Assembly (NCBI GenBank): GCA_037440025.1
Contig: JBBIUX010000002.1
Span: 82,975-146,974 of the forward strand
Reading direction: 5' to 3'
Source: Candidatus Fraserbacteria bacterium
Lineage (GTDB): Bacteria > Bipolaricaulota > Bipolaricaulia > RBG-16-55-9 > DRXL01
DNA length: 64,000 bases
Shown: piece by piece, positions 1-64,000 of the stretch
How positions within the stretch are numbered: the first letter of the stretch is position 1
How the letters are laid out: every line of letters begins with the position of its first letter
The notes under the pieces: model-generated
The model's database searches: none
Told to the model about the DNA's origin: nothing
What the model saw: the letters and a program-made list of their open reading frames with translations, nothing else
Program-made: the position numbers and the translations under genes

Positions 1-422
1 AGCTGCTTATCGGGGCTTGCCAGCGTGATCTCCGTCTGATCTTTGATCTCGGCGGTGACGCTGTTGGGAAGCGTATAAGTCACTGGATCGTGAAAACCAA
101 TCTCCAAAATCAAATCTTTCCCCTGTAACTTCGCACGATATCCCAAGCCTACCAACTGAAGCACTTTGGTGTAGGGCTGCTGCACGCCTTTGACCATATT
201 GGCCAGCAGAGCTCTGTACAACCCGTGCCGCGCCTTAAATGCTTTCTCTTCACCCTTGCGTGTGACAACCATTGTGCCGTCACTCATGTGCACGCTCACA
301 TACTGAGATTCATAGTGTTGCACGAGTTTGCCTGCCTTGCCCTCGACAACAACACGATCCGGCTGGATCGTCACCTTGACGTCCTTGGGCACCGTGATTG
401 GCTGCTTTCCGATTCTGGACAT
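1..422 (-). CDS. rplF: 50S ribosomal protein L6 (start at 422; C-terminus cut by window edge)
   Basis: Minus-strand translation from ATG at 422 gives MSRIGKQPITVPKDVKVTIQPDRVVVEGKAGKL..., typical of L6. It lies directly downstream of rpsH in spc order. Confidence 0.85.
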   Translation of the reverse strand, partial: MSRIGKQPITVPKDVKVTIQPDRVVVEGKAGKLVQHYESQYVSVHMSDGTMVVTRKGEEKAFKARHGLYRALLANMVKGVQQPYTKVLQLVGLGYRAKLQGKDLILEIGFHDPVTYTLPNSVTAEIKDQTEITLASPDKQ

Positions 423-432
423 GTAACTCCTC

Positions 433-825
433 CTACCACACGTGACAGAGTAGCTCCCCACCGACGTGCTGTTCGCGTGCCTGCTTTCCCGTCAACACCC
501 CTTGCGAGGTGCTCAAAATAGCTACTCCTAAGCCACCGCGCACTCTGGGAATCTCGTCTGCCCCTATGTAAGCACGCTGTCCCGGCTTCGATACCCGTTC
601 CAATCCCTCGATCACCGGGTCCTTCTCGCGTTTCCCCTTGTACTTCATCACGATGACCAGATCGCGCTTCTTCTCCCCCTCGATACGATAGTCTTCAATA
701 AAACCCTCTTTCTTCAAGACGCGGGCGATCTCCGCTTTAATATTCGAGTGCGGAACGTGTACCTGGCTCAGGCAACGCGCGTTTGCGTTGCGAATGGCCG
801 TCAGCATATCGCCAATGGTATCCAT
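433..825 (-). CDS. rpsH: 30S ribosomal protein S8
   Basis: ORF product MDTIGDMLTAIRNA...GGELLCHVW matches the S8 family end to end. Spc-operon context. Confidence 0.93.
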   Translation of the reverse strand: MDTIGDMLTAIRNANARCLSQVHVPHSNIKAEIARVLKKEGFIEDYRIEGEKKRDLVIVMKYKGKREKDPVIEGLERVSKPGQRAYIGADEIPRVRGGLGVAILSTSQGVLTGKQAREQHVGGELLCHVW

Positions 826-849
826 AAAGCTCCCTCTTGTATGATGCTC

Positions 850-1035
850 TTACCAGCTGGCCTTCCGGACGCCGGGAAGCTCGCCCCGGTGCGCCAGCGC
901 GCGAAAACAGAGCCGGCAGAGCCCGAAATCCCGAAGAAAACCGCGACGACGCCCACACAGGCTACATCGGTTGTACCGACGCGCTGAAAATTTGGGCGGT
1001 CTCGCCAGTCGCGCCTTCCATGCCGTCTTTCCCAT
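850..1035 (-). CDS. rpsN: 30S ribosomal protein S14 type Z (zinc-ribbon form)
   Basis: 61-aa product with CxxC...CxxC (CSLCGRR...CRLCFR) and C-terminal [11 protein letters not shown], the type-Z S14 signature. Start is likely at MGKTAW (1035). It lies between rplE and rpsH. Confidence 0.85.
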
Positions 1036-1055
1036 GTACATCCTCCTACGCCTTT

Positions 1056-1586
1056 CTAGTCTTTGAATGGCATCCCCAGGGCTTTGAGCAGATAGTAGCC
1101 TTCGCGATCCGTGTGAGCGTTCGTCACAATACAGATATCCATGCCTTGGACTTTGGCAATCTGGTCGTACTTGATCTCCGGGAAGACCAGCTGATCGTTC
1201 AAGCCCAGTGAGAAATTCCCGCGCCCATCGAACGAATCAGCGCTCACCCCCCGGAAGTCACGGATCGCCGGCAATACGATATTCACAAGTTTCTCCAAAA
1301 ACGCATATGCCCGACTCCCCCGCAGCGTTACCATGCACCCTACGGGGTCGCCTTTGGTGATCCCGAAATCTGAAATGCTCTTCTTCGCTTTCGTGATCAC
1401 CGGGCGCTGCCCAGCGATGTGCATCAAATCCTTCACGCAACCCTCGATTTTCTTGGGATCATCCTTCTCCTTGATGCCCATATTAATAACAATCTTCTGC
1501 ACCCTGGGAACCTGCATGACGTTCTTATAGTTCAGCTCTTTCATCAGCCTGGGCACGATCTCCTTTCGATAGCGTTCGTATAGCAT
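1056..1586 (-). CDS. rplE: 50S ribosomal protein L5
   Basis: 176 aa, [37 protein letters not shown]..., the L5 family. Confidence 0.93.
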
Positions 1587-1599
1587 TGCCAGTCACCAC

Positions 1600-1914
1600 T
1601 CAGTCAAAAGTCTTCTTACACTGCTTGCATTGGCGAAGTTTCTCGCCGGCTTCGCTGACCACAAAACCGACGCGTGTTGGGCGATCGCATTCTGGGCAGA
1701 CCAGCAGGACATTGGAGAGCGCCAGAGTGCCTTCTTGTTGTACGATACCGCCTTCACGATGTTTCGCCGAGGGCCGCAGATGTCGCGTGATCATCTGCAC
1801 GCCTTTCACGACAATTCTATGCTCTTTGGGAAAGACCTGCAAGACTGTGCCTACTCTGCCGCGGTCATTGCCGGTAATAACCCGCACTGTGTCGCCCTTA
1901 CGAATTTTATGCAT
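1600..1914 (-). CDS. rplX: 50S ribosomal protein L24 (Cys4 variant)
   Basis: 104 aa with the KOW motif (KGDTVRVITGNDRGRVGTV). The C-terminal region carries CPEC...CKQC. Confidence 0.9.
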   Translation of the reverse strand: MHKIRKGDTVRVITGNDRGRVGTVLQVFPKEHRIVVKGVQMITRHLRPSAKHREGGIVQQEGTLALSNVLLVCPECDRPTRVGFVVSEAGEKLRQCKQCKKTFD

Positions 1915-2282
1915 CAGAGCACCTCCGGTGCGAGCGAGAGAATACGCACCATGCCTTTCTCGCGCAGCTCGCGAGGCACCGGGCCAAAGATACGCGTTCC
2001 CAGCGGTTCCTTCGTGGCATTGATCAAGACAACAGCATTATCATCAAAGCGGATATAACTTCCGTCTTCGCGACGGTAGGGTTGGCGGGTGCGCACGATG
2101 ACGCCTTTGACGACCTCCCCTTTGTCGATCTCACTGGTCGGAATGCGCTTCTGCACGGAAGCAACGACAATATCGCCGATCTGGCCCCAGGCCGCGCTGG
2201 GTTGCCCCATCACATTGATCACCCGCACTTCCTTTACACCGGAGTTGTCCGCAACTTTCAAGATGCTGCGAATTTGAATCAT
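1914..2282 (-). CDS. rplN: 50S ribosomal protein L14
   Basis: Real start is the internal [18 protein letters not shown]... (ATG at 2282), 122 aa ending EVL. The ORF-track N-extension is rejected. ATGA overlap with rpsQ. Confidence 0.92.
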
Positions 2283-2551
2283 TGCGCTCTCCTTTGCCCT
2301 AAACTGGGGCGGGCGCGCTCCAACACTTCCGCTAAGCGCCACCGTTTGAGCCGTGAGAGCGGACGACATTCGACGATTCTCACCAGGTCGCCCTGCTTGG
2401 CTTGTTCTTGCTCGTCGTGCGCGTAGAACTTCGCTCGTTTCATATAATACTTTTTATAGAGCGGGTGCTGCACGCGCGTTTCGACAAGCACCGTGATCGT
2501 CTTTTGCATCTTGTCGCTCACCACTCGTCCGATTTTCTCTTTCTTCGGCAT
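2279..2551 (-). CDS. rpsQ: 30S ribosomal protein S17
   Basis: [35 protein letters not shown]..., the S17 family. GAGGG lies 8 nt upstream of ATG 2551. An alternative start at 2566 overlaps rpmC. Confidence 0.88.
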
Positions 2552-2562
2552 AGTTCTCGCCC

Positions 2563-2766
2563 TCACTCAGTGCTCTTCAGCTGGCGTGCGCGCAGAATCG
2601 TCTTGACTCGGGCAATCTGCCGTTTTGTCTGATTCAGTAGTGCCGTGTTGTCCTGCTGCCCGGTCGAGATGGCGAAGCGCGCATTGAAGAGCTGACGCTT
2701 CAGTTCTCGTTCTTTCTGCTGGAGTTCCGCATCGGTCATCTCACGCAATTGCTCCATATTTTCCAT
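2563..2766 (-). CDS. rpmC: 50S ribosomal protein L29
   Basis: 67 aa, ...[27 protein letters not shown]..., the L29 family. Confidence 0.88.
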
Positions 2767-2768
2767 AC

Positions 2769-3200
2769 TTAACGCTCCCCGCCCAACCTCAGACGCTCCC
2801 GCAGGCGCGTCTTGATGGGCAGCTTATACCCAACCAGCTTCTGAATCTGTTGCGCTTTGGCGCGATGTACCCCGCTGATCTCAAAGAGAATCCGCCCCGG
2901 CAACACGACAGCGCACCAGCCCACCGGGTCCCCCTTCCCCTTGCCCATGCGCGTCTCTGCAGGCTTCTTCGTCATGGGCTTATCGGGAAAGATGCGCACC
3001 CAGATTTTTGAGTTTTTCTCCAGTTCGCGCACCATCACGGTTCGACATGACTCGATCTGCTGGGCCGTGATCCACGCGGGCTCCAGCGCTTGAATGCCAA
3101 ACTCCCCAAAAGCCACCTGAGAGCCGCGAATGGCCTTGCCCTTGCGATTGCCGCGATGGTCTTTTCTAAACTTGCGCTGCTTGGGCGCCAGTAACGCCAC
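2769..3200 (-). CDS. rplP: 50S ribosomal protein L16
   Basis: ...[37 protein letters not shown]..., the L16 family. Probable GTG start at 3200 (V5 of the track ORF) gives (M)[12 protein letters not shown]. It overlaps the rpsC 3' end. The exact start is uncertain. Confidence 0.85.
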
Positions 3201-3846
3201 GGGCCTCACCACCTCGTGCCGGGTAAATGTCTCCGCGATAGAGCCAGACTTTGATCCCGATCATGCCGTACTTTGTCAGTGCTTCGGCCAATCCATAGTC
3301 AATATCAGCGCGGATCGTTTGTAGGGGAACCCGCCCGGCTTTGGTCTCAATCGAGCGAGCGATCTCGGCCCCGCCCAGGCGACCACCACACCGGATTTTG
3401 ACACCCTTGGCGCCATGTTCCATGACCCGCTGGGTCACTTCTTTCATGGCGCGTGGGGCTGGGATTCGGTTCTGTATCCGCGAAGCCACATCTTCAGCAA
3501 CCAAAATCGCCTCTAAGTCTGGGTGATCCACTTCTTTGATATATATCTTAACCTTGCGCGTGATCGCCTCTTCGAGTTCTCTTTGGAACTGGTCGATCTC
3601 TTGTCCTCCCTTGCCGATAATGATCCCCGGCCGAGCCGTATAAATCAAAATTGAAACCAATTCTTCTGTAGGGCGTTCAATGCTCACCTTGGCGATCCCT
3701 GCGCCGTGATAGCGCTTCTTAATCAAAGTCCGGATCTGCTGGTCCTCTTTAATATACTCCTGGGCTTTTTTCTCCGAGAACCAGTTCGACTTCCATTTCT
3801 TGTTGATTCCCAAGCGAATTCCGTATGGATGCGTCTTGTGTCCCAT
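3166..3846 (-). CDS. rpsC: 30S ribosomal protein S3
   Basis: 226 aa, [23 protein letters not shown]..., with KH and S3-C domains. Confidence 0.93.
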
Positions 3847-3848
3847 AG

Positions 3849-4262
3849 TTATGCTGTCGTTTCACCTTCCTGTTCCCGGTTCTTTCGTGGCTGGCCGTCC
3901 TTGGGCAGGGGATCATCACAGACGACAATCGTGATGTGGCTCGTTCGCCGTTTGCGAATAGACATCTTCCCGCGCGAGCCCGCTCGCAAACGCTTCATCA
4001 CAGGTCCTTGGTCCACGCGGGCTTCTTTGACCCACAGTGTGTCAATGTTCATTTCGTAATTATGCTCCGCGTTAGCAATCGCCGACTCCAAGCACTTGCG
4101 CACGGGTACAGCGGCTTTCACGGGAGCGAAGCGCGCCAATTGCAACGCCTCGTCCACGTGCTTGCCCTGGAGCTCGCTCGTCAAAAGACGTGCCTTCATC
4201 GGCGAGATCCGGATCCACTTCGCGACTGCTTTCGCTTCCATGGTATTTGCCTCCGTCGTCAA
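3849..4262 (-). CDS. rplV: 50S ribosomal protein L22
   Basis: 137 aa, ...EAKAVAKWIRISPMKARLLTSELQGKHVDEAL..., the L22 family. The start could be the internal MEAKAV. Confidence 0.9.
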   Translation of the reverse strand: MTTEANTMEAKAVAKWIRISPMKARLLTSELQGKHVDEALQLARFAPVKAAVPVRKCLESAIANAEHNYEMNIDTLWVKEARVDQGPVMKRLRAGSRGKMSIRKRRTSHITIVVCDDPLPKDGQPRKNREQEGETTA

Positions 4263-4267
4263 ACAGC

Positions 4268-4552
4268 TTACTTGAGCTGTGGAGCCTTCTTTTTCTTGAT
4301 GCCACCGTGCGCCTTAAACGTGCGCGTCAAGGCAAACTCTCCCAGACGATGCCCCACCATTGTCTCGACAATCGAGACCGGGATGTGCGTCTTGCCGTTA
4401 TGCACTTTAATTGTCAAGCCGACCATCTGCGGGGTGATCATGCTGGCGCGTGACCACGTCTTAATCTCTGACAATTCTCCGCGCTTCATCTTTTCGACTT
4501 TTTGTAGTAATTTCGGGTGCACAAACGGCCCCTTCTTTAAAGATCGAGCCAT
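4268..4552 (-). CDS. rpsS: 30S ribosomal protein S19
   Basis: [22 protein letters not shown]...HGGIKKKK, the S19 family. Confidence 0.93.
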
Positions 4553-4553
4553 A

Positions 4554-5390
4554 TCAAGCCCTCCCCCTTTTGCGCCGCGAGACGATCAACTTATCACTGG
4601 GCTTATTGGGTCTGCGCGTCCTGACACCCTTCGCCGGCTTTCCGGAGAAAGTGCGCGGAGGTCCACCGACGTAATGCCGGCCTTCCCCGCCGCCGTGTGG
4701 GTGATCTACCGGGTTCATCGCGGTGCCGCGCACCGTCGGGCGAATGCCCAGATGGCGCACGCGTCCAGCTTTGCCATGCACCACGTGTTTATGATCGATA
4801 TTGCCCACCTGCCCTACCGTGGCCATGCACTCTTCCTGGAAGAGCCGAATCTCCCCTGAAGGCAATCTCAAGCGGGCATACCCGCCCTCAACAGCCATCA
4901 GCTGACAAGCTGTGCCCGCCGAACGAGCCAATTTGCCTCCGGTGCCGGGCGAGAATTCCACACAATGCACTATAGCCCCGACGGGGATTTTCTTCAGAGG
5001 GAGCGCGTTGCCGACTCTGGCCTCAATATGCTCTCCAGCCTCAATGATCGAGCCTACTTCCAGATTCAGCGGCGAGAGCATATAGCGCTTCTCCCCGTCG
5101 GCATAGTGCAGCAGCGTGATCCACGCCGAGCGATTTGGATCGTATTCCTTGGAGATCACTTTCGCGGGGACGCCGAACTTGCCGCGGGCGAAGTCAATAA
5201 TTCTGTACATACGTTTGTGGCCACCACCGCGGTGACGCACGGTGACCCGCCCTTGATTGTTGCGGCCACCGGTCTTTCGCAATGGTTCTAGCAGGCTCTT
5301 CTCTGGCTCTCTTTGGGTCAGCTCGCTGAAATCAGGCAGCTCCATATGTCTGCGGCTTGGCGTGATCGGCCTGAATTTTCGTGTTGGCAT
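4554..5390 (-). CDS. rplB: 50S ribosomal protein L2
   Basis: 278 aa, ...[25 protein letters not shown]...HPHGGGEG..., L2 signatures. Confidence 0.95.
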
Positions 5391-5402
5391 CTCTTCTCTC
5401 TC

Positions 5403-5687
5403 CTACTTGTAGACTTCGATGCGCTGTCCCTCGGCAACTTGTACGATCGCCTTCTTCCAGCCCGGGAGCTGCCCCTGCTGGTAGAATTTCTTCTTCCGCG
5501 GCTTGCTGGGCATGTTCAGCGCCCACACTTTGAGCACCTGCACTTTAAAGATATTTTCAACGGCACGCTTGATTTGCGTTTTATTCGCCTTGGGATGCAC
5601 AGCAAAGACATACTTGTTCTCTTCTTGCAGTCGCCAGCCCTTCTCGCTGACGACCGGCTCGCGCAGTATATCTTCAAGAAAGACCAT
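5403..5687 (-). CDS. rplW: 50S ribosomal protein L23
   Basis: 94 aa, MVFLEDILREPVVSEKGWRLQEENKYVFAVHPKANKTQIKRAVE..., the L23 family. Confidence 0.9.
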   Translation of the reverse strand: MVFLEDILREPVVSEKGWRLQEENKYVFAVHPKANKTQIKRAVENIFKVQVLKVWALNMPSKPRKKKFYQQGQLPGWKKAIVQVAEGQRIEVYK

Positions 5688-5688
5688 A

Positions 5689-6405
5689 TCAGTTCACCGC
5701 CCCGTCAACGGCACAACGGGCTTCCAGTTCGCTCAAGGCTCGCTGCGTCACTAACAGTTGCCCATACTTCAAAATATCGTACACTGTGAGGCTGCCCGAC
5801 TCCACACACTTGGCCCAGGGCAGGTTCGAAAAAGTCTTCTTCACGGGGAGTCCATACTCTTGCCGCGAGACCACCAACAATATCTGGCTCTTGGCTTTCT
5901 CCTCGCTCTTGGGAAAGCCCATTCTTGCTAGCATTTGAACGCCTTCTTTGGTCTTGGGTCTCTCAAACGCCACACGGTCCAACACTCCGAACTGCGATTC
6001 TTGGAGTTTGGCCAGCAAGGCAGATTGCAAAGCGCGACGGCGCATCTTTTTCGGCAACCCATAGTCGTATTCTTTTGGTCTAGGCCCAAAGGTAACACCG
6101 CCTTTGCGCCAGATGGGGGACCGTCGCATACCATGACGGGCTCGTCCCGTGTGCTTTTGCGGCCACGGCTTTTTGCCCGAGCCCATTACCTCGCCGCGGG
6201 TCTTGGTCGAATGCGTCCCTTGGCGAAGGTTCATCAGATAGGTGCGCACCGCCCGATAGAGCAGATCTTTATTGACTTTGTAGCCAACGAGCTTCCCGCT
6301 CAGCTCGATCTGGCCTGGGGGACTGCCGTCGAACTTATATAACGGTGCGACGAGCTTCGCTGTCGGCACGCTCTTCTGTGTTTTCGTTCCAGCCATATAC
6401 TTCAC
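5689..6405 (-). CDS. rplD: 50S ribosomal protein L4
   Basis: ...GSGKKPWPQKHTGRARHGMRRSPIWRKGGVTFGPRP..., the L4 family. The start could be MAGTK (6396). Confidence 0.9.
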   Translation of the reverse strand: MKYMAGTKTQKSVPTAKLVAPLYKFDGSPPGQIELSGKLVGYKVNKDLLYRAVRTYLMNLRQGTHSTKTRGEVMGSGKKPWPQKHTGRARHGMRRSPIWRKGGVTFGPRPKEYDYGLPKKMRRRALQSALLAKLQESQFGVLDRVAFERPKTKEGVQMLARMGFPKSEEKAKSQILLVVSRQEYGLPVKKTFSNLPWAKCVESGSLTVYDILKYGQLLVTQRALSELEARCAVDGAVN

Positions 6406-6408
6406 CCT

Positions 6409-7035
6409 CTACGAGGCTTTGCGAATTTCTAAGAGACTGCGACGTGGACCAGGGACGGCCCCTTGTACGACGATCAAGTTCTTCTCAGGGTAGACTTTCA
6501 ATACTTTGAGATTTTTCACCGTCACTCGTTCGTGGCCCATATGCCCGGCCATACGCCACCCCTTGAACGTGCGCCCCGTGGCGCGCACGCTGCCGATGGT
6601 GCCGGGGCGTCGGTGCCATTTGCTCATGCCGTGGGAGTCCGGGCCGCCCGAAAAGTCATGGCGCTTCATGACGCCAGCAAATCCCTTGCCTTTAGAAACG
6701 CCGCTCACGTGCACCAGCTCGCCCTCTTGGAAGAGGGCAACGCTCAACTCTTGCCCGACCTTGAACTCCTCAACCTTCGCGACACGGAACTCCCGCAGGG
6801 TGCGCTTAGAAGGGAGACCAGCTTTGTTGAAATGCCCTTTCAAAGATTTCGTGACGTTCTTCTCTTTAATCGTACCATAACCAATCTGGATCGCGCTGTA
6901 ACCGTCGCTCTCCTTGGCCTTAATCTGGGTGATCACCGACGGTTCGGCATAGAGCACTGTCGCGGCCAGTGCTCTTCCACCGGTATCGAACCAGGCTATC
7001 ATTCCGGCTTTCTCGCCCAGAATCCCCAAAGCCAT
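6409..7035 (-). CDS. rplC: 50S ribosomal protein L3
   Basis: 208 aa, [20 protein letters not shown]...FKGWRMAGHMGHERVTVKNLKV..., the L3 family. Confidence 0.93.
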   Translation of the reverse strand: MALGILGEKAGMIAWFDTGGRALAATVLYAEPSVITQIKAKESDGYSAIQIGYGTIKEKNVTKSLKGHFNKAGLPSKRTLREFRVAKVEEFKVGQELSVALFQEGELVHVSGVSKGKGFAGVMKRHDFSGGPDSHGMSKWHRRPGTIGSVRATGRTFKGWRMAGHMGHERVTVKNLKVLKVYPEKNLIVVQGAVPGPRRSLLEIRKAS

Positions 7036-7343
7036 TACAGCTTCACCTCAATATCTATGCCCGCAGGCAACTCTATGTCCATCAAAGCATTAATCGTTTC
7101 TGAGGTCGGCTCTTTAATGTCAATCAATCTCTTATGGACGCGGCGTTCAAAATGCTCCATAGATTTTTTGTTGACATGGGGTGAGCGCAGGACCGTATAG
7201 CGATGCACTTCCGTCGGCAACGGCACCGGGCCAATAATCTTGGCTCGCGTCTCCTGCGCGGTCTTGACAATGCGTCGGGTAGCGTCGTCGACCAGCTCGT
7301 GATCGTAGCCTTTTAAGCGAATGCGGATCTTCTCTCGAGCCAT
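7035..7343 (-). CDS. rpsJ: 30S ribosomal protein S10
   Basis: 102 aa, [44 protein letters not shown]..., the S10 family. Its start overlaps the fusA stop. Confidence 0.93.
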
Positions 7344-9436
7344 TACTTTCTCCCCTTCAGTATTTCTTCTTTCATAGTGTTAGGCACGACGTCGTAGTGC
7401 GAGAAACGCAAATTATATGTCGCCCGGCCTTGGGAGATCGAGCGCAATTGTGTGGCATATCCAAATGTCTCGACCAACGGGATGAGCGCCCGAATGATCT
7501 GGGTATTATGACGGACTTCCATGGCTGTGATCTGCGCCCGGCGCGATTGCACGTCAGTAATGATCTCACCGACGTAGTCTTCCGGCGTGACGATCTCGCA
7601 GGCCATAATGGGTTCAAGCAAGTGTGTCGTGGTTTTCTCAAAAGCCTGGGTGAGGGCGCGTGCGGCAGCGGTCTTGAAGGCGATTTCGCTCGAATCTACA
7701 GGGTGCGACGAACCGTAGAACAACACCGCGCGCATATCAACAATAGGAAACCCTCCCAGGGGACCGCTTGCAAGCGATTCTTCCAATCCCTTCTGCACCG
7801 CCGGGATAAATTCTCTGGGGATGACGCCGCCCCTCACTTCATCCACAAACTCGAACCCGCTTCCCCTGGGGAGCGGCTCAAAGCGAATACAGACATGCGC
7901 ATACTGCCCGCGCCCACCCGTCTGTTTAACGAACTTCTCTTCGATCTCAACCGTCTCAGCGATCGTTTCGCGATAGGCGACTTGGGGACGCCCCATGTTC
8001 GCCTCTACCCGAAACTCGCGCTTGAGTCGGTCAAAGAGAATCTCCAGATGGAGTTCTCCCATGCCGGAGATGATCATTTGGTTGGTCTCGGCGTCTACTT
8101 TGTAGCGGAAGGTCGGGTCTTCTTGGGCGAGTTTATAGAGGGCCTCACCTAGTTTGCCTTCTTCGGCGTCGGTCTTTGGCTCGACGGCCGCAGTGACGAC
8201 GGGTTCGGGGAACTCAATCTTTTCTAGAACGATAGGAGCATGGGGATCACAAAGAGTGTCGCCGGTGGTCAGCTCTTTCGGGCCGACGATAGCGGCGATG
8301 TTTCCCGCAAGCACTTCATCTGCCTCTGTGCGCTTGTTGGCGTGCATATGAAAGATACGGGAGATGCGTTCGGTCTTGCCGGTGGTGCTGTTGAAGACAT
8401 GCGAGCCCTTGGTCAGCTTGCCGGAATAGACGCGCACGTAGACTAGCCTGCCTGTATACTCGTCAGTCTGGACCTTAAACGCGAGGCCTGTCAAGGGCTC
8501 ATCAGCCGTTGGGCGGCGCTGGATTCTCGCGCCATCGGCGCTGGCGCCGTTGACGCTCAGGCCTTCAATGATCCCGCGATCCAGAGGGTTTGGCAGATAG
8601 TCAATCACCGCATCCAAGAGAGGCTGAATCCCGATATTATTGAGCGAGGAGCCGCAGAGCACAGGCACGAACGCTTCCTCGGAAATACACGCCTTGCGAA
8701 CAGCTCGTTTGATCTCGTCTTCGGAGATGGGTTGCCCCTCCAGAAACTTCACTAATAAAGCTTCATCGGCTTCAGAGAGCGTTTCGAGAAGATTTTCGCG
8801 ATATTGATGGGCCAGCTCTTGATACTCCGCAGGGATTTCTTTGTATTCATAGTTGGCACCTTTAGAATCCTGGGCCCAAACGATCAGCTTCTGTTTGATA
8901 AGATCAATGACTCCCGCAAATTGATCGCCCTCACCATGGGGCAACTGTAATGGCAAGGGCGTGACTGCCAACTTCTGGACCATCGATTCGATGGCGGCTT
9001 TGAAGTCCGCACCGATCCGGTCCATTTTATTAATATATGCGATACGGGGTGTGGCGTACTTATCGGCCTGGCGCCAGACTTGCTCAGATTGCGGCTCGAC
9101 GCCGTCAACAGCAGAGAAGACCGTGATCGCTCCGTCTAAAACTCGCAACGAGCGTTCGACTTCTGCCGTAAAGTCTACGTGTCCAGGGGTGTCAATAATA
9201 TTAATTTGGTGATCGCGCCAGAAACACGTGGTGGCTGCGGAAGTGATGGTGATGCCGCGCTCGCGCTCCTGCAGCATCCAATCCATCTCGGTATCGCCCT
9301 CGTCCACGTCGCCGATATCGTGAATTCTCCCGGTGTAAAAGAGCAAGCGTTCCGTAGTGGTCGTCTTGCCCGCGTCAATGTGGGCGATGACTCCAATGTT
9401 CCTGATCTTTTCAATATCGTACCCGAGCGCTTTCAT
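7343..9436 (-). CDS. fusA: Elongation factor G
   Basis: 697 aa, ...[23 protein letters not shown]..., with the G domain and EF-G domains II-V. Located between rpsG and rpsJ. Confidence 0.95.
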
Positions 9437-9461
9437 AGGAGATCAATCGTTCATTAGGAAT

Positions 9462-9941
9462 TTACCAGCGATAGTGAGCAAAGGGGCGATTGGCTTCAGC
9501 CATGCGGTGGGCTTCGTTCTTCTTTTCTATGGCCTTGCCCTGGTTTTTGAAGGCATCAAGCATCTCGGCCGCGAGCCGTTCCGCCGTATTCCGTTCGCCG
9601 CGCTCGCGCGCCGCGCCGACAAGCCAGCGCAGAGCCAATGTACGCTGGCGATCTTCCTCGACTTCGTACGGGACCTGATAAGCCGACCCCCCCACGCGCC
9701 GTGAGCGCGTTTCGAGCTTCGGCATACAGTTTCCTAGCGCTTTGAAGAAGACCTCAAGGGCATTCTCACCCGTCTTTTCTTGAACGATCTCAAAGGCGCG
9801 ATAGACAATCCGGCGCGCGACGGATTTCTTGCCCTCGCGCATCACGTAATTAATAAGCTTTTCGGTTAATAAACTCTGGTAACGCACATCCGGCAACACA
9901 GGTCGCCCAGGAATCGCCCGATCCATTACGTGTTGTGCCAT
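9462..9941 (-). CDS. rpsG: 30S ribosomal protein S7
   Basis: 159 aa, ...KLINYVMREGKKSVARRIVYRAFEIV..., the S7 family. Confidence 0.93.
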   Translation of the reverse strand: MAQHVMDRAIPGRPVLPDVRYQSLLTEKLINYVMREGKKSVARRIVYRAFEIVQEKTGENALEVFFKALGNCMPKLETRSRRVGGSAYQVPYEVEEDRQRTLALRWLVGAARERGERNTAERLAAEMLDAFKNQGKAIEKKNEAHRMAEANRPFAHYRW

Positions 9942-9958
9942 AAGCGATCAGTCCTCCA

Positions 9959-10357
9959 CTAGGCGCCGGCTGCTCCCGCAACCACTGCGCTCTTTTTGAC
10001 ACCGTACTTAGAGCGTCCGCGCTTGCGGCCCTCGACACCTGCCGAGTCCAGCGACCCTCGCACGATGTGATAGTTCACACCCGGCAGGTCTTTCACGCGT
10101 CCACCGCGCACGAGCACCATCGAGTGCTCTTGCAGATTATGGCCCTCGCCACCAATGTAAGCTGTGACTAAATGCTTGTTGCTCAGGCGCACGCGGGCTA
10201 CTTTCCGCAAGGCCGAGTTAGGCTTCTTCGGCGTCTTGGTGAAGACGCGCACGCAGACCCCGCGTTTCTGCGGACAGTGCTCCAGCGCCTGAGAGCGCCG
10301 ATTGATCTTCTTGATGGGCGTGCGCCCGTAGCGCACCAATTGATTCAGTGTCGGCAT
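9959..10357 (-). CDS. rpsL: 30S ribosomal protein S12
   Basis: [53 protein letters not shown]..., the S12 family. Start taken at ATG 10357. The track's 11-aa N-extension is rejected. Confidence 0.93.
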
Positions 10358-10516
10358 AGCTTTACAAAACTCCTTACTCGTTGTGCTCAACGTACAAACC
10401 CTGCAACACGACCGAATGCAAACCGTTGTGCTGCTGGCAACGTTGGAGATATGAGAGATCGTTCCAGCCGAAAGATAATAACTCTCTAGGGCAAAAGCCG
10501 ATCCCTGATGGGGGCT

Positions 10517-10545
10517 ATTATAAAATATGCAGCCCTTGCTGTCAA
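10517..10545 (-). promoter_or_regulatory. Near-consensus sigma70 promoter for the rpsL-rpsG-fusA-S10-spc transcript
   Basis: The minus strand reads TTGACA, then a 17-nt spacer, then TATAAT (plus-strand tgtcaa 10540-10545 and attata 10517-10522). It sits about 160 nt upstream of the rpsL start. Confidence 0.5.
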
Positions 10546-10561
10546 GAGATAGACTCTCTCT

Positions 10562-10590
10562 CTTGCAATTTGCCCTTTAGTGCGTTATGA
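10562..10590 (+). promoter_or_regulatory. Sigma70-like promoter for rplM
   Basis: TTGCAA (10562-10567), a 17-nt spacer, then TATGAT (10585-10590). AAGGAGGA RBS at 10654-10661. Confidence 0.5.
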
Positions 10591-10664
10591 TAGCACATTC
10601 ATCATATCTCTGCAAGTTATGTCGTGCGCGGGGTGCTACACTCAATGAACCTAAGGAGGAAATA

Positions 10665-11108
10665 ATGCAGCATTCGACCCTCATGAAACGAGAAGAATTA
10701 GGGGATAAGTTTCAGCGGAACTGGTTGGTGATTGACGCGAAAGGGCAGACGTTGGGCCGATTGGCGTCACGGATCGCCAGGATTTTGATGGGCAAGCACA
10801 AGCCCGAGTATACGCCCCATGTGGACACGGGCGACTATGTGATCGTCCTCAACGCGAAAGAGATCAAAGTCACCGGAGACAAGCGCCAGCAGAAAAAGTA
10901 TTACCACTACTCCGGCTACCCAGGAGGATTGCGCGAGTGGACCTTTGCAGAGCTCATCGAGAAGCACCCGACTAAGCCCCTAGAAGAGGCCATCAAGAAT
11001 ATGCTCCCTAAAACGGTACTCGGTCGCCGAATGCTGAAGAAACTCAAAGTCTACGCTGGCGCTGAACACCCCCATCACGTGCAAACCCCTCAACCCTTGG
11101 AGCTTTGA
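10665..11108 (+). CDS. rplM: 50S ribosomal protein L13
   Basis: Start at [52 protein letters not shown]..., the L13 family. The track N-extension is rejected. A strong RBS precedes ATG 10665. Confidence 0.92.
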
Positions 11109-11140
11109 GCAGGTTAGTAGCTTGCTGATAAGAGAGGGGA

Positions 11141-11165
11141 GGGGGCTCTATTATGGAGAGCCCCC
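11141..11165 (+). terminator. GC hairpin downstream of rplM (possible terminator)
   Basis: GGGGGCTCT-attatgg-AGAGCCCCC is a perfect 9-bp stem. No clean U-tract follows, so intrinsic-terminator status is uncertain. Confidence 0.4.
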
Positions 11166-11252
11166 TGTGTATCGGAGTGGGGTGGACTATCCCTCGCTTT
11201 TATACATAGAGCGAAGTTTCTGAAAAAACCATAGCAAAAAGATTCTTTTTTC

Positions 11253-11843
11253 ATGGAAAAGAATATGCCATCACCACGAGAGATCAAGTTTGGATTTGGG
11301 CACAAGACGACGCTGTTGAATCTCATCGGCTGTCTGGACAAGCCGACCTCCGGGCGCATCGTCATTGAAGATCGAGATGTCTCAAAGCTTTCGCCCAGAG
11401 AGCTAGCGGAAGTGCGGCGTCACCGTCTGGGCTTTGTCTTCCAGACGTTCAACCTTGTGCCGGTCTTGACAGCTTATGAGAACGTTGAGCTGCCGTTGTT
11501 GCTGACGGCTGTGGGAGCGGCGGAGCGGCGGCGGGTGCAAGAACTTCTCAATGCTTTGGGGATCGGAGATTTAGCAAGTCATCGTCCAGATGAGATGTCT
11601 GGAGGTCAGCAACAGAGAGTCTCTGTAGCGAGGGCGCTGGTGACTGAGCCAGCGTTCGTATTGGCCGATGAGCCCACGGCCAATTTAGATTCTGCAACGG
11701 GTACAGCGATTATTGAACTGATGCACAATCTGAACAGAAAACAAGGAACAACGTTCGTCTTCTCAACCCATGATCCTAAAGTGATGGAGCGGGCATCGCG
11801 ATTAGTGCATATCCGAGATGGATTGATTGACGACAGCTTATAG
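11253..11843 (+). pseudogene. ABC transporter ATP-binding protein (LolD/MacB/FtsE-like), N-terminally truncated with disrupted Walker A
   Basis: Product has Q-loop, signature LSGGQQQRVSVARAL, Walker B VLADEPTANLD and H-loop. It lacks about 35-40 N-terminal residues. The P-loop region reads FGFGHKTTLLN rather than GxxGxGKST. Confidence 0.6.
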
Positions 11844-12006
11844 AATGCCTCAGAGTCTCTCTGTTCGGTAGTCCTCTGCAGAATCTTCTTGCACATATGA
11901 TCTTCGCTTGGTCTTTATATGACGAACATCATTTTTTAGGTACCGCTCTATATCGGCGAGTGGCAACCCCCCAGTGTCTATCTTGATGCGCGCTCTTACT
12001 GGGAGG

Positions 12007-12747
12007 TCAATGTCGCGAAAGTTGTGTAATTTGAGAAGCCCCGCTTTGGATCTGTCTGTGCGCTTCTAACAGGCTCATGTCCAGATACCTCCTCAGCGCC
12101 CACTCCTCCGTCACGCGTATCCCGACCGTCGTGGTGAGCACCACCAGGCTCTGCTCGTTGGGGAAGACGCCCACCACCCGCGTCCGCCGCTTGATCTCTT
12201 GAAAGAGCCGCTCCAGCCCGTTGGTGGTGCGAATCCGCCCCTGATGCCCGCTGGGAAAGTCCAAATACGTTAAGGCCTCAATGATCCCGTTCTCGAACAC
12301 CTCCACCGCCTCAGAGAACTCGGCTTTCCAACGACCGCTGAACTGCTCTGCCAGAGCTTCTGCAGTCTCGCGTCGCCGCACCGCAAAGATCGCCCGAAGA
12401 TCCGCGGCTACCTCAGCCTTGGAGACGCCCTGCAAGTACATCTCTAGCACGGCTTCTTCCACCGAGCCGGTCAGCCAGCGGTAACGCTCAAACAACTCCG
12501 TCTGGAAGGTGCCCTCTCGATCACGGGGCACTCGCAACTGCTGAATCTGCCCCACGCCGGTGACCAGATCCCGCTCATACTCTCCGTTGCGTCGGCCCTT
12601 CCGTGTCGGGGAGCGTTGGTAAGGAGTCGCGCCTAGGTGTACGGTCAGTTCCTCTTCCAGAATCTGCTCCAGCAGCGCTTTGACGCCCTCGCGCACGCGG
12701 GTCTCCAGGTCTTGCTTCACCGTCTCTTCCAGCTCTTTCCGCTCCAT
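12007..12747 (-). CDS. IS256 (mutator-type) transposase, internally deleted: N-terminal and C-terminal segments only, DDE core absent
   Basis: ...HLGATPYQRSPTRKGRRNGEYERDLVTGVGQIQQLRVPRDREGTFQTELFERYRW...YLQGVS... gives the IS256 N-region. ...IRTTNGLERLFQEIKRRTRVVGVFPNEQSLVVL...WALRRYLDMS gives the IS256 C-region. About 150-170 central residues are missing. Confidence 0.65.
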   Translation of the reverse strand: MERKELEETVKQDLETRVREGVKALLEQILEEELTVHLGATPYQRSPTRKGRRNGEYERDLVTGVGQIQQLRVPRDREGTFQTELFERYRWLTGSVEEAVLEMYLQGVSKAEVAADLRAIFAVRRRETAEALAEQFSGRWKAEFSEAVEVFENGIIEALTYLDFPSGHQGRIRTTNGLERLFQEIKRRTRVVGVFPNEQSLVVLTTTVGIRVTEEWALRRYLDMSLLEAHRQIQSGASQITQLSRH

Positions 12748-12814
12748 GCTGCACCTCCGAGCATGCTTCTAGTTTGCCTCTCGAACGGTGCCCTCTTAAT
12801 TTACACACTTTACC
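12017..12814 (-). mobile_element. Internally deleted IS256-family insertion sequence remnant
   Basis: Imperfect terminal inverted repeats (12017-12038 gaaagttgtgtaatttgagaag versus 12793-12814 ctcttaatttacacactttacc) flank a transposase ORF lacking the catalytic core. It is about 0.8 kb versus about 1.3 kb for intact IS256 elements. Confidence 0.6.
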
Positions 12815-13014
12815 AGACGCGACCCTCGAAATGCTCCAGGCACTTCAGTACTGGATCAAACAACAGACCGTTCAGGGAGCTAACAAAACGATTGATGATC
12901 TGGCCATGCTCTCGCTACTACAAAAATGGATCAAAGGAACGCCCATAAACTGATAGACCGCGCGAGTAATCGCCGGCGCAGTGCAATGCGAAAGTTCTTC
13001 GCGCTCCTATAAAT

Positions 13015-13043
13015 TTGCCTGCATCTGCACGGATTCGTATAAT
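13015..13043 (+). promoter_or_regulatory. Sigma70-like promoter
   Basis: TTGCCT (13015-13020), a 17-nt spacer, then TATAAT (13038-13043). AGGGAGGA RBS, then ATG at 13064. Confidence 0.5.
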
Positions 13044-13063
13044 GTAAAAAAGGGAGGAATCTT

Positions 13064-13411
13064 ATGAAAGCTATCGCAACGCTTGTCGTCACAGGGCTGC
13101 TCTTTATCACGCTCGTCGCTCCCGTGGCCAACGCCGCCGTGATGCAGAAAGATGAGGTCAAATGTGATCCCTTCCTAAACGCATTGGCATCGTTTTTGAT
13201 CCCCGGCTGGGGCCAGTGGCTTAATGAAGAGCGAGGGAAGGCAGTCTTTCATATTGCTGTCGGGGTAGGATTGATCGCAACACCCATACTGCTTGCGGGA
13301 ACACCCATCGCGCTCTTCGCTGCTTTGGGTCGGCTTGTCTGGGGAGGATACAGCGGCTACGATGCGTTTATGACCTGCGTCGCTAAACACGATGAGGCGG
13401 CGAAGAAGTAG
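13064..13411 (+). CDS. Small secreted or membrane protein, hypothetical
   Basis: Signal peptide MKAIATLVVTGLLFITLVAPVANA, then a hydrophobic segment with a PGWGQW motif. Preceded by a strong promoter and RBS. Confidence 0.5.
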   Translation: MKAIATLVVTGLLFITLVAPVANAAVMQKDEVKCDPFLNALASFLIPGWGQWLNEERGKAVFHIAVGVGLIATPILLAGTPIALFAALGRLVWGGYSGYDAFMTCVAKHDEAAKK

Positions 13412-13412
13412 A

Positions 13413-14570
13413 TCATAGGCTTGCCAGGCCCTCGCGAAAACGTTTCAGGCCCTCGCGCAGTTGCTCCAGCGACGTCGCATACGAGATCCTCACGCAGTTG
13501 TCTGCGCCAAAGGCTGCGCCGGGGACAACCGCGATGTGCTGGCGCTCCAGCAAGAAGCGAGCTAGCTCGACAGAGCTTGTAATCTCCCCATTGAAAAAAC
13601 GCGAGACATCGGGAAAGACAAAAAATGCCCCCTGTGGCACGGTGACGCTGAGTTTCTTGATCTTCTGTAACTCGCTCAGCGCGAACTCCCGACGACGACG
13701 GTACTCCGATAACATTTTTTCTACGCACGACTGATCGCTTGTCAGGGCCGCCAGCGCCGCCTTCTGTGAGATAGACGTGGGATGCGACGTCAGATGGCTC
13801 TGGATCGTAGCCATCGCTTTGGTAATCTCTTTGGGCGCGACAGACCAGCCCAGCCGCCAGCCGGTCATCGCGTATGTCTTTGAAGCCGAACTGACCGCAA
13901 CCACACGCTCGGTGTCAATCTCGACGGCGCTCACGTGCTCCCCTTCATAGAGAAATCTTTCGTAGCACTCGTCGTAGATCACAAAGAGCTTGCGCAACTG
14001 AGCCAGCTCAATGATCTCCTGAAGTTGCCGTCGGTTCAGCACGGTGCCCGCGGGGTTGTTGGGCGAGTTCAGAATCAGTGCTTTGGTGCGGGCCGTAATG
14101 TGCTCCTTGATCAGATCAGCGCTGAGCTGAAAATCTCCGTTCGTTCTGATACAGACCGGCTTGGCTCCCACGAGCTTGATCTGTTCGGGGTAGCTCACCC
14201 AGTAGGGTATGGGAATGAGCACTTCATCGCCGGGCTCCAATAGCGCCGCAGCAATGTTATAGAGCGCTTGCTTGGCTCCGCTGGTGACGAGCACGTGCTC
14301 CGCTGTGTAGCGCGTGCCGTAAGCGGTGTTATATTTTTGCGCGATGGCCTCGCGCAGCTCCCCAATTCCGCTTTCAGCAGTGTATTTGGTGAAATTGTGA
14401 GTCAAGGCTTCGCGCGCGGCTTGCTTGATATGCTCAGGTGTGGGGAAATCAGGCTCGCCGGGCCCAAGGTCTACCACGCTAATACCTCGGCGCTTCAGAT
14501 CGTCGGCAGCGCGTTTGACAGCCATCGTCGCTGACGGCGTGATCTGTGTCACTCTCTGGGACAACTTCAT
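13413..14570 (-). CDS. PLP-dependent aminotransferase class I (aspartate aminotransferase-like)
   Basis: 385 aa with ...LGPGEPDFPTP..., ...SGAKQALYN..., ...NSPNNPAGTV... and the SASKTYAMTGWRLGW PLP-lysine motif. Confidence 0.85.
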   Translation of the reverse strand: MKLSQRVTQITPSATMAVKRAADDLKRRGISVVDLGPGEPDFPTPEHIKQAAREALTHNFTKYTAESGIGELREAIAQKYNTAYGTRYTAEHVLVTSGAKQALYNIAAALLEPGDEVLIPIPYWVSYPEQIKLVGAKPVCIRTNGDFQLSADLIKEHITARTKALILNSPNNPAGTVLNRRQLQEIIELAQLRKLFVIYDECYERFLYEGEHVSAVEIDTERVVAVSSASKTYAMTGWRLGWSVAPKEITKAMATIQSHLTSHPTSISQKAALAALTSDQSCVEKMLSEYRRRREFALSELQKIKKLSVTVPQGAFFVFPDVSRFFNGEITSSVELARFLLERQHIAVVPGAAFGADNCVRISYATSLEQLREGLKRFREGLASL

Positions 14571-14720
14571 GGGACTCCTTCTTTCGGCTCTATGTAAGAA
14601 TTAGAATTGAGCCCTATTGTATGCCAATGAACCATCATCGGCAACCACTCCGTAACGCTGATGACTGACAATCCCTTCTGTCGCAATTATCGTAGAAGCT
14701 GTACCCAAAAGGAGGTCGGT

Positions 14721-15506
14721 ATGAAGAAGTTGCTCATAGCATTCATCGTCTTGGGAATGAGCGTGGCTGCCACTGCCCAGACCGTAGACGTGACGGTCTC
14801 GATCAGCCTGCCCCTCACCCCGTCTGGGGTCTCGCTCGACCAGTTGATCTGCTCGGTGCAAGCCCAAACGGAGATCGAGAACTGGCAGATGGGCGGTCAG
14901 CTCGACATGACGCTCATGCCCTTCAACCCGAAACAGTTGCTCTTGACCGCTCACGGCGTCATGGGCGACTTCACTATTGACAACCAAGTTGTGCTAGACT
15001 TCCAAAACCCCATCCGAGAGCAAGTTACAGTGAGCACGAAGTACGCAGAGCTCGATCTCGCGCTCACCCTGGCGTATAGCTACACGCTGATCCCAGAGTT
15101 CACATTCGATTTTGGGAGCGCCACAGTGGGCGTATCTACGACCACGACTGAGGGCGTTCACCTTGCGAGCGCCACGACGATGACCCTACAAAGTTTCTCG
15201 AAGCAAGCTTTCACGATGGGCTTCTCTGTTCAGGGGGTCTTGATCTCGCGAACGACCGAGCTGACGATGGCAGGACTCTCTCAAGAAATCTGGGAGGTCT
15301 CTCTGCGCATACAAGAGTGGGCCCTCACGCGCACAACGGTCTACACCGCTGAGGGCTTCGCGTCTGATACCCTGAGCGTGAGCAAGCTGTTTGGCGACTA
15401 TCTCTTGGTCGGGACGACGGTCTTCGACAAAACGGGTTGGGCCAAGAGCCTGACGGTGAGCCGAACGTTCACCGAGATCGCGCTCGGAGGCAGTTCTTCG
15501 CCGTAG
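14721..15506 (+). CDS. Secreted Thr/Ser-rich hypothetical protein
   Basis: Start at MKKLLIAFIVLGMSVAATAQ (signal peptide) with GGAGG RBS. The 20-aa N-extension in the ORF track is rejected. Confidence 0.55.
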   Translation: MKKLLIAFIVLGMSVAATAQTVDVTVSISLPLTPSGVSLDQLICSVQAQTEIENWQMGGQLDMTLMPFNPKQLLLTAHGVMGDFTIDNQVVLDFQNPIREQVTVSTKYAELDLALTLAYSYTLIPEFTFDFGSATVGVSTTTTEGVHLASATTMTLQSFSKQAFTMGFSVQGVLISRTTELTMAGLSQEIWEVSLRIQEWALTRTTVYTAEGFASDTLSVSKLFGDYLLVGTTVFDKTGWAKSLTVSRTFTEIALGGSSSP

Positions 15507-15534
15507 CTTTCTCTGGCTTTTTTTGGTAGGCGTA

Positions 15535-15568
15535 GGCCCGTAGAAGGGGTAGAAGCCTTCTGCGGGCC
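15535..15568. terminator. Hairpin between convergent genes (candidate bidirectional terminator)
   Basis: GGCCCGTAGAAGG-ggtagaag-CCTTCTGCGGGCC, a 13-bp stem with one G-U pair. It lies between the 3' ends of the 14721-15506 (+) gene and mutL (-). No clear U-tract. Confidence 0.35.
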
Positions 15569-15707
15569 AATCGTTCTGCAAGAGATCACGCCGGCAGTCA
15601 TCTCGAAAGACCCCCGGCTGCGCCGAGAACGCTATGCGAATCGGAGTCTACCCAGCAGTTCGGGCTTCGCGGCTTGACCCTGTTGAAGCGTTGAGATACG
15701 AATGAAA

Positions 15708-17504
15708 CTATCGCCGCCCGAACTTTTTCTCTAACTCTTCTAACGAATACACCAACACAACCGGTCGTCCATGCGGGCAGCTATACGGGTTCTGCGCTCG
15801 CTTCAATTGGCGCACCAGTTCTTGCATCTCTTCAAGTCGTAACGACTGGTTCTTCACCACGGCGCCTTCGCACGCCACCCGCGCTGCCAACGTCTTGGCA
15901 AGCTCCTCCAGCGTCGGCTCGGCTTCGTGTTCGAGGACGGAGAGCATTTGCTCGATCGCTTCTTTGAAATCGGCCTTGCTCCAGTCGCTCGTCAGCACTT
16001 GCGGCCAAGCTCTCAGAATAAAAGTCCCGCCGCCAAAGTGCTCAAGACCAATTCCCACGCGCTCGTCCAACTCTTTCCGGTGAGCCGCGAGGAGTTCAGC
16101 TTGATCTGGCGGCATTTCAATAGTGACCGGGATCAGGAGCCGCTGGCGCACGATCTTGCCCTCTTTCAGTTGAGCGAGAAATTTTTCGTAGAGAATTCGC
16201 TCGTGGGCCACGTGTTGATCAATGATCTCTAAACCAGACTCCGTCTGAACTAAGATATACGTCCCGTGGAGTTGGCCCAACACGCGAAAGGCAGACACGG
16301 GCTCGGTGGCTGCAGGGGAGGGAGAAGGTGGGGCAGAGAACTGGCGGCGTTCTTCTATCTCTGTGCGCAGATCGAGCTGCGCGGAGGGAGAGGCCCTTAC
16401 TCCTGATTCTTCACCCTCACCTCCATCTCCTCTCCCCTCGGAGGGAGAGGGGAGCAGAGGGGTGAGGGGTGAGGGGCTAGGGGGAGAGGTTGGGAGTTTT
16501 TCAAACCTCGGCATCGCATGAGCTGACGTGAGCGCCCTGGTGATCGCCTGTTTGACAAGAGCTTGCACTTTGATCGGCTCGGCAAAGCGCACTTCGGCCT
16601 TTTGGGGATGCACGTTTACATCGACAGCTTGTGGGGCAATCTCGATGAAGAGAAAGATATACGGGTGCTGCTCGCCCTTGAGAAGACTGTCATAAGCCAT
16701 CGAGATCGCGTAATTGATCTGGGGGTCTTTCACAAAGCGCCCGTTGACGAAGATGAATTGTTCGGTTCTATCTGAGCGCGTCAGCTGAGGTGCGCTGATC
16801 AGCCCGTGAATTTTCAGCCCGGGGATTTCGGCGCGCGCGTCGAGCAGCGCTTTCGCCAGCTCAGCATTGTAGAGATGAGCGATAGCCTGACGCAGATCGC
16901 AGCTTGGCGGGGCGTCGAGAATTTTTTTCGCATTATGTTCAGCGCGAAAGTGTACGCTGGGGTACGCGAGCACAAAACGCTTGATCGTTCGCACAACATG
17001 AAAAAACTCCGTCTTTTCGGATTTCAAGAACTTCCGGCGCGCCGGAAGGTTAAAGAACAGTTCGCGGACATCTATCGTCGTGCCACGGGCGCGCCCAGCA
17101 GCTTTTACAGATGTGATGTGCCCGCCCTCGATCTCAGCGCGCACGCCCTCCGGCGCCGCTTCGCTTTTGCTGATAATCACCGTCTTGGAGACCTCGACGA
17201 TGCTGGCAAGCGCCTCGCCGCGAAAACCGAGCGTGCGAATGTCAAACAGATCGTCTTCAGAAGAGATTTTGCTCGTCGTATGGCGCTGAATGGCTAACAA
17301 TACATCTTCTTGGCTCATGCCCTCGCCGTCGTCAGCGACACAGAGGCGCTGCTCGCCGCTGCCTTCGACGAAGAGTTCAATCTTCGTCGCCCCGGCATCA
17401 AGAGCGTTTTCGATCAATTCCTTGGCAACTGATGCAGGACGCTCGATCACTTCCCCCGCGGCGATCTTGTTCACCAAGTGCGAATCCAAGACTTTGACTT
17501 TCAT
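15708..17504 (-). CDS. mutL: DNA mismatch repair protein MutL
   Basis: 598 aa with N-terminal GHKL ATPase motifs (...IAAGEVIERPASVAKELIENALDAGAT...) and C-terminal dimerisation domain. The linker contains a palindromic-repeat insertion. Confidence 0.9.
   Translation of the reverse strand: MKVKVLDSHLVNKIAAGEVIERPASVAKELIENALDAGATKIELFVEGSGEQRLCVADDGEGMSQEDVLLAIQRHTTSKISSEDDLFDIRTLGFRGEALASIVEVSKTVIISKSEAAPEGVRAEIEGGHITSVKAAGRARGTTIDVRELFFNLPARRKFLKSEKTEFFHVVRTIKRFVLAYPSVHFRAEHNAKKILDAPPSCDLRQAIAHLYNAELAKALLDARAEIPGLKIHGLISAPQLTRSDRTEQFIFVNGRFVKDPQINYAISMAYDSLLKGEQHPYIFLFIEIAPQAVDVNVHPQKAEVRFAEPIKVQALVKQAITRALTSAHAMPRFEKLPTSPPSPSPLTPLLPSPSEGRGDGGEGEESGVRASPSAQLDLRTEIEERRQFSAPPSPSPAATEPVSAFRVLGQLHGTYILVQTESGLEIIDQHVAHERILYEKFLAQLKEGKIVRQRLLIPVTIEMPPDQAELLAAHRKELDERVGIGLEHFGGGTFILRAWPQVLTSDWSKADFKEAIEQMLSVLEHEAEPTLEELAKTLAARVACEGAVVKNQSLRLEEMQELVRQLKRAQNPYSCPHGRPVVLVYSLEELEKKFGRR
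16405..16490. repeat. GC-rich nested palindromic element (copy inside the mutL linker coding sequence)
   Basis: CACCCTCACC...CTCTCCCCTCGGAGGGAGAGGGGAG...GGTGAGGGGTGAGGGG. Encodes the in-frame PSPSPLTPLLPSPSEGRGDGGEGEE stretch of MutL. Confidence 0.55.
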
Positions 17505-17642
17505 GGGCGTTCTCTGTCACAATAGCAAAAGAGAAGGGAGCTGACAAATGACATAGTGAGCGCGACCAAGCTAGGAATTCTAGGACAGTAGATACTAAGC
17601 CTAGTTGCGCGATGCTCGAATCTTCCATATATTGAAAGCATC

Positions 17643-19295
17643 ATGACTCAAGATTACAAGGTGAGAGGAGCAGTTTGGACCCCACAGCCTATCGCTGAAC
17701 TGCTGGTCACCTGGGCTGTTTGCTCGGCTACCGACTCGGTGCTCGATCTAGGCTGTGGTGAAGGCGTCTTTCTCTGCGAAGCCATCAAGAGGCTCAAATC
17801 CTTAGGTGCGCCCGTAGAACAAATTGCCTATCAGCTTTCTGGGGCCGAACTGGATCAGGCTACCTACAAGGAGTTACAAGACAAATTGGAACAGTCACTA
17901 GGTCTGGTCCCGCCTCATGTGTACTCGGACGACTTTTTCAAGGCCGAATTTCCTCAGGTTGAGGCTGTTGTTGGGAACCCACCTTATGTAAGGCGTTGGT
18001 GGCTAGACGGTCTTGATGAAATACGATATGTCATCAGCGATACAGCGATAAACTTCTCTCGTTCTACAGATCTAGCTTGCTATTTCGTAGTTCACGCTGC
18101 GAAATTCTTGAAACCGGGAGGCCGACTGGCGCTCATTCTCACCGATAGTTGGCTTGATATGGACTATGGGGTGAACTTCAAGAGGTTCTTACTCGGCCGC
18201 TTCAAGATCCGTGCGATTATCGGCTTTGAAGCTAAAGTCTTTCCCGAACATCTGATCAAGGCCGTTTTGCTCCTGGCAGAAAAACGGAGTAGTGCTCCTC
18301 AAAACGAAACACACCTTCACACGGCCTTCATCCGCTGGAAAACCCTACCCTCACCTTTGGATTGGGACGCTGCTCTCTCTGAAGGTTCACCCTATGCCAT
18401 CAGTGTTTTGGTTAAACCACAGAGTGACTTAAGGCCTAAGGAATCTTGGGGTAAATTTCTCTACGCGCCCCCAACATATTTTCACCTCGCTCAACACCCC
18501 CGACTAGTACCTTTACAAGCCCTGGCCAAGACGCGCATCGGCTTCCAGAGCTTTTGCAAACAATTCTATATTGTGCCAGCGAGATCTCCATGGCCCGTTG
18601 AACCACAATACCTGAAGCCCCTCATCCACTCGCCGAAAGACATTTCTGGTCCCGTCCTGAGCCCAACACAGCCCGCTAAGCACTTTTTGCTTTACTGTGG
18701 TGAGCCCCAGAGCAAGCTTGCAGGAATGCAGGTGCTCCGTTACATTGAATGGGGAGAGTCCCAGAAAATTATCCCACGAGGGAAGGACCAAGAAGTAATC
18801 GGCTTTCACAACCTGCCCCGTGTTAGACGCGCCAGCAGGCAGCCCTGGTACAACGTGGTACCTGAAGTGAATCGCCGAGGAAGCTGGCCCGTTTTGCTTT
18901 TTCGGCGGATATTCAAACGCTATACAGTAATCTGGAATCAAGCTGGTTGGATCGCAAACGAGAATTTTATTGAGCTGCAGCCTAAGCCTGGAGTAAATCT
19001 GTTATCATTGTTAGCCTTTCTGAGCTCTTCTTTTGCCGAACTGCTTTTCCGAGCCCATGCCCATCGCTACGGAGGGGGGGTCTACAACCTCAACCCAGGA
19101 GACATTCGGAGTGTCCCCGTGCTGAACATCCTGAAATTAAGCGAAAATGAACGAAGGCAATTGGCGACAGCCTACGAGTCTTTCCTGTTTTCGGAAGGGC
19201 GAGATCGCCAAGCGCTGGACCAAGTGATTGCGAGCGTCTTAGGCTTAGAAACACCTTCTTTAGAAGACCAGGCCGAGGAAAAACTTGGAGTCTAA
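17643..19295 (+). CDS. N6-adenine DNA methyltransferase, gamma class (Eco57I/PstI-like type II MTase)
   Basis: Motif I VLDLGCGEGVFL (SAM binding) near aa 35 and motif IV VVGNPPYV (NPPY) near aa 112. A C-terminal region about 400 aa long is consistent with a target-recognition domain. Lower GC than the flanks. Confidence 0.65.
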   Translation: MTQDYKVRGAVWTPQPIAELLVTWAVCSATDSVLDLGCGEGVFLCEAIKRLKSLGAPVEQIAYQLSGAELDQATYKELQDKLEQSLGLVPPHVYSDDFFKAEFPQVEAVVGNPPYVRRWWLDGLDEIRYVISDTAINFSRSTDLACYFVVHAAKFLKPGGRLALILTDSWLDMDYGVNFKRFLLGRFKIRAIIGFEAKVFPEHLIKAVLLLAEKRSSAPQNETHLHTAFIRWKTLPSPLDWDAALSEGSPYAISVLVKPQSDLRPKESWGKFLYAPPTYFHLAQHPRLVPLQALAKTRIGFQSFCKQFYIVPARSPWPVEPQYLKPLIHSPKDISGPVLSPTQPAKHFLLYCGEPQSKLAGMQVLRYIEWGESQKIIPRGKDQEVIGFHNLPRVRRASRQPWYNVVPEVNRRGSWPVLLFRRIFKRYTVIWNQAGWIANENFIELQPKPGVNLLSLLAFLSSSFAELLFRAHAHRYGGGVYNLNPGDIRSVPVLNILKLSENERRQLATAYESFLFSEGRDRQALDQVIASVLGLETPSLEDQAEEKLGV

Positions 19296-20179
19296 TGGCG
19301 ACTGCTCGACAAGAAACGATTCTTAAGGCCATTGCTGCGGTTTTGGAGGCCATTGGCTTCCCTCGCCGCTGGAATACGAGGCAGACAGGGTACTGTCTTC
19401 TGGGGCTGCTTGACAAGACGCCGCGTAAAGGCTTGTTACCCGGCAAGACTTGCTTAAATGACGGGGCTCGCATCCATGACATCTTGGAATTCGTCCGAAA
19501 GACATTCCGCGTTAAGGTTGCCGAAAATACAAGAGAGACCTATCGAAAGACCTCTCTCAAGCAACTATTCGACCACGGACTCATCACGCGAGTGCAATCT
19601 TCAACTAATGATCCCAATACGCATTATATCCTCAACCGGGAATTTGAGAAAACGCTGCGCACCTATCTGGAAGCGCCACTCCAACGCAGAACTCAGATTC
19701 TATCCTCATTTAAGAAACCGTCAGTCATTTCAGAAGAGATCGCTGACAAGCGCGGTGTAAGAGTTACAATAGGGGATAACGTTATAGAACTCAGCCTAGG
19801 CCATCATAACCAGTTGGTCAAGCAGATTATAGAAATCTTTGCATCTGCTTTTGTGGACGATCCGGAAGTTCTGTATATAGGTGACACCGCCCATAAGCTC
19901 AAGTATCTCGGTCAGACAGCTGAGAAACTGGGGATTTTCCTTGATGAACATGCCAAGGCTCCTGATGTAATCTTGTACTCAAAAAGCAAGAACATCGTTT
20001 ATATCATCGAAGCCGTCATCAGCAGCGGGGTTTTCTCGCCAGATCGCGTACAGGATGTCGAGAGGGTCTTGTTCGGAGGGCAAGGGAAACAATTCGGTGT
20101 CGAGTATTTTACGGCCTTTCCAGATCGTGCGACCTTTCGCAAGTTCGTCGAAGAAATTGCTTGGGGGACTCAAGTCTAG
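19295..20179 (+). CDS. Candidate cognate restriction endonuclease (inference from context; no motif-level proof)
   Basis: 294-aa ORF translationally coupled to the MTase (TAATG overlap at 19293-19297), in the same low-GC island. Its size fits type II REases such as the PstI/BsuBI family partners of gamma-class A-MTases. Confidence 0.3.
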   Translation: MATARQETILKAIAAVLEAIGFPRRWNTRQTGYCLLGLLDKTPRKGLLPGKTCLNDGARIHDILEFVRKTFRVKVAENTRETYRKTSLKQLFDHGLITRVQSSTNDPNTHYILNREFEKTLRTYLEAPLQRRTQILSSFKKPSVISEEIADKRGVRVTIGDNVIELSLGHHNQLVKQIIEIFASAFVDDPEVLYIGDTAHKLKYLGQTAEKLGIFLDEHAKAPDVILYSKSKNIVYIIEAVISSGVFSPDRVQDVERVLFGGQGKQFGVEYFTAFPDRATFRKFVEEIAWGTQV

Positions 20180-20226
20180 CTGGCGCAAGAGCCGTTTGGT
20201 GTCATTATCTTTCGGAGATGGAGATG

Positions 20227-20748
20227 AAGCGTGTCTGGTTCGTCGGACTGCTCTGTCTAGCATGGAATGTGAACGCTTCGGCCCAAGAACGCGCGCCCAG
20301 TCTCGGCATCGCTACGAGTTGGATGGAACTAGACAACTTTCAGCCGGCGTTGCCGACGTTTACGATATCTCAGAAAGTTTTGCTGCTGTCGGTACGCGGG
20401 GAGACGCAGATTGAAACGGGGGTGGCGTTGCGCTTGGCCGGAGGCTGGGGCTTTGCGTTTGAGGGGCCTCCTGTGGGAATCGCCCATTATGAGACTGCCC
20501 TAGCTCTCAACTTCCCCTTTGGGCGGGCGAGCGCATCCATTGAGCTTGGCTCTGGGATTCTCCATTTGACGCAGAATGCCGAACAGGCGTGGCGGCTGAC
20601 GGGCTGGGTCGGTGCTGGAGGGAGATTTTCGCTCGTCTCAAAAATATCTGTCTTCTTTGACGTCGTGCCCTTGGTGCTGCTCGACTTCAGCCAACCAAGC
20701 CTGCCGCGGGTTTGGAGCTATCGTGGCGGGGCGCTGTGGCGGTTTTAG
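20227..20748 (+). CDS. Secreted hypothetical protein
   Basis: Start at MKRVWFVGLLCLAWNVNASAQE (signal peptide). The track N-extension is rejected. Confidence 0.5.
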   Translation, partial: KRVWFVGLLCLAWNVNASAQERAPSLGIATSWMELDNFQPALPTFTISQKVLLLSVRGETQIETGVALRLAGGWGFAFEGPPVGIAHYETALALNFPFGRASASIELGSGILHLTQNAEQAWRLTGWVGAGGRFSLVSKISVFFDVVPLVLLDFSQPSLPRVWSYRGGALWRF

Positions 20749-22619
20749 CTTGCCCGCCGCACGCGAACGGTTCCCCCCTGCTTGTGAGCTTCATAAATTC
20801 TCTCCGCGGGCTCGCTTCCGCGGACTAACTTAATACTCCCCGCGCGCGAGACCGACCCGATGAAGACGGGCTCGCCGTCTACTACGATTTCGATATTGCG
20901 CCCGCGCAGACTGGGGTCTAAGTCCACAATCACGTGCCGGTCGCTCACTTCTATGTCTATATCTTGATGGAGCGTCACCTCCATCTCGTCGTAGGAACGG
21001 ACATCAAGCCCGATGCCCAGCTCGGCTTCGAGCTCACGAATTCGGCTGCCCCCGCGGCCTAAGATCACGGGAATCTGGTCTTCGTCAACATAAAGAGTTG
21101 CTTGGTTGTCCGAGCGTATCTCGACAGTGAACCCGCCGCGCACCACCTTGCGCAGCTCGTGTTCTAAAGCTTGCGTTGCTAACCGCCAGACAGGTTTCTC
21201 CGTAGCGACTTCCTTCACTGGCATCACCACAACCTGTTCACCGAAGCTGTAGATTTCATAGACCAACCCTTTGGACTCGAATTCCCTGATCTCGATCACC
21301 GGGCGAGCCAAGTCTGAATCTCCCATGCCGCTGGGCACTTTCACTGTAAACTCGACTTCATAGATCTCTTTCACGTCACCGGCTTCGATGAAGACGACCG
21401 TGTCCACGACTTGCGGGATCATCCCCAAATCAACGCGCCCAATGAGTCGTTGCACGGCGTCAATGCCACGCGTGGCGTGCACCACGCCGATCATCCCCAC
21501 GCCGGCCAAGCGCATGTCGGCAAAGACTTCAAAGTCTTCGTCCACGCGCATCTCGTCAAAAATTGTGTAGTCGGGTCGGACGAGCAATAAAACGTCGGCG
21601 GTCTTCTTCATCTCACCGTTGAGGGCTGTATACTGGGTGATCTCGTCGGAGAGCTCTAGGTCTCTGGGTTTCTCCATTGTTTTAAGAATCCAGCCTGCTT
21701 CTTGGAGATACTCAGCTATCCCCTGGACAAACGTAGACTTGCCTGCCCCCGGTGCCCCGGAGACGAGCACGCCGCGCGAGCGTTCGCGCATGCGCTCCTT
21801 CAGCAAACCAGCATGACTATATTCATCGAGCTTTTTGTGAACGATGGGTCGAACGATAGTGATTTCTAGCGCGTCACTGAAGGGCGGGCGGGCAATGGCG
21901 ACTCGCAGATTTTTGAGCTGTATCACGGTGCTCCCGCCCGCATCCATCTCGATGAACCCGTCGGGATGTCCCTTGGCGACTTCGACGATTTCCCGGGCAA
22001 CTCGTTCCAGCTCTTTTTCCGTCATCAGTTCTTCTTTGAGCGGGACGATCTTCATCCGGCCGGGAGCGCCCCGTTTGGCCTTAGGGCGGGTCTTGGCCCG
22101 CAGGTGCACCGACATCGTTTGCTCATCGAAAAACTGCATGATTTGGAGCTGGTCGAGCCCACGGGCTCCTGCGGCGGCCCCCAAGAAGCGTGTCGGCAAC
22201 CCTTGGGCTTCGCTGACTAAAGACTGGCTGCGGCTGCTGGTGACGAGAACAGCGTCTTCTTCTTCAGCGACAGCGCGCACCATCGCGTGAATCTCGCCGG
22301 TCTCCGCAAGGCGCAACGGGTCGAACCGTGGCCGATCTCCCTTGAACACCAACTCGATCTGGCCTGCCCACGCGAGCTGTTGCATCTGTTTCAGTTCATT
22401 GAGGCCGGCATACCCCGTCTCTTGCCCACGCACAGCTTGGGCTTCCAATAACGCGAGCACAGCATGGGGAACGATAAAAACAGCTTTAGGGAATTTGTTA
22501 TTACGAATTTCTTCAGTGATGCGACCATCAACAATGATGCTCGCATCCAAGACATATCGTTCGGCTCTTGCAGCGTCTTCGTTTGGCAAAGCCTCTTTAC
22601 GAGGTCTAGCTCCAGGCAT
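20745..22619 (-). CDS. PIN domain - PhoH/PilT-like P-loop ATPase - KH domain protein (COG1855-like)
   Basis: N-terminal PIN (...YVLDASIIVDGRI...), central Walker A GAPGAGKST, and C-terminal KH (...VILGRGGSRIRELEAELG...). Confidence 0.7.
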   Translation of the reverse strand: MPGARPRKEALPNEDAARAERYVLDASIIVDGRITEEIRNNKFPKAVFIVPHAVLALLEAQAVRGQETGYAGLNELKQMQQLAWAGQIELVFKGDRPRFDPLRLAETGEIHAMVRAVAEEEDAVLVTSSRSQSLVSEAQGLPTRFLGAAAGARGLDQLQIMQFFDEQTMSVHLRAKTRPKAKRGAPGRMKIVPLKEELMTEKELERVAREIVEVAKGHPDGFIEMDAGGSTVIQLKNLRVAIARPPFSDALEITIVRPIVHKKLDEYSHAGLLKERMRERSRGVLVSGAPGAGKSTFVQGIAEYLQEAGWILKTMEKPRDLELSDEITQYTALNGEMKKTADVLLLVRPDYTIFDEMRVDEDFEVFADMRLAGVGMIGVVHATRGIDAVQRLIGRVDLGMIPQVVDTVVFIEAGDVKEIYEVEFTVKVPSGMGDSDLARPVIEIREFESKGLVYEIYSFGEQVVVMPVKEVATEKPVWRLATQALEHELRKVVRGGFTVEIRSDNQATLYVDEDQIPVILGRGGSRIRELEAELGIGLDVRSYDEMEVTLHQDIDIEVSDRHVIVDLDPSLRGRNIEIVVDGEPVFIGSVSRAGSIKLVRGSEPAERIYEAHKQGGTVRVRRAS

Positions 22620-22890
22620 ATTTCTCCCCCAAGAACACGGCAACTTTTTCTAAAAACTTCTGATCTTTCCCGGTAAACGCGTCAAGTGTGTCGCTGTCAA
22701 TGTCAATCTCTCCGACGACTTTTGAGTTGCTGAAAATGGGGACATAGTAAGACACATGATCTCGTAGAAGAGTGACCGTTTTGTGCAGGGCCGTCTCGAA
22801 ATCCGCTTGGTTGATCTCCTGGCGTAGCACGCTCAATAAGTCCATATTCCCTCCAGAACAAGCATAGCAAGGACTGACGAGTGCGCGCAA
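22606..22890 (-). CDS. Short GAF-like protein resembling only the C-terminal half of free Met-(R)-sulfoxide reductase (possible remnant)
   Basis: ...YYVPIFSNSKVVGEIDIDSDTLDAFTGKDQKFLEKVA resembles the fRMsr C-terminus. The ORF can be at most about 96 aa because gatA ends at 22897. Confidence 0.4.
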   Translation of the reverse strand: MRALVSPCYACSGGNMDLLSVLRQEINQADFETALHKTVTLLRDHVSYYVPIFSNSKVVGEIDIDSDTLDAFTGKDQKFLEKVAVFLGEKYAWS

Positions 22891-22896
22891 GCGCCC

Positions 22897-24303
22897 TTAT
22901 CGAGTTGTTTGTTCAAAAGCGTAGGCAGCTCGGAGCATCTTGGCTTCTTGCAGTTTATCTCCGACGATTTGCAGTCCAAAGGGCAAGCCCCCGACTGTGC
23001 CACCGGGGACAGAGATCGCCGGGATACCGGCCAGGCTCGCCGGTACCGTAAAAATATCCGAGAGATACATCGCTAAGGGATCGTCTACTTTCTCCCCCAG
23101 CTTGAAGGCCGGCGTCGGCGACGTAGGACAGATAATAACATCTACGGTCTTGAAGACCGTATCGAAATCTTGATGGATGAGCGCGCGGACTTTTTGAGCT
23201 TTGCCGTACCAGGCTTCGTAATACCCCGCGCTGAGCGCGTAGGTCCCGATCATAATGCGTCGCTTCACTTCCGGCCCAAAGCCCTTGTCGCGGCTCTCGG
23301 AGAACATTTCTTCCACTGAGGCGTTGCTCGCCCGTTGTGAGTAACGCACCCCGTCGTAGCGGGCCAAGTTGGCACTCGCTTCAGAAGATGAGATCAGATA
23401 GTACGCCGGGATCGTGTGCTGGCTATGAGGCAGCGAGATTTCCACAATCTGCGCTCCCAATTCTTGAAATGTCTTCCCCCAGTCGTTCACGCGCGCTTGG
23501 GCTTCTCCACTGAGGTCCGTCAAATACTCCTTCGGCAGTCCGATTTTGAAACCCTCGATATCGAATCCCAGCTCGCTCATGTAGTCATCGGTGCTGCGCT
23601 CGATGCTCGTTGAATCGTGTAGATCGCGGCCGGTGATAATATTTAGGACCAAAGCACAGTCCCGCACGTTCTTTGTGATTGGACCAATCTGATCTAAAGA
23701 ACTAGCGAACGCTACCAACCCATAGCGTGACACCAGCCCGTAGGTTGGCTTGAGCCCGACGACCCCACAGAGCGCCGAGGGCTGTCGGATCGAGCCTCCG
23801 GTGTCTGAACCGAGAGCACAGAGCGCTTCATGAGCTGCGACAGCTGCTGCTGAACCTCCTGAAGATCCGCCGGGGACGCGGGTCATATCGTGCGGGTTGC
23901 GCGTGGGGAAGAAGGCGCTGTTCTCTGTTGAAGACCCCATGCCGAACTCATCTAGATTTGTCTTGCCCAGCACAGTTGCACCGGCGTCTCTGAGATTTTT
24001 CACGGCAGTCGCCTCAAAGATCGGCTCAAAGTGCTCTAGAAATTTCGAGCCACAGGTCGTCTTGAAACCGATTGTCGAGATGTTGTCTTTCACTGAGATA
24101 GGCAAGCCATGCAATGAAGTATGAGCCAAACGCTCCACCTCACGAAGCATATCTTCCTGAGGAGCGAGGCTCACATACGCTTTGATCTGTTCTTCTGTAA
24201 CAGAGATAGCACGATAGAGATCAACAATCACCTCACGAGGGTGAATCTCCCCCTTGGTTATGAGATCAAGGAGCTCGTGCAGGGGCTTTTCGTTGAGATT
24301 CAT
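22897..24303 (-). CDS. gatA: Glutamyl-tRNA(Gln)/aspartyl-tRNA(Asn) amidotransferase subunit A
   Basis: Start at [15 protein letters not shown]...; amidase signature ...[13 protein letters not shown].... The track N-extension is rejected. Confidence 0.9.
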
Positions 24304-24310
24304 AAGAAAA

Positions 24311-24397
24311 TGGTGCCGAGGGAGGGACTTGAACCCACACGGGATTGCTCCCATACGGTCCTGAACCGTACGCGTCTGCCAGTTCCGCCACCCCGGC
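24311..24397 (-). tRNA. tRNA-Leu (anticodon CAG)
   Basis: Reverse complement: GCCGGGGTGGCGGAACTGGCAGACGCGTACGGTTCAGGACCGTATGGGAGCAATCCCGTGTGGGTTCAAGTCCCTCCCTCGGCACCA. It has a 7-bp acceptor stem, anticodon loop TTCAGGA, a long variable arm, T-loop GGTTCAAGTCC and a CCA end. Confidence 0.85.
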
Positions 24398-24458
24398 GCT
24401 GAAATATTCTAACGGCCTGCACTTGGCTTGTCAAACGGTTTCAAGCTATACTAGCTCC

Positions 24459-25352
24459 ATGCCTGACGAATGCTTCGTCGTGGTCAATCTCATCGCGGGT
24501 CGGGGACGATGTCAGCGGCTCTGGCCGGCTATTGAGCACGCCTTAAAAAATTCAAAGCTCTCATTTCGCCACGAGTTCACTGAAGCCCCGGGAGCTGCTA
24601 CTGCAGTCGCCCGACGTGTCGCCCAAGACTTTGCTACGGTGATCGCCGTCGGCGGCGATGGCACTATTCACGAAGTGGCCGCTGGGCTGATGCACACGCC
24701 TGCCAAACTCGGCATCATCCCGGCCGGTACAGGGAACGACTTCGTCAAGATGCTGGGCATTCCTCCACTGGATGTGCGTCGCGCCGTCGCGATCCTCGAA
24801 GCAGGGCAAACGAAGCGTGTAGACGTCGGTCGCATCGGCGAGCGCTATTTTGTCAATGGGCTTGGTGTCGGATTAGACGGAGCAGTCGCATGGCGGGTCT
24901 TTCGACGCTGGCATTGGCCAGGGCTGGCTCGCTGGACATATTTGTACGCCGCGACCCGCGAGGCGCTGTTCTTTCGCAGCTCTGAGTTAGAGATCAAAGC
25001 TCCGGACTGGCGAGAATCGGGCAAACTAATGATGGTCGGGGCATCCAATGGGCGCTACCACGGAGGAGACTTTAAGCTCGCCCCAGATGCCGAGATTGAC
25101 GACGGACTGTTTGATGTCTATATGATTTCTGACATGTACCCGCTGAAGCGAATTATAGAGATTCCGAAGGTGCGCCGGGGTGAGCACTTGGGATTGCCCG
25201 AAGTGCAGATCAAGCGCGCGCCACGGGTTGAGATCCTTTCAGAGAAGCCCTTACTAGGACATCTTGATGGCGAGCCGCTGGAGTTTTCTGCAGGAACGTT
25301 ACATATCGAGCTGCTGCCGAAGGCCCTAGAAGTGGTTGTGGGAGCGAACTAA
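24459..25352 (+). CDS. Diacylglycerol kinase-family lipid kinase (YegS/BmrU-like)
   Basis: Start at MPDECFVVVNLIAGRG; ...IAVGGDGTIHEVAAGL... DAGK catalytic motif. The track N-extension overlapping tRNA-Leu is rejected. Confidence 0.85.
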   Translation: MPDECFVVVNLIAGRGRCQRLWPAIEHALKNSKLSFRHEFTEAPGAATAVARRVAQDFATVIAVGGDGTIHEVAAGLMHTPAKLGIIPAGTGNDFVKMLGIPPLDVRRAVAILEAGQTKRVDVGRIGERYFVNGLGVGLDGAVAWRVFRRWHWPGLARWTYLYAATREALFFRSSELEIKAPDWRESGKLMMVGASNGRYHGGDFKLAPDAEIDDGLFDVYMISDMYPLKRIIEIPKVRRGEHLGLPEVQIKRAPRVEILSEKPLLGHLDGEPLEFSAGTLHIELLPKALEVVVGAN

Positions 25353-25358
25353 ACGTTC

Positions 25359-25529
25359 ATGGCCAAACAAAAGAAGTTCCGAGTTCCTTTGAATGCAGAG
25401 AGCACTGTTTTCTCACGGGTGGAATTTGCAATCGAGCATGGGCAAGTATTGCGCTTTGTCGTTCAAGATGATCTAAAGAAGAACTGGCACGTTTATTACG
25501 AGCGTTTTCAACGAGGTGAGTACGGATGA
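25359..25529 (+). CDS. Small hypothetical ORF (56 aa), absent from the ORF track
   Basis: ATG 25359 to TGA 25529: MAKQKKFRVPLNAESTVFSRVEFAIEHGQVLRFVVQDDLKKNWHVYYERFQRGEYG. ATGA overlap with the next ORF. Lower-GC segment. Confidence 0.3.
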   Translation: MAKQKKFRVPLNAESTVFSRVEFAIEHGQVLRFVVQDDLKKNWHVYYERFQRGEYG

Positions 25530-25825
25530 AACAAGGGCCAGAGAAAGCTATGTCGGTCGTACCCCAAGAAGAGATATGGATCCAGCGGCATACAGATTTG
25601 AGCGATCAGTTTACACGCTACTGCTTGGAACACCCTGAAATTCTCGAACAGATGCCGGATGATTCTGTCCTTTGTATGCAAGTCGAAGGAGATGACGAGT
25701 TTAACACCTGGGCACGCTCTTGGATTCAGAAATCAGCAAAGAAATCTGTGATCACCTACATTACGGTCAAGAAGCTTCGGCCGATTCGGTCGTTGATCGA
25801 GAAGGTCGAGATTGAGTTGGCCTAG
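25526..25825 (+). CDS. Hypothetical protein (99 aa)
   Basis: ORF coupled to the preceding small ORF. No recognisable family. Confidence 0.45.
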   Translation: MKQGPEKAMSVVPQEEIWIQRHTDLSDQFTRYCLEHPEILEQMPDDSVLCMQVEGDDEFNTWARSWIQKSAKKSVITYITVKKLRPIRSLIEKVEIELA

Positions 25826-25831
25826 TTAGAT

Positions 25832-26227
25832 ATGCAACGCAAGAACATCCCCACTGGCACGCCATGGGAACCGGTTGTTGGGTATTCTCGCGCTGTCCGC
25901 GTTGGACCATATGTTCATGTCGCGGGGACGACAGCTCTTGATTGGGCGACCGGCACGCTCATCAGCCCAGGCGATCCGTATGCGCAAACGGTTCAAGCTC
26001 TCAAGAACATAGAATCAGCTCTACAAAAAGCTGGGGCCGATCTGAAAGATGTCGTTCGCACGCGCATCTACGTCACGAACATTGATGATTGGGAGAAGAT
26101 CGGAAGAGCGCACGGCCAGTTCTTTGGCGAGATTCACCCCGCAACGACGATGGTCGAAGTCAGCCGTCTAGTGAATGCAGATATGCTCGTAGAAATCGAA
26201 GCGGATGCTGTCATCAGTGAAGAATAA
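25832..26227 (+). CDS. RidA/YjgF-family reactive-intermediate deaminase
   Basis: 131 aa, ...[25 protein letters not shown]...[12 protein letters not shown]..., the RidA family. Confidence 0.8.
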
Positions 26228-26232
26228 AAACG

Positions 26233-26307
26233 TGGAGCGGGCGACGGGATTCGAACCCGCGACACCTGGCTTGGGAAGCCAGTACTCTACCGCTGAGCTA
26301 CGCCCGC
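26233..26307 (-). tRNA. tRNA-Gly (anticodon CCC)
   Basis: Reverse complement: GCGGGCGTAGCTCAGCGGTAGAGTACTGGCTTCCCAAGCCAGGTGTCGCGGGTTCGAATCCCGTCGCCCGCTCCA. Anticodon loop TTCCCAA. Confidence 0.85.
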
Positions 26308-26360
26308 AACTACGCTCATTATAGCACCTCACTCTTACGGTGACAAGACCACGAAGAAGC

Positions 26361-27545
26361 TCATTGTTTCCGCAATATCTCGATGGGCAGGAGCCTGCGC
26401 CCACCCAAAAACTCCAACGTTGCTCCCCCGCCTGTCGAGAAATGAATATTTTTCGCGTTCTTGAGAACGCTGTGGTGGAGAGCCGCGGCTGTGTCACCTC
26501 CACCAATAATGGCAAAAGTGTTTGATTCAGCAATGGCCCGTGCGACCTCGCGGGTCCCGGTATCAAAGGGTGGCTTCTCGAACTTTCCTAAAGGGCCGGC
26601 CCAGACGATGGTCTTCGCGGTGTGGACGCGTCTGCTGAAAGCTTTGACGGTCTCTGGCCCAATATCCCAGCCTTGCCAACCGTCGGGGATTTCTTTCGCC
26701 GGTGCAACGGTCTTCTGCACCTCCCCTGTAGGAGATTCTTGAACGATGTGCACGTCGCTGGGTAGCACCATCTCCGTCCCGTGCTCTTGAGCTTTGCGCA
26801 GACAACCGTTGGCTTCCTCCAACATCTTTTCGTCCAGAAGCGAGTTGCCCACGTCTGCCCCTTGGGCTTTTAACAGCGTAAAGGCCACCCCTCCGCCAAT
26901 CAGAAATGCGTCAACCTTCCCGATCAGCTCTTTGAGCACTCCGATCTTATCTGTGAGCTTTGCCCCGCCGATGATGGCGAGAAAGGGATGTGGAGGATTT
27001 TGGGTCGCTCGACTGAGCATCGTGACTTCTTTCTCCAAGAGCAGACCAGCTGCAGACGGCAAGAACCGTGCCACCCCGTAGGTGCTGGCATGAGCACGAT
27101 GGGCCGTCCCGAAGGCGTCATTCACGTAGCGATCGGCCAAGCGCGCCAACTCCCGCGCGAAGCTTTCATCGTTGGCCTCCTCTTGGGGATAGAAGCGCAC
27201 GTTCTCTAACAAAACTACATCTCCGGGTTTCATCTGAGTAACGGCGCGTTGGACCGACGGTCCAATGCAGTCGTCGAGTTTGGTGACGGGGCGCTTGAGC
27301 AACTCTGAAAAACGATGTGCCACGGGGCCAAGTCGTAATTCTGAAAGGACCTTTCCCTGCGGACGGCCTAAGTGCGAAACTAAGATAACCTTGGCGCGGC
27401 GTTGGAGAAGGTATTCAACGGTCGGTAGGCTTTCGCGGAGACGAGTATCGTCTGTTACTCGTCCGTCTTTGAGCGGAACGTTATAATCTACCCGAACTAA
27501 AACGCGTTTTTCTGTGACATCCAGCTCACGCAGACTGCGGAGCAT
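26361..27545 (-). CDS. pgk: Phosphoglycerate kinase
   Basis: 394 aa, ...RVDYNVPLKDGRVTDDTRL...ILVSHLGRP... Confidence 0.93.
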   Translation of the reverse strand: MLRSLRELDVTEKRVLVRVDYNVPLKDGRVTDDTRLRESLPTVEYLLQRRAKVILVSHLGRPQGKVLSELRLGPVAHRFSELLKRPVTKLDDCIGPSVQRAVTQMKPGDVVLLENVRFYPQEEANDESFARELARLADRYVNDAFGTAHRAHASTYGVARFLPSAAGLLLEKEVTMLSRATQNPPHPFLAIIGGAKLTDKIGVLKELIGKVDAFLIGGGVAFTLLKAQGADVGNSLLDEKMLEEANGCLRKAQEHGTEMVLPSDVHIVQESPTGEVQKTVAPAKEIPDGWQGWDIGPETVKAFSRRVHTAKTIVWAGPLGKFEKPPFDTGTREVARAIAESNTFAIIGGGDTAAALHHSVLKNAKNIHFSTGGGATLEFLGGRRLLPIEILRKQ

Positions 27546-27588
27546 ACCCTTTCTCCCGTATATTGAAGTATGACGGTGCTGTGCCTCA

Positions 27589-28092
27589 CTACTGGACGAA
27601 CTTTTTGAAATCAGCCAACTTCATCTCGCCCTCAACAAAGGCCCTGAAACGGTCACTGTTCTCGCTGGTGTCGCCCTCGTCTTCGGCGGCTGGCATCTCA
27701 ACCGCAGCCACTTGGAAGACTTCATCAGATATATAGATTGGGCTGCCGATGCGCAAAGCGATCGCAATGGAGTCCGAAGGCCGCGCATCGATCTCGTGAG
27801 TCTTGCCGGTGTGGTCGCGAACATAGAGCGTCGCAAAGTACGTAGAGTTTTGAATACTATCAATGACGATCATGTCCAAGTCGCCGCCCAAGGACTTTAA
27901 GATCACCTTCACAAGATCATGTGTGAGGGGACGAGGGAAGTCCCGGTTCTGCATGATCATTGCGATTGCGGTCGCCTCGGGGTGTCCGATCCAGACGGGC
28001 ACGACCTTTCTGGATTGCGGATCGCGAAGCAACAGCACCGGCATCTTCTGCAGCGGGTCCATCACCAGCGCTTTGACCTCAACTTCGCGCAT
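27589..28092 (-). CDS. Bifunctional nuclease family protein (DUF151-like)
   Basis: 167 aa, ...LLLRDPQSRKVVPVWIGHPEATAIAM...ARPSDSIAIALR... Confidence 0.7.
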   Translation of the reverse strand: MREVEVKALVMDPLQKMPVLLLRDPQSRKVVPVWIGHPEATAIAMIMQNRDFPRPLTHDLVKVILKSLGGDLDMIVIDSIQNSTYFATLYVRDHTGKTHEIDARPSDSIAIALRIGSPIYISDEVFQVAAVEMPAAEDEGDTSENSDRFRAFVEGEMKLADFKKFVQ

Positions 28093-28252
28093 CGCACAAC
28101 CTCCTCTCGAGGTTACTTTCAGACACGCTGATTATAACATGCCGACGAGCGACTGACAAAATAGCGCAGATTACACTCGTCTTGATGCCCTATGGGCCTT
28201 GTCAGAGCGCGCGTGAGACTATATACTCGGACAACGTGCAAGGAGGCTCACG

Positions 28253-30085
28253 ATGTGTGGTATCGTTGGCTATGTCGGACGACGCCCGGCCAAAGATCTG
28301 CTGCTCGAAGCATTACAAAAACTTGAGTATCGCGGCTACGACTCTGCAGGGATCGCCCTTTTGGAGAGCGAGCGTCTCTATTTCGAGAAGAGCGCTGGGA
28401 AGGTAAGCAAGCTGGCCGGACGCTTGAGCAACAAAGTCTCTCATGCGACCATCGGCCTTGGACACACCCGTTGGGCTACCCACGGTCCTCCAACAGATGT
28501 CAATGCTCACCCCCATTGTGATTGTCACAAGAACATCGCGGTCATTCACAACGGCATTCTCGAAAACTATCTGCCCTTCAAAGAAGAGCTTCAGCGCCGG
28601 GGACATATCTTTGTGTCGCAGACAGACTCAGAAGTCATCGCCCATTTGATTGAAGAACGGTACGACGGCACCAATCTCTTACAAGCCGTGCGCGAAGTGT
28701 TGCGCCCATTACGAGGGGCCTACGCTATTGCCGTACTGGCTAAAAATTCTCCCGATGAAGTCGTAGTAGCGCGTCAGGGCAGCCCGCTCGTGCTGGGCTT
28801 GGGCCAGAACGAAAACTTTGCTGCTTCGGACATCCCCGCTCTGCTCAACTTCACCCGCCAGATGGTCTTTCTGAATGATGGCGAGCTGGCCGTCATCAGA
28901 CGAAACGGCATCGAGATATGCGATCTTGAAGGGCGAGCCATTGCGCGAACGCCCCAGCGCATCGAATGGGATGTCGTCACTGCCCAAAAGCAAGGCTACA
29001 AGCACTTTATGCTGAAAGAAATCCACGAGCAGCCCCAGGCGGTCGCCAGTACGTTGCAGAACCGCTACGAGCTCGCCGCGGGAAGAGTAATGCTCCCGGA
29101 ACTGACGGAGCTCACTGAACAACTCAAGGAAGCCCAGATGGTCTATCTGGTAGCGATGGGGACGGCGTATTATGCCGGGCTGGCGGCCAAATATCTGTGG
29201 CGCGATTTCTTTCAGATACCCATCGCCGTCGAGTTGGCTTCAGAGTTTCGCTACAGCAAGCCGTACCTAGACAAGAAGACTGTAGTCATTGCCATCTCGC
29301 AGTCCGGGGAGACGATTGACACCCTGGGGGCGATCAGAGCAGCCCGTGAGCGGGGCGCTGCGGTGCTCTCGATCGTCAATGTAATGGGCTCGACGTTGAC
29401 GCGCGAGTCCGACGCCACGCTCTATACCCACGCTGGCCCGGAGATCTGCGTCGCTTCGACAAAAGCGTTTTCGGCACAGCTTGTAGTGCTCAATCTGTTG
29501 GGATTTTATATGGGGCAGCAGCGGGGCTGGCTTTCGGCGACGCACGTGCGCACGGCATTAGAGGCGCTCGTTCAAGGGCCGGTCTTGGTAGAAAGCATCT
29601 TGCAGCAAGAACCTCAGATCGCGCGCCTGGCACAAACGTTCTACCAAAAAGAACACTTTTTGTTTCTGGGCCGAGACCTGCTCTACCCCCTCGCGTTAGA
29701 GGGCGCGCTCAAGCTCAAAGAGATTTCATATATTCACGCCGAGGGCTACGCTGCCGGGGAGCTCAAGCACGGCCCCATCGCGCTCGTTGACGCCCAGATG
29801 CCCATCGTCGTGCTCATGACCAAAAGCAGCGTCTACGAAAAGGTCTTTTCAAATATCGAAGAAGTCAAAGCGCGTCGGGGCATCGTCATCACCGTTACAG
29901 ATCAAATCAATAGAGAGATCGAGCGCGTCTCGGACTTTATCGTAGAGATTCCCCCAAGCTCGCGCTGGCTGGCCCCGTTGCTCTTCGTTGTGCCCTTACA
30001 GCTCTTTGCGTATCACATAGCAGACCTGCGCGGCACCGACGTGGATCAGCCGCGAAATTTAGCAAAAAGCGTCACGGTGGAGTGA
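28253..30085 (+). CDS. glmS: Glutamine--fructose-6-phosphate aminotransferase
   Basis: 610 aa, MCGIVGYVG N-terminal nucleophile, two SIS domains, C-terminal ...NLAKSVTVE. Confidence 0.93.
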   Translation: MCGIVGYVGRRPAKDLLLEALQKLEYRGYDSAGIALLESERLYFEKSAGKVSKLAGRLSNKVSHATIGLGHTRWATHGPPTDVNAHPHCDCHKNIAVIHNGILENYLPFKEELQRRGHIFVSQTDSEVIAHLIEERYDGTNLLQAVREVLRPLRGAYAIAVLAKNSPDEVVVARQGSPLVLGLGQNENFAASDIPALLNFTRQMVFLNDGELAVIRRNGIEICDLEGRAIARTPQRIEWDVVTAQKQGYKHFMLKEIHEQPQAVASTLQNRYELAAGRVMLPELTELTEQLKEAQMVYLVAMGTAYYAGLAAKYLWRDFFQIPIAVELASEFRYSKPYLDKKTVVIAISQSGETIDTLGAIRAARERGAAVLSIVNVMGSTLTRESDATLYTHAGPEICVASTKAFSAQLVVLNLLGFYMGQQRGWLSATHVRTALEALVQGPVLVESILQQEPQIARLAQTFYQKEHFLFLGRDLLYPLALEGALKLKEISYIHAEGYAAGELKHGPIALVDAQMPIVVLMTKSSVYEKVFSNIEEVKARRGIVITVTDQINREIERVSDFIVEIPPSSRWLAPLLFVVPLQLFAYHIADLRGTDVDQPRNLAKSVTVE

Positions 30086-30091
30086 GACCGT

Positions 30092-32110
30092 ATGGCGTTC
30101 GCCTGGACTCCTACACCCGAGTACATCGAGCACAGCAACATCTGGCGCTTCATGCAGAAATATAATATCACAGACTACGCCGAGCTTGTCCGACGCTCGA
30201 CCGACGAGATCGAATGGTTCTGGGACGCCATCGTCAAAGAGTTGCAAATCGAGTTCTTCACACCCTACAGACAAGTCTTAGACGTCTCCCAGGGGATCCC
30301 GTGGGCCAAGTGGTTCGTCGGCGGGAAGATCAATATTGCCCACAATTGCGTAGATAAGCATGCTCACGCTCGCCCAGAGAAGATCGCGCTCATCTGGGAG
30401 GGGGAAGACCGAAGCGTCCGGCGGCTCACCTACCGAGAACTCTACGAGCAGACGAATCGCTTGGCCAACGCCCTCAAGAGACTGGGTATCGTGAAGGGAG
30501 ATCGTGTCGGGATCTTTATGCCCATGCTGCCCGAGACGGTCATGGCTCTCTTAGCGTGCGCCAAGATTGGTGCGATCTGTACCCCGATCTTTTCGGGTTT
30601 TGGCGCTCACGCCGTGGCCGCACGGCTGAATGACTGTGAGGCCAAGCTCCTGATCACGGCTGAGAGCTTCTCGCGCAAGGGAGCGCGCATCGAGATGGGC
30701 AAGATCGCCCAAGAGGCCGTCAGGCTCAGCCCGACGGTAGAGCATCTGATTGTCTGTGAGCAGCGGGCCCTCACCCCCGACCCGGACCTAACCCCAACCC
30801 CTTCCCTAACTAAGGGAAGGGGCTCCCCTCCCTCTTTAGGGGAGGGGCTGGGGGAGAGGTCAAGGGAAGGGGGCCAGGGGGGTAGGTCGGTCAGATGGCA
30901 CGAGCTCACTCAGCGAGAACCTTCAGAATGCCCCACAGAGCAGACAGACTCCGAAGACCCGTTTATGATCATCTATACGTCGGGGACGACGGGCCGGCCC
31001 AAGGGCGCTGTGCACGTTCATGGGGGATTTTTGGTGAAGATCGCTCAAGAAGTGGCCCATCAAGTCGATCTCCATCCCGAAGATATTCTCTACTGGGTGA
31101 CGGACATGGGTTGGATCATGGGGCCCTGGGAGGTCGTGGGCGGGTTGGCCTTGGGTGGCACAGTCTTTCTCTATGAGGGAGCACCGGACTATCCCCACGT
31201 AGACCGATTATGGGAGATGGTCGAGCGCCATAAGATCTCTATTTTGGGTATTTCGCCGACGCTGATTCGGGCGCTGATGAAGTTCGGCGAAGGTCCGATC
31301 AAAAAGCATAATCTCAGCAGTCTGAGAATTTTAGCTTCGACGGGGGAGCCGTGGAACCCCGCTCCGTGGCTATGGTTCTTTGAGCACGTCGGCGGCAGGC
31401 GCTGTCCTATTATTAATCTTTCCGGAGGGACGGAGGTCGGGGCGTGCTTCTTATCGCCCTTGCCCATTACGCCCTTAAAACCCTGTGCCTTGGTCGGCCC
31501 GGCGTTGGGGATGGCTGTAGACGTCTTCGACGCGGACGGCCATCCGTTGCGTGGCGGCGTTGGGGAGTTAGTCTGTAAAAAGCCTTGGCCGGGGATGACT
31601 CGCGGGGTCTGGAAGGACCCGGAGCGATATATTCAGACCTATTGGTCGCGCTGGGAGAACGTCTGGGTGCATGGGGACTGGGCTTCGATTGACGCGGACG
31701 GCTTGTGGTATCTGCACGGGCGCAGTGACGATACGATAAAAATTGCGGGGAAGCGTCTTGGGCCGGCGGAGATCGAGTCTGTGTTGGTGGGCCATCCAGG
31801 AGTGGCCGAGTCGGCAGCCATCGGCGTACCGCACGAATTGAAGGGTGAAGCCATCTGGTGCTATGCCGTTTTGAGGCCAGGCTATGAGCCCAATGACGCT
31901 TTGAGGAAGGAGCTACGCGAGCGGGTCATAGAAGCCTTGGGCAAGTCCTTTGCGCCGGAGCAGATAAAATTTGTCCAAGAGCTGCCCAAGACGCGCAACG
32001 CCAAGATTCTCCGCCGGGCGATCCGCGCGAAAGTTTTGGGCCAAGAGTTGGGCGATCTTTCTAATCTTGAGAACCCTCAGGCGTTGGAGGAGATCGCTCA
32101 AGCTGTGTGA
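30092..32110 (+). CDS. acs: Acetyl-CoA synthetase-like AMP-forming acyl-CoA synthetase
   Basis: 672 aa with the AMP-binding motif IIYTSGTTGRPKG and ACS-like N- and C-termini. A low-complexity insertion of about 35 aa is encoded by a palindromic repeat. Confidence 0.85.
   Translation: MAFAWTPTPEYIEHSNIWRFMQKYNITDYAELVRRSTDEIEWFWDAIVKELQIEFFTPYRQVLDVSQGIPWAKWFVGGKINIAHNCVDKHAHARPEKIALIWEGEDRSVRRLTYRELYEQTNRLANALKRLGIVKGDRVGIFMPMLPETVMALLACAKIGAICTPIFSGFGAHAVAARLNDCEAKLLITAESFSRKGARIEMGKIAQEAVRLSPTVEHLIVCEQRALTPDPDLTPTPSLTKGRGSPPSLGEGLGERSREGGQGGRSVRWHELTQREPSECPTEQTDSEDPFMIIYTSGTTGRPKGAVHVHGGFLVKIAQEVAHQVDLHPEDILYWVTDMGWIMGPWEVVGGLALGGTVFLYEGAPDYPHVDRLWEMVERHKISILGISPTLIRALMKFGEGPIKKHNLSSLRILASTGEPWNPAPWLWFFEHVGGRRCPIINLSGGTEVGACFLSPLPITPLKPCALVGPALGMAVDVFDADGHPLRGGVGELVCKKPWPGMTRGVWKDPERYIQTYWSRWENVWVHGDWASIDADGLWYLHGRSDDTIKIAGKRLGPAEIESVLVGHPGVAESAAIGVPHELKGEAIWCYAVLRPGYEPNDALRKELRERVIEALGKSFAPEQIKFVQELPKTRNAKILRRAIRAKVLGQELGDLSNLENPQALEEIAQAV
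30770..30895. repeat. GC-rich nested palindromic element (copy in-frame inside acs)
   Basis: Hairpins CCCCTTCCC-taactaa-GGGAAGGGG and CCCCTCCC-tcttta-GGGGAGGGG, with outer CCGGACCTAACCCC / GGGGGGTAGGTCGG. Translated as ...TPTPSLTKGRGSPPSLGEGLGERSREGGQGG.... Confidence 0.6.
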
Positions 32111-32232
32111 AAGCAGGGGGCACGGTGCGCTATGCTCTCTAAGCAGCTCTTCCATACTCATGGGGCGTGAGTCGTTGAGCATGAGCATCATACCTCCTAG
32201 GATTTCGACTCACGCCGCCTGGGGCAACCCCC

Positions 32233-32290
32233 CTGCTCAGGCTCATCTTGCATGAGAAAGAAGGGCGGGCTTCAGGCTCATCTTGCGTGA
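32233..32290 (+). repeat. Direct repeats CAGGCTCATCTTGC(A/G)TGAGA, two copies 38 bp apart, spanning the start of the first paralog gene
   Basis: Copies at 32233-32252 and 32271-32290. The second contains the TTG start of ORF 32283. Confidence 0.5.
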
Positions 32291-32783
32291 GACAAGACTA
32301 TCGTTAGGGTGGGTCGGCGGCCTCTCCCAGACGTCGCAGATCGTCACCATCAACGTCAGCCAATCGCTCTATCTGGACTGCTCAGCCTCGGCAAACATCA
32401 CCTATACCGTCACTCAGAGCAATATCGAGGGCTCACAACCGTTCAACATCGGGACGTGGAGCTGCAACGTGGACTCGCTGACGAATTTCACATTGAGCGC
32501 CGATATGACCATGACGTCTACAGCAGATATTCTCAATTCGAGTGCTGATGATTTCTCCGAGACCTGTACGACAGCTTCTGGCGGCGGCACTCCAATCTGT
32601 GGCGCGGGCGGCACCTTTGGCCCGATCACCCTGGGCAGCGGCGGCAATACTGCTGGGAGTTTAGGCGCAGTTCTTTCAGGGAACGTCTGGCTCAACGTGA
32701 GCGACTGGGATGTCAAGTCCATCCCGCCAACACGAAGCGTCAGCGGGACGATCAATTACTCCGTGTCAGACTCGACACCATAG
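32283..32783 (+). CDS. Small paralog 1 of a secreted-protein triad (degenerate N-terminus, no intact signal peptide)
   Basis: TTG start. Shares QSLYLDC, W(S/G)CNVD, the ADDF...C pair, WDV and the C-terminal GTINYSVSDSTP motif with paralogs 2 and 3. Its N-terminus aligns only to the end of the paralog-3 signal peptide. Confidence 0.5.
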   Translation: MRETRLSLGWVGGLSQTSQIVTINVSQSLYLDCSASANITYTVTQSNIEGSQPFNIGTWSCNVDSLTNFTLSADMTMTSTADILNSSADDFSETCTTASGGGTPICGAGGTFGPITLGSGGNTAGSLGAVLSGNVWLNVSDWDVKSIPPTRSVSGTINYSVSDSTP

Positions 32784-32813
32784 CGCAAAAATCTTGAAAG
32801 TAGGGCATGCATC

Positions 32814-33368
32814 ATGACCAGAAAGCTTCTCATCGCGCTGCTCGTCGGGGCTATCGGCTTATCTCTGTCCTCGGGGCTAGTCGCCCAGCAGAACGTGACT
32901 ATCGAGATCGGCCAGTCGCTCTATCTTGACTGTGTGCCTCCGGTTCAGCCGGGAGATATTTATTATATCATCTTGCAGGCTGATATCGAAGCGCCACAGC
33001 CCATTGACATCGGCGACTGGGGCTGCAACGTTGATGCCGTGACACAATACAGACTGAACTCTCAGTTCACGTCCTTCTCTGCGCCCTATGTTGTCAACGC
33101 CGACACATCCGACTTCACGGCTGACTGCTATAGTGCTGACGACTTCGGCGCTTGTGCACCAAATCAGTCGCTCACGATGGGCGATGTAGACCCCAACACG
33201 CGACGCGGCACGGGCTACAACACCGCCGGCACAGATGGCGCGGACTTTGAGGGCGATATTTTCGTGAACATGGGCGTCGGCCCCGCAGGCTGGGATGTTC
33301 AGTCCTCACAGCTGCCCGTCTTTGTGACCGGCACGATCACCTACACGGTGACGGATACTACTCCCTAA
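32814..33368 (+). CDS. Small secreted paralog 2
   Basis: Signal peptide MTRKLLIALLVGAIGLSLSSGLVAQQ, two Cys pairs, and C-terminal VTGTITYTVTDTTP. Confidence 0.6.
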   Translation: MTRKLLIALLVGAIGLSLSSGLVAQQNVTIEIGQSLYLDCVPPVQPGDIYYIILQADIEAPQPIDIGDWGCNVDAVTQYRLNSQFTSFSAPYVVNADTSDFTADCYSADDFGACAPNQSLTMGDVDPNTRRGTGYNTAGTDGADFEGDIFVNMGVGPAGWDVQSSQLPVFVTGTITYTVTDTTP

Positions 33369-33405
33369 CGAGCTTAAGTATCGCTAGAATCTGGGGGAGA
33401 TTTTT

Positions 33406-33930
33406 ATGAGGACTCCAAGGGTCACCGTGGTGCTGATGCTCTTGACCGCGCTGCTCCCCTGGGGCGGCTTGGCTCAGACGAGCCAAACTGTGCGCGTGAC
33501 GCTCGTCATCCCCCAGCCGCTCTTCATCCAAGCCGTTATCCCATCTATTACGGTCGAGATCACGCCCTTGGAGATCGAGGGGCCGCAGCCGTTCAAGATC
33601 GGCGATTGGCACGTCAACATTGACGCTCTGACGCCCTACCGGCTCAACTCGTCGGTCGTGACCGTAGACACGAATATCTTCGATGCCGGGCCTGAAGACT
33701 TTTCCACCGATTGCGATTTCGCTGACGACTTCGGCGTCTGCACGGATAAGACGTCGCTGTCGGAGCCCGATCCCCAGAACCGCCGCGGCTTTGGGGAGAA
33801 CACCGCAGGGCTCAATGGCGCAGACTTTAGGGGCGAGATCTTCTTGGATATTCGCTCGTGGGACGTGAGCACGCTGCCGGGATTCTATCTCGGTGTCATT
33901 CTCTTTACGACGACAGACACGACACCTTAG
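33406..33930 (+). CDS. Small secreted paralog 3
   Basis: Signal peptide MRTPRVTVVLMLLTALLPWGGLAQTSQ, the Cys pair TDC...GVC, and C-terminal ...TTTDTTP. Confidence 0.6.
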   Translation: MRTPRVTVVLMLLTALLPWGGLAQTSQTVRVTLVIPQPLFIQAVIPSITVEITPLEIEGPQPFKIGDWHVNIDALTPYRLNSSVVTVDTNIFDAGPEDFSTDCDFADDFGVCTDKTSLSEPDPQNRRGFGENTAGLNGADFRGEIFLDIRSWDVSTLPGFYLGVILFTTTDTTP

Positions 33931-33939
33931 GAGTAGAGC

Positions 33940-34863
33940 ATGAAGCTCATACGTGCCTTGGGATTGCTTGTGCTCGTGCTCACCGTGGGGAGCTTGCTTG
34001 TGCAGGCCGTCTCCCAAGGCCCAAACTATGCCAGCACTTTTTCTAATGTAGGGTGGACAGACCCCTCTAACGCTACGGGCACCCCAGATAATCTCTGCGC
34101 GTCGCGCAGCGCTCCCGGAGGAGCATTAGATCTCACAGGTTTTGGCTTCACCATCCCCGATGCAGCCGTCATTCAGGGGATCACCGTCGAAGTGAAATTT
34201 GCTGGCTCTGATACTACTGATGGCGTACGAGCGCGCCTGCTCAAGGGCGGATCTCCCGTGGGCAATACCCAAGATATTTTCGGGGTCGCAGGGCAGACCG
34301 ACTGCAGCACCAGTGCCTTCCGCACAGTGGGCAGCCCCACGGATCTCTGGGGCACCACCTGGACCGCCACAGAGATCAACGCCGCAAACTTTGGGGTGCG
34401 CCTGTCAAAACTCGGTTCCACAGGCACTTCGTATGTGGACTCCGTGCGCATCACGGTTGAATACCAAGACGTGATGACCGTGACCGTGATCTCTGGCGGG
34501 GCGCTCTCGGCCAACGTCAATAGCGCTTCCGTCGTCGAGTCCGGCAAGGTCGAGTTTCTCAGTCAGACGACGCTGCAAGTCGTCTCGACGAAGAACTGGC
34601 GCGTCCGGGCCGTTGCATCGGTGACAAGCTACCCCCCTGGAGCCGATGACCCCACGGGCAACGCCGTCGAAGTGAAGAATTATCTGGGGAATTTCGAGCC
34701 TGCGGGGAGCCTCCCCGGCGTCATCGTGGCCACGGGTACACCGACCCCAGCCGGCGGCGTGACCGTGAACGTTGATATGCGGGTGATGCTCGATGATTTT
34801 GGCGACGGCAAGATCGGCTCGTATCAGTTTACCGTGAATTACTCTATCGAAGAAGATATCTGA
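33940..34863 (+). CDS. Secreted two-domain protein; the C-terminal domain shows WxL-like features
   Basis: Signal peptide MKLIRALGLLVLVLTVGSLLVQA. C-terminal domain has ...STKNWRVRAVAS... and terminal ...YQFTVNYSIEEDI. AGGAG RBS. Confidence 0.55.
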   Translation: MKLIRALGLLVLVLTVGSLLVQAVSQGPNYASTFSNVGWTDPSNATGTPDNLCASRSAPGGALDLTGFGFTIPDAAVIQGITVEVKFAGSDTTDGVRARLLKGGSPVGNTQDIFGVAGQTDCSTSAFRTVGSPTDLWGTTWTATEINAANFGVRLSKLGSTGTSYVDSVRITVEYQDVMTVTVISGGALSANVNSASVVESGKVEFLSQTTLQVVSTKNWRVRAVASVTSYPPGADDPTGNAVEVKNYLGNFEPAGSLPGVIVATGTPTPAGGVTVNVDMRVMLDDFGDGKIGSYQFTVNYSIEEDI

Positions 34864-34875
34864 AGGGGTGTCTCT

Positions 34876-35700
34876 ATGAGCAAGAGCGTGGTGCGATGGA
34901 GCTTTCTCGCTGTATTGCTGTGGGCCAGCTCGCTCATTGTGCAGGCCCAGATCGGCATATCTGCTCTCAGTGTGGACGTCAATCTCCCTCCCGGAGGCAG
35001 TTTTACCGGAGCGTTTGAAGTGATCAACAGCAGCGATCAGCCCCGCGAGTTCACCGTCGAACTGAAAGATTATGAGAGAAATATCGAGGGCGGCTTGGTC
35101 CTCCTCAATCCGGGGACGCACCAGCGCTCGCTCGCCAAGTTCTTATCGTTTACCCCGGCGCAGTTTGCGCTTGCCCCCAAGCAGAAACAGCTTATCACAT
35201 TCAAGATCGAGATTCCTGCGACGAAGCGTGGGCCGCACTGGGCGGCGCTCGCTGTGACGAGTCCAGCGCCGTCGTCGGGCGCTCAGCCGCCGCCTCCGCC
35301 GCCGGGACAGCAGCCTTCTATTCCCGTCAGTATCGGCACAGCCGAACAATTTGTCGTCAAAATTCGCCATACTGATCCAACAAACGCTGTCAATCGCGGT
35401 CGAATTGTAAGCGTACAGACGTTGCTGCCGGAGCGCGACAAGCCCTTGCGCATCGTCGTCGAGTACGAGAACACCGGGACAACATTTCAAATAGCAAAGA
35501 CGCAGCTACGCATTGTGAACGCCAATGGGGAGATCGTTGTGCAGAAAGCAGCCGAAGAAATGGCGATGCTCCCCGGCGGCAAGCGACGCTTGGAGATCCC
35601 CGTGACGGAGAGATTGCCGTCGGGAACGTACTTGGCGTTGGTGATCATTGATTTTGGCGGCGACTTTTTAGTTGCCGGGCAGGTGCGGTTTCAGATTTGA
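34876..35700 (+). CDS. Secreted protein with two Ig-like beta-sandwich domains joined by a Pro-rich linker (DUF916/DUF3324-like, or chaperone-like)
   Basis: Signal peptide, domain 1 (...FTVELKDY...LITFKIEIP...), linker SPAPSSGAQPPPPPPGQQP, domain 2 (...IVVEYENTGTTFQIAKTQLRIVNANGEIVV...LPSGTYLALVIIDFGGD...). No C-terminal membrane anchor. Confidence 0.55.
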   Translation: MSKSVVRWSFLAVLLWASSLIVQAQIGISALSVDVNLPPGGSFTGAFEVINSSDQPREFTVELKDYERNIEGGLVLLNPGTHQRSLAKFLSFTPAQFALAPKQKQLITFKIEIPATKRGPHWAALAVTSPAPSSGAQPPPPPPGQQPSIPVSIGTAEQFVVKIRHTDPTNAVNRGRIVSVQTLLPERDKPLRIVVEYENTGTTFQIAKTQLRIVNANGEIVVQKAAEEMAMLPGGKRRLEIPVTERLPSGTYLALVIIDFGGDFLVAGQVRFQI

Positions 35701-35709
35701 AAAAATATA

Positions 35710-35796
35710 CCCCCTCACCCCGGATGGAGGTTCGCAAGTTCGCGAGTTCACGGGTTCGAACTCGTGAACCTTCGAACCCCCTTGAGGGGTGAGGGT
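35710..35796. repeat. GC-rich nested palindromic element (intergenic copy)
   Basis: CCCCTCACCCC ... inner palindrome GAGTTCACGGGTTCGAACTCGTGAAC ... GGGGTGAGGGTG. Confidence 0.55.
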
Positions 35797-35813
35797 GCAT
35801 CAGGGAGGCTTTC

Positions 35814-38744
35814 ATGGTGAAGAGAGCGTGTGCGGGGATTGCGCTCGTGCTCATGGCGGTTTGCACAGCCCTTGCCCAAGGGCAGCCCATTGAGCTGATT
35901 GCGCCGCCGCCACGCTCGACCCTGCCCGGCGATATCGTCACCCTCACGTTTTTGGCCATCAACCGCGGAACAGCAGCCGATACTTATCTCTTCTCGGTAG
36001 ACGCACCGGCAACCTTTCAGGTCATCGGGGCGATCCCGCCGCTGACGCTCGCCCCCGGCGCTCAGGAGCCGGTCTTCGTCACCCTGCTCGTTTTGCAAGA
36101 GGCGCCCGCTGGAACGTACACTATCGCGCTCGAAGCCGTCTCTCAGGGCGACCCTGCTGTGAGAGCCCGCGCCCAGACGACGATCACCATCGAGAAGACC
36201 GCCGGGGTCATAGTGCGTGCCCCCGATTCCCAAGAAGTCGACCCCGGCAGCGAAGTGATTCTCTCGTTCAGTGTGACCAACCGGGGCAACGTTATAGACG
36301 CATTCCGGCTGGAGGCTTTCACGCCACGGGGCTTTGCGACGCGCGTTGAGCCGGGGCTGGTGGAGCTGCTGCCGGGCGAGACGCGCTCGGTCTTGGTTAC
36401 TGTAAGAATTCCCCAAGACGCCCCGGCGGGGTTTGAGCCGGTCACGCTTACGGCGGTCTCGCTGCGCAGCGAAGGGGTACAAGCCAACGGTGCGACGACG
36501 CTGATCATTCTGCCGCCGGAAGCTGCCAAAGTCCCCACAGCGCTTCACTTGCTCGCCCCCGCGGAGCTCGCCGTGAGTGCTAACGTCGCCTTGAGCAGCA
36601 GTACCTTGACCCCGCTCATCTCGTTTCTGACCTACGCGACGCTGCCCGAAGAGCAACGCTTTAGTTTCAAGATCACAATCTCGGATATTGTGCGATCTCA
36701 GATTCCTTCTGGCTTGCCCATCAGCGTGAAAGAGTTTTTCTTCACCTCGCAGCGCGAGACGTTCTTTGTGCATCTGGGGGATCTCCCGCAGTCGCCCTTG
36801 ATCTATAACGCGCTGCCGCGACGCGGCGTCGAGCTGGGATTCACGAATTTCTTTTCGCTGATGGCGACGTTTGAAGACCAAGATGGGGATTTCACCCAAG
36901 AGCAGAAAGCCCTAGCTTTGAACTTCAACGGGGCGAGCGTGCGGGCGTCGCTGGCACGTCTCAGCGTCTTCGGTGCTACTCCCTACACGCTCACGGCAGC
37001 GAACTTCCGCAGCGGCGTGCTCGCTGCCGAAGGAGCCGTCGCCGAAGTGAGTGCTGGCCTGCGCCGCATGTTCTTCTTGCGTGCCGCTCCCTCGTTCTTC
37101 GGGGTGACATTGGGTGGGGAATACTTGCGAGTTGAACCGGACTTCCCTAGCTTGACCGGTGTGCCCGCTGTCATATCTGATACCCAGATCTGGTCGCTCT
37201 TCGGCACCGGATCGGCCGGAGCACTGGCGTTCGGTGCCCTGGTCTCCGGCAAGAGAACCGATCTCTTCAGCCAGCCAACTATCCAAGAGCTCACCGCTAT
37301 CACATCGCAAGGGCGGCTTATTATAAGAAGTTTCTTACTGGGGTTGCCCAGCGTCTTCTTCGACGTCAAATTCATCTCTCGACGGAGCAACGATCCCCCG
37401 TTTGCGCCCTTGAGCACCGACGAGGATATCAAATCTCTCACGATTGCTGACATCGCCAGCCCCATCAGCTATGTGCTGACTTTCCAGAGTAATCTCTTCC
37501 GGGACAATCTCAATCCCGCTAATAATACTGATACGTTCGAGTTCTCCAGCTCGCTCATTACGCGCCCGTTGCTAGGCGTTGAAGGGCTTTCGCTTAATCT
37601 GAGTGCCAAGGGCACTTTCCAAGTCGACCCTAATACGAACACCACGCTCGATCATCAGGTGACGGTCATCGGGCGCTTGGCGTTCACGACCGCTCGCGTC
37701 TCCATGTTCTTGCTTTTGGGGCTGAACACGAATCTGCTCTACTCGTTCTTCTCGAGCTACTTCGGGTCGTTCAGCGCGACGCTCTTCGGCCCGGTGAGCG
37801 CCTCGTTCTCGTTTGCCTTCACCGAGCCGTCGTCGCTCAGCTTTACTCTCGAAGTGCGCACGAAGTTCGCCATGCCCTTCGAGTCTGTGATCATCAAGGG
37901 GCGCGTCGAGGGCTATCTCTTCGTAGACTTAAACAACAACGGCCAACGCGATCAGGGCGAACCTGGCGTCAAAGACGCGCTCTTACGATTAGACAATCAA
38001 CTCGCTCGCACCGATGCCCAAGGGTACTTCAGGTTCCCGCCCGTCGCCCCCGGCTCATACAGAGTCGAGATCGCACGAGCGCCCGTGGGCCTCGTCCCGA
38101 CCGTGCCTCTGCCCGTCTCAGTGGCGGTCGCCGTCGGACAAGTAGTCTCTTTAGAAATCCCCATGCGCTCGGTGGGCATCGTCACTGGACGAGTCTTCGA
38201 CGACAAGAACCGCAACGGCAAAGCCGATCCTGATGAACCCGGTTTAGCCAATGTGCGCGTCTTCGCCGTCGGCGCAACAAGCGTCGAAACCCGCTCCGGC
38301 GCCAACGGCCAGTACGTCTTGCAGGTGCCGCCGGGCAGCTACACCGTGACGTTGGATCGAACGACCCTGCCCAAGCGCTATGAGCCGACGACGCCGCTCA
38401 GCGCGACCGTGACAGTACAAACCGGCCAGACGGTCACTCTAGATTTCGGCGCGTACGAAGTCCCGCGCCCGGTGCTCTTTGCCCCCATCGCTGACTTTAC
38501 GTTCACACTGGCTCAGCCCAGAGTCGGCGAGAGAGTGCTCTTCGACGCGTCGGCGTCTACAGACAGCGACGGCCAGATCGTGCGCTACGAGTGGGACTTC
38601 AACGGCGACGGCAAGCCCGATGCTGTGGGCAAGATCGTCGAGTGGACTTTCACCAGAGCGGGCGACTTCCCCGTCAAACTCACGGTCACGGACAACGACG
38701 ATCTCCAGAATTCTATTACCAAGACCGTCCCCGTGCGGCCATGA
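35814..38744 (+). CDS. Large secreted multidomain protein: N-terminal CARDB/DUF11-like Ig repeats, beta-strand-rich core, three Cna-B/SdrD-B-like domains, C-terminal PKD domain
   Basis: Signal peptide MVKRACAGIALVLMAVCTALAQG. Repeats with PG(T/S)Y...I...A.S. The central roughly 350 aa are rich in alternating F/S/T/L. Three ...DxNxNGxxDxGExG...TDAxGxYxF..PGxYxV... modules. ...RYEWDFNGDGKPDAVG...FPVKLTVTDNDDL... is a PKD domain. Confidence 0.65.
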   Translation: MVKRACAGIALVLMAVCTALAQGQPIELIAPPPRSTLPGDIVTLTFLAINRGTAADTYLFSVDAPATFQVIGAIPPLTLAPGAQEPVFVTLLVLQEAPAGTYTIALEAVSQGDPAVRARAQTTITIEKTAGVIVRAPDSQEVDPGSEVILSFSVTNRGNVIDAFRLEAFTPRGFATRVEPGLVELLPGETRSVLVTVRIPQDAPAGFEPVTLTAVSLRSEGVQANGATTLIILPPEAAKVPTALHLLAPAELAVSANVALSSSTLTPLISFLTYATLPEEQRFSFKITISDIVRSQIPSGLPISVKEFFFTSQRETFFVHLGDLPQSPLIYNALPRRGVELGFTNFFSLMATFEDQDGDFTQEQKALALNFNGASVRASLARLSVFGATPYTLTAANFRSGVLAAEGAVAEVSAGLRRMFFLRAAPSFFGVTLGGEYLRVEPDFPSLTGVPAVISDTQIWSLFGTGSAGALAFGALVSGKRTDLFSQPTIQELTAITSQGRLIIRSFLLGLPSVFFDVKFISRRSNDPPFAPLSTDEDIKSLTIADIASPISYVLTFQSNLFRDNLNPANNTDTFEFSSSLITRPLLGVEGLSLNLSAKGTFQVDPNTNTTLDHQVTVIGRLAFTTARVSMFLLLGLNTNLLYSFFSSYFGSFSATLFGPVSASFSFAFTEPSSLSFTLEVRTKFAMPFESVIIKGRVEGYLFVDLNNNGQRDQGEPGVKDALLRLDNQLARTDAQGYFRFPPVAPGSYRVEIARAPVGLVPTVPLPVSVAVAVGQVVSLEIPMRSVGIVTGRVFDDKNRNGKADPDEPGLANVRVFAVGATSVETRSGANGQYVLQVPPGSYTVTLDRTTLPKRYEPTTPLSATVTVQTGQTVTLDFGAYEVPRPVLFAPIADFTFTLAQPRVGERVLFDASASTDSDGQIVRYEWDFNGDGKPDAVGKIVEWTFTRAGDFPVKLTVTDNDDLQNSITKTVPVRP

Positions 38745-39469
38745 GAAAGAGCGTCCTCTTTGCGCTCGGCGGGGCCCTGATTTTCGTCGTCGTCGCTCTG
38801 TGGGCCTGGCAGAGATTTTCCGTGCAATACGAAGAGAGCGCCGGCCCGATCAGGGTCTCACCAGTGAAGACAACCGTACAGGGCGACCCCGACGACTTTG
38901 TGACCGTCGTCTTCACGCTGCGCAATCTCAGCGACCAAGAACGCTCTTACGAACTCTCCGTCGAAGCTCCGGAGGGCTGGACGCTGCTCGACGGGCTCTC
39001 GAGCATCGCTGTTGGCTCTCACGCTCAGCAAGAGATCTTTCTCACCATGCAGATCCCGCCGGGGACGCCGCCGGGACGCTATTGGCTCACGCTTCGTGCT
39101 CATAGCGATTCCGATTCCGCTGTCGGGAAAACTCAGATTGTCGTACGGGCTCGCGAGCGCCTCAAGCTTGCGCTCACTTCGTCTGATCTGATTGCCCGCC
39201 CTAATGAAGAGACGACTCTTGCATTGACAGTGACCAATCGTGGGAACGTCTCGGCTCGCGTCACGCTTGCAGTCACAGCGGCGCCGGTGGGGTGGCAGTT
39301 TCGGCTGCGCGAGGACTCTTTCGCGCTCGTGCCGGGCGAGAGTAAAGCTGTCGAACTGACTGTCAAGCCCTTGGCTGAGGCAGAGCTTGCGCCGGGGCGG
39401 TTCACGGTGCAGGCGACGTCCCCCTCCGCTCGCGACGAGCTCTCTCTTACGGTTGTGCTCTCGCCCTAG
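38741..39469 (+). CDS. N-terminally membrane-anchored protein with two CARDB/DUF11-like domains
   Basis: Start MRKSVLFALGGALIFVVVALWAW (TM anchor), ATGA overlap with the previous gene. Two repeats of ...PG.Y.L.L.A.S.... Confidence 0.55.
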   Translation: MRKSVLFALGGALIFVVVALWAWQRFSVQYEESAGPIRVSPVKTTVQGDPDDFVTVVFTLRNLSDQERSYELSVEAPEGWTLLDGLSSIAVGSHAQQEIFLTMQIPPGTPPGRYWLTLRAHSDSDSAVGKTQIVVRARERLKLALTSSDLIARPNEETTLALTVTNRGNVSARVTLAVTAAPVGWQFRLREDSFALVPGESKAVELTVKPLAEAELAPGRFTVQATSPSARDELSLTVVLSP

Positions 39470-39488
39470 CATGTGGTACACTACAGCT

Positions 39489-40382
39489 ATGTTCAAGGTC
39501 TTGATCAGTGACCCGTTACATCCCGAAGCTATCGCATGGCTGCAGCAGCAGCCCGGCGCGCACGTCGCCGTCCAGCCAGATATCTCCCCCGACGAATTGC
39601 TGGAAGCGATCTCAGAGTATGACGCGCTCATCGTGCGCAGCCGCACCAAAGTCACGAAAGAAGTCATTATCGCGGGCAAGAAGCTCAAAGTGATCGGGCG
39701 CGCCGGAACTGGCTTGGATAATATTGACGTCGAAGCGGCTCAAAAAGCGAATATTCTCGTGCTCAACGCACCGGGGGCCAATGCCAACGCCGTCGCTGAA
39801 CTCACTGTAGGGTTTATGATCGCGCTCGCACGCGATCTGCCCCAAGCCATACGCGCTGTCTCTGCCGGGGAGAGAGTGAAGGGCTATGGGATCGAGCTTG
39901 CCGGGAAAACTTTGGGACTGATCGGCTACGGCCGCATCGGGCGATTGGTGGCTCACTTGGCGTTAGCCTTCGGCATGAAGGTGCTGGCTTATGACATTAT
40001 CACGCCGGAGCACATTGAGCCGGGAGTGCGCTTGGTCCCGTTAGCAGGGCTATTGCACAGTTCGGACTTTGTCAGCCTGCATATCCCGCTGACGCCAGAG
40101 ACGCGCGGGCTGGTTGACGCCAAGCTCTTGGAGCAATGCAAACCGGGAAGCTTTCTCATCAATACGGCGCGCGCCGAGCTCGTGGACGAAGCAGCAGTGC
40201 TTGAGGCGTTGCAATCGGGAAGACTCAAACGATACGCCGCCGATCTCTTTGTTGCAAAGTCTCCTTTGATGGGACATTCCCAGGTGCTCTTGACGCCCCA
40301 TATCGGTGCGTCAACGCAAGAGGCCCAGCGGCGGGCGGGGCTGGAGATCGTCGAAAAAGTCTGGCAGGCCATCAAAAGCTAA
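39489..40382 (+). CDS. D-isomer-specific 2-hydroxyacid dehydrogenase (D-3-phosphoglycerate dehydrogenase-like)
   Basis: Start at MFKVLISDPLHPEAIAWL.... NAD-binding GxIGxGxIG (GLIGYGRIGRLVA) and catalytic ...LLTPHIGAST.... The track N-extension is rejected. Confidence 0.8.
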   Translation: MFKVLISDPLHPEAIAWLQQQPGAHVAVQPDISPDELLEAISEYDALIVRSRTKVTKEVIIAGKKLKVIGRAGTGLDNIDVEAAQKANILVLNAPGANANAVAELTVGFMIALARDLPQAIRAVSAGERVKGYGIELAGKTLGLIGYGRIGRLVAHLALAFGMKVLAYDIITPEHIEPGVRLVPLAGLLHSSDFVSLHIPLTPETRGLVDAKLLEQCKPGSFLINTARAELVDEAAVLEALQSGRLKRYAADLFVAKSPLMGHSQVLLTPHIGASTQEAQRRAGLEIVEKVWQAIKS

Positions 40383-40500
40383 CAACTCTACCCTCTTCCT
40401 GGAAGGGAGGGGGACGGACGGGTTGGGGGGCTGTTGAAGGACGCCATCCGAAGTGCTAGAATGAAACCGTGCAGGAGTTATTCGATGAGGAGGATGTAGG

Positions 40501-42657
40501 TTGAACTTTCCCAATGATGACGAACAACAGAGGCGGAACCGCAATTTTCGCAATATCGCGTTGGTGATCGTTGTGGTGATCTTCTCTGTCATTCTGCTGC
40601 AATCTTTTCTAGGGAGCTCAGACTCTGCTGAGAAGCAGATTCGGTACACGGAATTTCTCGCGCTGGTCCAGGCCGGCCAAGTGACGACCGTCACGATCAA
40701 GGGATCGGGGTTGGCCACGGCGACAGGGCGCGTGCGCCCCCTCAGCGAGAACAACCAGCTCCGTGCGCTCGATGCCCAGATTGAGCGCGAGCAACAGCGC
40801 AGGAACAGCGTGCAAAAGCTCCTCGAGCTGCAGGGGCGCCGGCTCGCCTGGATACAGGCGTTCCGCCAAGAATTCCCCGCGCCTGAACGCTCTATCCAAC
40901 GCCAGGTGGTCGGCTTGACCGTGCGGGCCGAAAGCTTAGATCGTTCGGTGGAGGCACTCCTGCGCGCTCGCAAAGAGAAGGCCGACGAGATCAGCGCTCT
41001 GATGCAAAAGATCTTAGGTACGGCAGAACGCTTTCGCACGGAAGCCGTTATAAGCGATTCGCTCTTAGAAGAACTGACAAAGAGCAACGTCATGGTGAGC
41101 TTTGAAGGTTCCAGCGATTCTTCGTGGATCTTTTCAGTTTTGCTCTCGCTCTTGCCGTTCTTTATTATCTTATTGCTTTGGTACGCGATGATGCGACGGA
41201 TGCAGGGCGAGAGTTCTGGGGCACTGAACTTTGGTCGAAGTCAAGCCAAATTAGTCAACAAAGAATATTCGCGCGTTACCTTTGCTGATGTTGCTGGCAT
41301 TGACGAAGTAAAAGAAGAAGTTCAAGAGATCGTGGACTATCTGCGGGACCCGCAGAAATTCACCCGGATCGGGGCCCAGATTCCCAAAGGCGTTCTCTTG
41401 GTGGGCCCGCCCGGGACGGGCAAGACGCTGTTGGCACGAGCCATTGCCGGTGAGGCCGATGTGCCCTTTTTCTCCATATCGGGCTCGGACTTTGTCGAGA
41501 TGTTCGTGGGCGTCGGCGCAGCTCGCGTGCGCGATCTGTTCAGAAGAGCGAAAGAAGAGGGCAAGGGCAAGCGCGGCGTGATTATCTTCATAGATGAGAT
41601 AGACGCCGTGGGACGGAAGCGCGGCGCGGGGATCGGTGGCGGCCATGACGAAAGAGAACAGACGCTCAACCAATTGCTCTCGGAGATGGACGGCTTTGAC
41701 AAGAACGAGCACGTCATTATTTTAGCAGCTACGAATCGTCCAGATATTTTGGACATGGCGCTGTTGCGGCCGGGGCGCTTTGACCGAAAGATCTCCGTTC
41801 CGGCGCCCGATTCCAAAGGACGGGAAGAGATTCTCAGGGTGCATGTCAAGAACAAAAAACTCGCGCCTGATGTTGAGCTGAACGTGCTCGCGCGGCGCAC
41901 GCCGGGTTTTGTCGGAGCCGATCTGGAGAATCTGTGCAATGAAGCCGCGCTTTTGGCCGCGCGCCGCAACAAAGAATCGATAGGCATGAAAGACTTCGAA
42001 GACGCGATTGACCGAGTGATCGCCGGGATTGAACGGAAAGGGCGGTTACTCAGCGAAGAAGAAAAAGTGAAAATTGCGTATCACGAAGCGGGCCACGCGC
42101 TGCTGGGAAAGCTCTTGCCCAAAGCCGATCCCGTCCATAGAATTTCGATTGTCCCCCGCGGCGAAGCACTGGGCTATACTTTACAGTTGCCCTTAAACGA
42201 TAAATATCTCTTCACCAAAGAAGAGCTGCTGGATCGCATGACCGGAATTTTAGGGGGCCGCGCTGCCGAGGAGATCATCTTCGGTGAGATCTCGACCGGT
42301 GCGTATGATGACCTCAAAAAAACGACCGAGATCGCCAAGCGCATGGTGGTCAGCTACGGTATGAGCGAGCGGGTTGGTCCGATCAATTTGGGCCAAGAGA
42401 ACGGAAATGTCTTTTTGGGAGTGGACCTGGTGCTCAACCGCGAGCACAGCGAGAAGATATCGTCGTTGGTGGACGAAGAGATTAAGAACATTATCGAGTC
42501 GTGCTATCGGCGGGCGCGGGAGTCGCTCCAGCGCAACGTCGAAGCCCTGCACAAGCTGGCCAAGAGACTGCTCGAGGTCGAAGTGCTGGAGGGCGAGCAA
42601 CTCGACGCGTTGCTGAAGGACTCGCTGGTGCTCCCGCGCACCCCGCAAGTGGCTTAA
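40501..42657 (+). CDS. ftsH: ATP-dependent zinc metalloprotease FtsH (with extended periplasmic coiled-coil region)
   Basis: 718 aa, TTG start after GGAGGA. AAA+ Walker [17 protein letters not shown] zinc site. A periplasmic insert of about 100 aa relative to typical FtsH proteins (about 610-650 aa). Confidence 0.88.
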
Positions 42658-42721
42658 CCCCTGCGGTACTTGACTGACAGCCTGCAACACCCTATACTCA
42701 TTGGTGTGAGGTGATTTCTCT

Positions 42722-43897
42722 ATGAAGCCCTCTCGGATCGCCTTAACTCTCTTCATCATCGTCGTCCTCCTCCTCCTCCCTTATGGGGCCCACGCTCAAG
42801 TGACCGGAACGCTCGGCATCTCCGCCGGTTGGCTCTCTCTGCCTCTATCGGAGTTAAATTCCCTGCTCCATGTGTATAACTATCCCGGCGTCAGTGAGCA
42901 CTTTTTCTCATTTGGGCTGCACACGATCTTGGGGGTGCATGACTTTCCTCTGCGGCTGGGGATTGGGGGGCAATTAGCCCTGGCCTTGCCAGAGCTAAGC
43001 AGCTCTCAAGAGCAAGGGGAGACAGCGTTCATCTTCCTCTATGGCGGGCTGGTCACCGAGCTCACACAGAGCATCGTTGGGCTGGGACAAGTCTCCGTCG
43101 GTTCCCTCGTGGGCATTGGCGGCGCGTTTCTCGAGCTCTCGCGATCTCGTCGTGACCTCACCACGTTTGATCATGCCCTCACTGAGCTCGTTCACGCCAC
43201 AGGGGAGCTCGCCCGTGGCTACTGGGTGGTGCAACCCTATCTGAGTGTCTCTGTGCCTGTCCCCATAGAGAAGGTAGACATCCAAGTGCCCAAAGGCAGA
43301 AGACTGCAAGGCAAGCCCGTCAATCCCGCACTGAGCCTGACCGTCGGGTATGTGTATGCCTTCCCGTGGAGCGGCTGGGGGATCAATAGTGAAGAGGGGG
43401 GCAATCTCAGCTGGCCCGGCCCACTCGATCGGCTCAGCGGCCCCACCGTGACCGTTGCTTTCACCATGGGCATCGAGAGCTTAATCCCCCCTCGCATCGT
43501 CATTGACTCTCTTCGTTATCGTGGTGACGATGAGGTCGTCACCTTGGGCAACGCGGGGCAGGGGGAGGTAGATCTCTCCGGGTGGCAGCTGTTTAGTAGC
43601 ACCTCGGAGCGCGAGCGGATCGCTCAGGCCTTTGTCTTTCCCCCAGGGTGCGTGGTGCCAGCAGGCGGGAGGGTGCGGGTGCACTCTGGACCTGCAGTCA
43701 CTGGGAAGACCAATGCCCCCTGTGGCCAAGCAGAGATCGATCTGTACGGGCCTTGGACTGGCGTGGACTCCCCAAGCGCTGAGGTCTGGGATGACCGCGC
43801 CGATCTTGCGTGGCTCCGCGATGCCTATGGCGAGGAAGTAGCCAGGTGTTCTTACAAAGCCAAACCGGAGCTGGATGCCACCGAGTGCCATAAGTAA
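42722..43897 (+). CDS. Secreted protein with C-terminal lamin-tail (LTD) domain
   Basis: Signal peptide MKPSRIALTLFIIVVLLLLPYGAHA. C-terminal ...VIDSLRYRGDDEVVTLGNAGQGEVDLSGWQLFSS...VFPPGCVVPAGGRVRVHSG... is LTD-like. Confidence 0.55.
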   Translation: MKPSRIALTLFIIVVLLLLPYGAHAQVTGTLGISAGWLSLPLSELNSLLHVYNYPGVSEHFFSFGLHTILGVHDFPLRLGIGGQLALALPELSSSQEQGETAFIFLYGGLVTELTQSIVGLGQVSVGSLVGIGGAFLELSRSRRDLTTFDHALTELVHATGELARGYWVVQPYLSVSVPVPIEKVDIQVPKGRRLQGKPVNPALSLTVGYVYAFPWSGWGINSEEGGNLSWPGPLDRLSGPTVTVAFTMGIESLIPPRIVIDSLRYRGDDEVVTLGNAGQGEVDLSGWQLFSSTSERERIAQAFVFPPGCVVPAGGRVRVHSGPAVTGKTNAPCGQAEIDLYGPWTGVDSPSAEVWDDRADLAWLRDAYGEEVARCSYKAKPELDATECHK

Positions 43898-45104
43898 GCG
43901 CATAGCGATCTTAGGTTCGACCGGCTCGATTGGCACGCAAACGCTTGCAGTCATTGAAGCCCTCAATCGGGCCGGTCATAGCTTCTCCGTCGTGGCTCTT
44001 GCCGCGGGGAAGAATTTAGAGCTTTTGGCCGCGCAAGCCCAGCGCTTCCAGCCAGAGCTGATCGCCATCGAACGCGCCAAAGACCTCGGTCGGTTCAGAC
44101 AGCTCGTGAAGGCTTTTTGGAGCGGCGAGATCGTCGTCGGCGGAGAGGGGCTGCACGCTGCAGCGACGTTACCCCAGGCCGATCTCGTCGTCAACGCCCT
44201 CGTCGGCGCAGCAGGTCTGCTTCCCACTCTCGAAGCATTGAAGGCGAACAAAACGCTTGCTTTAGCGAACAAAGAGTCGCTGGTCATCGGTGGACATCTG
44301 GTGAAAAAAAGTCTAGAGTCTGGGGGTCTAGAGTCTCTCGACTCTTCGACTCTCGACTCTCGACTCTCGACTCCTCGCTTGATCCCCATAGACAGCGAGC
44401 ACAGTGCGCTCTTGCAGCTTCTGCAACACCGCCGGTCCGCCGAGATCGCACGGATCATCTTGACGGCCTCCGGTGGACCGTTTCGTACGAGGCCGTTAGA
44501 TTCGTTTGACGCGATCACAGCCGCCGAAGCTCTCCAACACCCCACGTGGCAGATGGGCAAGCGCATTACTATAGACTCGGCAACGCTTGTCAACAAAGCG
44601 TTTGAAGTCATCGAGGCCCATTGGCTCTTTAATATGCCTTACGAAAAGATCTCCGTGCTCATTCACCCCCAGAGTGTCGTGCACGGGTTGGTGGAGCTGG
44701 CAGACGGCAATATCATAGCCCATCTGAGCGCGACGGACATGAAGCTGCCCATTCAGTATGCGCTCACCTACCCTGAGCGCGTCCCTTCTTTGGGAGAGAG
44801 ATTGGACTTGGTCAAGCAGAGATTGGAGTTTGCACCAGTAGGACGAGCACGCTATCCGGCGTTCTGGCTTATGTATGAAGCCGGACGTCACGGTGGAACG
44901 CTCCCTGCTGTCGCCAACGCCGCCGACGAGGTGGTAGTACAAAGATTTTTAAATAGCGAAGTGCCGTTCACCGGGATCGCCCGCGTTTTGGAGAGAATTC
45001 TCTCAGAACACAGCGTCGTCTCTGATCCGAGCTTGGAGCAGATCAGCGAGGCCGACCGCTGGGCTCGCCAGCGAGCTAGCGAGATCGGAAAAGATTCGCT
45101 ATGA
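43875..45104 (+). CDS. dxr: 1-deoxy-D-xylulose 5-phosphate reductoisomerase
   Basis: ...IAILGSTGSIGTQTLAVIE..., ...LANKESLV..., ...PIDSEHSA..., ...VLIHPQSVVHGLVE.... Contains a low-complexity loop insertion encoded by short tandem repeats. Confidence 0.88.
   Translation: MPPSAISKRIAILGSTGSIGTQTLAVIEALNRAGHSFSVVALAAGKNLELLAAQAQRFQPELIAIERAKDLGRFRQLVKAFWSGEIVVGGEGLHAAATLPQADLVVNALVGAAGLLPTLEALKANKTLALANKESLVIGGHLVKKSLESGGLESLDSSTLDSRLSTPRLIPIDSEHSALLQLLQHRRSAEIARIILTASGGPFRTRPLDSFDAITAAEALQHPTWQMGKRITIDSATLVNKAFEVIEAHWLFNMPYEKISVLIHPQSVVHGLVELADGNIIAHLSATDMKLPIQYALTYPERVPSLGERLDLVKQRLEFAPVGRARYPAFWLMYEAGRHGGTLPAVANAADEVVVQRFLNSEVPFTGIARVLERILSEHSVVSDPSLEQISEADRWARQRASEIGKDSL
44304..44372 (+). 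repeat. Simple-sequence repeats inside dxr: A7 tract, (GTCTAGAGTCT)x2, (CGACTCT)x3-5
   Basis: aaaaaaaGTCTAGAGTCTgggGGTCTAGAGTCTctCGACTCTtCGACTCTCGACTCTCGACTCTCGACTCc. Encodes KKSLESGGLESLDSSTLDSRLST. Confidence 0.7.
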
Positions 45105-45131
45105 TAGGGCACCAAAGGAGAAAAATAGATT

Positions 45132-46319
45132 ATGCTGAACGCTCGCAAATGGTTCGCTGTGTCAGCTGTTTTATTATTGTTATTGGTCTTCATCGTCGCC
45201 CTGGACAATTACAACCAAGAATGGAAACAGTATCAACGAGCGTATCTGACGAAAATCTTCACGGACAAAGCTAGAACAGAGAAGGGGTCGCTTTCGTTGC
45301 TCGATCAGCTCATGATCGCTGTCAATGCCGAAACGAACCTTCAGATCAAAAAAGTCGTCACCGAAGTGGGCCGTAGCGCCGACTTGTGTATGAGCTGCCA
45401 TGCCAATATTGGCGTTTCGGGTTTCGAGCGAGAGCCTCTCCGGGACTTACGAGAGACCCACAAAGATGTGGCAGTTGTTCAAGAGCTTCCGTTCGATCAG
45501 ATTGGCTGTACGGCGTGTCATGGGGGCAATGCTCTGGCGCTGCGCGCCGAGCCGGCCCACCACGAGATGCGCACACGGTTTGCTCAGATTTTTGAAGAGA
45601 GCATCGAAAAGCTGCACTCAGGGAGTTGGGTTGAGCGCCAGCGGGGGATCGAGCGCATCCGCTGGATGACCGCCAACGATTTCGGTTTTCTCTTCAATGA
45701 CCCTCAAGAGAAGCGCGACGAAGTCATTCAGAAGATCGTCGCCTGGTGGCAACTGCACAAAGACACTTTCTTGGTCGAAGGTTTTGGGGAGCGCAGTTCA
45801 CCCTTCCGTACTGAAAACCCTCAAGCAAACGTGATCGAGCAGCGCACCGACGTCGCGGTCACCGGCGAGCCGTTGCAGTTTGTCGGATCGGCGACCTGTG
45901 TCGCGTGCCATGGCTACCCAGAGATCAGCGATGTCTACATCCCTGAGTCGAGCAAGCAACATGTCGAGCGCTGGTTCCGAGAAGAGTTTATGACGAGTAC
46001 AAACCCCGAAGAGTACCAAGATCATCCGTTCATAGACCAAGAGACGCTCAAGACGATGGACGTGACTTGTGAGGCCTGTCACGGTCCGGGGAGCGAGTAT
46101 ACGAAACTGATGCAAAAGGGCATGGCTCTGGAAGCAGCAGGCCAGAGCGTGGATGCGGCAGCGCTGATCGTAAAGGCGAAAGAAATCGCGCGGGTCAATG
46201 CTCGCCAGAACATCAGCGAGCATGACCCTGCGACAGGGTATGCTCGCATCTGGGCGATCTTCGAACGCTTGCTTGACAAAGCCCTCGCCAGCAAAGGACA
46301 AGTCCAGCCGACCGAATGA
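45132..46319 (+). CDS. Membrane-anchored tetraheme c-type cytochrome
   Basis: N-terminal TM helix and four CxxCH motifs (CMSCH, CTACH, CVACH, CEACH). Confidence 0.7.
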   Translation: MLNARKWFAVSAVLLLLLVFIVALDNYNQEWKQYQRAYLTKIFTDKARTEKGSLSLLDQLMIAVNAETNLQIKKVVTEVGRSADLCMSCHANIGVSGFEREPLRDLRETHKDVAVVQELPFDQIGCTACHGGNALALRAEPAHHEMRTRFAQIFEESIEKLHSGSWVERQRGIERIRWMTANDFGFLFNDPQEKRDEVIQKIVAWWQLHKDTFLVEGFGERSSPFRTENPQANVIEQRTDVAVTGEPLQFVGSATCVACHGYPEISDVYIPESSKQHVERWFREEFMTSTNPEEYQDHPFIDQETLKTMDVTCEACHGPGSEYTKLMQKGMALEAAGQSVDAAALIVKAKEIARVNARQNISEHDPATGYARIWAIFERLLDKALASKGQVQPTE

Positions 46320-46334
46320 CAGAAATCTTCACGG

Positions 46335-46363
46335 TTGACTTTCGCTCCAGTCTTTTCTAGAAT
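46335..46363 (+). promoter_or_regulatory. Sigma70-like promoter of the Rrf2 regulator operon
   Basis: TTGACT (46335-46340), a 17-nt spacer, then TAGAAT (46358-46363). Confidence 0.5.
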
Positions 46364-46366
46364 GAA

Positions 46367-46387
46367 CTCAGAGTATTTTACTCGGAG
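46367..46387 (+). promoter_or_regulatory. Candidate operator (imperfect inverted repeat) overlapping the transcription start
   Basis: CTCAGAGTA-ttt-TACTCGGAG, immediately downstream of the -10 and upstream of the Rrf2 gene. Consistent with autoregulation. Confidence 0.35.
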
Positions 46388-46402
46388 TTTGGAATTCTCC
46401 CT

Positions 46403-46834
46403 ATGAAAGTGACCCGAAAAAGCGATTACGGGCTGCGGGCGCTCTGCACCCTCGCCCGACAGTACAACCGAGAGCCGGTGTCCATTGGCCAGCTCTCAGC
46501 GGAGCACAAGATCCCGGAGCCCTTTCTGGAGAAGATCATGCAGGAGCTACGCGAGCATGGCTTGGTGGAGGCCACCCACGGGCGCGGCGGTGGGTACTTG
46601 CTCAAAAAACGCCCATCGCACATATCGCTGCGCGAGATCGTCAAGGCCCTGGACGGCCCCATCGCACTGGTGACCTGTCTCGATCCAGCACTGAAGTGTG
46701 CCATCGAAGCCGACTGCCCCACAAGCTCCGTCTGGGAGATCATTAACCAAAAGCTCGACGAGTATCTCGCGTCGTTAACCTTGGGCGACGTTATGACCAT
46801 GCAGCAGACCGAACGGGTGAAGGTCTCATCATGA
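46403..46834 (+). CDS. Rrf2-family transcriptional regulator (IscR/NsrR-like, putative Fe-S cluster ligands)
   Basis: MKVTRKSDYGLRALCTLA... wHTH domain. Cys cluster C92...C98...C104 (LVTCLDPALKCAIEADC). Confidence 0.8.
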   Translation: MKVTRKSDYGLRALCTLARQYNREPVSIGQLSAEHKIPEPFLEKIMQELREHGLVEATHGRGGGYLLKKRPSHISLREIVKALDGPIALVTCLDPALKCAIEADCPTSSVWEIINQKLDEYLASLTLGDVMTMQQTERVKVSS

Positions 46835-47880
46835 CACTCAGCGAGCGTGCCCGCACAGCCTTGCAAACCGTTGAGATTCCCACCGTACACCGACCACTGA
46901 ACGATTTAGTCGAGCATCTCTCGGTTGACGAGAAGCGATGTGCCCATGTGCGGATGCGCCTCATGCCAGCGTATGCCTCCAAATCCCAACTAAAAACGTG
47001 GACCGAGCAAGCGCTGAAAACAATCCCGGAAATCGAGAGCGTTCAGATAGAATTCGCTCAATCCCCCCGGCCCCACCCCCAAACAATGCATCCAACGCAT
47101 AAGCTGCACTTTCCCCAGATCGCTCATATGCTTGCAGTCTTCAGCGGCAAGGGCGGGGTGGGCAAGAGCACAGTGAGCGTCAATTTGGCTGTAGCACTGG
47201 CGCAGCAGGGCGCGCGAGTCGGGCTCTTTGACGCCGACGTGCATGGGCCCAATATTCCCACTTTACTCGGACTGCAAGGACAGCCCGAAGTGCAGGAGTC
47301 AAAGCTTATTCCCGTTTTCAAATACGGCATTCACGCCATGTCTATCGGGCTGCTCGTAGCCGGGAGCGATCCGCTCATCTGGCGCGGCCCGATGATCTCT
47401 AAAGCGATTAACGAACTCTTAGAGAGCACAGCCTGGCCGGAGCTGGACTATCTGATTTTGGATCTGCCACCGGGAACTGGGGATGCCCAGCTAGGCTTAG
47501 CCCAAGACGTGACGCTCGCCGGGGCTGTCGCTGTCACGACACCCCAAGAAGTAGCACTCTCAGATGTGCGTCGCGGCATCGGGGCGTTTCAGAAGCTCAA
47601 TGTGCCTATTGTGGGATTGATCGAGAATATGGCTTACTATGTTTGTCCCAAGTGTGGTCATCGGGAGTATATCTTTGGGCAGGGGGGCGGCGAAGCTGAA
47701 GCACGACGCCAGAATATCCCTTTGCTGGGACAAATTCCGCTTGACCCAAAGCTGCGCGAGGGCGGCGACTCCGGTATGCCCATCGTCATCGCTGAGCCAT
47801 CATCGCCGGCAGCACAAGGGTTCAAAGAGATCGCTGATTTTTTGATCGAGCGATTTGGCAAACAGCAAACAAAGGGGTGA
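46831..47880 (+). CDS. Fe-S cluster carrier ATPase Mrp/ApbC
   Basis: N-terminal DUF59-like domain, then deviant Walker A SGKGGVGKST and the CPKCGH motif. Confidence 0.85.
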   Translation: MTLSERARTALQTVEIPTVHRPLNDLVEHLSVDEKRCAHVRMRLMPAYASKSQLKTWTEQALKTIPEIESVQIEFAQSPRPHPQTMHPTHKLHFPQIAHMLAVFSGKGGVGKSTVSVNLAVALAQQGARVGLFDADVHGPNIPTLLGLQGQPEVQESKLIPVFKYGIHAMSIGLLVAGSDPLIWRGPMISKAINELLESTAWPELDYLILDLPPGTGDAQLGLAQDVTLAGAVAVTTPQEVALSDVRRGIGAFQKLNVPIVGLIENMAYYVCPKCGHREYIFGQGGGEAEARRQNIPLLGQIPLDPKLREGGDSGMPIVIAEPSSPAAQGFKEIADFLIERFGKQQTKG

Positions 47881-48191
47881 TAGCAGTGACCGCTGACGAT
47901 GTGCGCGAAGTGATCCGCGAGAACGTCTTCGACCCGGAGCTGGGCTACAACGTAGTGGATTTGGGGTTGCTGTATGACGTTGACATCCGCGGCGACAAAG
48001 ATATTCGCTTGGAGCTGACGCTCACGACTGTAGGCTGCCCTCTCTACGAGCAGATTCAAGCCGATTGTGAGCGCGCGATCAAAGAGCATTACGGCGAGGA
48101 CATCAATGTCGAAGTCGAGTTCGTCTTCGACCCGCCTTGGAACCCGGAGATGATGTCGGAAGAGATCCGCGCGGAAATGGGATTTATTTAA
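47877..48191 (+). CDS. DUF59 (MIP18/SufT-like) Fe-S assembly protein
   Basis: 104 aa, ...FDPELGYNVVDLGLLYDVDI...LTLTTVGCPLYEQI... Confidence 0.7.
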   Translation: MIAVTADDVREVIRENVFDPELGYNVVDLGLLYDVDIRGDKDIRLELTLTTVGCPLYEQIQADCERAIKEHYGEDINVEVEFVFDPPWNPEMMSEEIRAEMGFI

Positions 48192-48817
48192 TGTCCCTTT
48201 GTGTGTACTGTAGCAAGCGAGCAGGCAAGCGGGCCTGTCCGGCCTTGGGAGGGCTGATCTGCCCGACGTGCTGTGGGCAGCATCGCGGGGTTGATATTAA
48301 CTGCCCCATCAGTTGCAAGTATTTCAGAACGCACGAGAGCTATCAACGCCTCCGGCTCGCTGAAGAGTTTCATGCCCTCTGGATCGAAAAGACGGAGCCG
48401 CTCTACAAAGCGGGTAAAGAGAGGTTGATTGATTTTATCGCAATGGTAGAAATGCTCGTCTATCAATTCTATCGCGAGCGGGCCTTGGGCACGGACAGCG
48501 AAGTCTTGGAAGCTTTAGAATCGCTACGGCGTCGGTTCAGCCCCTTAATGATTGTGGAAGCGGGGGGGACAGCTCTGGCGAACCATCTTTGGAATGGGCT
48601 GCAAGAGTATTCAAAAAAAGAGCCGCTGGTTCCCGAAGAAGCCCAAGAAGGGATAGGGAAGAGTTTGGAGATTTTCAAAGCGTACTCAGACGCAACACAG
48701 CCGAGAAAGTATCTAAACGGGCTGTTAGGGCATGTCGAGCGATATTTTACGCTGCCCGCTGAACTCAAAGAGAGCCTGTCACTCATTGCTACTCCACAGA
48801 TTATCACACCGGAGTAA
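48191..48817 (+). CDS. Hypothetical protein with N-terminal 8-Cys cluster
   Basis: Start MSLCVYCSKRAGKRACPALGGLICPTCCGQHRGVDINCPISCKYF.... The track N-extension is rejected. Confidence 0.5.
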   Translation: MSLCVYCSKRAGKRACPALGGLICPTCCGQHRGVDINCPISCKYFRTHESYQRLRLAEEFHALWIEKTEPLYKAGKERLIDFIAMVEMLVYQFYRERALGTDSEVLEALESLRRRFSPLMIVEAGGTALANHLWNGLQEYSKKEPLVPEEAQEGIGKSLEIFKAYSDATQPRKYLNGLLGHVERYFTLPAELKESLSLIATPQIITPE

Positions 48818-48821
48818 TAGC

Positions 48822-49874
48822 TTATTGCCAGGGGATAACCCATTCCCATTGGGGCCCGCGGAAGTATTGCCCAATAATAATGAGCACAATAGCAGTGACA
48901 ATCATCACCGTAAAGAGCGCCGTCGTCACTGGGCGATCTCGCAGACGCCGCCCCACCGGCTTGCTCTTGTCTTTGCGCCAAAACTCTAAGTACGGCTCGA
49001 TGTAGGGAATTCCTAAGAGCAAGAGCACGAAAACCCCCGGCGCGATCACCCCGCCGATGGCCACGCTCGTAAACGGCCCTAGATTGGGTGAGATCGCCAA
49101 CAGCTCTTGAATGCCTACAAAGTACCAGGGGGCTTTCTCAGGGTTGGGCGTGAACGATGGGGTCGCTGGTTCTTCGAGAGGCGCATCCCGAAAGACTGAA
49201 TAAATCCCCAGCCCCGCCGTCAGCAAGAACAAGATTGTAAATGCTACATAGAGAAAATACGGATACGAGATGATCTCCTCTTCTTCGGCGGGTAAACGCT
49301 TGGCGAACGCATCCAGAATTTTTTGCACCTTCTCGTCGGTCAGTTCGAACTCGGTCGGGATCTCCTTCACTTTGTGCTCTTTCGACACATAATTAAAGAT
49401 CGTATGCAGGGTTTCAAAATCTCGCGGATCGCCGCCGCCTTCTAGTAACGACTCCGTGCGGTTGCTCAAGTCTTTAAGTCTTTTTACAGTGAGCGTTTGC
49501 GTCGAAGGAAGCTGGCGCAACGGGGCTTTTTCGGCGGCGTAGGCTAAGACATCGCGAATCAGGTCCGGTTCAACCTGGAGGGCTTCCGCGACTTCATAGC
49601 CGGGGATTTCAACTTCAATATCTTGGGTGACGTTGATCTGGCAGGTCAGCCGCCAGCCCTTGGCAATCTGCTCCTCGCCCAGGACATCAAGTTCGTTCTG
49701 GTTAGGATCGCCGCCGCCCTGTAAGACGCGCGCCGCGCAAGTTGAGCACTGCCCTTGGCCGCCGCAGGTCGCCGGAAGCTGGTCATCGTAGCGATTCTCT
49801 TGAATGAACTTTAAGAGATTGGTCCCCGGACGGACTTCAAACTCTTTCTGGCCAAGAATGACGACTTTGGGCAT
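48822..49874 (-). CDS. Fusion protein: plant-type 2Fe-2S ferredoxin (N-terminal) + cytochrome b C-terminal / b6f subunit IV (PetD)-like membrane domain
   Basis: N-terminal ...ATCGGQGQCSTCAARV...RLTCQ... (Fer2). C-terminal ...EEPATPSFTPNPEKAPWYFVGIQELLAI... plus three TM helices resembling PetD or the cytochrome b C-terminus. Confidence 0.65.
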   Translation of the reverse strand: MPKVVILGQKEFEVRPGTNLLKFIQENRYDDQLPATCGGQGQCSTCAARVLQGGGDPNQNELDVLGEEQIAKGWRLTCQINVTQDIEVEIPGYEVAEALQVEPDLIRDVLAYAAEKAPLRQLPSTQTLTVKRLKDLSNRTESLLEGGGDPRDFETLHTIFNYVSKEHKVKEIPTEFELTDEKVQKILDAFAKRLPAEEEEIISYPYFLYVAFTILFLLTAGLGIYSVFRDAPLEEPATPSFTPNPEKAPWYFVGIQELLAISPNLGPFTSVAIGGVIAPGVFVLLLLGIPYIEPYLEFWRKDKSKPVGRRLRDRPVTTALFTVMIVTAIVLIIIGQYFRGPQWEWVIPWQ

Positions 49875-49875
49875 A

Positions 49876-50562
49876 CTAGCTCGCTTTCACGCCAGCTTCG
49901 GTTACGGCTTTCTGTAGCTTCTCCAAGACCGGCTTGCCGCCGGGGTAACAGCCATCCAGCCGCGCTTTGTTTACTGCTAAAGCTTCAGCGAATTCTTCAC
50001 ACGTGGGGTAGCCACAAGCAAGACAGTCAAACCCCGGCAGCACAGCGCGCAATTTCGCCGCCGCGGGCGAGAGCGCTGGGGCAGCGGGCTTAGTCACTTC
50101 TTCGGCCTTCCCCTCAACTTTGGGCCAAGACATCACCAAGGGCTTAAAGAGCTCTATCTTCAGGTCGTTCTTCATCGAAACTTGGCAGGAGAGCACCCAG
50201 CCCTCCTTGCGCAGTTTATCGCTCAACGGGCCCAACATCGCCGTGGTGATCTGATCGGCCGGCAACCCTTCGATTGCCTTGACGCGACAGGTCGCGCAGG
50301 TGCCCTTGCCACCGCATTGAGCAAAGAGGTCATAGCCCGCTTTTTTGAGCGCCTGCATCAGATTCTGTTCTAAGGGCAAAACCAGCTCGTTGCCGTCGTT
50401 GGTGATTTTGACGCGCGCCTCTCCCTCAACGGTGAGCAAGTTTTTTACCAGACCCAAAACGAAAGCCACCGAGATGGCCATGAGGGCCATTGTCGCAACC
50501 GGTACGAGATAAACCATAAGATCAGTCACAAGCCCTTGTGAAAAGCTTGAAGCTGTTCTCAT
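49876..50562 (-). CDS. RnfB-like subunit: TM helix + 2Fe-2S ferredoxin domain + RnfB-type CxxCGxxxC Fe-S domain (start uncertain)
   Basis: ...QCGGKGTCATCRV...LSCQ... (Fer2) and ...DCLACGYPTCEEFAEA...DGCYPGG. The track's long N-extension overlapping rnfA is rejected. Start at 50562 or 50517. Confidence 0.55.
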   Translation of the reverse strand: MRTASSFSQGLVTDLMVYLVPVATMALMAISVAFVLGLVKNLLTVEGEARVKITNDGNELVLPLEQNLMQALKKAGYDLFAQCGGKGTCATCRVKAIEGLPADQITTAMLGPLSDKLRKEGWVLSCQVSMKNDLKIELFKPLVMSWPKVEGKAEEVTKPAAPALSPAAAKLRAVLPGFDCLACGYPTCEEFAEALAVNKARLDGCYPGGKPVLEKLQKAVTEAGVKAS

Positions 50563-51155
50563 CCTCCAAAGTCCCGAATATTGATCATCCCGGAAAAGCC
50601 GACGAAGCTCATAGCCATCAGGCCGGCGATAATCAGCGCTAAGCCGGGGCCCTTGAGGCCCTCCGGTATGGGAGCAAATCGTAAGCGCTCCCGGATCGCG
50701 GCCATCAAGATAATCGCTAAGGCCCAGCCTACACCGCCGCCAAAGCCATAGGCGACGCTCTGGGCAAACCCCAGATTCCACGTAGCAAGGGCAAAGAGCA
50801 CTCCACCCAAAATGGCGCAGTTGACTGTGATCAAAGGCAGAAAGACTCCTAACGACGTATACAGGGCAGGGAGGAAGCGCTTCATGAACATCTCCACGAC
50901 TTGCACCAAGAACGCAATGGTCACGATGTAGACAATGAGCGCAAGATAGCTCACTCCCAGGGGGTCGAGGACAAAGTGCTTGATGAGCCAATTGGCGGGC
51001 AAGGTCATAGTCAGCACGAAGATCACGGCCATGCCCATCCCCGACGCCGACGCGTATTCGCCCGAAACCCCGATAAATGGGCAGATTCCCAAGAACGTCG
51101 TGAGCAAAATGTTATTCGTCAGGATCGCACCCAGAACGATGAGAAAGACATCCAT
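50559..51155 (-). CDS. rnfA: Rnf complex subunit A (RnfA/NqrE family)
   Basis: 198 aa polytopic; ...NNILLTTFLGICPFIGVS.... Confidence 0.8.
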   Translation of the reverse strand: MDVFLIVLGAILTNNILLTTFLGICPFIGVSGEYASASGMGMAVIFVLTMTLPANWLIKHFVLDPLGVSYLALIVYIVTIAFLVQVVEMFMKRFLPALYTSLGVFLPLITVNCAILGGVLFALATWNLGFAQSVAYGFGGGVGWALAIILMAAIRERLRFAPIPEGLKGPGLALIIAGLMAMSFVGFSGMINIRDFGG

Positions 51156-51158
51156 ACG

Positions 51159-51857
51159 TTACGCGCCTCCTCCGATCTGGCCCCCCGGCGAATACTGACG
51201 CACGATCCCCACGTAAAGCCCCACGACCAGAAAAGCCCCCGCAGGGATGATCATGATGACCCAAGAAGTCCAACTGCTGAAGATCTGAATCCCAAATAAG
51301 CTGCCGAAGCCCAGCAGCTCACGGATGATGCCCAACAGTGTGAGAGACATCGTGAAGCCTAAGCCCACACCGATGGCATCTAAGGCCGACAGGCCCGGGC
51401 TGTTCTGGCTGGCAAAGGCTTCCGCGCGTCCCAGCACAAAACAGTTCGTAATAATCAACGGAACGTACGGCCCCAGGGCCGCCGACAACGGCGGCAGGTA
51501 CGCTCGCAGAGAGATGTCAACCACGGTGACCCAGAAGGCGATGACGATCATATACGCAGGCAGCCGCACCTCAGCAGGGATGACGTTGCGCAGGACAGCT
51601 ACGGTGGCGCTCGATGCGATGGTAGCGATCATGGTGGCCAACCCCATAGCCATGCCGTTGATGGCCATGTTGGTTGCACCCATGGTTGGACACATCGCTA
51701 AGATCATTCGAAACGTCGGGTTGTCGTCCCAGATATCTCGGACCAGCTCCTTCCATGATTTGGTCTGGGGCAGACGTTGTGTCAATGGAATCGCTGGGGC
51801 TGATGCTTGCATGACATTCGAAATTGCTGCTGTCTTCACTTCAGCCATGTGCCTCAA
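51159..51857 (-). CDS. rnfE: Rnf complex subunit E (RnfE/NqrD family)
   Basis: 232 aa polytopic; ...DDNPTFRMILAMCPTMG.... Confidence 0.8.
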   Translation of the reverse strand: MRHMAEVKTAAISNVMQASAPAIPLTQRLPQTKSWKELVRDIWDDNPTFRMILAMCPTMGATNMAINGMAMGLATMIATIASSATVAVLRNVIPAEVRLPAYMIVIAFWVTVVDISLRAYLPPLSAALGPYVPLIITNCFVLGRAEAFASQNSPGLSALDAIGVGLGFTMSLTLLGIIRELLGFGSLFGIQIFSSWTSWVIMIIPAGAFLVVGLYVGIVRQYSPGGQIGGGA

Positions 51858-51932
51858 CTCCTTCCGGCTTCTTAGGGTCAGCTATAAAAAGCATACTATA
51901 GTAGTCCGCTTTTTTCAAGGTCGTTCTTTGCC

Positions 51933-52634
51933 CTATTTTTTCTGGTCTTTCAGGGCCTTTCTCAAGTTGGCCATCGCTTCGTTCAGTAGGTCGCGCACCG
52001 TCGTTGACGTATACGTCGCCCCGGTGATGGCGTCGAACTGATAGGGAGCCTTAGGAGTGCTTTCATCCCGAAATTTGACGAACTCGATCTTCGGTCCAGT
52101 CTTGACCCCCTTGAACTGGCTCCAGAACTTCTCTTCGGTCATGCGAAAGCCCAAGCCGGGAGTCTCGCCGATCTCGAACTCGACCACATGGGCCCCCAGA
52201 ATTTCAGAGAGATCGGTCTTGAGAGCTGCTTGCATCGCGACCACGCCCTGAAAGCCGCTGCCCGTAATACGAACGACATAGGCCGACAGCTCCCCACCGA
52301 TCTTGTCCTGATAAAACTTCCAGTAGACGAAGCTGTCGGTCTTGATCTCTTCAATGTGCTCTTTGAAATACTGGTCGACCTGGGCAGGGGTCAGCTGGGG
52401 AAGCCCTTCTTTGGGGAAGAGTTCTTCAGCAGTGTAAGCACCCAAGGCCACGAGAATACTGGAGCGCAGACGGGCTTTCGCGTTAGCGGCGATAGTCGCC
52501 TTGGTCACTTCGTTGACGAGGGCCAAGAGCCCGCCAGCCACCACAGCGATGGCCGTGAGCACGAAGATCATGCGCCACTCGTGCGCACCGATCAGTGGTT
52601 TCTTCTTTTTAGTGGGGGTGTGTTGCTCAGCCAT
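51933..52634 (-). CDS. rnfG: Rnf complex subunit G (FMN-binding)
   Basis: N-terminal TM anchor and FMN-binding domain with ...ITGATYTSTTV... flavinylation motif. Confidence 0.75.
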   Translation of the reverse strand: MAEQHTPTKKKKPLIGAHEWRMIFVLTAIAVVAGGLLALVNEVTKATIAANAKARLRSSILVALGAYTAEELFPKEGLPQLTPAQVDQYFKEHIEEIKTDSFVYWKFYQDKIGGELSAYVVRITGSGFQGVVAMQAALKTDLSEILGAHVVEFEIGETPGLGFRMTEEKFWSQFKGVKTGPKIEFVKFRDESTPKAPYQFDAITGATYTSTTVRDLLNEAMANLRKALKDQKK

Positions 52635-52637
52635 GGG

Positions 52638-53756
52638 TCACCTCTTTTGCACAGCTGGTGCAGAGAAGCTCTTGGGAATCGTAAAACGATCGAGCAAGGG
52701 CGTGAACATGTTCCCTATTAAGATAGAGAACGTCACCCACTCGGCATAGCCTGTGAGGCCGCGCCCCAGCACAGTCAAAACTCCTAACATTATACCGAAG
52801 ATCCAACGTCCACGAACGGTCATGGGACTAGTAACGGGGTCGGTGGCGTTGAGAAAGGCTGCAAAGAGCAGCCCGCCGGAGAGCACGGCGTACAAGCCGT
52901 CGGGGAAGTCATTCGGCGCGGCAAAACTGAGCAACTGGGAGAGAAGCCCTGCGCTGAGGATCATCACAACGGAGACGCGCCAGTCAATGACCCGCGTTGA
53001 TAACAGATACAGCCCCCCCAGCAGGACGAGAATAGCTGACGTCGCCCCTAAACTATCAGCCCGGCCAAAGCCCGTCAAGAGCGTCAAGAGATCGGGATTA
53101 GCTATATCAGGAGAATTGAACGCCCCCAAGGGTGTCGCCTTAGCGATGGCATCTACAGCTTCAGCCGTCTCCGGGGACCAGTGCACCAAGCCCCCTAAGC
53201 CGTCGGTCAACGGATTGAAGGGCACGTACCATCTGGTAGTCATCGCCGAGGGGAACGCTAATAACAAAAAAGCTCGTCCACTGATAGCCGGATTGAAAAT
53301 GTTGTAGCCTGAGCCGCCAAAAAGTTCTTTGATGACAATAGCAAAGGCGATCCCAACCGCCACCATCCAGAAGGGCAGCGTCGGAGGCAGCGCCAGCGCA
53401 TACAACATGCACGTCACCAACAAGCCTTCGGTAATCTCGTGTTTGCGGATCGCACAGAACGTGAGTTCGACGATCCCCCCGATGAGATATGTCAAAAGAA
53501 TGATCGCCAGCGAACGCCAGCCATAAAAATAAATGCTCGCTAAGACCAAGGGAATGCAGGCAATGATCGGTGCTCCCATGTACCGTTGCATGCCGATGGC
53601 ATCACGAATGTAGGGTGCTTGGCGGGCAGATTTGTCGCTCCCGCCAAAGATCGAGTCTTTCAAGCCCTCCCAGAGAATGGCGAAACCGTCGCGGCGACGG
53701 GCTTGCAGATCGTGATGGATTTTTTCGAAGAAATTATAGATTCTGTCTTTTAACAT
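52638..53756 (-). CDS. rnfD: Rnf complex subunit D (RnfD/NqrB family)
   Basis: 372 aa polytopic membrane protein, NqrB/RnfD-like. Confidence 0.8.
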   Translation of the reverse strand: MLKDRIYNFFEKIHHDLQARRRDGFAILWEGLKDSIFGGSDKSARQAPYIRDAIGMQRYMGAPIIACIPLVLASIYFYGWRSLAIILLTYLIGGIVELTFCAIRKHEITEGLLVTCMLYALALPPTLPFWMVAVGIAFAIVIKELFGGSGYNIFNPAISGRAFLLLAFPSAMTTRWYVPFNPLTDGLGGLVHWSPETAEAVDAIAKATPLGAFNSPDIANPDLLTLLTGFGRADSLGATSAILVLLGGLYLLSTRVIDWRVSVVMILSAGLLSQLLSFAAPNDFPDGLYAVLSGGLLFAAFLNATDPVTSPMTVRGRWIFGIMLGVLTVLGRGLTGYAEWVTFSILIGNMFTPLLDRFTIPKSFSAPAVQKR

Positions 53757-53765
53757 TCTGGCTCC

Positions 53766-55190
53766 TTAGACCGCCTCTTCTATGATTTTGCGTTTGCCCT
53801 CGCGGATCTGTTCGAGCAACGGGATTTTACTGGGGCAGACATACGCACAGAGTCCGCACTCGATACACGCAAAGAGATCAATATGCTGGGCTTCGCTTAG
53901 AAGACCGTTGGCCGAGTATTCTCCCAAGAGAGCCGGCACCAAATTCTGTGGACAAATGTCAACACAATACCCGCATTTGACGCAAGGGCGAGGGTTCCCA
54001 TTGAGGCTCGTCGTAGCCCGCTTCGTTTTGACCCAGGGCAGACTGAGATAGGCCCCCGTAAAAGAATCCCGGTCAAAACCGGGGCCGGCAACGGGAAAGA
54101 GCTCTCTCTCGGCTTCTCTGAGGGCGATGACTGCCGGGGTATCTTTGAGAATGGGCGCCTCGACATCGCCTTGGGCTTGTCCACGCAAGACGCCTCCCAG
54201 GACAATGCGTCCGTTGCTCTTGAGGTTATTGTCGAGCAAGTCCTGCAACGGTGTCCCTACTCGCACGCGGAAGTTCCCCGGTTCTTTGAGGGCCGATCCG
54301 GCGACGGAGACAACACGCTCCACAAAGGGCCGCCCTTCGACCACGGCCTTATACGTAGCGACACAGTGCTGAACATCTTGCACAACACACTGAACGTCCG
54401 TGGCGTAGCCCCGCTGGGGCATGAGCAGCCCCAGCAGCGTGCGGATCAAGACGGCGTCGTCGCCCTGGGGGTATTTGGGGCGCAATTGATGAATTGTGCA
54501 CCAGTCATAGTATTCGAATCGCGTGACCAATTCTTCGTAGATTCTGGGCTTGTTATAGCCGAGCCCAATATGGACCTGCACGTTGCCCAGGGCTTGCCGA
54601 AGAATTTTGATGCCGTTGACGAACTGGTCAAACTCTTCGTACATTAATTGATCAGTCGCTTCGCAGAACGGTTCAGTTTCTATGGCGTTGATCAATAAAT
54701 AGCGAATGCGATCGGGTGTGGTCAGGGCCGAGTGAAAGACTGTGGGAAAGCCGGCTTGGCCTCCGGAAGTCACTCCGGCTTCGTAGAGAATCTTCCCCAG
54801 CTCTGCTGGGGAGAGGCGCTCGTAGTTGGCCGGGCGGTCGAGCAATTTCCAATCGTCTCTGCCGTCAGATTCGATAATGACAGAGAGCACCTCGCCGCTC
54901 AGGGGGTGCGGGCGCTTCTCTATTTTGAGAATTTTTCCCGAGATGCTAGTGTGAACCGGCGTTGATGGCTTTTGCGGATCGGGCTCATTGCGTCCGATGA
55001 TCTGTCCTGCCTTGACGCGGTCACCTTCTTTGACACCAGGCGCCACTTCGGCGCCGAAGCCCTGACGCAAAGGGATAATAACTTTCTTTGGGAGTGACGC
55101 GGTTTTCAATCGCTTGCCGCGCGGGGTCCCCTCAAAGAGCCCAAAATAGTGTCCGCCCTGAAAGGTCTTTAGCGATCCCAGAACGGCCAT
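53766..55190 (-). CDS. rnfC: Rnf complex subunit C (NADH-binding, two [4Fe-4S] clusters)
   Basis: Start MAVLGSLKTFQGGHY (ATG 55190). ...LLINAIETEPF..., and C-terminal CVKCGYCVDICP + CIECGLCAYVCP, which distinguish RnfC from NqrA. The track N-extension is rejected. Confidence 0.8.
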   Translation of the reverse strand: MAVLGSLKTFQGGHYFGLFEGTPRGKRLKTASLPKKVIIPLRQGFGAEVAPGVKEGDRVKAGQIIGRNEPDPQKPSTPVHTSISGKILKIEKRPHPLSGEVLSVIIESDGRDDWKLLDRPANYERLSPAELGKILYEAGVTSGGQAGFPTVFHSALTTPDRIRYLLINAIETEPFCEATDQLMYEEFDQFVNGIKILRQALGNVQVHIGLGYNKPRIYEELVTRFEYYDWCTIHQLRPKYPQGDDAVLIRTLLGLLMPQRGYATDVQCVVQDVQHCVATYKAVVEGRPFVERVVSVAGSALKEPGNFRVRVGTPLQDLLDNNLKSNGRIVLGGVLRGQAQGDVEAPILKDTPAVIALREAERELFPVAGPGFDRDSFTGAYLSLPWVKTKRATTSLNGNPRPCVKCGYCVDICPQNLVPALLGEYSANGLLSEAQHIDLFACIECGLCAYVCPSKIPLLEQIREGKRKIIEEAV

Positions 55191-55191
55191 C

Positions 55192-55950
55192 TTATTGTTT
55201 CTTCCTTTCTTCGGTCCAATATGGCTTGCTGTACTCGTCTTTACGAATTCTCCAGAAATGCAGCGCGACCAGAAAGACCAACGCCATCGGGAGAACGAAG
55301 ACATGAATGACGTACCAGCGCAAGAGCGAGGGCTGCCAGAGATCCGTGCCTCCCAAGAGAATCTGTTGCACATAGAACCCGATAAACGGCGTGCCATCGG
55401 CGATGTTGCTGGCAATCTTAGCTGCATAGTAGCCTAATTGATCCCAAGGCAAGATATACCCACTGAAAGCGAACATAATCGTAATCACCAAGAGCAAGAC
55501 GCCGATGACCCAGTTGAACTCACGCGGCTTCTGATACGATCCGGTAAAGAAAACTCTCAACATATGGAAGAAGACGGCGAAGACCATCAGCTCGGCGGCC
55601 CACTTGTGCATGTTGCGCATGAAACGTCCCAAAGGGACAGCGTTGACGATCTCGCGGATCGAATCATACGCCCGCTCGGCGGAGGGCACATAGTAAAACA
55701 TCAGAAAGACCCCGGTAATCACTGTGATCAGAAAGAGCCAGGTGGAGACGACTCCCATCCAGAGCCAATTGTAGCTGAGCCGCGCGGATTCTCTGTGAAT
55801 TTTGGCGGGCAAGATGTGCACGAAGAAGTTGCGGCGGTTCATCGCCAGCAGATCGGCCTTGGTCTGAGGGAGTCCCTCGCGACGGAAGATCGAGAGCCAG
55901 AGGCGCGAGCGCCGAATGCTCTGGAGAACGAGCAGGAGCCTATCCATCAT
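55192..55950 (-). CDS. petB: Cytochrome b6-type subunit (N-terminal half of cytochrome b; PetB-like)
   Basis: Four TM helices with bis-His haem ligands (...HKWAAELMVFAVFFHML... and ...HVFVLPMALVFLVALHFW...). No C-terminal half. Confidence 0.75.
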   Translation of the reverse strand: MMDRLLLVLQSIRRSRLWLSIFRREGLPQTKADLLAMNRRNFFVHILPAKIHRESARLSYNWLWMGVVSTWLFLITVITGVFLMFYYVPSAERAYDSIREIVNAVPLGRFMRNMHKWAAELMVFAVFFHMLRVFFTGSYQKPREFNWVIGVLLLVITIMFAFSGYILPWDQLGYYAAKIASNIADGTPFIGFYVQQILLGGTDLWQPSLLRWYVIHVFVLPMALVFLVALHFWRIRKDEYSKPYWTEERKKQ

Positions 55951-56519
55951 GAGAACTTGATGTCACTCCCATCGGGCGCAGGTCCCTCGATGGCTTTTCC
56001 ATCGGCAGTCAGATACTGCGTGTTCGAGGCGATCTTGGCGTTGTCGACTTGGAGACGTCCGTCAGGCGTGAGGGTCAGCTCATAAAACGGCAGTGGTCGC
56101 GGCGCTGGTCCTCCCAAGACTCGCCCGTCCCGCGCGAAGACGCTGCCGTGACAAGGGCAGAGGGCATGTACTTCTTGATACTCTTTGCTAGGAGGCCCAA
56201 AGGGTTTATAGCTACATCCCAGATGCGTGCAGACCATCGAGAGTGCCTGAAAACCAATTGGTGTGCGAAAGATGAAAACCCGTTTCGCTTCGATGGGCCT
56301 CATCTCGCCAATTTGATAATCACCGGGACGACCCACGGTAAACGTCGTGGTGGGCTCATAGGTTAATTGCGGCTTGAGATAGTAGGGAATACTTTGGGCA
56401 ACCCCGCCCATGGCCAACGCGAACGAGCCCCAGCCCAGCCATCCAAGGAATTTCCTTCGCGTCAGCGAGCTTCTCTCTGTGGGAAATTCAAAACTTGAGT
56501 CTTTGTCCGCCTCCATCAA
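55947..56519 (-). CDS. petC: Rieske [2Fe-2S] iron-sulfur protein with Tat signal
   Basis: RRKFLGW twin-arginine motif; CTHLGC...CPCHGS Rieske boxes. Confidence 0.8.
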   Translation of the reverse strand: MMEADKDSSFEFPTERSSLTRRKFLGWLGWGSFALAMGGVAQSIPYYLKPQLTYEPTTTFTVGRPGDYQIGEMRPIEAKRVFIFRTPIGFQALSMVCTHLGCSYKPFGPPSKEYQEVHALCPCHGSVFARDGRVLGGPAPRPLPFYELTLTPDGRLQVDNAKIASNTQYLTADGKAIEGPAPDGSDIKFS

Positions 56520-56587
56520 AATCTTTCTCCTCGTTTTATGCGCTGATTATAACAGGGGCTCTGAGGCCTGTCAAACACGGTAAAGCC

Positions 56588-57913
56588 CTACGGCTTGATC
56601 CGGTAGAGCATTCGCGGGAAGGGGATCGCCTCGCGTAGATGCTCTATTCCGGCGATCCACGCTGTGAGACGCTCCACACCCAGACCAAAACCGGCGTGGG
56701 GAACGCCCCCGTATTTTCTCAGATCTATGTACCATTGATAGGGCTCTTCGGGAAGCCCAAAGTCTTTCAAACGCTGGCGCAAGAGATTTATATCGGAGAT
56801 GCGCTGGCTCCCTCCGATGATCTCCCCGTAGCCTTCAGGGGCGATCAAGTCCGCAGCAAGAGCAAGCTCTGGGGTATCGGGCTTAGGTTCCATATAGAAC
56901 GCCTTCATCTTGGCTGGGAAGAATTCGATGAAGACGGGCCGGCCAAAGTGCTGTCCTAAAGCTTCTTCGTGAGGTGCGCCGAGGTCATCGCCCCAGTTCA
57001 GCTTTTCAATCTCACCTGAAGCGATTTTTTCTTTGAGTAGGTCATTGACCAGCCTGAGAGACTCTTCATATGTAACACGAGCAAATGGCTCTTGAACATA
57101 CTTTGCCAGGACCTCAGTGTGGCGCCCCAGCTCCTTGAGCTCTCGTGAACGCTTTTGCAGACAGCGCTGAACGATGTATTTCACCAGCCTTTCTTGCAAT
57201 GTGAGATTCTGCTCGTGCTCACAGAAGGCAACTTCAGCTTCAGCCATCCAAAACTCTGTCAAGTGTTTGCGCGTCTTCGATTTTTCGGCGCGGAACGCCG
57301 GGCCGATCCAATAGACTTTTCCCAGAGCCATCGCCGTCGCTTCCAGATAGAGCTGTCCGCTTTGGGAGAGATATGCTTTTTGGTCAAAATAATTGACTTC
57401 AAAAAGCGTCGTCGTGCCCTCGCACGCGGATGGGGTGAGAATAGGTGACTCGGTCGCAATGAAGCCTTGCTCATCGAAGAAGTCCCGAATGGACTGCATG
57501 ACCTCGTGGCGCAATCTCAAGATTGCTGCTTGGCGGGGGCTGCGAACCCATAAGTGCCGGTGATCGAGCAGAAAGCCCGGTCCGTGCTCTTTGAGCGAGA
57601 TGGGGTACTCTTCTTCGACATGCTGTACGATCTCTATGGCTTTGATCTGTAGCTCATAGCCGCCAGGGGCACGGGTATCTTCGCGCACGATGCCGCGCAC
57701 TTTGAACGATGACTCTTGAGTGAGTTCCCGGGCTTTTTCGAACGCTGCCCCATCGGCTTTGGTGACCACGGCCTGTATGAGACCCGTCCCGTCACGAATC
57801 AATAAAAACTGAATCTTGCCGCTCTCGCGGCGGTTGTAGAGCCAGCCGCAGATGAGCACTTCATCTCCAACCTTGCTGCCAATCTCTTCAATGTATGTCT
57901 GCTCCATCGTCAC
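56588..57913 (-). CDS. asnS: Asparagine--tRNA ligase
   Basis: 441 aa class II aaRS with N-terminal OB fold; the motif 3 region ...GFGLGVERL... Confidence 0.88.
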
Positions 57914-58692
57914 TCACGTTCGCCCTGGAGAATGCTGATCATCTCATTATGAATCTTGCCATTGCTCGCCAGGACTTCGCCGCCATGAAGATCAAGCGGG
58001 CCGCCGCACAGATCGCTCACTCTCCCTCCGGCCTCCTGCACGATCAGCACGGCTGCCGCTATGTCCCACGGTTTTAAATCCAACTCCCAATACCCGTCGG
58101 CTCGGCCGGCGGCCAGATACGAGAGCGCCAACGCCGACGAGCCCAGTCGGCGCAACGTCTGTGCTGCTGCTGAAAACCGCCCCCACCACGCCAGATGTCG
58201 TGCTGCCAAGCGCTCGTCGTAGGGGAAGCCGGTCATGACCAAGCTCTCGTGCAGGGTCTCGGTCTGCGAGACCCTGATGGGCTGGCCGTTGAGGTGCGCT
58301 CCGCGCCCGGCTTCGCCGACGAACAGCTCGTCATGGATGGGATTATACACCACGCCCACGAGTGCTTCATCTTGATAGTAGAGCCCAATCGAGATGGCGA
58401 AGAACGGGAGGCCGTGGGCGAAGTTGGTCGTGCCGTCAATGGGGTCTATGATCCACTGATACGGGGCTGTATCTGTAGGGCGCACCGAGCCTTCTTCGGT
58501 GAGAATAGAGTGTTCGGGGAAATGCTTTTTGATCAGAGAGACGATGATCTCTTCGGCGTGGTGGTCGAACTTCGTGACCAGATCGCGGAAGCCGCTTTTG
58601 ACTTCAAAAGAGTGTCCGTGGCGAAAATTGTCGCGCAGGAGTTTTCCGGCCTGATGGGCCGCTTCGATGGAGAGGGTTGTGAAGTCTTTCAT
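57910..58692 (-). CDS. Inositol monophosphatase family protein (SuhB-like)
   Basis: Start MKDFTT (ATG 58692). ...[12 protein letters not shown]... and ...WDIAAA... motifs. The 78-aa track N-extension is rejected. Confidence 0.8.
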
Positions 58693-58939
58693 CCGATGAG
58701 TATAAAGCGAGCGCTTTGGCGAAGCAAGAAACTTAAGCCGTGATAGTGAACTCCTAAGGCTGCTCTTCTGCATAAGCCCACCAGCAAGTGGGCTCCTCAA
58801 ATGGTGAATTGATGATGGGGTTATCAACGAGCAGGGACATGGCCTTTCACCTGCATTCCTGGATTGTCTTCTGTGCAATGCTGATGGCATTCTGAACGCA
58901 GTGTTTAAGGTTAGGAACTTGATCATCTAGTCTCTCCAA

Positions 58940-59329
58940 TCAAACGGCATGGGATATCTCTGGCTCTCTGAAGTCCGTGGTTAGCTGCAACCACCCGTTC
59001 GTATCGGCAAGAAGGTCAATGAACTCGGATTCAGCATCCTCAATGCGCTCTAGGACCGATTTATCGTACTGCTTCAGTCGTACATAAAAGGCCAAGTATG
59101 CATCCTCGATTTCTTGGTCATAAGAAACTTGCAGGACGAGCTGCGCCTTTGGCAGATGCTTGTGAGCAGCCCTTACCGCTACGGGCACAACATCGAGTAA
59201 GTCGGGGAAGTTCAGGAGATATTGCCTGATCTCGTTTGGGTTGATTAGGCGCACGCCGTTTTCGATGAGCCATTTCAACAGACGCTCGATATCTTGAGAA
59301 ATAGCAGAAGTTCCGATGGTGCTTGTCAT
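58940..59329 (-). CDS. Hypothetical protein (lower-GC segment)
   Basis: Start MTSTIGTSAISQD with GGGAG RBS. No family recognised. Confidence 0.4.
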   Translation of the reverse strand: MTSTIGTSAISQDIERLLKWLIENGVRLINPNEIRQYLLNFPDLLDVVPVAVRAAHKHLPKAQLVLQVSYDQEIEDAYLAFYVRLKQYDKSVLERIEDAESEFIDLLADTNGWLQLTTDFREPEISHAV

Positions 59330-59537
59330 CTTAGGCTCCCTGAGGGGACCGTTCCTATACTTGCCCATAGACCACTGCCTCCTTTTCTAAACTCGCCACT
59401 CTCACCACCTCGTTCCCTCTAAAGCACCTTGACAGCGATCCGCTTGTGCTCTCCGTTCTGGAAAGCAAACAGAACGGTGCTTCATGTCATAGGGCGGGTC
59501 CATGCAGATCATCTGCACTCCCATTGTTCTTGTGCAG

Positions 59538-60170
59538 TCACCCTCCAAGACGCTGTGTGAGCGCTCGCACGATCGCCGCGCGCTTCTCTTGCGCCTGCCG
59601 GGCCAGCCGCTCCCGCTCACGAGTATACTCGCTCGTAAAAGACTCGTCAGCAATCGCCGAGAGATTGATGGCAACGTTGAGCACCGCCGCGTGCACCGCA
59701 GCCTCGGCGAGCACAGCCGCCGCACCCCCGTCGCTCACCGCGCTCTTGCTCCCCTTCGTGACCACAAGCTCAGCTAACTCTAAGACACGAGAGCAGCGCA
59801 GCGCCGTCTGATAGGGGACCTCGGTCGCTCCCTTGAGCGCCAACTGAATCGCTTGCTCTCTCTCAGCACGATCTGCCTCTGTCTCCTTGGGGAGCTTGTA
59901 CGCGGCCATCACGGCATTGAACGATTCGCTGTCGCGCTCGGCAAGCCCTACAAGCTCGTCGCGGAGCGTGAGCGCCTCGGAGAGCACACCGCGCATCTCC
60001 GCCTCGACGGATTGATAGGCTTTTTTCCCAAGAGTTACCCCCGCGACCATCGCCACGAGAGAAGTCGCAATGCTCCCCACACAGGCCGCAGCACTGCCCC
60101 CACCCGGCGTGGGCGTCGCTGCGGAAAATTTCTCTAAGAGAGCGCCGAGGCTCTCCTCGCGAATAGACAT
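59538..60170 (-). CDS. Cyclodeaminase/cyclohydrolase family protein (FTCD C-terminal domain-like)
   Basis: 210 aa all-alpha; ...TPTPGGGSAAACVGSIATSLVAMV... is typical of the family. Confidence 0.7.
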   Translation of the reverse strand: MSIREESLGALLEKFSAATPTPGGGSAAACVGSIATSLVAMVAGVTLGKKAYQSVEAEMRGVLSEALTLRDELVGLAERDSESFNAVMAAYKLPKETEADRAEREQAIQLALKGATEVPYQTALRCSRVLELAELVVTKGSKSAVSDGGAAAVLAEAAVHAAVLNVAINLSAIADESFTSEYTRERERLARQAQEKRAAIVRALTQRLGG

Positions 60171-60671
60171 TTATTTGGGTTTTGGCTGGTCGTCGCGGTG
60201 CCAGTAGACGCGGGCGAACCGGTCTCCTTCAGAGTATTTGACATCGAGCTGGCCCTTGTGGGCTTGATGGATCGCCTCGCCGATGCGGCGGGCCAAGTGG
60301 AAATTCGTCGTAGCTATCTCTAGACCATTCCCATTGGGCTTGATCCACATGATGCGTTGGAGGGGCCGCTGCTCGCGGGCTAACTTTTCTTGGTTCTTGG
60401 CGACATTGAGAAGTTCATCGCGGCGAGCTTGCAAGTACGAGCCGTCTAAGTAGACGACACCACCGGGGTTGCGATCTTGCGTGCGCCTGCAAGCTGGACA
60501 GAGCCCTCTGTTGGCGCCAGAAGGTGCAGAAAGACCATTGGTCCAGCGCCCCTTGTGATAAACCAAACTGCAGACGGAGCAGACCGTGGGTTCTGGATAC
60601 TTGCGTAGCTCATAGTATGGGCTACCGGTGTCTTCGGATAAAATCTCTCGGCGGGTTTGGTGTCTCATCAT
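60171..60671 (-). CDS. Hypothetical protein with CxxC...CxxC zinc-ribbon
   Basis: ...TVCSVCSLVYHKGRW...GLCPACRR... (NMD3 N-terminus-like). Unknown function. Confidence 0.45.
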   Translation of the reverse strand: MMRHQTRREILSEDTGSPYYELRKYPEPTVCSVCSLVYHKGRWTNGLSAPSGANRGLCPACRRTQDRNPGGVVYLDGSYLQARRDELLNVAKNQEKLAREQRPLQRIMWIKPNGNGLEIATTNFHLARRIGEAIHQAHKGQLDVKYSEGDRFARVYWHRDDQPKPK

Positions 60672-60789
60672 CTTACCCTCCCAGGGGTACTACTATAACT
60701 GCGCCCTAGCGTCTTGTCAAACGACGTACATGGAAGCCTTCTCTTGCGCAGCCGCATGGAAAAGAGTACAATACGCTTGGAGGTGGGAG

Positions 60790-61371
60790 ATGGCATCCCA
60801 CAGGGGCGCGCCCGTGCGCGAGCACATAGCATACCAGTTGCTCTATGAGCTGAGAGACGCCTCTGTCGGGCGGCGCACGCTTGTGGAGCGAACGGGGTTG
60901 ACCGAGAGCGTTGTGCGCACGGAATTAGAGAAACTCGCAACCCTGCGGCTCGTTGTTTTCTCCAAGCTGGGTACCGTACTGACAGAGCGCGGGCAGCAGA
61001 TGCTCTTGGCAAAGCTCAACTCGGTCGTAGACGTTCGAGAAGTTCGCCTGCACAACCTGATGCTCGATCGCTACAACCGCATGGCCCAAGTGCGTGGGGC
61101 AGCCACCGGCTTTCAAACGTGGCTCTATCGAGATATAGCGATCCGAGAGGGCGCAACGGCAGCGCTCTTTCTCACCAAGCAGAAGGAGGCAATATACTTC
61201 ATCGAGGAAGAAAGACCCCTTGCGGAGCACAACCCCTACGATAGCCGGCTGCTCGAACAGGCGTTTCCACAGCTACGCAACGGTGATCTGATCGTGATCG
61301 TCTTTGGACCGGCTCGAGGAGCGGCGGCGCGCGGGCTGTGGGCCGTCTTGTGGGCTTTGGCATCGAAATAG
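60790..61371 (+). CDS. Winged-helix domain protein, hypothetical regulator
   Basis: Start MASHRGAP (GGAGGTGGGAG RBS). N-terminal ...HIAYQLLYELRDASVGRRTLVERTGLTESVVRTELEKL... is wHTH-like. Appears co-transcribed with the ABC importer. The track N-extension is rejected. Confidence 0.45.
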   Translation: MASHRGAPVREHIAYQLLYELRDASVGRRTLVERTGLTESVVRTELEKLATLRLVVFSKLGTVLTERGQQMLLAKLNSVVDVREVRLHNLMLDRYNRMAQVRGAATGFQTWLYRDIAIREGATAALFLTKQKEAIYFIEEERPLAEHNPYDSRLLEQAFPQLRNGDLIVIVFGPARGAAARGLWAVLWALASK

Positions 61372-61404
61372 AGTAATTCTCACAGAACAGTAAGGAGGAG
61401 TTCT

Positions 61405-62295
61405 ATGCGCTGGACACGCTGGAAGTTGTTCGGGCTGGTCGCTTTGTTGCTTGTAGGGATAGTCGTGCCGTCGCTGGCAGATTACCCTGTCACAATCACC
61501 GACGACCGCGGCAAACAGATCACTATTACAAAGCGTCCTGAGAGAATTGTCGTCGCCGGGACGCCGCTCTACACGGAGATCCTCATCGATCTAGGGGCTC
61601 TAAATCGTATTGTCGGCGTGAGCGAGTCGGCCGATAACCCCCCGGAAGTAGCCAACGTGCCGCGCGTCGGGCCGGCCTTCAACCCCAATGTCGAAGCGAT
61701 CATCTCGCTCAAGCCCGATGTCGTCTTTGGGGCGATTGGAGCGATACGCGATACCCTCGAACGGGCCGGCTTGATCGTCGTCAGCTTGGGCAAGAAGGGG
61801 AGCGGAGCCATTGACAGCGTCACTGAGATTTTTAGAACGATTCGCTCAGTTGGGCTCGTCATCGAGGGCGACACCAAGAGAGCCGATACGCTGATCGGCA
61901 AGATCGCCGAGGAGATCGTGACGATAGAAGGGACGGTACTAGACAGATTCAAGCCGACGGTGGCGATTCTTTATCCGGCGGGGGAGCAGCCGCCGTTTGC
62001 TGCCGGTCGCGGCACCCCGGAGAACGAGATCGTGCTGCGCGCCGGGGGGATTAATATCTTCCCCGACGTCGCAGATTATAAACAAGTGAGCTTTGAGGAG
62101 ATCGTCAAGCGCGACCCAAGCGTCATCTTCACTGACCCATTGCTGATCCCGCTGATTACGCAGCATCGTCTGCTGCAAGGGGTGAAGGCCGTGCGAGAGA
62201 AGCGCGTCTACGGGATCGGGGCGTCGCAGTGGGTCAGCTCGCGCATCGCGCAGACGATCAAGACCGTCGCGGACTTGTTGCATCCGAATCGGTAA
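61405..62295 (+). CDS. ABC transporter periplasmic substrate-binding protein (iron-siderophore/cobalamin class, BtuF/FepB-like)
   Basis: Signal/anchor MRWTRWKLFGLVALLLVGIVVPSLA; class III (TroA-like) SBP fold sequence features. Confidence 0.8.
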   Translation: MRWTRWKLFGLVALLLVGIVVPSLADYPVTITDDRGKQITITKRPERIVVAGTPLYTEILIDLGALNRIVGVSESADNPPEVANVPRVGPAFNPNVEAIISLKPDVVFGAIGAIRDTLERAGLIVVSLGKKGSGAIDSVTEIFRTIRSVGLVIEGDTKRADTLIGKIAEEIVTIEGTVLDRFKPTVAILYPAGEQPPFAAGRGTPENEIVLRAGGINIFPDVADYKQVSFEEIVKRDPSVIFTDPLLIPLITQHRLLQGVKAVREKRVYGIGASQWVSSRIAQTIKTVADLLHPNR

Positions 62296-62303
62296 GGATG
62301 GTT

Positions 62304-62412
62304 GGCCCTCACCCCCTGTGACCTCTCCCCCGACCCCTCCCCTAAAGAGGGAGGGGAGTTCCCCCTTCCCTTTAGGGAAGGGGGCTTGGGGGTTAGGGCG
62401 GGGGTGAGGGCC
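62304..62412. repeat. GC-rich nested palindromic element (intergenic, between the SBP and permease genes)
   Basis: Outer GGCCCTCACCCCC / GGGGGTGAGGGCC. Inner hairpins CCCCTCCC-ctaaaga-GGGAGGGG and CCCCCTTCCC-ttta-GGGAAGGGGG. Confidence 0.6.
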
Positions 62413-62425
62413 AGGAAGGTGCGCC

Positions 62426-63412
62426 ATGAGGCAGTGTAAAGGCCCGCTGGCTCTCAGCAGCTTAAGCATCTTGCTTGTAGGAGCTGTGGCGACGGGCATC
62501 GCCATCGGGGCTGTGCCCCTGTCGCCCTTCGATTTGGATTCGACGCATCTCTTCATTCTGACGCAGATCCGGCTTCCTCGGGTGCTCCTTGCTGCTCTTG
62601 TCGGCGGGGCGCTGGCGCTCTGCGGGGCTGTCATGCAGGGGCTCTTTCGCAACCCGTTAGCCGATCCGTATCTATTGGGGATTGCCAGCGGGGCGACCGC
62701 GGGAGCAGCTCTAGTCATCGCACTCCATCTTGATAGCTATCTGGGGGCACTCCCCCTCGGGGCGTTTCTCGGCGGCCTACTTGTCGTGGGGATCGTCTAC
62801 CGTATAGCGAAGACGCGCGTAGCGCAGTTGGACAATTATGCGCTCATTCTTGCCGGGGTGGCGCTCGCGGCGCTCTTCTCAGCAGTGACGAGCTTCCTGC
62901 TCTTCTACGGGGGGGCCTCCCAAGACGCGCGGCGTCTGATCTTTTGGATCTTAGGCGGGCTTGGTGGCGCTCAGTGGCTCTACGTTCTTGGGCTAGTGGG
63001 AACGCTTCTTGTGACCGGAGCAGTGCTGCTGCTCTTCGCACGCGATCTCAACGCCCTCTCTTTGGGAGAAGAGATGGCAGCCCATTTGGGAGTCGAGCCG
63101 CGCCATTTGAGAAAAATTTTATTGTTGGCCGTGACGGTGCTCACGGCTGTGGCCGTGGCCGTTTCGGGCACGATTGGCTTTGTCGGGCTGATCGTGCCCC
63201 ATATACTCAGACTGATAGTTGGGCCGGATCACCGAATGCTCTTGCCCACGTCAGCGCTGGGCGGGGCAGTCTTGCTCGTGCTCTGTGACGCTTTGGCGCG
63301 GACGGTGCTCGCTCCGGCGGAGCTGCCGGTGGGGATTATTACAGCGCTGTTGGGCGCGCCGTTCTTCTTGTTCTTGCTGCGCCGGCGTGCGCAGGCGGGA
63401 GTCCCGTTATGA
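62426..63412 (+). CDS. ABC transporter permease, FecCD/BtuC family
   Basis: 328 aa polytopic; ...ILLAGVALAALFSAVTSFLLF..., typical of the FecCD family. Confidence 0.85.
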   Translation: MRQCKGPLALSSLSILLVGAVATGIAIGAVPLSPFDLDSTHLFILTQIRLPRVLLAALVGGALALCGAVMQGLFRNPLADPYLLGIASGATAGAALVIALHLDSYLGALPLGAFLGGLLVVGIVYRIAKTRVAQLDNYALILAGVALAALFSAVTSFLLFYGGASQDARRLIFWILGGLGGAQWLYVLGLVGTLLVTGAVLLLFARDLNALSLGEEMAAHLGVEPRHLRKILLLAVTVLTAVAVAVSGTIGFVGLIVPHILRLIVGPDHRMLLPTSALGGAVLLVLCDALARTVLAPAELPVGIITALLGAPFFLFLLRRRAQAGVPL

Positions 63413-64000
63413 TCCGTTTGGAAGAAGTACGCTTGGGCTACAACGGTCTGCTCGTGGTGCGCGATCTCAATCTAACGATCTCGCCCGGCGAAGTCTTTGG
63501 GCTCGTGGGGCCCAATGGCTCCGGCAAGACTACGCTCCTGCGGGCGATCTCAGGAAGGCTTGCTCCCCAAACCGGCACGGTCTATCTCAATTTTCGCCGG
63601 TTGAGCGAGCTTGGACCTAAGGCGCTCGCGCGGGAGATCGCTGCCCTGGAACAGGAAGTCTCTTGCTCGTTCGATTTCACGGTGAGAGAGATCGTCGAGC
63701 TAGGGCGGCTGCCCCACCTGGAGCGTTGGCAGCGGCTCTCTTTTCAAGATCACGAGATCGTGACCCGCGCGCTGGCGCTGACACATACGCTCGAGTTCGC
63801 CGACAGAACGATTCACAGCTTAAGCAGCGGGGAGCGCCAGCGCGTCTGGATTGCTTTAGCTTTGGCCCAAGAGCCGAAAATCTTGCTGGTGGACGAACCG
63901 ACGGCCCATCTCGATCTGAACTACCAGATCGAGATTATGGAATTACTTCGCTCGCTCGCCCAAAGAGACCTGACGGTGCTCGTCTCGCTGCATGATCTCA
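63409..64000 (+). CDS. ABC transporter ATP-binding protein (FecE/BtuD-like), 3' end beyond window
   Basis: ATG 63409 overlaps the permease stop (ATGA). Walker A GPNGSGKTT, signature LSSGERQRVWIALAL, Walker B ILLVDEPTAHLD. Confidence 0.8.
   Translation, partial: MIRLEEVRLGYNGLLVVRDLNLTISPGEVFGLVGPNGSGKTTLLRAISGRLAPQTGTVYLNFRRLSELGPKALAREIAALEQEVSCSFDFTVREIVELGRLPHLERWQRLSFQDHEIVTRALALTHTLEFADRTIHSLSSGERQRVWIALALAQEPKILLVDEPTAHLDLNYQIEIMELLRSLAQRDLTVLVSLHDL

Follow-up and report, generated by a model that had tools for sequence, protein, structure and literature searches.

The genome of Candidatus Fraserbacteria bacterium, an uncultured member of the Bipolaricaulota, contains a seven-gene operon that seems to be an unannotated and remote relative of the WxL/WxLIP clusters of Gram-positive bacteria, and whose product may be a surface complex or fibre joined by beta-strand insertion. 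The operon starts with three tandem paralogous genes (the triad), followed by four genes designated g4 to g7 (Table 1; positions are those of the window, the whole stretch of 64,000 nucleotides that was analysed). The triad genes are real, old and under selection. We tentatively propose, with confidence just short of even, that they encode the small subunits of a WxL-type cell-envelope complex, bound by strand insertion from WxLIP-like partners.

Table 1. The operon and associated features in the window
Feature	Position	Strand	Basis
Degenerate operon 5' region	32222..32300	+	Alignment with orthologous loci L004, L007, L008, L011 and L015
Paralogue 1, putative small WxL-like subunit, 166 aa, TTG start	32283..32783	+	Open reading frame; orthologue identity 78-86%, dN/dS 0.05-0.18
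Paralogue 2, putative subunit, the best conserved, 184 aa	32814..33368	+	Open reading frame; orthologue identity 81-89%, dN/dS 0.07-0.10
Paralogue 3, putative subunit without the first disulfide, 174 aa	33406..33930	+	Open reading frame; orthologue identity 60-87%, dN/dS 0.09-0.14
g4, putative two-domain 'large' subunit, 307 aa	33940..34863	+	Homologues; PF18962 fusions
g5, soluble two-Ig protein, signal peptide, no TM helix, 274 aa	34876..35700	+	Remote homologue of WxLIP (DUF916+DUF3324)
Imperfect palindrome in the g5-g6 spacer, a strong RNA hairpin	35707..35800	+	Folding against shuffles; arms mapped
g6, giant core component, signal peptide, 976 aa	35814..38744	+	Pfam, NCBIfam, gene order
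g7, N-terminal TM helix and two NEW3 Ig-like domains, 242 aa	38741..39469	+	Translation, orthologues

Sequence and conservation of the triad

An earlier note, made from the letters of the sequence alone, had described the three proteins as alignable along their whole length, and this holds: they share 38-47% amino acid identity (48-55% at the DNA level), and 42 columns are invariant, among them those of W-D-V, N-T-A-G and the D-x-T-P at the end. The motifs that it listed were all found, namely QSLYLDC, (T/D)WxCNVD, the second cysteine pair and the C-terminal GTINYSVSDSTP, GTITYTVTDTTP and VILFTTTDTTP of paralogues 1, 2 and 3, respectively, as was WDV in every paralogue, about 24 residues before the C-terminal end. 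Its ADDF...C signature, said to be common to all three, stood in part: a C-x8-C pair occurs in all of them, but ADDF itself had been misaligned, the ADDF of paralogue 1 matching TSDF and PEDF of paralogues 2 and 3 (an invariant D-F-x-x-x-C) and not their second ADDFGxC.

What is here called motif 1 reads WSCNVD in paralogue 1 (residue 59) and WGCNVD in paralogue 2 (W69, nt 33018-33035). Paralogue 2 has a signal peptide, a mature N-terminus reading QQNVTIEIGQSLYLDC, a GxGxNTAGTxGADF loop, WDV, and its C-terminal motif at nt 33330-33365. Paralogue 3, which ends in GVILFTTTDTTP, lacks the first cysteine pair, as had been noted, and shows WHVNID (W-x-V) and LFIQAV instead. In a 22-sequence family alignment, the two cysteines of this first pair are either both present or both absent, a perfect co-variation. 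The mature N-terminal segment is also highly conserved, with Q25 and Q26 invariant.

Recent duplication, with more than 90% nucleotide identity, had been raised as a trivial cause of the motif conservation; it is rejected because DNA identity is 48-55% and dS between the paralogues is saturated. Each member forms its own orthologue group, found in at least nine other genomes in the same gene order, with dN/dS of 0.05-0.18 per group. These orthologues, this selection and the cysteine co-variation place the pattern beyond chance. Minus-strand reading frames overlapping the region (e.g. 33358-34017 and 32414-32755) were taken as frame shadows of the conserved plus-strand genes.

The family is tiny, with 20 matches in 1.84 billion representative sequences and 11 GTDB species, and its members are labelled Bipolaricaulota or Acetothermia in nearly all cases. 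Besides the family itself, the profile search of these representatives returned a few repeat-protein matches, and the triad has no match in Pfam, NCBIfam or PDB sequences.

The 5' end of the operon is damaged in this genome. The TTGACA-N17-TATAAT promoter of the orthologues reads GGGGCA...CATCTT here, and no promoter-like site was found on the plus strand of the degenerate region. Relative to five orthologues, the ribosome-binding site AAGGAGG is lost, with a tandem duplication caggctcatcttgc[a/g]tgaga in its place, and this copy of paralogue 1 carries a 24-nt in-frame deletion within the signal peptide.

Fold of the subunits

The AlphaFold2 model of paralogue 2 (pLDDT 87.3, pTM 0.77) is an Ig-like or jelly-roll sandwich, and its fold matches are mostly subunits assembled by donor-strand exchange, i.e. 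TLP-1, TasA and the chaperone-usher pilins. The modelled fold resembles sandwiches that need a donated strand. Foldseek ranks the TasA fibre first (8aur, E 4e-4, probability 1.0) and TLP-1a next; the TM-scores to these TasA/TLP-1 fibres are about 0.4, and identity is 9-10%.

This ranking raises the idea of a self-assembling matrix fibre of the TasA type, in which the paralogues would polymerise alone outside the cell by N-terminal strand donation, with the Ig neighbours as mere anchors. We consider this highly improbable, given the low TM-scores, the absence of a Pfam camelysin/TasA match in the triad and the lack of a SipW-type peptidase or TapA-like gene in the operon. The fibres of the TasA superfamily and TLP-1 that were compared (8aur; 9ikj and 9ikk, PMC11494351; archaeal bundling pili, 0406 threads and cannulae) self-assemble without a two-Ig partner, whereas the triad family is always linked to one. 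This strict co-conservation with a WxLIP/PapD-like protein argues for assisted assembly.

The conserved C-terminal strand had been suggested as the exchangeable one, and this is not borne out. The model places it inside the fold as a long strand (residues 172-181) with pLDDT above 90, and all structural relatives donate an N-terminal strand. In addition, the core of WxL domains contains its equivalent paired with the strand of motif 1 (PMC9772566), and in the C-terminal domain of g4 co-varying cysteines link the C-terminal strand to the motif-1 strand (see below). The C-terminal strand of the triad is therefore probably a core strand and not a swapped one.

Neighbouring genes

The order par1-par2-par3-g4-g5-g6-g7 is kept in at least nine genomes, and the most distant relatives retain a four-gene core consisting of a subunit, the g4 C-terminal domain, g5 and g6. 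All seven products are exported, six with a signal peptide and one with a signal anchor; the cellular locations given for them below are predictions.

The g4 protein has two domains. The N-terminal one (approximately residues 25-176) is a widespread module, found elsewhere fused to T9SS sorting tails. The C-terminal one (174-307) is specific for the cluster, carries NWRV and a terminal Y-S-I motif spaced by 79-82 residues, and also occurs as a stand-alone gene of 147-159 aa (loci L001-3, L025 and L026). Its motif 1 and C-terminus show cysteine co-variation in six of six cases, joining the two strands. Single-sequence comparison detected no similarity between g4 and the triad; hhalign gave a weak collinear match (P 0.023).

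The g5 protein is, by profile comparison, a homologue of WxLIP, with two tandem Ig-like domains like DUF916 (PF06030) and DUF3324 (PF11797). The hhalign match extends across both domains (94.6%, E 7e-8), and the top match of the g5 profile among PDB sequences is EfmWxLIP1. In direct Pfam searches, the window g5 scored 14.7 bits against DUF916/WxLIP_PGBD, below the cut-off of 27.3; DUF916 matches were obtained for 9 of the 21 members of the g5 family (best E 1.2e-4), with FixG_C and fn3_5 scoring similarly, and PapD_N for one (E 0.066). The shape of g5 is PapD-like, a likeness limited to the overall two-domain architecture. All 21 members stop just past the second Ig domain, without a C-terminal TM helix. 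We propose that g5 is a strand-donating partner or chaperone of the subunits.

The g5-g6 spacer could encode an intra-operon attenuator or stabiliser, or be a REP/MITE-like insertion. It folds into a hairpin with a dG of -60.5 kcal/mol (z -5.5), which none of 200 shuffled sequences equalled, and the hairpin's terminal motif CCCCTCACCCC occurs nine times in the window against 1.06 expected. It is not kept in loci with a spacer of about 27 nt.

The g6 protein adjoins the subunit genes even in the most distant relatives. It begins with two NEW3/Ig domains similar to g7 (residues 25-233), followed by a Phe- and Ser/Thr-rich beta-type domain (234-690) with no match to Pfam or PDB sequences; two SdrD_B domains, one CarboxypepD_reg and one PKD domain are also present. 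Composition and beta-periodicity of the middle domain are suggestive of a beta-barrel, but not discriminating. The g7 start codon overlaps the g6 stop codon (ATGA). The g7 protein matches NPCBM_assoc and choice-of-anchor T in Pfam and NCBIfam, and is a paralogue of g5 according to hhalign against the g5 family (Prob 84.8%, E 6.6e-6, 203 columns).

This gene set also recalls a chaperone-usher pilus, in which the paralogues and g4 would polymerise head-to-tail by donating an N-terminal Q-x-V-T-I-x-V strand, with g5 as chaperone, g6 as outer-membrane platform and g4 as two-domain tip adhesin. The operon logic is similar to that of the Fim, Pap, CS1/CFA-I and Csu systems, in that a two-Ig protein and a large protein of the envelope accompany major and minor subunits and an adhesin-like two-domain protein. 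A disulfide connects the first strand with the second, an arrangement shared with classical pilins. The predominance of donor-strand-exchange subunits among the fold matches is consistent with such a pilus, as is the conserved mature N-terminal segment, which lies outside any sheet in the monomer model. The adhesin-like head of g4, followed by a small C-terminal domain, would suit a tip, and the layout of g6 (N-terminal Ig, a Phe-rich beta domain of about 450 aa, C-terminal Ig) recalls an usher. A diderm host also fits, a cultured relative showed a few pili at the ends of its toga (bioRxiv 10.1101/2025.11.21.689855), and Hao et al. reported no known pilus genes for the phylum (PMC6092417), a point we count on the same side.

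Sequence comparison speaks against this arrangement. The Pfam families of PapD chaperones (PF00345 and PF02753), ushers and fimbrial proteins show no sequence relationship to the operon's products, g6 has no match to Usher (PF00577), and E. coli FimC, FimD and the Fim pilins, used as hhalign controls, gave 7% (FimC against g5), 1.3% (FimD against g6) and 0.8%; membership in the chaperone-usher sequence families was thereby ruled out. The barrel that an usher-like g6 would need is a putative one. Furthermore, the N-terminal strand LYLDC is joined to the motif-1 strand by the co-varying cysteines, which suits an intramolecular arrangement. On balance, a pilus of this kind is rather unlikely.

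Comparison with WxL clusters

The WxL or Csc cell-surface clusters of Bacilli comprise small WxL proteins, large WxL proteins and WxLIP, the latter with a DUF916-DUF3324-TM architecture (PMC9772566, PMC10599100, PMC1534035). This minimal cluster (PMC9772566, PMC10599100) matches the gene set found here, and the order is also alike: two to three tandem small secreted single-domain proteins, a larger head-bearing protein and a two-Ig protein. The WxLIP homologue g5 lies two genes past the triad, and g4 carries a head together with a C-terminal domain of the same pattern as the triad. The E. gilvus locus L018, in which WxLIP comes after three tandem WxL genes, is matched as well.

The triad motifs WxCNVD and TYxVxDxTP occur in the same order as WxL motifs 1 and 2. 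The putative WxL-type motif is the WxC/WxV at residue 69 and not WDV. The two WxL motifs lie about 106 residues apart in small WxL proteins and about 68 apart in large ones, with the second at the extreme C-terminus (PMC9772566); the corresponding spacing is 99-110 residues in the triad and 102-119 in the WxL proteins sampled. The domain terminates the protein in both groups, with D-x-(x)-P at the end of the second strand. With hhalign, IGxWxCNVDA of the triad aligned onto WxL motif 1 and the last 49 columns onto the WxL C-terminus, and one collinear end-to-end alignment unites both matches. The literal W-x-L is absent from the triad, which has W-x-C/V and Y-x-V; real WxL proteins in the sample include W-to-Y and L-to-V variants, such as GYRVNV ... 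LTYSVVTGP in B. thuringiensis.

The scores of these alignments are low. With small alignments, the triad matched small WxL profiles at P 0.016-0.019, and larger alignments on both sides made the match worse, not better (P 0.098). The probability stayed below 3%, and the similarity is not significant. None of the 22 members of the family matched Pfam WxL (PF13731) up to E 10, nor did g4 up to E 1, and no solved WxL structure was located by sequence. From motifs, spacing and gene context, we infer that the triad is homologous to WxL domains.

Several differences set the operon apart from its proposed relatives. Triad subunits are shorter than WxL proteins, lack a Pro-rich N-terminal stretch and have one or two disulfides. 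The C-terminal TM helix that defines WxLIP is missing from g5, whereas its paralogue g7 has an N-terminal one. The core gene g6 has no WxL counterpart, and the operon includes neither an LPxTG protein nor a sortase. According to their descriptions, WxL clusters serve peptidoglycan-anchored display in monoderm Bacilli. The topology of the complex must be another one here, as the host's deep-branching phylum is diderm and its outer membrane toga-like (bioRxiv 10.1101/2025.11.21.689855).

The non-significant triad-WxL scores, and the S-layer-like or 'choice-of-anchor' type domains of g6 and g7, would also fit paralogues that are secreted and bind ligands or serve structurally each on its own, with no assembly, or accessories of the toga or S-layer, with the likeness to pilins and WxL proteins reflecting a generic Ig-fold similarity. 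This seems decidedly unlikely. The four-gene core is kept across very divergent relatives, the homology of g5 to WxLIP is specific, and the terminal motif does not vary and is spaced from motif 1 as in WxL proteins, which together indicate a multi-protein assembly rather than independent proteins.

A proposed WxL-type complex in a diderm

Two readings were offered in the earlier note, subunits that polymerise by donor-strand exchange and modules that bind the wall non-covalently. Both options proved relevant, but the detail of the swappable strand is probably mistaken. The Ig-like or jelly-roll model and the PapD/WxLIP-like two-Ig protein two genes downstream of the triad speak for the first; for the second, WxCNVD and the C-terminal motif match the two WxL motifs, and the two-Ig neighbour is the WxLIP homologue.

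In the WxL-type complex that we favour, each paralogue would be a single disulfide-stabilised beta-sandwich, whose W-x-C/V-N-V-D-A and C-terminal I-T-Y-T-V-T-D-T-T-P strands would be the equivalents of WxL motifs 1 and 2 and make up the domain's core platform. The 'large' subunit, g4, would carry a ligand-binding head upon a related C-terminal domain. Binding might follow the mode predicted with AlphaFold2 for WxLIP, a strand of which inserts into the gap of the WxL sandwich (PMC10599100); a literature search that combined WxL with donor strands gave no more than a general review. Likewise, g5 would insert a beta-strand into the open edge or groove of the subunit sandwich and keep the subunits folded, presumably in the periplasm. 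Two more two-Ig modules, g7 at the inner membrane and a copy fused to the 976-aa g6, would hold or pass on subunits at both membranes. Assembly would yield a surface complex held together non-covalently, with the g4 head on display.

A bolder version, which we regard as unlikely, is that the toga-bearing Bipolaricaulota possess an unrecognised chaperone-assisted fibre or pilus machine. Its WxL-like subunits would be polymerised by donor-strand exchange and handed on across the envelope by three WxLIP/PapD-like two-Ig modules: an inner-membrane-anchored one, a soluble one and one that is part of the outer-membrane giant.

The proposed complex provides a first functional hypothesis for seven 'hypothetical' genes. 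Candidates for adhesin or fibre genes are few in this phylum, for which none had been found (PMC6092417), and these seven belong to them. WxL/WxLIP clusters are regarded as particular to Bacilli, where they attach adhesins to thick peptidoglycan. If a deep-branching diderm phylum has a version that is still recognisable despite strong divergence, the range of the system becomes wider, and one must ask how it operates beneath or upon an outer membrane. Structurally, g5 stands between WxLIP and the chaperones of the chaperone-usher systems. This position, and the likeness of the subunit fold to pilins and TasA, make it possible to test for a shared strand-insertion mechanism. If the operon does encode a fibre machine, a single ancient principle of assembly by strand complementation would have branched into the WxL clusters of Gram-positive bacteria, TasA-like fibres and chaperone-usher pili.

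Paralogue triad

Three plus-strand ORFs lie exactly where the earlier note had placed a triad of tandem paralogues, and they align end to end, as it had claimed, with 38-47% identity. Invariant in all three are the W of (T/D)WxCNVD (motif 1), D-F-x3-C, G-x-G-x-N-T-A-G, W-D-V, and the D-x-T-P of the C-terminal TYxVxDxTP strand (motif 2). The first Cys pair is indeed missing from paralogue 3, and in a 22-sequence family alignment its residues occur both or neither, without exception. An ADDF...C pair had been described as common to all three; a C-x8-C pair is shared, but the ADDF of paralogue 1 pairs with TSDF/PEDF of the others and not with the later ADDFGxC. Recent duplication, which might have explained the conserved motifs, fails as an explanation, since DNA identity among paralogues is 48-55%, dS is saturated, and each is, judging by dN/dS of 0.05-0.18 against its own orthologues, under purifying selection.

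Compared with five orthologues, paralogue 1 of this genome starts at TTG, has lost 24 nt, in frame, from the hydrophobic core of the signal peptide, and lacks the AAGGAGG RBS; its -35/-10 elements read GGGGCA and CATCTT, where the five orthologous loci keep TTGACA/TATAAT. A short tandem duplication, caggctcatcttgc[a/g]tgaga, adjoins these decayed 5' changes (32222-32340). The remainder of the gene is intact (78-86% identity to orthologues), and the protein is probably poorly exported, or the gene silent.

Features of the triad operon (nucleotide positions in the window; residues for strands of the AF2 model)
Feature	Position	Strand	Description
Paralogue 1	32283-32783	+	166 aa ORF
Paralogue 2	32814-33368	+	184 aa ORF
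Paralogue 2, motif-1 strand	64-75		carries WGCNVD
Paralogue 2, C-terminal-motif strand	172-181		pLDDT above 90
Paralogue 2, other strands	36-39; 79-89; 130-134; 143-151
Paralogue 3	33406-33930	+	174 aa ORF
g4	3' of triad	+	307 aa
g5		+	274 aa
g6		+	976 aa; two Ig domains; 457-aa region without relatives; two SdrD_B; CarboxypepD_reg; PKD
g7	38741-39469	+	242 aa; start overlaps g6 stop

Operon and gene order

The triad heads a same-strand operon with spacers of 9-113 nt, continued by g4 to g7 and flanked by glmS and acs upstream and by genes for a 2-hydroxyacid dehydrogenase and ftsH downstream. The order par1-par2-par3-g4-g5-g6-g7 was found again in loci L004, L006-L012 and L015 from other genomes. 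More distant lineages (L001-3, L017) have one or two subunits, g5 and a 147-aa gene equivalent to the g4 C-domain; their g6-g7 pair is transcribed divergently. P0073 and P0076, which diverge most among the family members found, adjoin a ~150-aa gene, a ~270-aa two-Ig gene and a giant (915-965 aa) that contains SdrD_B and PKD domains; as these keep the same neighbours, four components make up the core of the system: subunit, g4 C-domain, g5 and g6.

Between g5 and g6 (35707-35800) lies a 94-nt imperfect palindrome (RNA dG -60.5 kcal/mol, z -5.5), missing in orthologous loci with short spacers, which may act as an attenuator within the operon or represent a mobile palindromic element. A G/C-rich palindrome family occurs in the window at 14811, 16459-16476, 30767, 35711/35786 and 62303-62413, with termini CCCCTCACCCC / GGGGTGAGGG and core CCCCTTCCCT / AGGGAAGGGG (9 matches against 1.06 expected), and looks REP- or MITE-like. 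The acetyl-CoA synthetase ORF (30092-32110) is, at 672 aa, longer than an orthologue of 634 aa; the ~38 extra residues (...TPSLTKGRGSPPSLGEGLGERSREGGQGGRS..., ~30740-30880) coincide with copies of the element, an in-frame insertion in a variable loop of the enzyme.

WxLIP-like two-Ig modules

In its minimal form a WxL cluster encodes WxLIP together with small WxL proteins and a large one bearing binding domains at its N-terminus (PMC9772566), and AF2 predictions place a hairpin strand of WxLIP in a gap of the WxL sandwich (PMC10599100). The g5 protein was modelled (pLDDT 85) as two sandwiches separated by a Pro/Gln linker; it has a signal peptide and lacks a C-terminal TM helix. The best PDB sequence match of its family profile is EfmWxLIP1 (9i25_C/9i1y_A, E 0.005), and Pfam WxLIP_PGBD is found, below threshold, in 9/21 family members. 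Genuine WxL clusters for comparison, L018 4131-7533 (Enterococcus gilvus pCR1A) and L019 (a B. thuringiensis plasmid), were recovered from plasmids by a motif search; like the triad operon, they contain three tandem small paralogues and then a two-Ig protein. Against four WxLIPs the g5 family reached an hhalign probability of 94.6% (E 7e-8, 216 columns spanning both domains), compared with 7% for the control, E. coli FimC. The g7 protein, a paralogue of g5 (hhalign probability 84.8%, E 6.6e-6), combines two NEW3 domains with an N-terminal TM helix, and the first 210 residues of g6 (35814-36512) are ~30% identical to g7. On this mutual paralogy, the operon encodes three WxLIP-like modules, one soluble (g5), one membrane-anchored (g7) and one fused to the giant (g6).

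Triad and g4 against WxL domains

The two WxL motifs occupy neighbouring strands of the core, ~106 residues apart in small and ~68 in large WxL proteins, and the second sits at the extreme C-terminus (PMC9772566). Among fetched WxL proteins, the classical form GWTLQV ... TFTWVLTDAPGN stands beside natural variants such as GYRVNV ... LTYSVVTGP (B. thuringiensis) and TVAVVQGP (Listeria); in Bacillus, Y/V naturally replace W/L in both motifs. In hhalign comparisons, the triad IGxWxCNVDAxTxY aligned onto WxL motif 1 (P 0.016) and, with another WxL alignment, the last 49 triad columns (GxGxNTAGT ... GTITYTVTD) onto the WxL C-terminus (P 0.019); under permissive settings a single collinear alignment covered both. 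The motifs are spaced 99-110 residues apart in the triad, against 102-119 in the sampled WxL proteins. Because all probabilities were <3%, P rose to 0.098 with enlarged alignments, the triad family had no Pfam WxL score, and a sequence search turned up no solved WxL structure, homology of triad and WxL is put forward as a well-motivated hypothesis rather than an established result. In g4, an invariant N-W-R-V and a terminal Y-S-I are spaced 79-82, and a motif-1 Cys is always paired with a near-C-terminal Cys (both in 6/6 variants, 0/10 otherwise), a co-occurrence indicating that the two strands touch, as in WxL domains.

Envelope context of g4 and g6

Numerous other proteins contain relatives of the g4 N-terminal domain (~25-176) at 33-40% identity; as several of these proteins carry T9SS sorting tails, the domain is an extracellular module. 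The orphan region of g6 is rich in Phe (10%) and Ser/Thr (20%), with beta-amphipathic windows at 0.053 (shuffles, 0.019 +/- 0.012), and could be a membrane barrel, though it showed no similarity to FimD. Bipolaricaulota are reported to be diderm bacteria that have a toga-like outer membrane plus an S-layer, and a few pili were observed at the toga ends (bioRxiv 10.1101/2025.11.21.689855); an earlier genome study did not find pilus, fimbria or adhesin genes (PMC6092417).

Subunit fold and proposed mechanism

Paralogue 2, modelled with AF2 on the family alignment (pLDDT 87.3, pTM 0.77), is predicted to be a beta-sandwich. In a Foldseek search the TasA fibre came top (E 4e-4), followed by TLP-1a, CS20, FimI/FimA and PapH, and the structural relatives also include archaeal bundling pili, 0406 threads, cannulae and Tafi pili. 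The scores are modest (TM ~0.4) and the list is strikingly one-sided, consisting of secreted sandwiches to which another chain contributes the completing strand. The main rival reading, considered less likely, is a true fibre: each subunit would donate its conserved mature N-terminus to the one that follows, g5 would act as chaperone and g6 would serve as platform.

A WxL-type envelope complex is, tentatively, the most likely reading. Here each of the three paralogues, like the g4 C-domain, would form a sandwich whose edge is open, and the WxLIP-like modules would bind these sandwiches through strand insertion. A binding head would be displayed by g4, and the conserved C-terminal strand, rather than being swapped, would belong to the core, next to the open edge. 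There is partial support for the suggestion of donor-strand, pilin-like subunits or non-covalent wall-binding modules. The cluster represents a strongly diverged, new version of the WxL/WxLIP-type surface-protein cluster, with a novel fibre machine as a possibility.

Distribution

The triad had no match in Pfam, NCBIfam or PDB sequences, and the family HMM detected only 20 proteins at E <1e-3 among 1.84 billion cluster representatives. The exact protein and relatives at 74-89% occur in Candidatus Bipolaricaulota / Acetothermia MAGs, including Acetithermum autotrophicum (H5SVB5). Among 185,579 GTDB species genomes scanned, 11 loci were found, all from Bipolaricaulota/Acetothermia MAGs except two labelled Thermotogae and one labelled Fraserbacteria. 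The very distant relative P0076, ending ...LTYSLEFLITET, lies in the same four-gene core on a 3.2-Mb metagenomic contig (L026 6001-10906, JGI 3300032138), so the range of the system may extend beyond the sampled Bipolaricaulota.

Follow-up and report, generated by a model that had tools for sequence, protein, structure and literature searches.

A probably tolerated and probably locally built protein-coding palindrome in the interdomain linker of a Bipolaricaulota Dxr

Why should dxr, encoding a core enzyme of the MEP pathway, contain a tandem array with a unit of seven nucleotides, that is, not a multiple of three? A first-pass annotation of the window (the whole 64-kb stretch of DNA that was analysed) had offered two answers, a tolerated relic of a repeat insertion tied to palindromic elements, and a contingency locus. 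The gene in question is

43875..45104, + strand: dxr ORF, 409 aa (ORF call, Pfam, solved structures, AlphaFold)

All three Dxr domains (Pfam PF02670, PF08436, and PF13288) are full-length in the encoded protein, which matches solved Dxr structures with E 6e-92, a 15-residue gap against 6mh4 falling at the loop. Its AlphaFold model has a mean pLDDT of 86 and TM of 0.82–0.87 to Dxr structures. The insert is stop-free and in frame, the invariant and catalytic residues are kept, and the loop peptide KKSLESGGLESLDSSTLDSRLST is found between LANKESLV and PIDSEH. As the frame is preserved in all sampled alleles, the insert is probably translated into Dxr, and peptides with LESLDSSTLDSR are predicted from the sequence. 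By its role, dxr should be essential in the host organism.

The segment is built from the following parts.

44304..44310, + strand: A7 tract, Lys-Lys codons and the first base of the next codon (sister alignment)
44310..44336, + strand: left arm, AGTCTAG-type period-7 array, 3.7 copies (TRF, repeat search, alignment)
44335..44374, + strand: right arm, CGACTCT array, 5.4 copies (TRF score 69, repeat search)
44310..44381, + strand: variable loop-coding segment, 72 nt (DNA alignment with the sisters L162, L081, and L163)

The 72-nt segment replaces a 27-nt canonical sister segment, ATCTTAGAGAACAGTTCTGGATGTCTT, which on balance adds 45 nt (15 aa); where exactly the junctions fall relative to the sisters is ambiguous. 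The first-pass annotation had placed an A7 tract, two copies of an 11-mer, and the CGACTCT array inside dxr, and we find all of them at 44304–44374, in frame; the extra loop, described there as about 14 aa long, is sited correctly between LANKESLV and PIDSEH and measures 15 aa.

The A7 tract reads AAA-AAA-A, and the sister L162 has GTGAAAAAAATC in the DNA alignment, hence the tract is ancestral and lies outside the insert. The window has ten homopolymers of 7 nt, A7 among them, and none longer; A7 was dropped as a special tract, being common to L162 and of ordinary length. The 11-mer GTCTAGAGTCT occurs perfectly twice inside the left arm (44311–44321 and 44326–44336, 15 nt apart), its first copy overlapping codons homologous to canonical I-L-E-N-G; the pair alone is not significant, as it is matched by 17 of 100 shuffles.

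The right arm has the layout 8+7+7+7+7 = 36 nt = 12 codons. Perfect CGACTCT units are found at 44339–44345 (followed by one extra T), 44347–44353, 44354–44360, and 44361–44367, and a copy with one mismatch, at 44368–44374, so that contiguous perfect heptamers number three, with one more offset by 1 nt and one imperfect. TRF reports this period-7 array at 44335–44373 (5.4 copies, 93% matches, score 69), the top of 27 arrays in the 64-kb window, the runner-up scoring 46. Moreover, the 14-mer CGACTCTCGACTCT, with at most two mismatches allowed, has four matches, all of them at dxr, while 0.88 are expected and none of 100 shuffles reaches four.

Gain or loss of one heptamer, or slippage in A7, is computed to truncate Dxr at 146–213 aa, that is, before or just after the catalytic D173/E175, as was claimed in general terms by the first-pass annotation; gain or loss of three units leaves the frame intact. 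These properties are those of contingency loci, known from phase variation in Haemophilus, Neisseria, and Campylobacter (Moxon and colleagues), where likewise a tandem repeat within an ORF has a unit that is not a multiple of three, and slippage shifts the frame. Under such a reading heptamer or A7 slippage would switch dxr off and on in a subpopulation, and the array responsible is the strongest tandem repeat in the window. However, phase-variable tracts are much longer and are located towards the 5′ end of genes for surface or restriction-modification functions, that is, of dispensable genes involved in interaction with the environment, and a high slippage rate needs many perfect units or a homopolymer of about nine or more. 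The dxr tract has just 3–4 perfect units, is situated mid-gene in a housekeeping gene for a core biosynthetic enzyme, has an ordinary A7 next to it, and is absent from relatives rather than variable in them; the 90%-identity Dxr cluster is a single sequence, with no length variants on record. The contingency reading of the first-pass annotation is therefore hardly credible. The heptamers and A7 would instead constitute a mutational liability, purged by purifying selection. For the specific claim this outcome is deflationary: an essential MEP-pathway gene is left with no plausible phase-variation switch.

If single heptamer steps cannot be fixed in an essential gene, as we assume, the present array would have been reached by steps of 15 or 21 nt that kept the frame, a requirement that weighs against the reading preferred below. 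Apart from one mismatch in each unit, AGTCTAG of the left array is the inverse complement of CGACTCT in the right one, and thus the segment forms an imperfect hairpin.

44310..44365, + strand: imperfect hairpin, loop at about 44336–44339 (inverted-repeat search, DNA and RNA folding)

The arms, 44310–44333 and 44335–44358, are 24 nt each and 75% complementary. The DNA fold of the insert has –15.1 kcal/mol versus –8.4 kcal/mol for shuffles (z –3.2, with 0 of 200 shuffles as good), the RNA fold has z from –3.0 to –3.9, and the hairpin ranks sixth most structured among approximately 6400 sliding windows. Both the inverted-repeat nature of the segment and the clade hot spot described below are additional to the first-pass annotation.

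Several possible roles of the hairpin as a signal were considered. The Rfam gathering scan of the whole window yielded two tRNAs only and no known RNA family at the insert. No terminator-like site is seen at the hairpin, and an intrinsic terminator was rejected; an internal promoter was rejected as well, as the single weak promoter-like match overlapping the hairpin is at the level expected from shuffles. Within 70 nt the insert also has seven GANTC sites, a density that no other cluster in the window matches. GANTC is depleted in the window (213 observed versus about 337 expected), and TCNGA is depleted equally, so the depletion looks compositional, and the cluster of these HinfI/CcrM-type sites was dropped as a lead.

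Comparison with relatives, one of the checks suggested by the first-pass annotation, demonstrates that the repeat is absent from the nearest ones. The host organism is an Acetithermum-like member of Bipolaricaulota. Its closest Dxr relatives (P0002, P0003, and P0007, with 83% protein identity by BLASTP and approximately 85% DNA identity) lack the repeat; their loop is the canonical one of 12 aa (KKILENGSGCLI), and its DNA is unstructured (z about 0). The window loop retains the canonical flanks, KKSLESG corresponding to KKILENG, and PRLI, to G(R/C)LI. Given that the repeats are nearly perfect despite a DNA divergence of about 15% from the sisters, the insert is young or has undergone homogenisation, and it would postdate the separation from the closest relatives in the sample.

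In a wider sample the same loop turns out to be a hot spot. All sequences, that of the window included, come from metagenome assemblies; scans of genomes and metagenomes yielded five close relatives among 160 loci, and other DNA was obtained via exact-protein lookups. Thirty-one of the 42 clade Dxr proteins (at least 70% identity) have a non-canonical loop, of 8–55 aa, at exactly this site, while in more distant Bipolaricaulota the loop stays at 11–14 aa. When the loop is masked for tree building, lineages with the canonical loop and lineages with inserts come out intermixed. The loop DNA is strongly self-complementary in nine of the ten examined relative loci with a non-canonical loop (z from –2.5 to –8.4), the tenth, L002, having z of –1.45, and L172 being outside the folded set; a near-complete deletion scar is seen in the loop of L172 compared to L168. 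Every relative insert recovered is in frame and stop-free, in a sample biased to such alleles, as gene calling reports intact ORFs only and misses frameshifted ones. One more relative, P0081, is a 227-aa fragment beginning directly after the loop.

Could the insert be an assembly or sequencing artefact, that is, a collapsed or expanded repeat or a fold-back chimera? The contig is metagenome-assembled, hairpins and short tandem repeats are error-prone, and an exact-protein lookup of the window Dxr for an independent encoding contig gave nothing on record. Still, the 45 nt are stop-free and exactly in frame, for which a 7-nt period gives only a one-in-three chance; on both sides of the insert the DNA can be aligned with the sisters without irregularities; NCBI and Logan data both contain the protein; and dozens of independent assemblies have analogous in-frame hairpin inserts at the same codons. 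We regard an artefact as very improbable; the number of heptamer units could be off by three.

The position of the loop in the fold agrees with tolerance of such changes. In the AlphaFold model the insert follows a helix (residues 133–149), has pLDDT below 50 at residues 152–164, and precedes a strand (169–171), which places it in a permissive surface loop between the NADPH-binding and catalytic domains; the surface placement that the first-pass annotation had proposed to verify is thus supported by the model. A similar arrangement is known in Toxoplasma gondii DXR (PDB 8S65; PMC11346426), where an extra disordered segment, a flexible loop of residues 172–227, occupies the homologous position between the Rossmann and catalytic domains and lies between protomers, and the enzyme is active and binds NADPH and fosmidomycin despite its loop. 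The Toxoplasma loop differs from the one studied here in its length (approximately 37–55 residues) and in belonging to a eukaryotic parasite, with no evidence of palindromic DNA, and it arose independently.

The relatives' dxr inserts fall into at least three dispersed palindromic families, A, B1, and B2, with near-identical intergenic copies (L001:75–160, L082:4430–4530). Families A and B lie side by side at L001:60–170 and L082:4430–4540, and B1 is nested in A in L167. Palindromic elements are present in the window itself:

30766..30890, + strand: GC-rich family-B1 palindrome, in frame in the acetyl-CoA synthetase (ACS) gene (ORF 30092..32110)
16391..16490, – strand: GC-rich family-B2 palindrome, in frame in the mutL interdomain linker (ORF 15708..17504, minus strand)
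62303..62413, no strand assigned: intergenic family-B1 palindrome with perfect 14-nt terminal inverted repeats TGGCCCTCACCCCC / GGGGGTGAGGGCCA
35707..35800, no strand assigned: intergenic palindrome with 43-nt arms, 79% complementary, and CCCTCACCCC ends

The ACS element is homologous to the dxr-loop inserts of L165 and L167, and the mutL element, to those of L002, L166, and L168. Moreover, one ACS loop shows a similar hypervariability in the same clade, so this behaviour is a general property, not specific to dxr. At least three palindromic families have settled again and again in one Dxr loop and one ACS loop, with overwriting and partial deletion there.

Recurrence at a single site could reflect selection. 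The hairpin or the loop may be positively selected, e.g., for ribosome slowing by an mRNA structure at the boundary of the NADPH-binding and catalytic domains or for a regulatory or dimer role of the flexible loop, the lineages having converged. This would agree with at least five independent gains at one dxr loop, with nine of ten folded relative inserts forming hairpins far better than shuffles, with the location of the Toxoplasma loop between protomers, and with the neighbouring cytochrome gene, which is 395 aa in most of the same genomes. However, eleven clade lineages and all more distant relatives do well with the canonical loop, near-complete deletion has left scars (L172 compared to L168), the insert peptides have nothing in common in sequence, and the ACS loop, which is not at a domain boundary, behaves alike. 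The inserts are hairpins because the source elements are palindromic everywhere, intergenic DNA included. Selection of this kind is accordingly highly improbable. Somewhat less so, and still decidedly doubtful, is a targeted landing site, with the Dxr and ACS loops of Acetithermum-like Bipolaricaulota receiving hairpin DNA, of mobile palindromes or of local quasi-palindromes like the heptamer hairpin, by a site- or structure-specific mechanism, or retaining it as useful; if true, loops of essential enzymes would be remodelled in frame, time after time, by a system that has not been described before. The clade lends itself to testing whether elements of this type seek out hairpins already in place or selection merely filters their insertions.

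The closest known analogues are the Rickettsia palindromic elements (RPEs), or “protein-coding palindromes” (Ogata et al., 2000 Science, 2002 Genome Res; PMC10969869), dispersed families of approximately 100–150 bp in an intracellular alphaproteobacterium. Like RPEs, the dxr insert is hairpin DNA residing in frame in a housekeeping gene, at a segment of the surface where the fold tolerates it, and RPEs are translated. Members of RPE families are also found in intergenic regions, a trait shared with the families behind the dxr inserts of relatives and behind the window's elements in ACS and mutL. Unlike RPEs, the insert in the window is 45–72 nt long, has no known second copy, and consists of direct and inverted 7-nt arrays; at the level of the clade, the dxr loop differs in that one loop has been repeatedly struck by different families, leaving deletion scars. 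To our knowledge, nothing of this kind has been described for RPEs. A candidate phylum known almost exclusively from metagenomes thereby joins Rickettsia, where “selfish DNA inside protein-coding genes” has so far been documented best.

Other short dispersed hairpin repeats, namely, REP/BIME/REPIN and bacterial MITEs (Correia, ERIC, and BOX), cluster and nest, as families A and B do, and REPINs depend on RAYT, a Y1 transposase (PMC3116915, PMC2229807, PMC10969869). These elements are mostly intergenic, whereas the dxr insert is intragenic and comes with no demonstrated dispersal.

A translational bypass insert, of the byps or T4 gene 60 type, was set aside as well, because the frame is continuous and stop-free both here and in every relative recovered (the sampling being biased to intact ORFs). 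Byps disrupt the frame, and ribosomes jump over them, whereas all inserts observed here keep the frame and lack stops. They were reportedly described by Lang and coauthors (PNAS, 2014) as mobile GC-rich palindromic inserts in protein-coding genes of Magnusiomyces mitochondria.

Taken together, the data argue that the dxr insert is probably a tolerated protein-coding palindrome, built locally, and neither a switch nor a mobile copy; it would be neutral for Dxr. The proposed event is a net 45-nt in-frame expansion of the linker from the last helix of the NADPH domain to the first strand of the catalytic domain, by a quasi-palindrome derived from one 7-nt motif, the direct array AGTCTAG being followed by the inverted array CGACTCT. 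This DNA would be transcribed and translated into a disordered loop rich in Ser, Leu, Asp, and Thr, tolerated by the enzyme, in a setting where the Bipolaricaulota clade repeatedly gains and loses hairpin-forming DNA.

The local build would most likely have combined in-frame duplications (15 and 21 nt) with a fold-back or template-switch copy of neighbouring sequence. A candidate template lies upstream:

44272..44279, + strand: AAGAGTCG in the conserved N-K-E-S codons (repeat search)

Its inverse complement is identical to CGACTCTT (44339–44346), the first unit of the right arm, and it may have been the template for the heptamer, the match being suggestive only (rough chance estimate 0.01–0.08). 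Quasipalindrome template-switch mutagenesis and slipped-strand duplication, reportedly studied by Ripley and by Lovett, would copy a neighbouring sequence in inverted orientation (AAGAGTCG to CGACTCTT) and subsequently expand the copy into arrays. Template switching, unlike the systems above, is a mutational mechanism, involving no element family, and its action at this locus is read from sequence features.

The less likely origin is that the insert is the sole sampled copy of a mobile, MITE- or REP-like “family C”, whose other members are outside the 64-kb window. The dxr loop of relatives does hold bona fide dispersed elements, and over its 64 kb the window has at least four palindromic elements, of which two lie within genes and keep the frame. 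Against this origin, the insert does not match families A, B1, and B2 or the window's own elements (scores 12–20, z at most 4), and no second copy was found in the window or in approximately 1 Mb of fetched loci (172 loci); therefore it is linked to mobile elements by analogy and location only, which weighs on the preferred reading as well. Of the first-pass suggestion of a tolerated relic tied to palindromic elements, the hairpin, the in-frame surface loop, the absence from sisters, and the presence of dispersed elements in the relatives' loops stand, but descent of the insert from those families does not. Nor does its structure resemble theirs: it is low-complexity and array-like, its arms are arrays rather than discrete terminal repeats, a search for terminal inverted repeats with a flanking target-site duplication was negative, with no such duplication recognisable at the dxr junctions compared to sisters, and the purine-rich arm comes first, the reverse of the strand polarity in family B. 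In addition, the left arm covers codons that have homologues in the canonical loop, and the heptamer unit is the inverse of an adjacent conserved motif. We consider a mobile family C unlikely, and the choice between a local and a mobile origin is judged from these features.

The inserts provide a natural map of insertion-tolerant sites in Dxr and ACS, which bears on Dxr as a drug target and on protein engineering. They also call for caution among annotators and in alignments, as hypervariable low-complexity loops may derive from DNA palindromes. Finally, a scan of a viral collection retrieved ten unrelated contigs with CGACTCT arrays, of which at least two (L174 and L180) also form hairpins from inverted AGAGTCG/CGACTCT arrays; these might speak for a family C, but were rejected as homologues and are read as a generic property of such repeats.

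The dxr gene of the window contains all the repeats that the first-pass annotation had reported, each of them in frame. The segment 44300–44384 (GTG AAA AAA AGT CTA GAG TCT GGG GGT CTA GAG TCT CTC GAC TCT TCG ACT CTC GAC TCT CGA CTC TCG ACT CCT CGC TTG ATC) is read in frame within a 409-aa ORF, 43875..45104, identified as a complete Dxr by its Pfam domains, sequence match to solved structures, and predicted fold (pLDDT 86; TM 0.82–0.87 vs. Dxr crystal structures). The repeats are as follows.

44304–44310: A7 tract
44311–44321 and 44326–44336: two copies of GTCTAGAGTCT
44339–44345 (then one extra T), 44347–44353, 44354–44360 and 44361–44367: array of CGACTCT; a copy with one mismatch at 44368–44374

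The heptamer array has the highest TRF score (69) among 27 arrays of the window, and its motif has no further occurrence within the 64 kb. The A7 tract is formed by AAA-AAA-A codons, an identical run being present in the sister locus L162, and is one of ten 7-nt homopolymers in the window. In simulated slippage the protein was cut off at 146–213 aa when one heptamer was added or removed, or when A7 was changed to A6 or A8, as the annotation had predicted; adding or removing three heptamers, or removing the 15-nt unit, kept the frame. Despite this proneness to frameshifts, a contingency locus, one of the two readings offered by the annotation, is hardly credible, the tract being short, located mid-gene in a housekeeping enzyme, and absent from relatives rather than variable among them. 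GANTC (HinfI/CcrM-type) sites are packed more densely in the insert than anywhere else in the window, with 7 sites in 70 nt (window 44274–44373). Across the window GANTC is rarer than expected (213 vs. ~337 sites), which is probably compositional, since TCNGA is depleted equally.

The source organism belongs to Bipolaricaulota (Acetothermia) near Acetithermum, the best named Dxr matches being those of Candidatus Bipolaricaulota and Acetithermum autotrophicum (79% identity). The nearest three Dxr proteins (P0002, P0003, P0007; 81–83% identity by BLASTP, gene DNA ~85% identical) carry the canonical loop of 12 residues, K(K/R)ILEN(G/S)SG(C/Y)LI, without the repeat, and no relative has the amino acids of the window's loop, be it from repetitive or, as the annotation had envisaged, from non-repetitive DNA. 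The canonical flanks are still recognizable in the window (KKSLESG for KKILENG, PRLI for G(R/C)LI), 72 nt standing in place of 27 canonical ones, with a net gain of 45 nt; compared to Staphylococcus Dxr (6mh4), there are exactly 15 additional residues between LANKESLV...G and (I/L)LP(I/V)DSEH. An assembly artefact is highly improbable, as the segment keeps the frame exactly, two sources have the protein on record, and dozens of independent assemblies show the same phenomenon.

A feature not noticed in the first pass is that the left part of the segment is a period-7 array too (AGTCTAG, 3.7 copies), whose unit, apart from one mismatch, equals the inverse complement of the heptamer on the right; hence the whole segment is an imperfect hairpin, with arms of 24 nt each at 44310–44333 and 44335–44358 that are 75% complementary. 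The DNA fold has –15.1 kcal/mol, compared to –8.4 kcal/mol in dinucleotide shuffles (z –3.2, none of 200 shuffles being as good), the RNA fold, relative to such shuffles, has z –3.9 when the loop segment is taken alone and –3.0 when its flanks are included, and in a GC-corrected sliding scan the segment ranks sixth for structure among ~6400 windows of 90 nt. In the conserved Asn-Lys-Glu-Ser codons, 59 nt upstream of the first right-arm unit, CGACTCTT, stands its exact inverse complement, AAGAGTCG. The match, with a chance probability roughly estimated at ~0.01–0.08, is a hint of an origin by fold-back or template switching. In two unrelated IMG/VR viral contigs, L174 (~2780–2900) and L180 (~830–950), (AGAGTCG)n followed by inverted (CGACTCT)n forms hairpins of like build, so inverted heptamer-array hairpins of the CGACTCT motif recur in nature.

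The loop is a hot spot in the clade. Among 42 Dxr proteins with at least 70% identity, 31 have a non-canonical loop, of 8 to 55 residues, and in 21 it exceeds the canonical one by at least five residues; all sequences, including that of the window, come from metagenome assemblies, and as protein databases report intact ORFs only, frameshifted alleles are invisible in these counts. In Bipolaricaulota further off (at most 64% identity) the loop has 11–14 residues, with two minor exceptions. The variable loop is the sole large indel site of the Dxr alignment, and in a simple single-gene neighbor-joining tree with the loop masked, canonical and insert-bearing lineages are interleaved: P0009 (loop of 55 residues) has the canonical P0013 and P0015 as sisters, and P0037 (25 residues) has P0039 (8 residues), whose DNA looks like a deletion scar of a P0037-type insert. 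The sister genomes L168 (1501–2721) and L172 (1501–2670) differ by an insert of a palindromic family, B2, and the shortened 8-aa loop of the insert-free L172, KGKGSPII, looks like what a deletion between GAGG(G/A) repeats would leave behind. We folded ten relatives' loci with an insert or otherwise non-canonical loop, leaving out the short scar L172, and three canonical loci, L081, L162 and L163. The loop DNA is strongly self-complementary in nine of the ten (z –2.5 to –8.4); the tenth, L002, has z –1.45, yet possesses long-range terminal inverted repeats, and the canonical loci score near zero. One more protein, P0081 (227 aa, 83% identical, from a 3157-nt NCBI contig), is a Dxr fragment starting directly after the variable loop, and may owe its start either to the end of the contig or to a break of the allele at the loop.

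Pairwise alignment of the relatives' dxr-loop inserts yielded three families: A (L001, L003/L082, L169, L170), B1 (L165, L167) and B2 (L002, L166, L168). These are genuine dispersed elements: a near-identical ~70-nt copy of the L001 insert is found in intergenic DNA 2.7 kb upstream, and L082 has a family-A copy 3′ of the cytochrome gene. Elements of families A and B are adjacent or nested in intergenic copies (L001:60–170, L082:4430–4540) and in the dxr loop of L167 (1921–2037), which suggests that the elements insert into or beside one another. A GC-rich palindrome with CCCTCACCCC...GGGGTGAGGG ends forms each of the four most structured spots of the window, so that about four elements are present in 64 kb.

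~16391–16490, minus strand: in-frame GC-rich palindrome in mutL (ORF 15708..17504), in the linker between the N- and C-terminal domains; peptide ...PTSPPSPSPLTPLLPSPSEGRGDGGEGEESGVRAS...
~30766–30890, plus strand: in-frame GC-rich palindrome in acetyl-CoA synthetase, ACS (ORF 30092..32110); peptide RALTPDPDLTPTPSLTKGRGSPPSLGEGLGERSREGGQGGRSV (RALTPDPDLTPTPSLTKGRGSPPSLGEGLGERS...)
35707–35800: intergenic palindromic element with CCCTCACCCC/GGGGTGAGGG ends
62303–62413: intergenic palindromic element, a homolog of the ACS element, with terminal inverted repeats of 14 nt that match perfectly

Both mutL and ACS are intact despite the element. The dxr inserts of L165 and L167 have homologs in the ACS and 62303 elements, and those of L002, L166 and L168, in the mutL element.

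In pairwise alignment the window's own dxr insert matches neither families A, B1 and B2 nor the ACS, mutL and intergenic elements of the window, and its strand polarity is opposite to that of family B, with the purine-rich arm first. Descent from a mobile family yet to be sampled is unlikely, and a local origin is favored, because the insert consists of one motif repeated as an array, overlaps codons of the canonical loop and mirrors the conserved motif next to it, and because the available sequence contains no second copy. Local generation would have proceeded by in-frame 15-nt and 21-nt duplications and an inverted copy of neighboring sequence. The repeats are near-perfect against ~15% DNA divergence from the sisters, and hence the event is recent or homogenization is ongoing.

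ACS shows parallel behavior. Among relatives with at least 76% identity (protein lengths 626–672 aa), the segment that holds the element in the window is hypervariable in length and sequence and bears other palindrome-derived peptides, outgroups being canonical, and no other large internal indel site exists in the alignment. Hot-spot loops therefore characterize the clade and its elements rather than dxr specifically. A selected role for the hairpin or the loop at the domain boundary is improbable given the canonical lineages, the deletion scars and the ACS parallel.

We consider the dxr insert to be probably a protein-coding palindrome that is translated and tolerated, lying in an interdomain loop that permits insertions, so that the annotation's other reading, a tolerated relic related to palindromic elements, was essentially right; we infer that dxr is essential in this organism, and that the insert is translated and neutral. 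In an AlphaFold model built on a 48-sequence alignment, helix 133–149 ends with the canonical-like KKSLES, pLDDT is below 50 at residues 152–164, and strand 169–171 leads to D173, S174, E175 and H176. The alignment of Toxoplasma gondii DXR (8S65) falls into two pieces, split at the loop site; residues 172–227 of this DXR form a long loop linking the Rossmann domain to the catalytic domain, flexible, mostly invisible in electron density and not present in other DXR structures (PMC11346426). As this enzyme binds NADPH and fosmidomycin (PMC11346426), the insert site is demonstrably permissive.

The window's insert is analogous to Rickettsia palindromic elements (reviewed in PMC10969869); a literature search on Bipolaricaulota found nothing relevant. 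By sequence comparison, specific loops of essential enzymes have been repeatedly colonized in frame by palindromic DNA in this phylum, an instance of a known phenomenon in which the hot spot is the unusual part.

The gene neighborhood also differs: ftsH precedes dxr in the relatives' loci L161, L163 and L165–L172, and in the window this place is taken by a 391-aa lamin-tail domain protein (42722..43897), the ORF of which shares 23 nt with the beginning of dxr, a local rearrangement upstream of the gene. On the 3′ side, a 395-aa multihaem cytochrome and an Rrf2 regulator are retained in both the window and the relatives.

Follow-up and report, generated by a model that had tools for sequence, protein, structure and literature searches.

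Rieske/cytochrome b genes interleaved with Rnf genes in Bipolaricaulota: a candidate NAD(H)-linked Rieske/cytochrome b complex

Layout and recurrence of the operon

What kind of machine is encoded by an operon in which rnf genes lie between the two halves of a split cytochrome b? We addressed this question in a 64,000-nucleotide stretch of a Candidatus Fraserbacteria genome (the window), in which nine intact, co-directional open reading frames occupy positions 48822-56516 of the minus strand, with all cofactor ligands intact. Their order is Rieske protein, cytochrome b6-type N-terminal half, RnfC, RnfD, RnfG, RnfE, RnfA, an atypical RnfB (hybrid B), and a subunit IV-type protein fused to a 2Fe-2S domain (Fer2::PetD); all coordinates below refer to the minus strand. 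A sequence-only reading of this DNA had placed the rnf genes between petB and a petD-like gene, as the gene order bears out, and profile searches upheld all of its domain calls. A sigma-70-type promoter (56574-56546; TTGACA, 17-nt spacer, TATAAT, extended -10 TG) lies in the 68 nt that separate the asnS stop from the Rieske start. It agrees with the consensus at 12/12 positions and is the sole perfect match in 10 kb; downstream of it come a ribosome-binding site, GGAG, and the ATG of the Rieske gene. Successive spacings from the Rieske gene to the Fer2::PetD gene are -4, 1, 9, 3, 84, 3, 41, and 1 nt. Only one of the two 4-nt overlaps described earlier was found, while the 1-nt petB/rnfC gap was correct; likewise, the ceiling of about 75 nt on spacers holds if rnfE begins at a TTG, but the largest spacer is 84 nt when counted to its ATG. 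One promoter and tight spacing support the proposal that the nine genes form a single operon.

The same cluster order recurs in 25 species-representative Bipolaricaulota genomes, at protein identities of 38-96%, and on metagenome contigs; given its recurrence in those 25 genomes, the arrangement is not due to chance. It comes in two forms: a full form, which the window matches, and a reduced form. The arrangement had been thought undescribed, but Takami et al. 2012 (PMC3267732) had mentioned, in one sentence and with no analysis, that in Ca. Acetothermum autotrophicum rnfCDGEAB form a cluster together with genes for Rieske and cytochrome b proteins. We found no later analysis of the cluster in the literature.

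Redox subunits and their ligands

The Rieske 2Fe-2S protein (189 aa, 55947-56516; PF00355) carries a twin-arginine signal/anchor (TRRKFLGW); its cluster boxes read CTHLGC and CPCHGSVF, and its Cys/His ligands and RR motif are invariant across 20 loci. Its best PDB matches are Kuste4569 (9rk4_A, E 2e-20) and Kustd1480 (9rk3_A, E 1.6e-12), the Rieske proteins of two NAD(P)-oxidoreductase-containing anammox complexes, with Em values of +303 and +335 mV, respectively. The box of the window protein has the Ser and a Tyr-to-Phe substitution, as in Kustd1480, and its cluster is presumably high-potential. No c-type cytochrome is encoded among the nine genes of the operon, and a multiheme cytochrome c lies nearby in some full-form loci only. 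One carrier of the cluster (L014) is a "type I" Acetothermia metagenome-assembled genome; Nar, Nrf, and cytochrome c oxidases are reported for this type, so that its lineage, at least, has high-potential acceptors.

The cytochrome b6-type N-terminal half (252 aa, 55192-55950; PF00033, E 7e-45) has four helices and two b hemes, and its alignment to cytochrome b6 (1vf5_A, E 3e-47) is free of gaps. Loss of heme ligands had been raised as a concern; H115, H129, H216, and H231 are invariant and have the b6 spacing. The position of b6 Cys35 is a Trp, so heme cn is not expected, whereas the 1vf5_A alignment shows that Arg207 of b6, near the n-side site, is kept as Arg236. The best NCBIfam match is ExtP (259 bits, under the cutoff of 290). 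Among the nearest five outgroup cytochromes b examined (45-51% identity), four have the gene for a GltD/NfnB-like NAD(P)H Fe-S flavoprotein immediately upstream of their own, and three of these four operons go on with PetD, Rieske, and, where the contig permits, cytochrome c. NAD(P) linkage is thus a trait that recurs in this cytochrome b lineage.

RnfC (474 aa, 53766-55190; TIGR01945, 328 bits, cutoff 246) combines an NAD(H)/FMN module with two 4Fe-4S clusters, whose eight Cys are all invariant, and matches Acetobacterium woodii RnfC (9eri_C) at E 2.5e-62. A family-specific insertion of ~33 aa (residues ~361-398) directly precedes the Fe-S domain; this insertion and the loops GxGxAGFPT and NA(I/V)ETEP are kept in full and reduced forms alike. 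The FMN loop is derived (GGQAGFPT), and the Lys of the canonical HVK motif is substituted. If RnfC binds NAD(H), as we assume, it would provide the only recognisable soluble-substrate site. RnfD (372 aa, 52638-53756; PF03116, E 2e-89; TIGR01946, 255 bits, cutoff 207) has the flavinylation-loop Thr (DAIAKATPL) in the full form and most reduced forms, with losses in L003, L028, and L029. RnfG (233 aa, 51933-52634; FMN_bind, PF04205) consists of an N-terminal anchor and a periplasmic FMN domain with the flavinylation motif DAITGAT, of which TGAT is invariant in full-form loci. In RnfE (229 aa from the ATG, 51159-51848; PF02508; NF009070, 211 bits, cutoff 184) both conserved Cys, by homology ligands of an intramembrane 2Fe-2S cluster, are invariant, as are Cys25 and Cys113 of RnfA (198 aa, 50559-51155; PF02508, Rnf-Nqr family).

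The two remaining proteins depart from known subunits. Hybrid B (213 aa, 49876-50517; Fer2 plus PF04060) begins with a membrane helix and an NqrF-like 2Fe-2S domain, which an Ala/Pro-rich linker joins to an RnfB-type Cys-rich Fe-S domain; it matches residues 10-126 of NqrF (8a1t_F, E 1e-9) and residues 34-86 of RnfB (7zc6_B). By these matches it is an NqrF/RnfB chimera, an architecture found in ~57 protein clusters among 5.8 billion, the few organism-named ones being assigned to Bipolaricaulota, Bipolaricaulia, or Acetothermia. Profile searches and structure-sequence matches found no ferredoxin-type 4Fe-4S domains in hybrid B. RnfC, D, G, E, and A of the supposedly complete Rnf set are therefore accompanied by a non-canonical RnfB, and because the ferredoxin-type domains are lacking there is no visible ferredoxin port, contrary to an earlier suggestion of reverse electron flow from quinol to ferredoxin.

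Could ferredoxin, or another low-potential donor, dock on hybrid B, at its exposed C-terminal 4Fe-4S domain or at its 2Fe-2S domains? The complex would then be a ferredoxin:NAD+/quinone oxidoreductase serving Wood-Ljungdahl metabolism, its electrons split between a path through RnfA/E-G-D-C to NAD+, with ion pumping, and one through Fer2::PetD and heme bn to quinone. Many members of the phylum are Wood-Ljungdahl acetogens, which must dispose of reduced ferredoxin, and no ligand of the ion-translocating Rnf core is missing from the full form. A possible input port is suggested by locus L043, in which the NuoC-like subunit of an Mbh/Mrp-type NiFe hydrogenase carries a homologous Fer2-FeS module (44% identity) as a fusion; hydrogenases of this type normally use ferredoxin. 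However, the polyferredoxin domains of the RnfB ferredoxin-side chain are absent, the reduced form keeps the hybrid B gene after losing the pump, and the Rieske subunit would have no role, all of which makes ferredoxin input improbable.

Fer2::PetD (350 aa, 48822-49874; Fer2, PF00111; ExtQ, NF040970, E 3e-13) starts with a cytoplasmic 2Fe-2S domain that resembles NqrF, continues with a conserved helical domain (~100 aa), and ends in three transmembrane helices of the cytochrome b C-terminal or subunit IV type, with the Qo-loop motif PEKAPWYF. The Cytochrom_B_C match is weak (18.1 bits, under the Pfam cutoff of 20.7); the subunit-IV identity follows from the ExtQ match and from alignment of the C-terminal part with the C halves of full-length cytochromes b (E ~1e-22). 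An AF2 model of low confidence (pLDDT 71) has a Fer2 fold, the helical domain, and three long helices. The architecture is confined to this Bipolaricaulota clade, and in L003, L028, and L029 the fusion is replaced by two separate genes.

The reduced form

Are the pet and rnf products parts of one complex or of two? The reduced form, found in 11 of the 25 genomes, is without rnfG, rnfE, and most of rnfA and keeps Rieske, cytochrome b, RnfC, RnfD, hybrid B, and Fer2/PetD in order. Its hybrid B bears a deletion scar: the N terminus is a remnant of the C-terminal half of RnfA (residues ~104-188, E 2e-8 to 1e-11) without Cys113. Because both sets are kept, the pet and rnf parts stay together once canonical Rnf function is destroyed, which favours a single integrated complex over two that share a transcript. 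The physical and functional coupling proposed in the sequence-only reading is thus likely, as the association outlives the loss of RnfG, RnfE, and RnfA and the two adaptor proteins, hybrid B and Fer2::PetD, are confined to the clade.

Two independent, co-transcribed complexes—an Rnf whose RnfB is unusual, and a Rieske/cytochrome b complex that has no cytochrome c1 and had its petD moved away by a rearrangement—would be hard to reconcile with an interleaved order conserved across the phylum, or with sets that stay together after a loss of RnfG/E/A that would inactivate an independent Rnf. Both adaptors, moreover, bear extra cytoplasmic Fe-S domains that would have no role in stand-alone complexes, and the ferredoxin-type domains of RnfB are missing. 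Unrelated respiratory genes can indeed share an operon, neither module lacks any of its own core ligands, and cytochrome c1-less Rieske/cytochrome b operons exist elsewhere, for example in green sulfur bacteria; even so, we consider two separate complexes very unlikely.

Direction of electron flow and comparison with known systems

How might electrons move through such an assembly? The explanation that we tentatively prefer is a single membrane complex in which a quinol-oxidising, b6-type Rieske/cytochrome b module is wired to an Rnf-derived NAD(H) module and runs from quinol to NAD+. Its assembly, the order of its clusters, the way in which electrons flow, and the coupling to ions are inferred and would be as follows. 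Instead of closing a Q-cycle, the cytoplasmic (n) side of cytochrome b would be wired to the Rnf-derived module through three extra, clade-only Fe-S domains: the Fer2 domain of subunit IV and the NqrF-like 2Fe-2S and RnfB-type 4Fe-4S domains of hybrid B. The 2Fe-2S domain at the N terminus of subunit IV should sit beside the n-side heme b, and RnfC, with its FMN and two 4Fe-4S clusters, would be the only NAD(H) site. Quinol would be oxidised at Qo, one electron passing through the Rieske cluster, with its relatively high potential, to a periplasmic acceptor whose gene lies elsewhere and the low-potential electron moving from heme bp to heme bn and along the Fe-S wire to RnfC, where NAD+ would be reduced. 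Anammox bacteria have NAD(P)-linked Rieske/cytochrome b complexes for which NAD(P)+ reduction by the low-potential branch has been proposed in the same way. The wire of the full form, to which the window belongs, could also feed the ion-translocating RnfA/E-G-D path; in the reduced form, from which that path is lost, hybrid B would have to join RnfC/RnfD directly.

Several observations count against this explanation. The intact RnfA/E-G-D path of the full form has no explained role in it. Canonical Rnf couples electron flow from the B side to RnfC with ion export, so that a donor well below -320 mV would be needed in that direction, a value that heme bn may fail to attain once the electron has been moved across the membrane against the potential. 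The lack of a c-type cytochrome in the operon, the derived FMN loop of RnfC, and a subunit-IV part that scores below the Pfam cutoff and has a low-confidence model count against it as well.

The same wiring could also run in reverse, as an NADH:quinone (or NADH:cytochrome c) oxidoreductase. NADH would be oxidised at RnfC and its electrons carried along the Fe-S wire and heme bn to quinone at the n-side site—an NQR-like enzyme made from Rnf parts and a cytochrome b quinone site—and the Rieske/Qo side would re-oxidise the quinol as a normal bc complex does. This direction suits the NqrF-like anchor and 2Fe-2S domain of hybrid B, the retention of Arg236, and RnfC as the sole substrate site, and electron transfer from NADH to menaquinone is strongly exergonic. 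In Na+-NQR, the NqrF 2Fe-2S domain feeds the NqrD/E cluster. In the full form, however, the path from RnfC through D, G, and A/E to B would, judging from Rnf/Nqr reversibility, be the ion-import direction, with energy dissipated twice. Related type I genomes already have a Nuo complex, the Ser-containing, presumably high-potential Rieske cluster would be left without a reason, and the equivalent idea for the anammox complexes was rejected by Hauser et al. (PMC12954380) as an enormous energy loss. We regard the reverse direction as the likeliest of the alternatives, albeit an unlikely one.

How does a complex running from quinol to NAD+ compare with known systems? The cluster OP4C155-162 of Ca. 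Acetothermum autotrophicum (PMC3267732) is operon-like and evidently the same as that of the window, whereas Takami et al. assigned it to acetogenesis, as a ferredoxin:NAD+ Rnf of the canonical kind; their account includes neither the hybrid RnfB nor the Fer2::PetD gene nor the reduced form. Genome studies that read the operon as an ordinary ferredoxin-driven Rnf pump have probably misread it.

Cytochrome b6f, the Firmicute/heliobacterial bc complexes, and ExtP/ExtQ share with the window a split cytochrome b and a three-helix subunit IV, and the likeness to cytochrome b6 extends to His spacing and gap-free alignment. In the window, however, six genes separate petB and petD, subunit IV bears a cytoplasmic 2Fe-2S domain, the operon encodes neither cytochrome f nor c1 nor a diheme c, heme cn is expected to be absent, and the Qo motif is PEKAPWYF instead of PEWY. 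The Na+-NQR of Vibrio cholerae (8A1T, 7XK3) resembles the window in its NqrF, with which the helix and 2Fe-2S domain of hybrid B align and to which the Fer2 domain of Fer2::PetD is also closest. In contrast, hybrid B has no FAD/NADH domain, the A-type subunit is RnfC-like with Fe-S clusters rather than NqrA, and the B-E subunits score as Rnf over Nqr. Of the Rnf complex (RnfABCDGE; A. woodii 9ERI, Clostridium tetanomorphum 7ZC6, Azotobacter vinelandii 8AHX) the window has clear orthologues of RnfC, D, G, E, and A with all cofactor ligands, in the order rnfCDGEA-B of clostridial-type operons. It differs in an RnfB that has gained an NqrF-like 2Fe-2S domain and is without ferredoxin-type 4Fe-4S domains, in the RnfC insertion, in the flanking pet genes, and in the existence of a derived form without RnfG/E/A.

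The closest conceptual precedent, not considered in the sequence-only reading, is provided by the NAD(P)-oxidoreductase-containing complexes of anammox bacteria (Kuenenia Kuste4569-4574 and Kustd1480-1485; Kartal 2013; Hauser et al. 2025, PMC12954380). They have in common with the window a b6-like four-helix cytochrome b, a subunit-IV-like protein, a Rieske protein, and a cytoplasmic Fe-S/flavin NAD(P) module within the same operon. Whereas the anammox module is a GltD/NfnB-like FAD protein, that of the window is RnfC/RnfD with or without RnfG/E/A, connected by a wire of 2Fe-2S domains that include the one on subunit IV; the window operon is also without a multiheme cytochrome c, an HAO-like subunit, and the heme cn cysteine, and in its full form carries an Rnf core that is potentially ion-translocating. 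The mechanism proposed for the anammox complexes, in which the low-potential branch of Qo bifurcation reduces NAD(P)+, would transfer directly to the window.

Operon layout and chromosomal setting

What is encoded between positions 48822 and 56516? Nine intact ORFs, all on the minus strand and in one direction, fill this region: a PF00355-type Rieske protein with a Tat signal (55947–56516), a b6-type cytochrome b N-terminal half (55192–55950), RnfC (53766–55190), RnfD (52638–53756), RnfG (51933–52634), RnfE (51159–51848), RnfA (50559–51155), a 213-aa protein with a Fer2 domain and PF04060 (hereafter hybrid B; 49876–50517), and a 350-aa fusion of a Fer2 domain to a subunit IV–like part with an ExtQ match (Fer2::PetD; 48822–49874). 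The spacings, in gene order from the Rieske gene to Fer2::PetD, are −4, 1, 9, 3, 84, 3, 41, and 1 nt. A perfect promoter (TTGACA-17-TATAAT with an extended −10 TG; 56574–56546, minus strand), followed by a GGAG site, sits within the 68-nt gap after asnS, and promoter-like matches inside the operon stay at background level. Pfam and NCBIfam together confirmed every domain call of the sequence-only reading. With six or more genes between them, petB and petD are not adjacent as in split b6f-type operons.

The window is ordinary chromosome (EF-G, MutL, PGK, GlmS, acetyl-CoA synthetase, FtsH, Dxr, and AsnS) with a GC content of ~55%, and those homologs that bear names are labeled Bipolaricaulota, Acetothermia, or Fraserbacteria. 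Convergent to the operon on the plus strand (45132–48817) are genes for a tetraheme c-type cytochrome (four CxxCH), an Rrf2-family regulator, an Mrp/NUBPL-type Fe-S carrier ATPase, a FeS_assembly_P (DUF59) protein, and a Cys-rich 226-aa protein without a Pfam match, whose end lies 4 nt from the stop codon of Fer2::PetD. At 17643–20179 the GC content drops to 0.49 (vs. ~0.55) where an N6-adenine/Eco57I-type restriction-modification methylase gene is located, which may have been acquired horizontally. An Rfam scan of the window returned nothing beyond two minus-strand tRNA genes (24314–24397 and 26236–26307). The first of these overlaps the 5′ end of a mechanically called amidase ORF (22897–24354), so the true start of that ORF is probably further downstream.

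Composition of the subunits

The cytochrome b aligns without gaps to cyanobacterial b6 (1vf5_A, E 3e-47) as a four-helix protein, and its four His heme ligands (H115, H129, H216, and H231) have b6 spacing and are invariant across the loci compared. The heme cn Cys (Cys35 of b6) is not present; Trp64 stands at that position in 20 of 20 loci. The Rieske protein combines a twin-arginine signal for Tat export with the CTHLGC and CPCHGSVF boxes and their disulfide pair, and CTHLGC, CPCHGS, and RR are all invariant in 20 loci. So is the potential-raising Ser of the Rieske box, and Phe is found at the Tyr position in 19 of the 20; the window protein has Ser and Phe, the same combination as Kustd1480. 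Among all solved structures, its top two matches are 9rk4_A (Kuste4569, E 2e-20) and 9rk3_A (Kustd1480, E 1.6e-12), the Rieske proteins of anammox complexes that contain an NAD(P) oxidoreductase (Hauser et al. 2025, PMC12954380); these two proteins have midpoint potentials of +303 and +335 mV, respectively. The best match to a b6f Rieske protein has an E value of 2e-11. No CxxCH protein, and hence no c-type cytochrome subunit (f, c1, or diheme c), lies inside the operon in any locus.

How much of an Rnf complex is encoded here? RnfC, RnfD, and RnfE (RsxE model) exceed their NCBIfam cutoffs, and RnfA (217 vs. 229) and RnfG (87 vs. 102) fall slightly under theirs with clear Pfam matches, so that orthologs of RnfC, D, G, E, and A are encoded together. 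RnfC matches its Acetobacterium woodii counterpart (9eri_C, E 2.5e-62). All eight of its 4Fe-4S Cys are invariant, both in the full form of the cluster seen in the window and in a reduced form without rnfG, rnfE, and most of rnfA; its Gly-rich FMN/NADH loop is derived, yet conserved. Directly before the Fe-S domain RnfC carries an insertion of ~33 residues, which is absent from solved RnfCs and kept in full and reduced forms alike. Four Cys of RnfA/E, by homology the ligands of the intramembrane 2Fe-2S cluster, are invariant, as is the RnfG flavinylation motif TGAT; the flavinylation Thr of RnfD is present in an atypical context (AKAT). The complete Rnf complex proposed from the sequence alone thus holds for these five subunits and their ligands, and fails for RnfB: the protein in that role has no ferredoxin-type 4Fe-4S (Fer4) domains and reaches 43 bits with TIGR01944, whose cutoff is 69.

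What, then, is hybrid B? In alignments, the membrane helix plus 2Fe-2S domain of Vibrio cholerae NqrF (8a1t_F 10–126, E 1e-9) has its counterpart in residues ~8–125, and the N-terminal, Cys-rich Fe-S domain of RnfB (7zc6_B and 8ahx_B) in residues ~149–201. Comparison with Pfam, NCBIfam, and the PDB recovered PF04060 alone of the RnfB set; instead of Fer4 domains, hybrid B has an inserted NqrF-like 2Fe-2S domain. Judged by its domain content, hybrid B is no ordinary RnfB; it is an NqrF/RnfB chimera, which may bear on the origin of Na+-NQR from Rnf. A Fer2 + Fe-S module homologous to that of hybrid B (44% identity) and without a membrane helix also occurs in a comparison locus, L043 (4410–5393, protein P0143), fused to a NuoC-like (Complex1_30kDa) subunit in a gene cluster for an Mbh/Mrp-type group-4 NiFe hydrogenase. 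Such a module may serve as a portable domain for electron input or for wiring.

Three parts make up the product of the last gene: a 2Fe-2S domain like that of NqrF, a helical domain of ~100 residues that is conserved, and three transmembrane helices that are homologous to subunit IV, the C-terminal half of cytochrome b, and align with the C halves of full-length cytochromes b. The subunit IV part matches ExtQ (E 3e-13), scores below the cutoff for PF00032 (18.1 vs. 20.7), and has a PEWY-type Qo loop whose motif, PEKAPWYF, is invariant. In b6f the N terminus of subunit IV faces the n side. Because Fer2::PetD also has no signal peptide, its extra 2Fe-2S domain should be cytoplasmic and near heme bn. 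The Fer2 domains of hybrid B and Fer2::PetD are paralogous (31% identity, E 2e-11). An AF2 model of Fer2::PetD (pLDDT 71, pTM 0.39), in which the membrane part is poorly modeled, yielded Foldseek matches in the PDB to 2Fe-2S ferredoxins and NqrF only, with none for the helical linker domain.

Distribution and the two architectures

How widespread is this cluster? Among bacterial and archaeal genomes, scanned at one per species, 25 contain Fer2::PetD relatives, all of them Bipolaricaulota-type metagenome-assembled genomes (MAGs). Among 5.8 billion proteins searched, the Fer2::PetD and Fer2+FeS architectures form only about 50–57 clusters of this clade, few of which carry an organism name. When all loci were searched by tblastn with the nine window proteins, two architectures emerged. 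The full form is present in 14 species genomes, including two distant loci (L002 and L023) at only 41–70% identity. The reduced form, found in 11, retains Rieske, cytochrome b, RnfC, RnfD, hybrid B, and Fer2::PetD and lacks rnfG, rnfE, and rnfA; Fer2 and PetD are separate genes in 3 of these 11. The cluster is real and conserved. Reduced-form hybrid B is longer by ~100–120 residues, and this extension aligns to RnfA residues ~104–188 (E 2e-8 to 1e-11) with Cys113 missing. Such an RnfA remnant marks a deletion scar, which makes the full form ancestral.

Could the operon simply hold two independent complexes that share a transcript? Long after loss of the ion-translocating core, the Rieske and cytochrome b genes are still found with RnfC, RnfD, and both adaptor proteins, and the heme, Rieske, and RnfC ligands are all invariant in both forms. 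This co-retention, the two adaptors, the invariant ligands, and the kept RnfC insertion together argue strongly against independent complexes.

The chain of extra Fe-S domains in hybrid B and Fer2::PetD varies in length: two proteins (P0116 and P0123) have two Fe-S domains, and one locus, L016, has an extra Fer2 protein. There (8400–10830; proteins P0144 and P0126), a 259-aa RnfA-remnant::helix::Fer2 protein without an Fe-S domain comes first, then a soluble Fer2-FeS protein of 185 aa encoded separately, and then Fer2::PetD, for three Fer2 domains in total. By gene content L016 is an intermediate architecture. It groups with the full-form clade in a midpoint-rooted neighbor-joining tree, a position that suggests that rnfG/E/A loss may have occurred more than once.

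No conserved cytochrome c partner was found near the operon; multi-CxxCH ORFs occur near some full-form loci only. The tetraheme cytochrome gene of the window, on the other strand and 2.5 kb from the operon, is limited to the window clade, where it recurs at the same distance in four loci (L009, L011, L012, and L027). Just upstream of the Rieske gene in L002 (524–2239) and L023 (856–2589) lies a divergent gene, on the minus strand in both, for a ~570-aa pentaheme cytochrome c. It is a candidate periplasmic partner, without a counterpart in reduced-form loci.

The sequence-only reading was not aware of any described operon of this kind. One sentence in Takami et al. 2012 (PMC3267732) precedes it, stating the association of rnfCDGEAB of Ca. 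Acetothermum autotrophicum with Rieske/cytochrome b; the paper treats it as a canonical Rnf for acetogenesis. We found no mention of the association in later literature on the phylum. Nor did any account of the hybrid RnfB, of the fusion of Fer2 to subunit IV, of the reduced form, or of a link to NAD(P)-linked Rieske/cytochrome b complexes come up in a search that covered few subscription journals, so that absence there is not proof. Type I Acetothermia MAGs have been stated to encode no Rnf (Colman et al. 2022). Contrary to that statement, contig JAJHSH010000054.1 (L014) of MAG NSHQ14B.2017.Bin6, type I by the same authors' classification, carries the full Rieske-cytb-rnfCDGEA-hybB-Fer2::PetD cluster at 70–91% identity to the window.

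Proposed electron path and relation to known complexes

The cluster encodes a b6-type Qo/two-heme module, a clade-specific cytoplasmic Fe-S chain, and an NAD(H)-type flavoprotein. From this content we infer that the nine gene products form one assembly in which heme bn is connected to the Rnf-derived part. Electrons would pass from heme bn to the 2Fe-2S cluster of the PetD fusion, to the 2Fe-2S and 4Fe-4S clusters of hybrid B, and on to the Rnf-derived part. A ferredoxin-fed variant of the complex, which would fit the retained RnfC, D, G, E, and A, is an unlikely alternative; the cluster proteins contain neither a ferredoxin-type input domain nor a c-type cytochrome.

In which direction would such an assembly run? 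An NQR-like direction, from NADH to quinone, is a less likely alternative. Three observations point the other way, from quinol to NAD+: the Ser-containing box of the Rieske protein and its kinship with the anammox proteins; the NAD(P)-linked outgroup operons (see below); and the presence of the cluster in L014, from type I Acetothermia, for which Nuo, Nar, Nrf, and cytochrome c oxidases have been reported. Quinol oxidation at Qo would send one electron to the relatively high-potential Rieske cluster and an external periplasmic acceptor, and the low-potential electron to NAD+ at RnfC. Modeled on the anammox complexes, in which NAD(P)H formation by quinol bifurcation is itself a proposal (PMC12954380), this reading, assembly included, is the most likely one, and we advance it tentatively, at a little short of even confidence.

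For the full form, an extension of the bifurcation reading can be formulated that we consider unlikely. The cytochrome b hemes would replace ferredoxin as donor to the ion-translocating Rnf core: quinone-based bifurcation at Qo, with a high-potential periplasmic acceptor as its pull, would deliver electrons of ferredoxin level along the 2Fe-2S/4Fe-4S chain to RnfA/E-G-D-C, so that quinol oxidation would both reduce NAD+ and drive ion export. In canonical Rnf and Nqr, ion export is coupled to electrons moving from the B/F side toward the C/quinone side, and to feed the intact RnfA/E-G-D path of the full form from heme bn takes a donor well below −320 mV. If true, this reading would unite the two classic respiratory mechanisms within one enzyme, a coupling not known before, and would supply a natural intermediate between RnfB and NqrF. 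Closed-loop schemes, in which NADH would feed both the Rieske cluster, through the periplasmic RnfD/RnfG flavins, and the b hemes, with both routes converging on Qo, were rejected on energetic grounds, because every direction is doubly dissipative or doubly uphill. The flavinylation Thr of RnfD is missing in some reduced-form loci, which argues against an obligatory Rieske–RnfD contact.

Bipolaricaulota/Acetothermia have repeatedly been presented as deep-branching acetogens that use a canonical ferredoxin:NAD+ Rnf for energy. In the lineages examined, the genes annotated as that Rnf would instead be part of a different machine, with no visible ferredoxin port and tied to a quinol-oxidizing module. 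The chimera and the natural reduced form also offer tools to separate the requirements of electron transfer from those of ion pumping in Rnf and Nqr.

How does the complex compare with its relatives? Clade cytochromes b are at least 60% identical to that of the window and the next relatives at most 55%. One sequence at 60% (L040, 2020–2775) is preceded, like the L003 locus, by a divergent aldehyde dehydrogenase gene, but with no Rieske gene between them; its contig ends right after cytochrome b. Five outgroup contexts were inspected. In four, which contain the nearest outgroup cytochromes b (45–51% identity), a gene for a GltD/NfnB-like NAD(P)H Fe-S flavoprotein lies directly upstream of cytochrome b (L041, 3653–6402; L045, 2924–7686; L046, 4486–10112; L047, 4965–9740). 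PetD-like and Rieske genes follow downstream in L045, L046, and L047—in the latter two with a cytochrome c after them—and the L041 contig stops at cytochrome b. The L047 cytochrome b (P0257) is labeled marine Dehalococcoidales. The fifth context, L042, has the conventional operon order petB-petD-Rieske-cytochrome c. An NAD(P)-linked architecture of the anammox type thus seems widespread outside anammox bacteria, and the cluster together with these gene neighborhoods suggests that NAD(P)-linked Rieske/cytochrome b complexes are a widespread class rather than an anammox curiosity.

The window complex differs from split b6f-type complexes in having no petB-petD adjacency, no c-type cytochrome, and no heme cn Cys. 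From Na+-NQR it differs in lacking the NqrF FAD/NADH domain and in an A-type subunit with two 4Fe-4S motifs, although hybrid B matches the first ~126 NqrF residues. Multiheme cytochrome c subunits are encoded in the anammox operons and not here, and the role of flavoprotein falls here to RnfC, a protein without homology to the Kuenenia or outgroup GltD/NfnB-like subunit; the NAD(P) module appears to have been recruited at least twice, from unrelated families. Even so, the Rieske protein is related to Kuste4569 and Kustd1480 and carries the potential-raising Ser, and the anammox set of b6-like cytochrome b, subunit IV–like protein, Rieske protein, and cytoplasmic NAD(P)-binding Fe-S flavoprotein is matched here, by analogy only.
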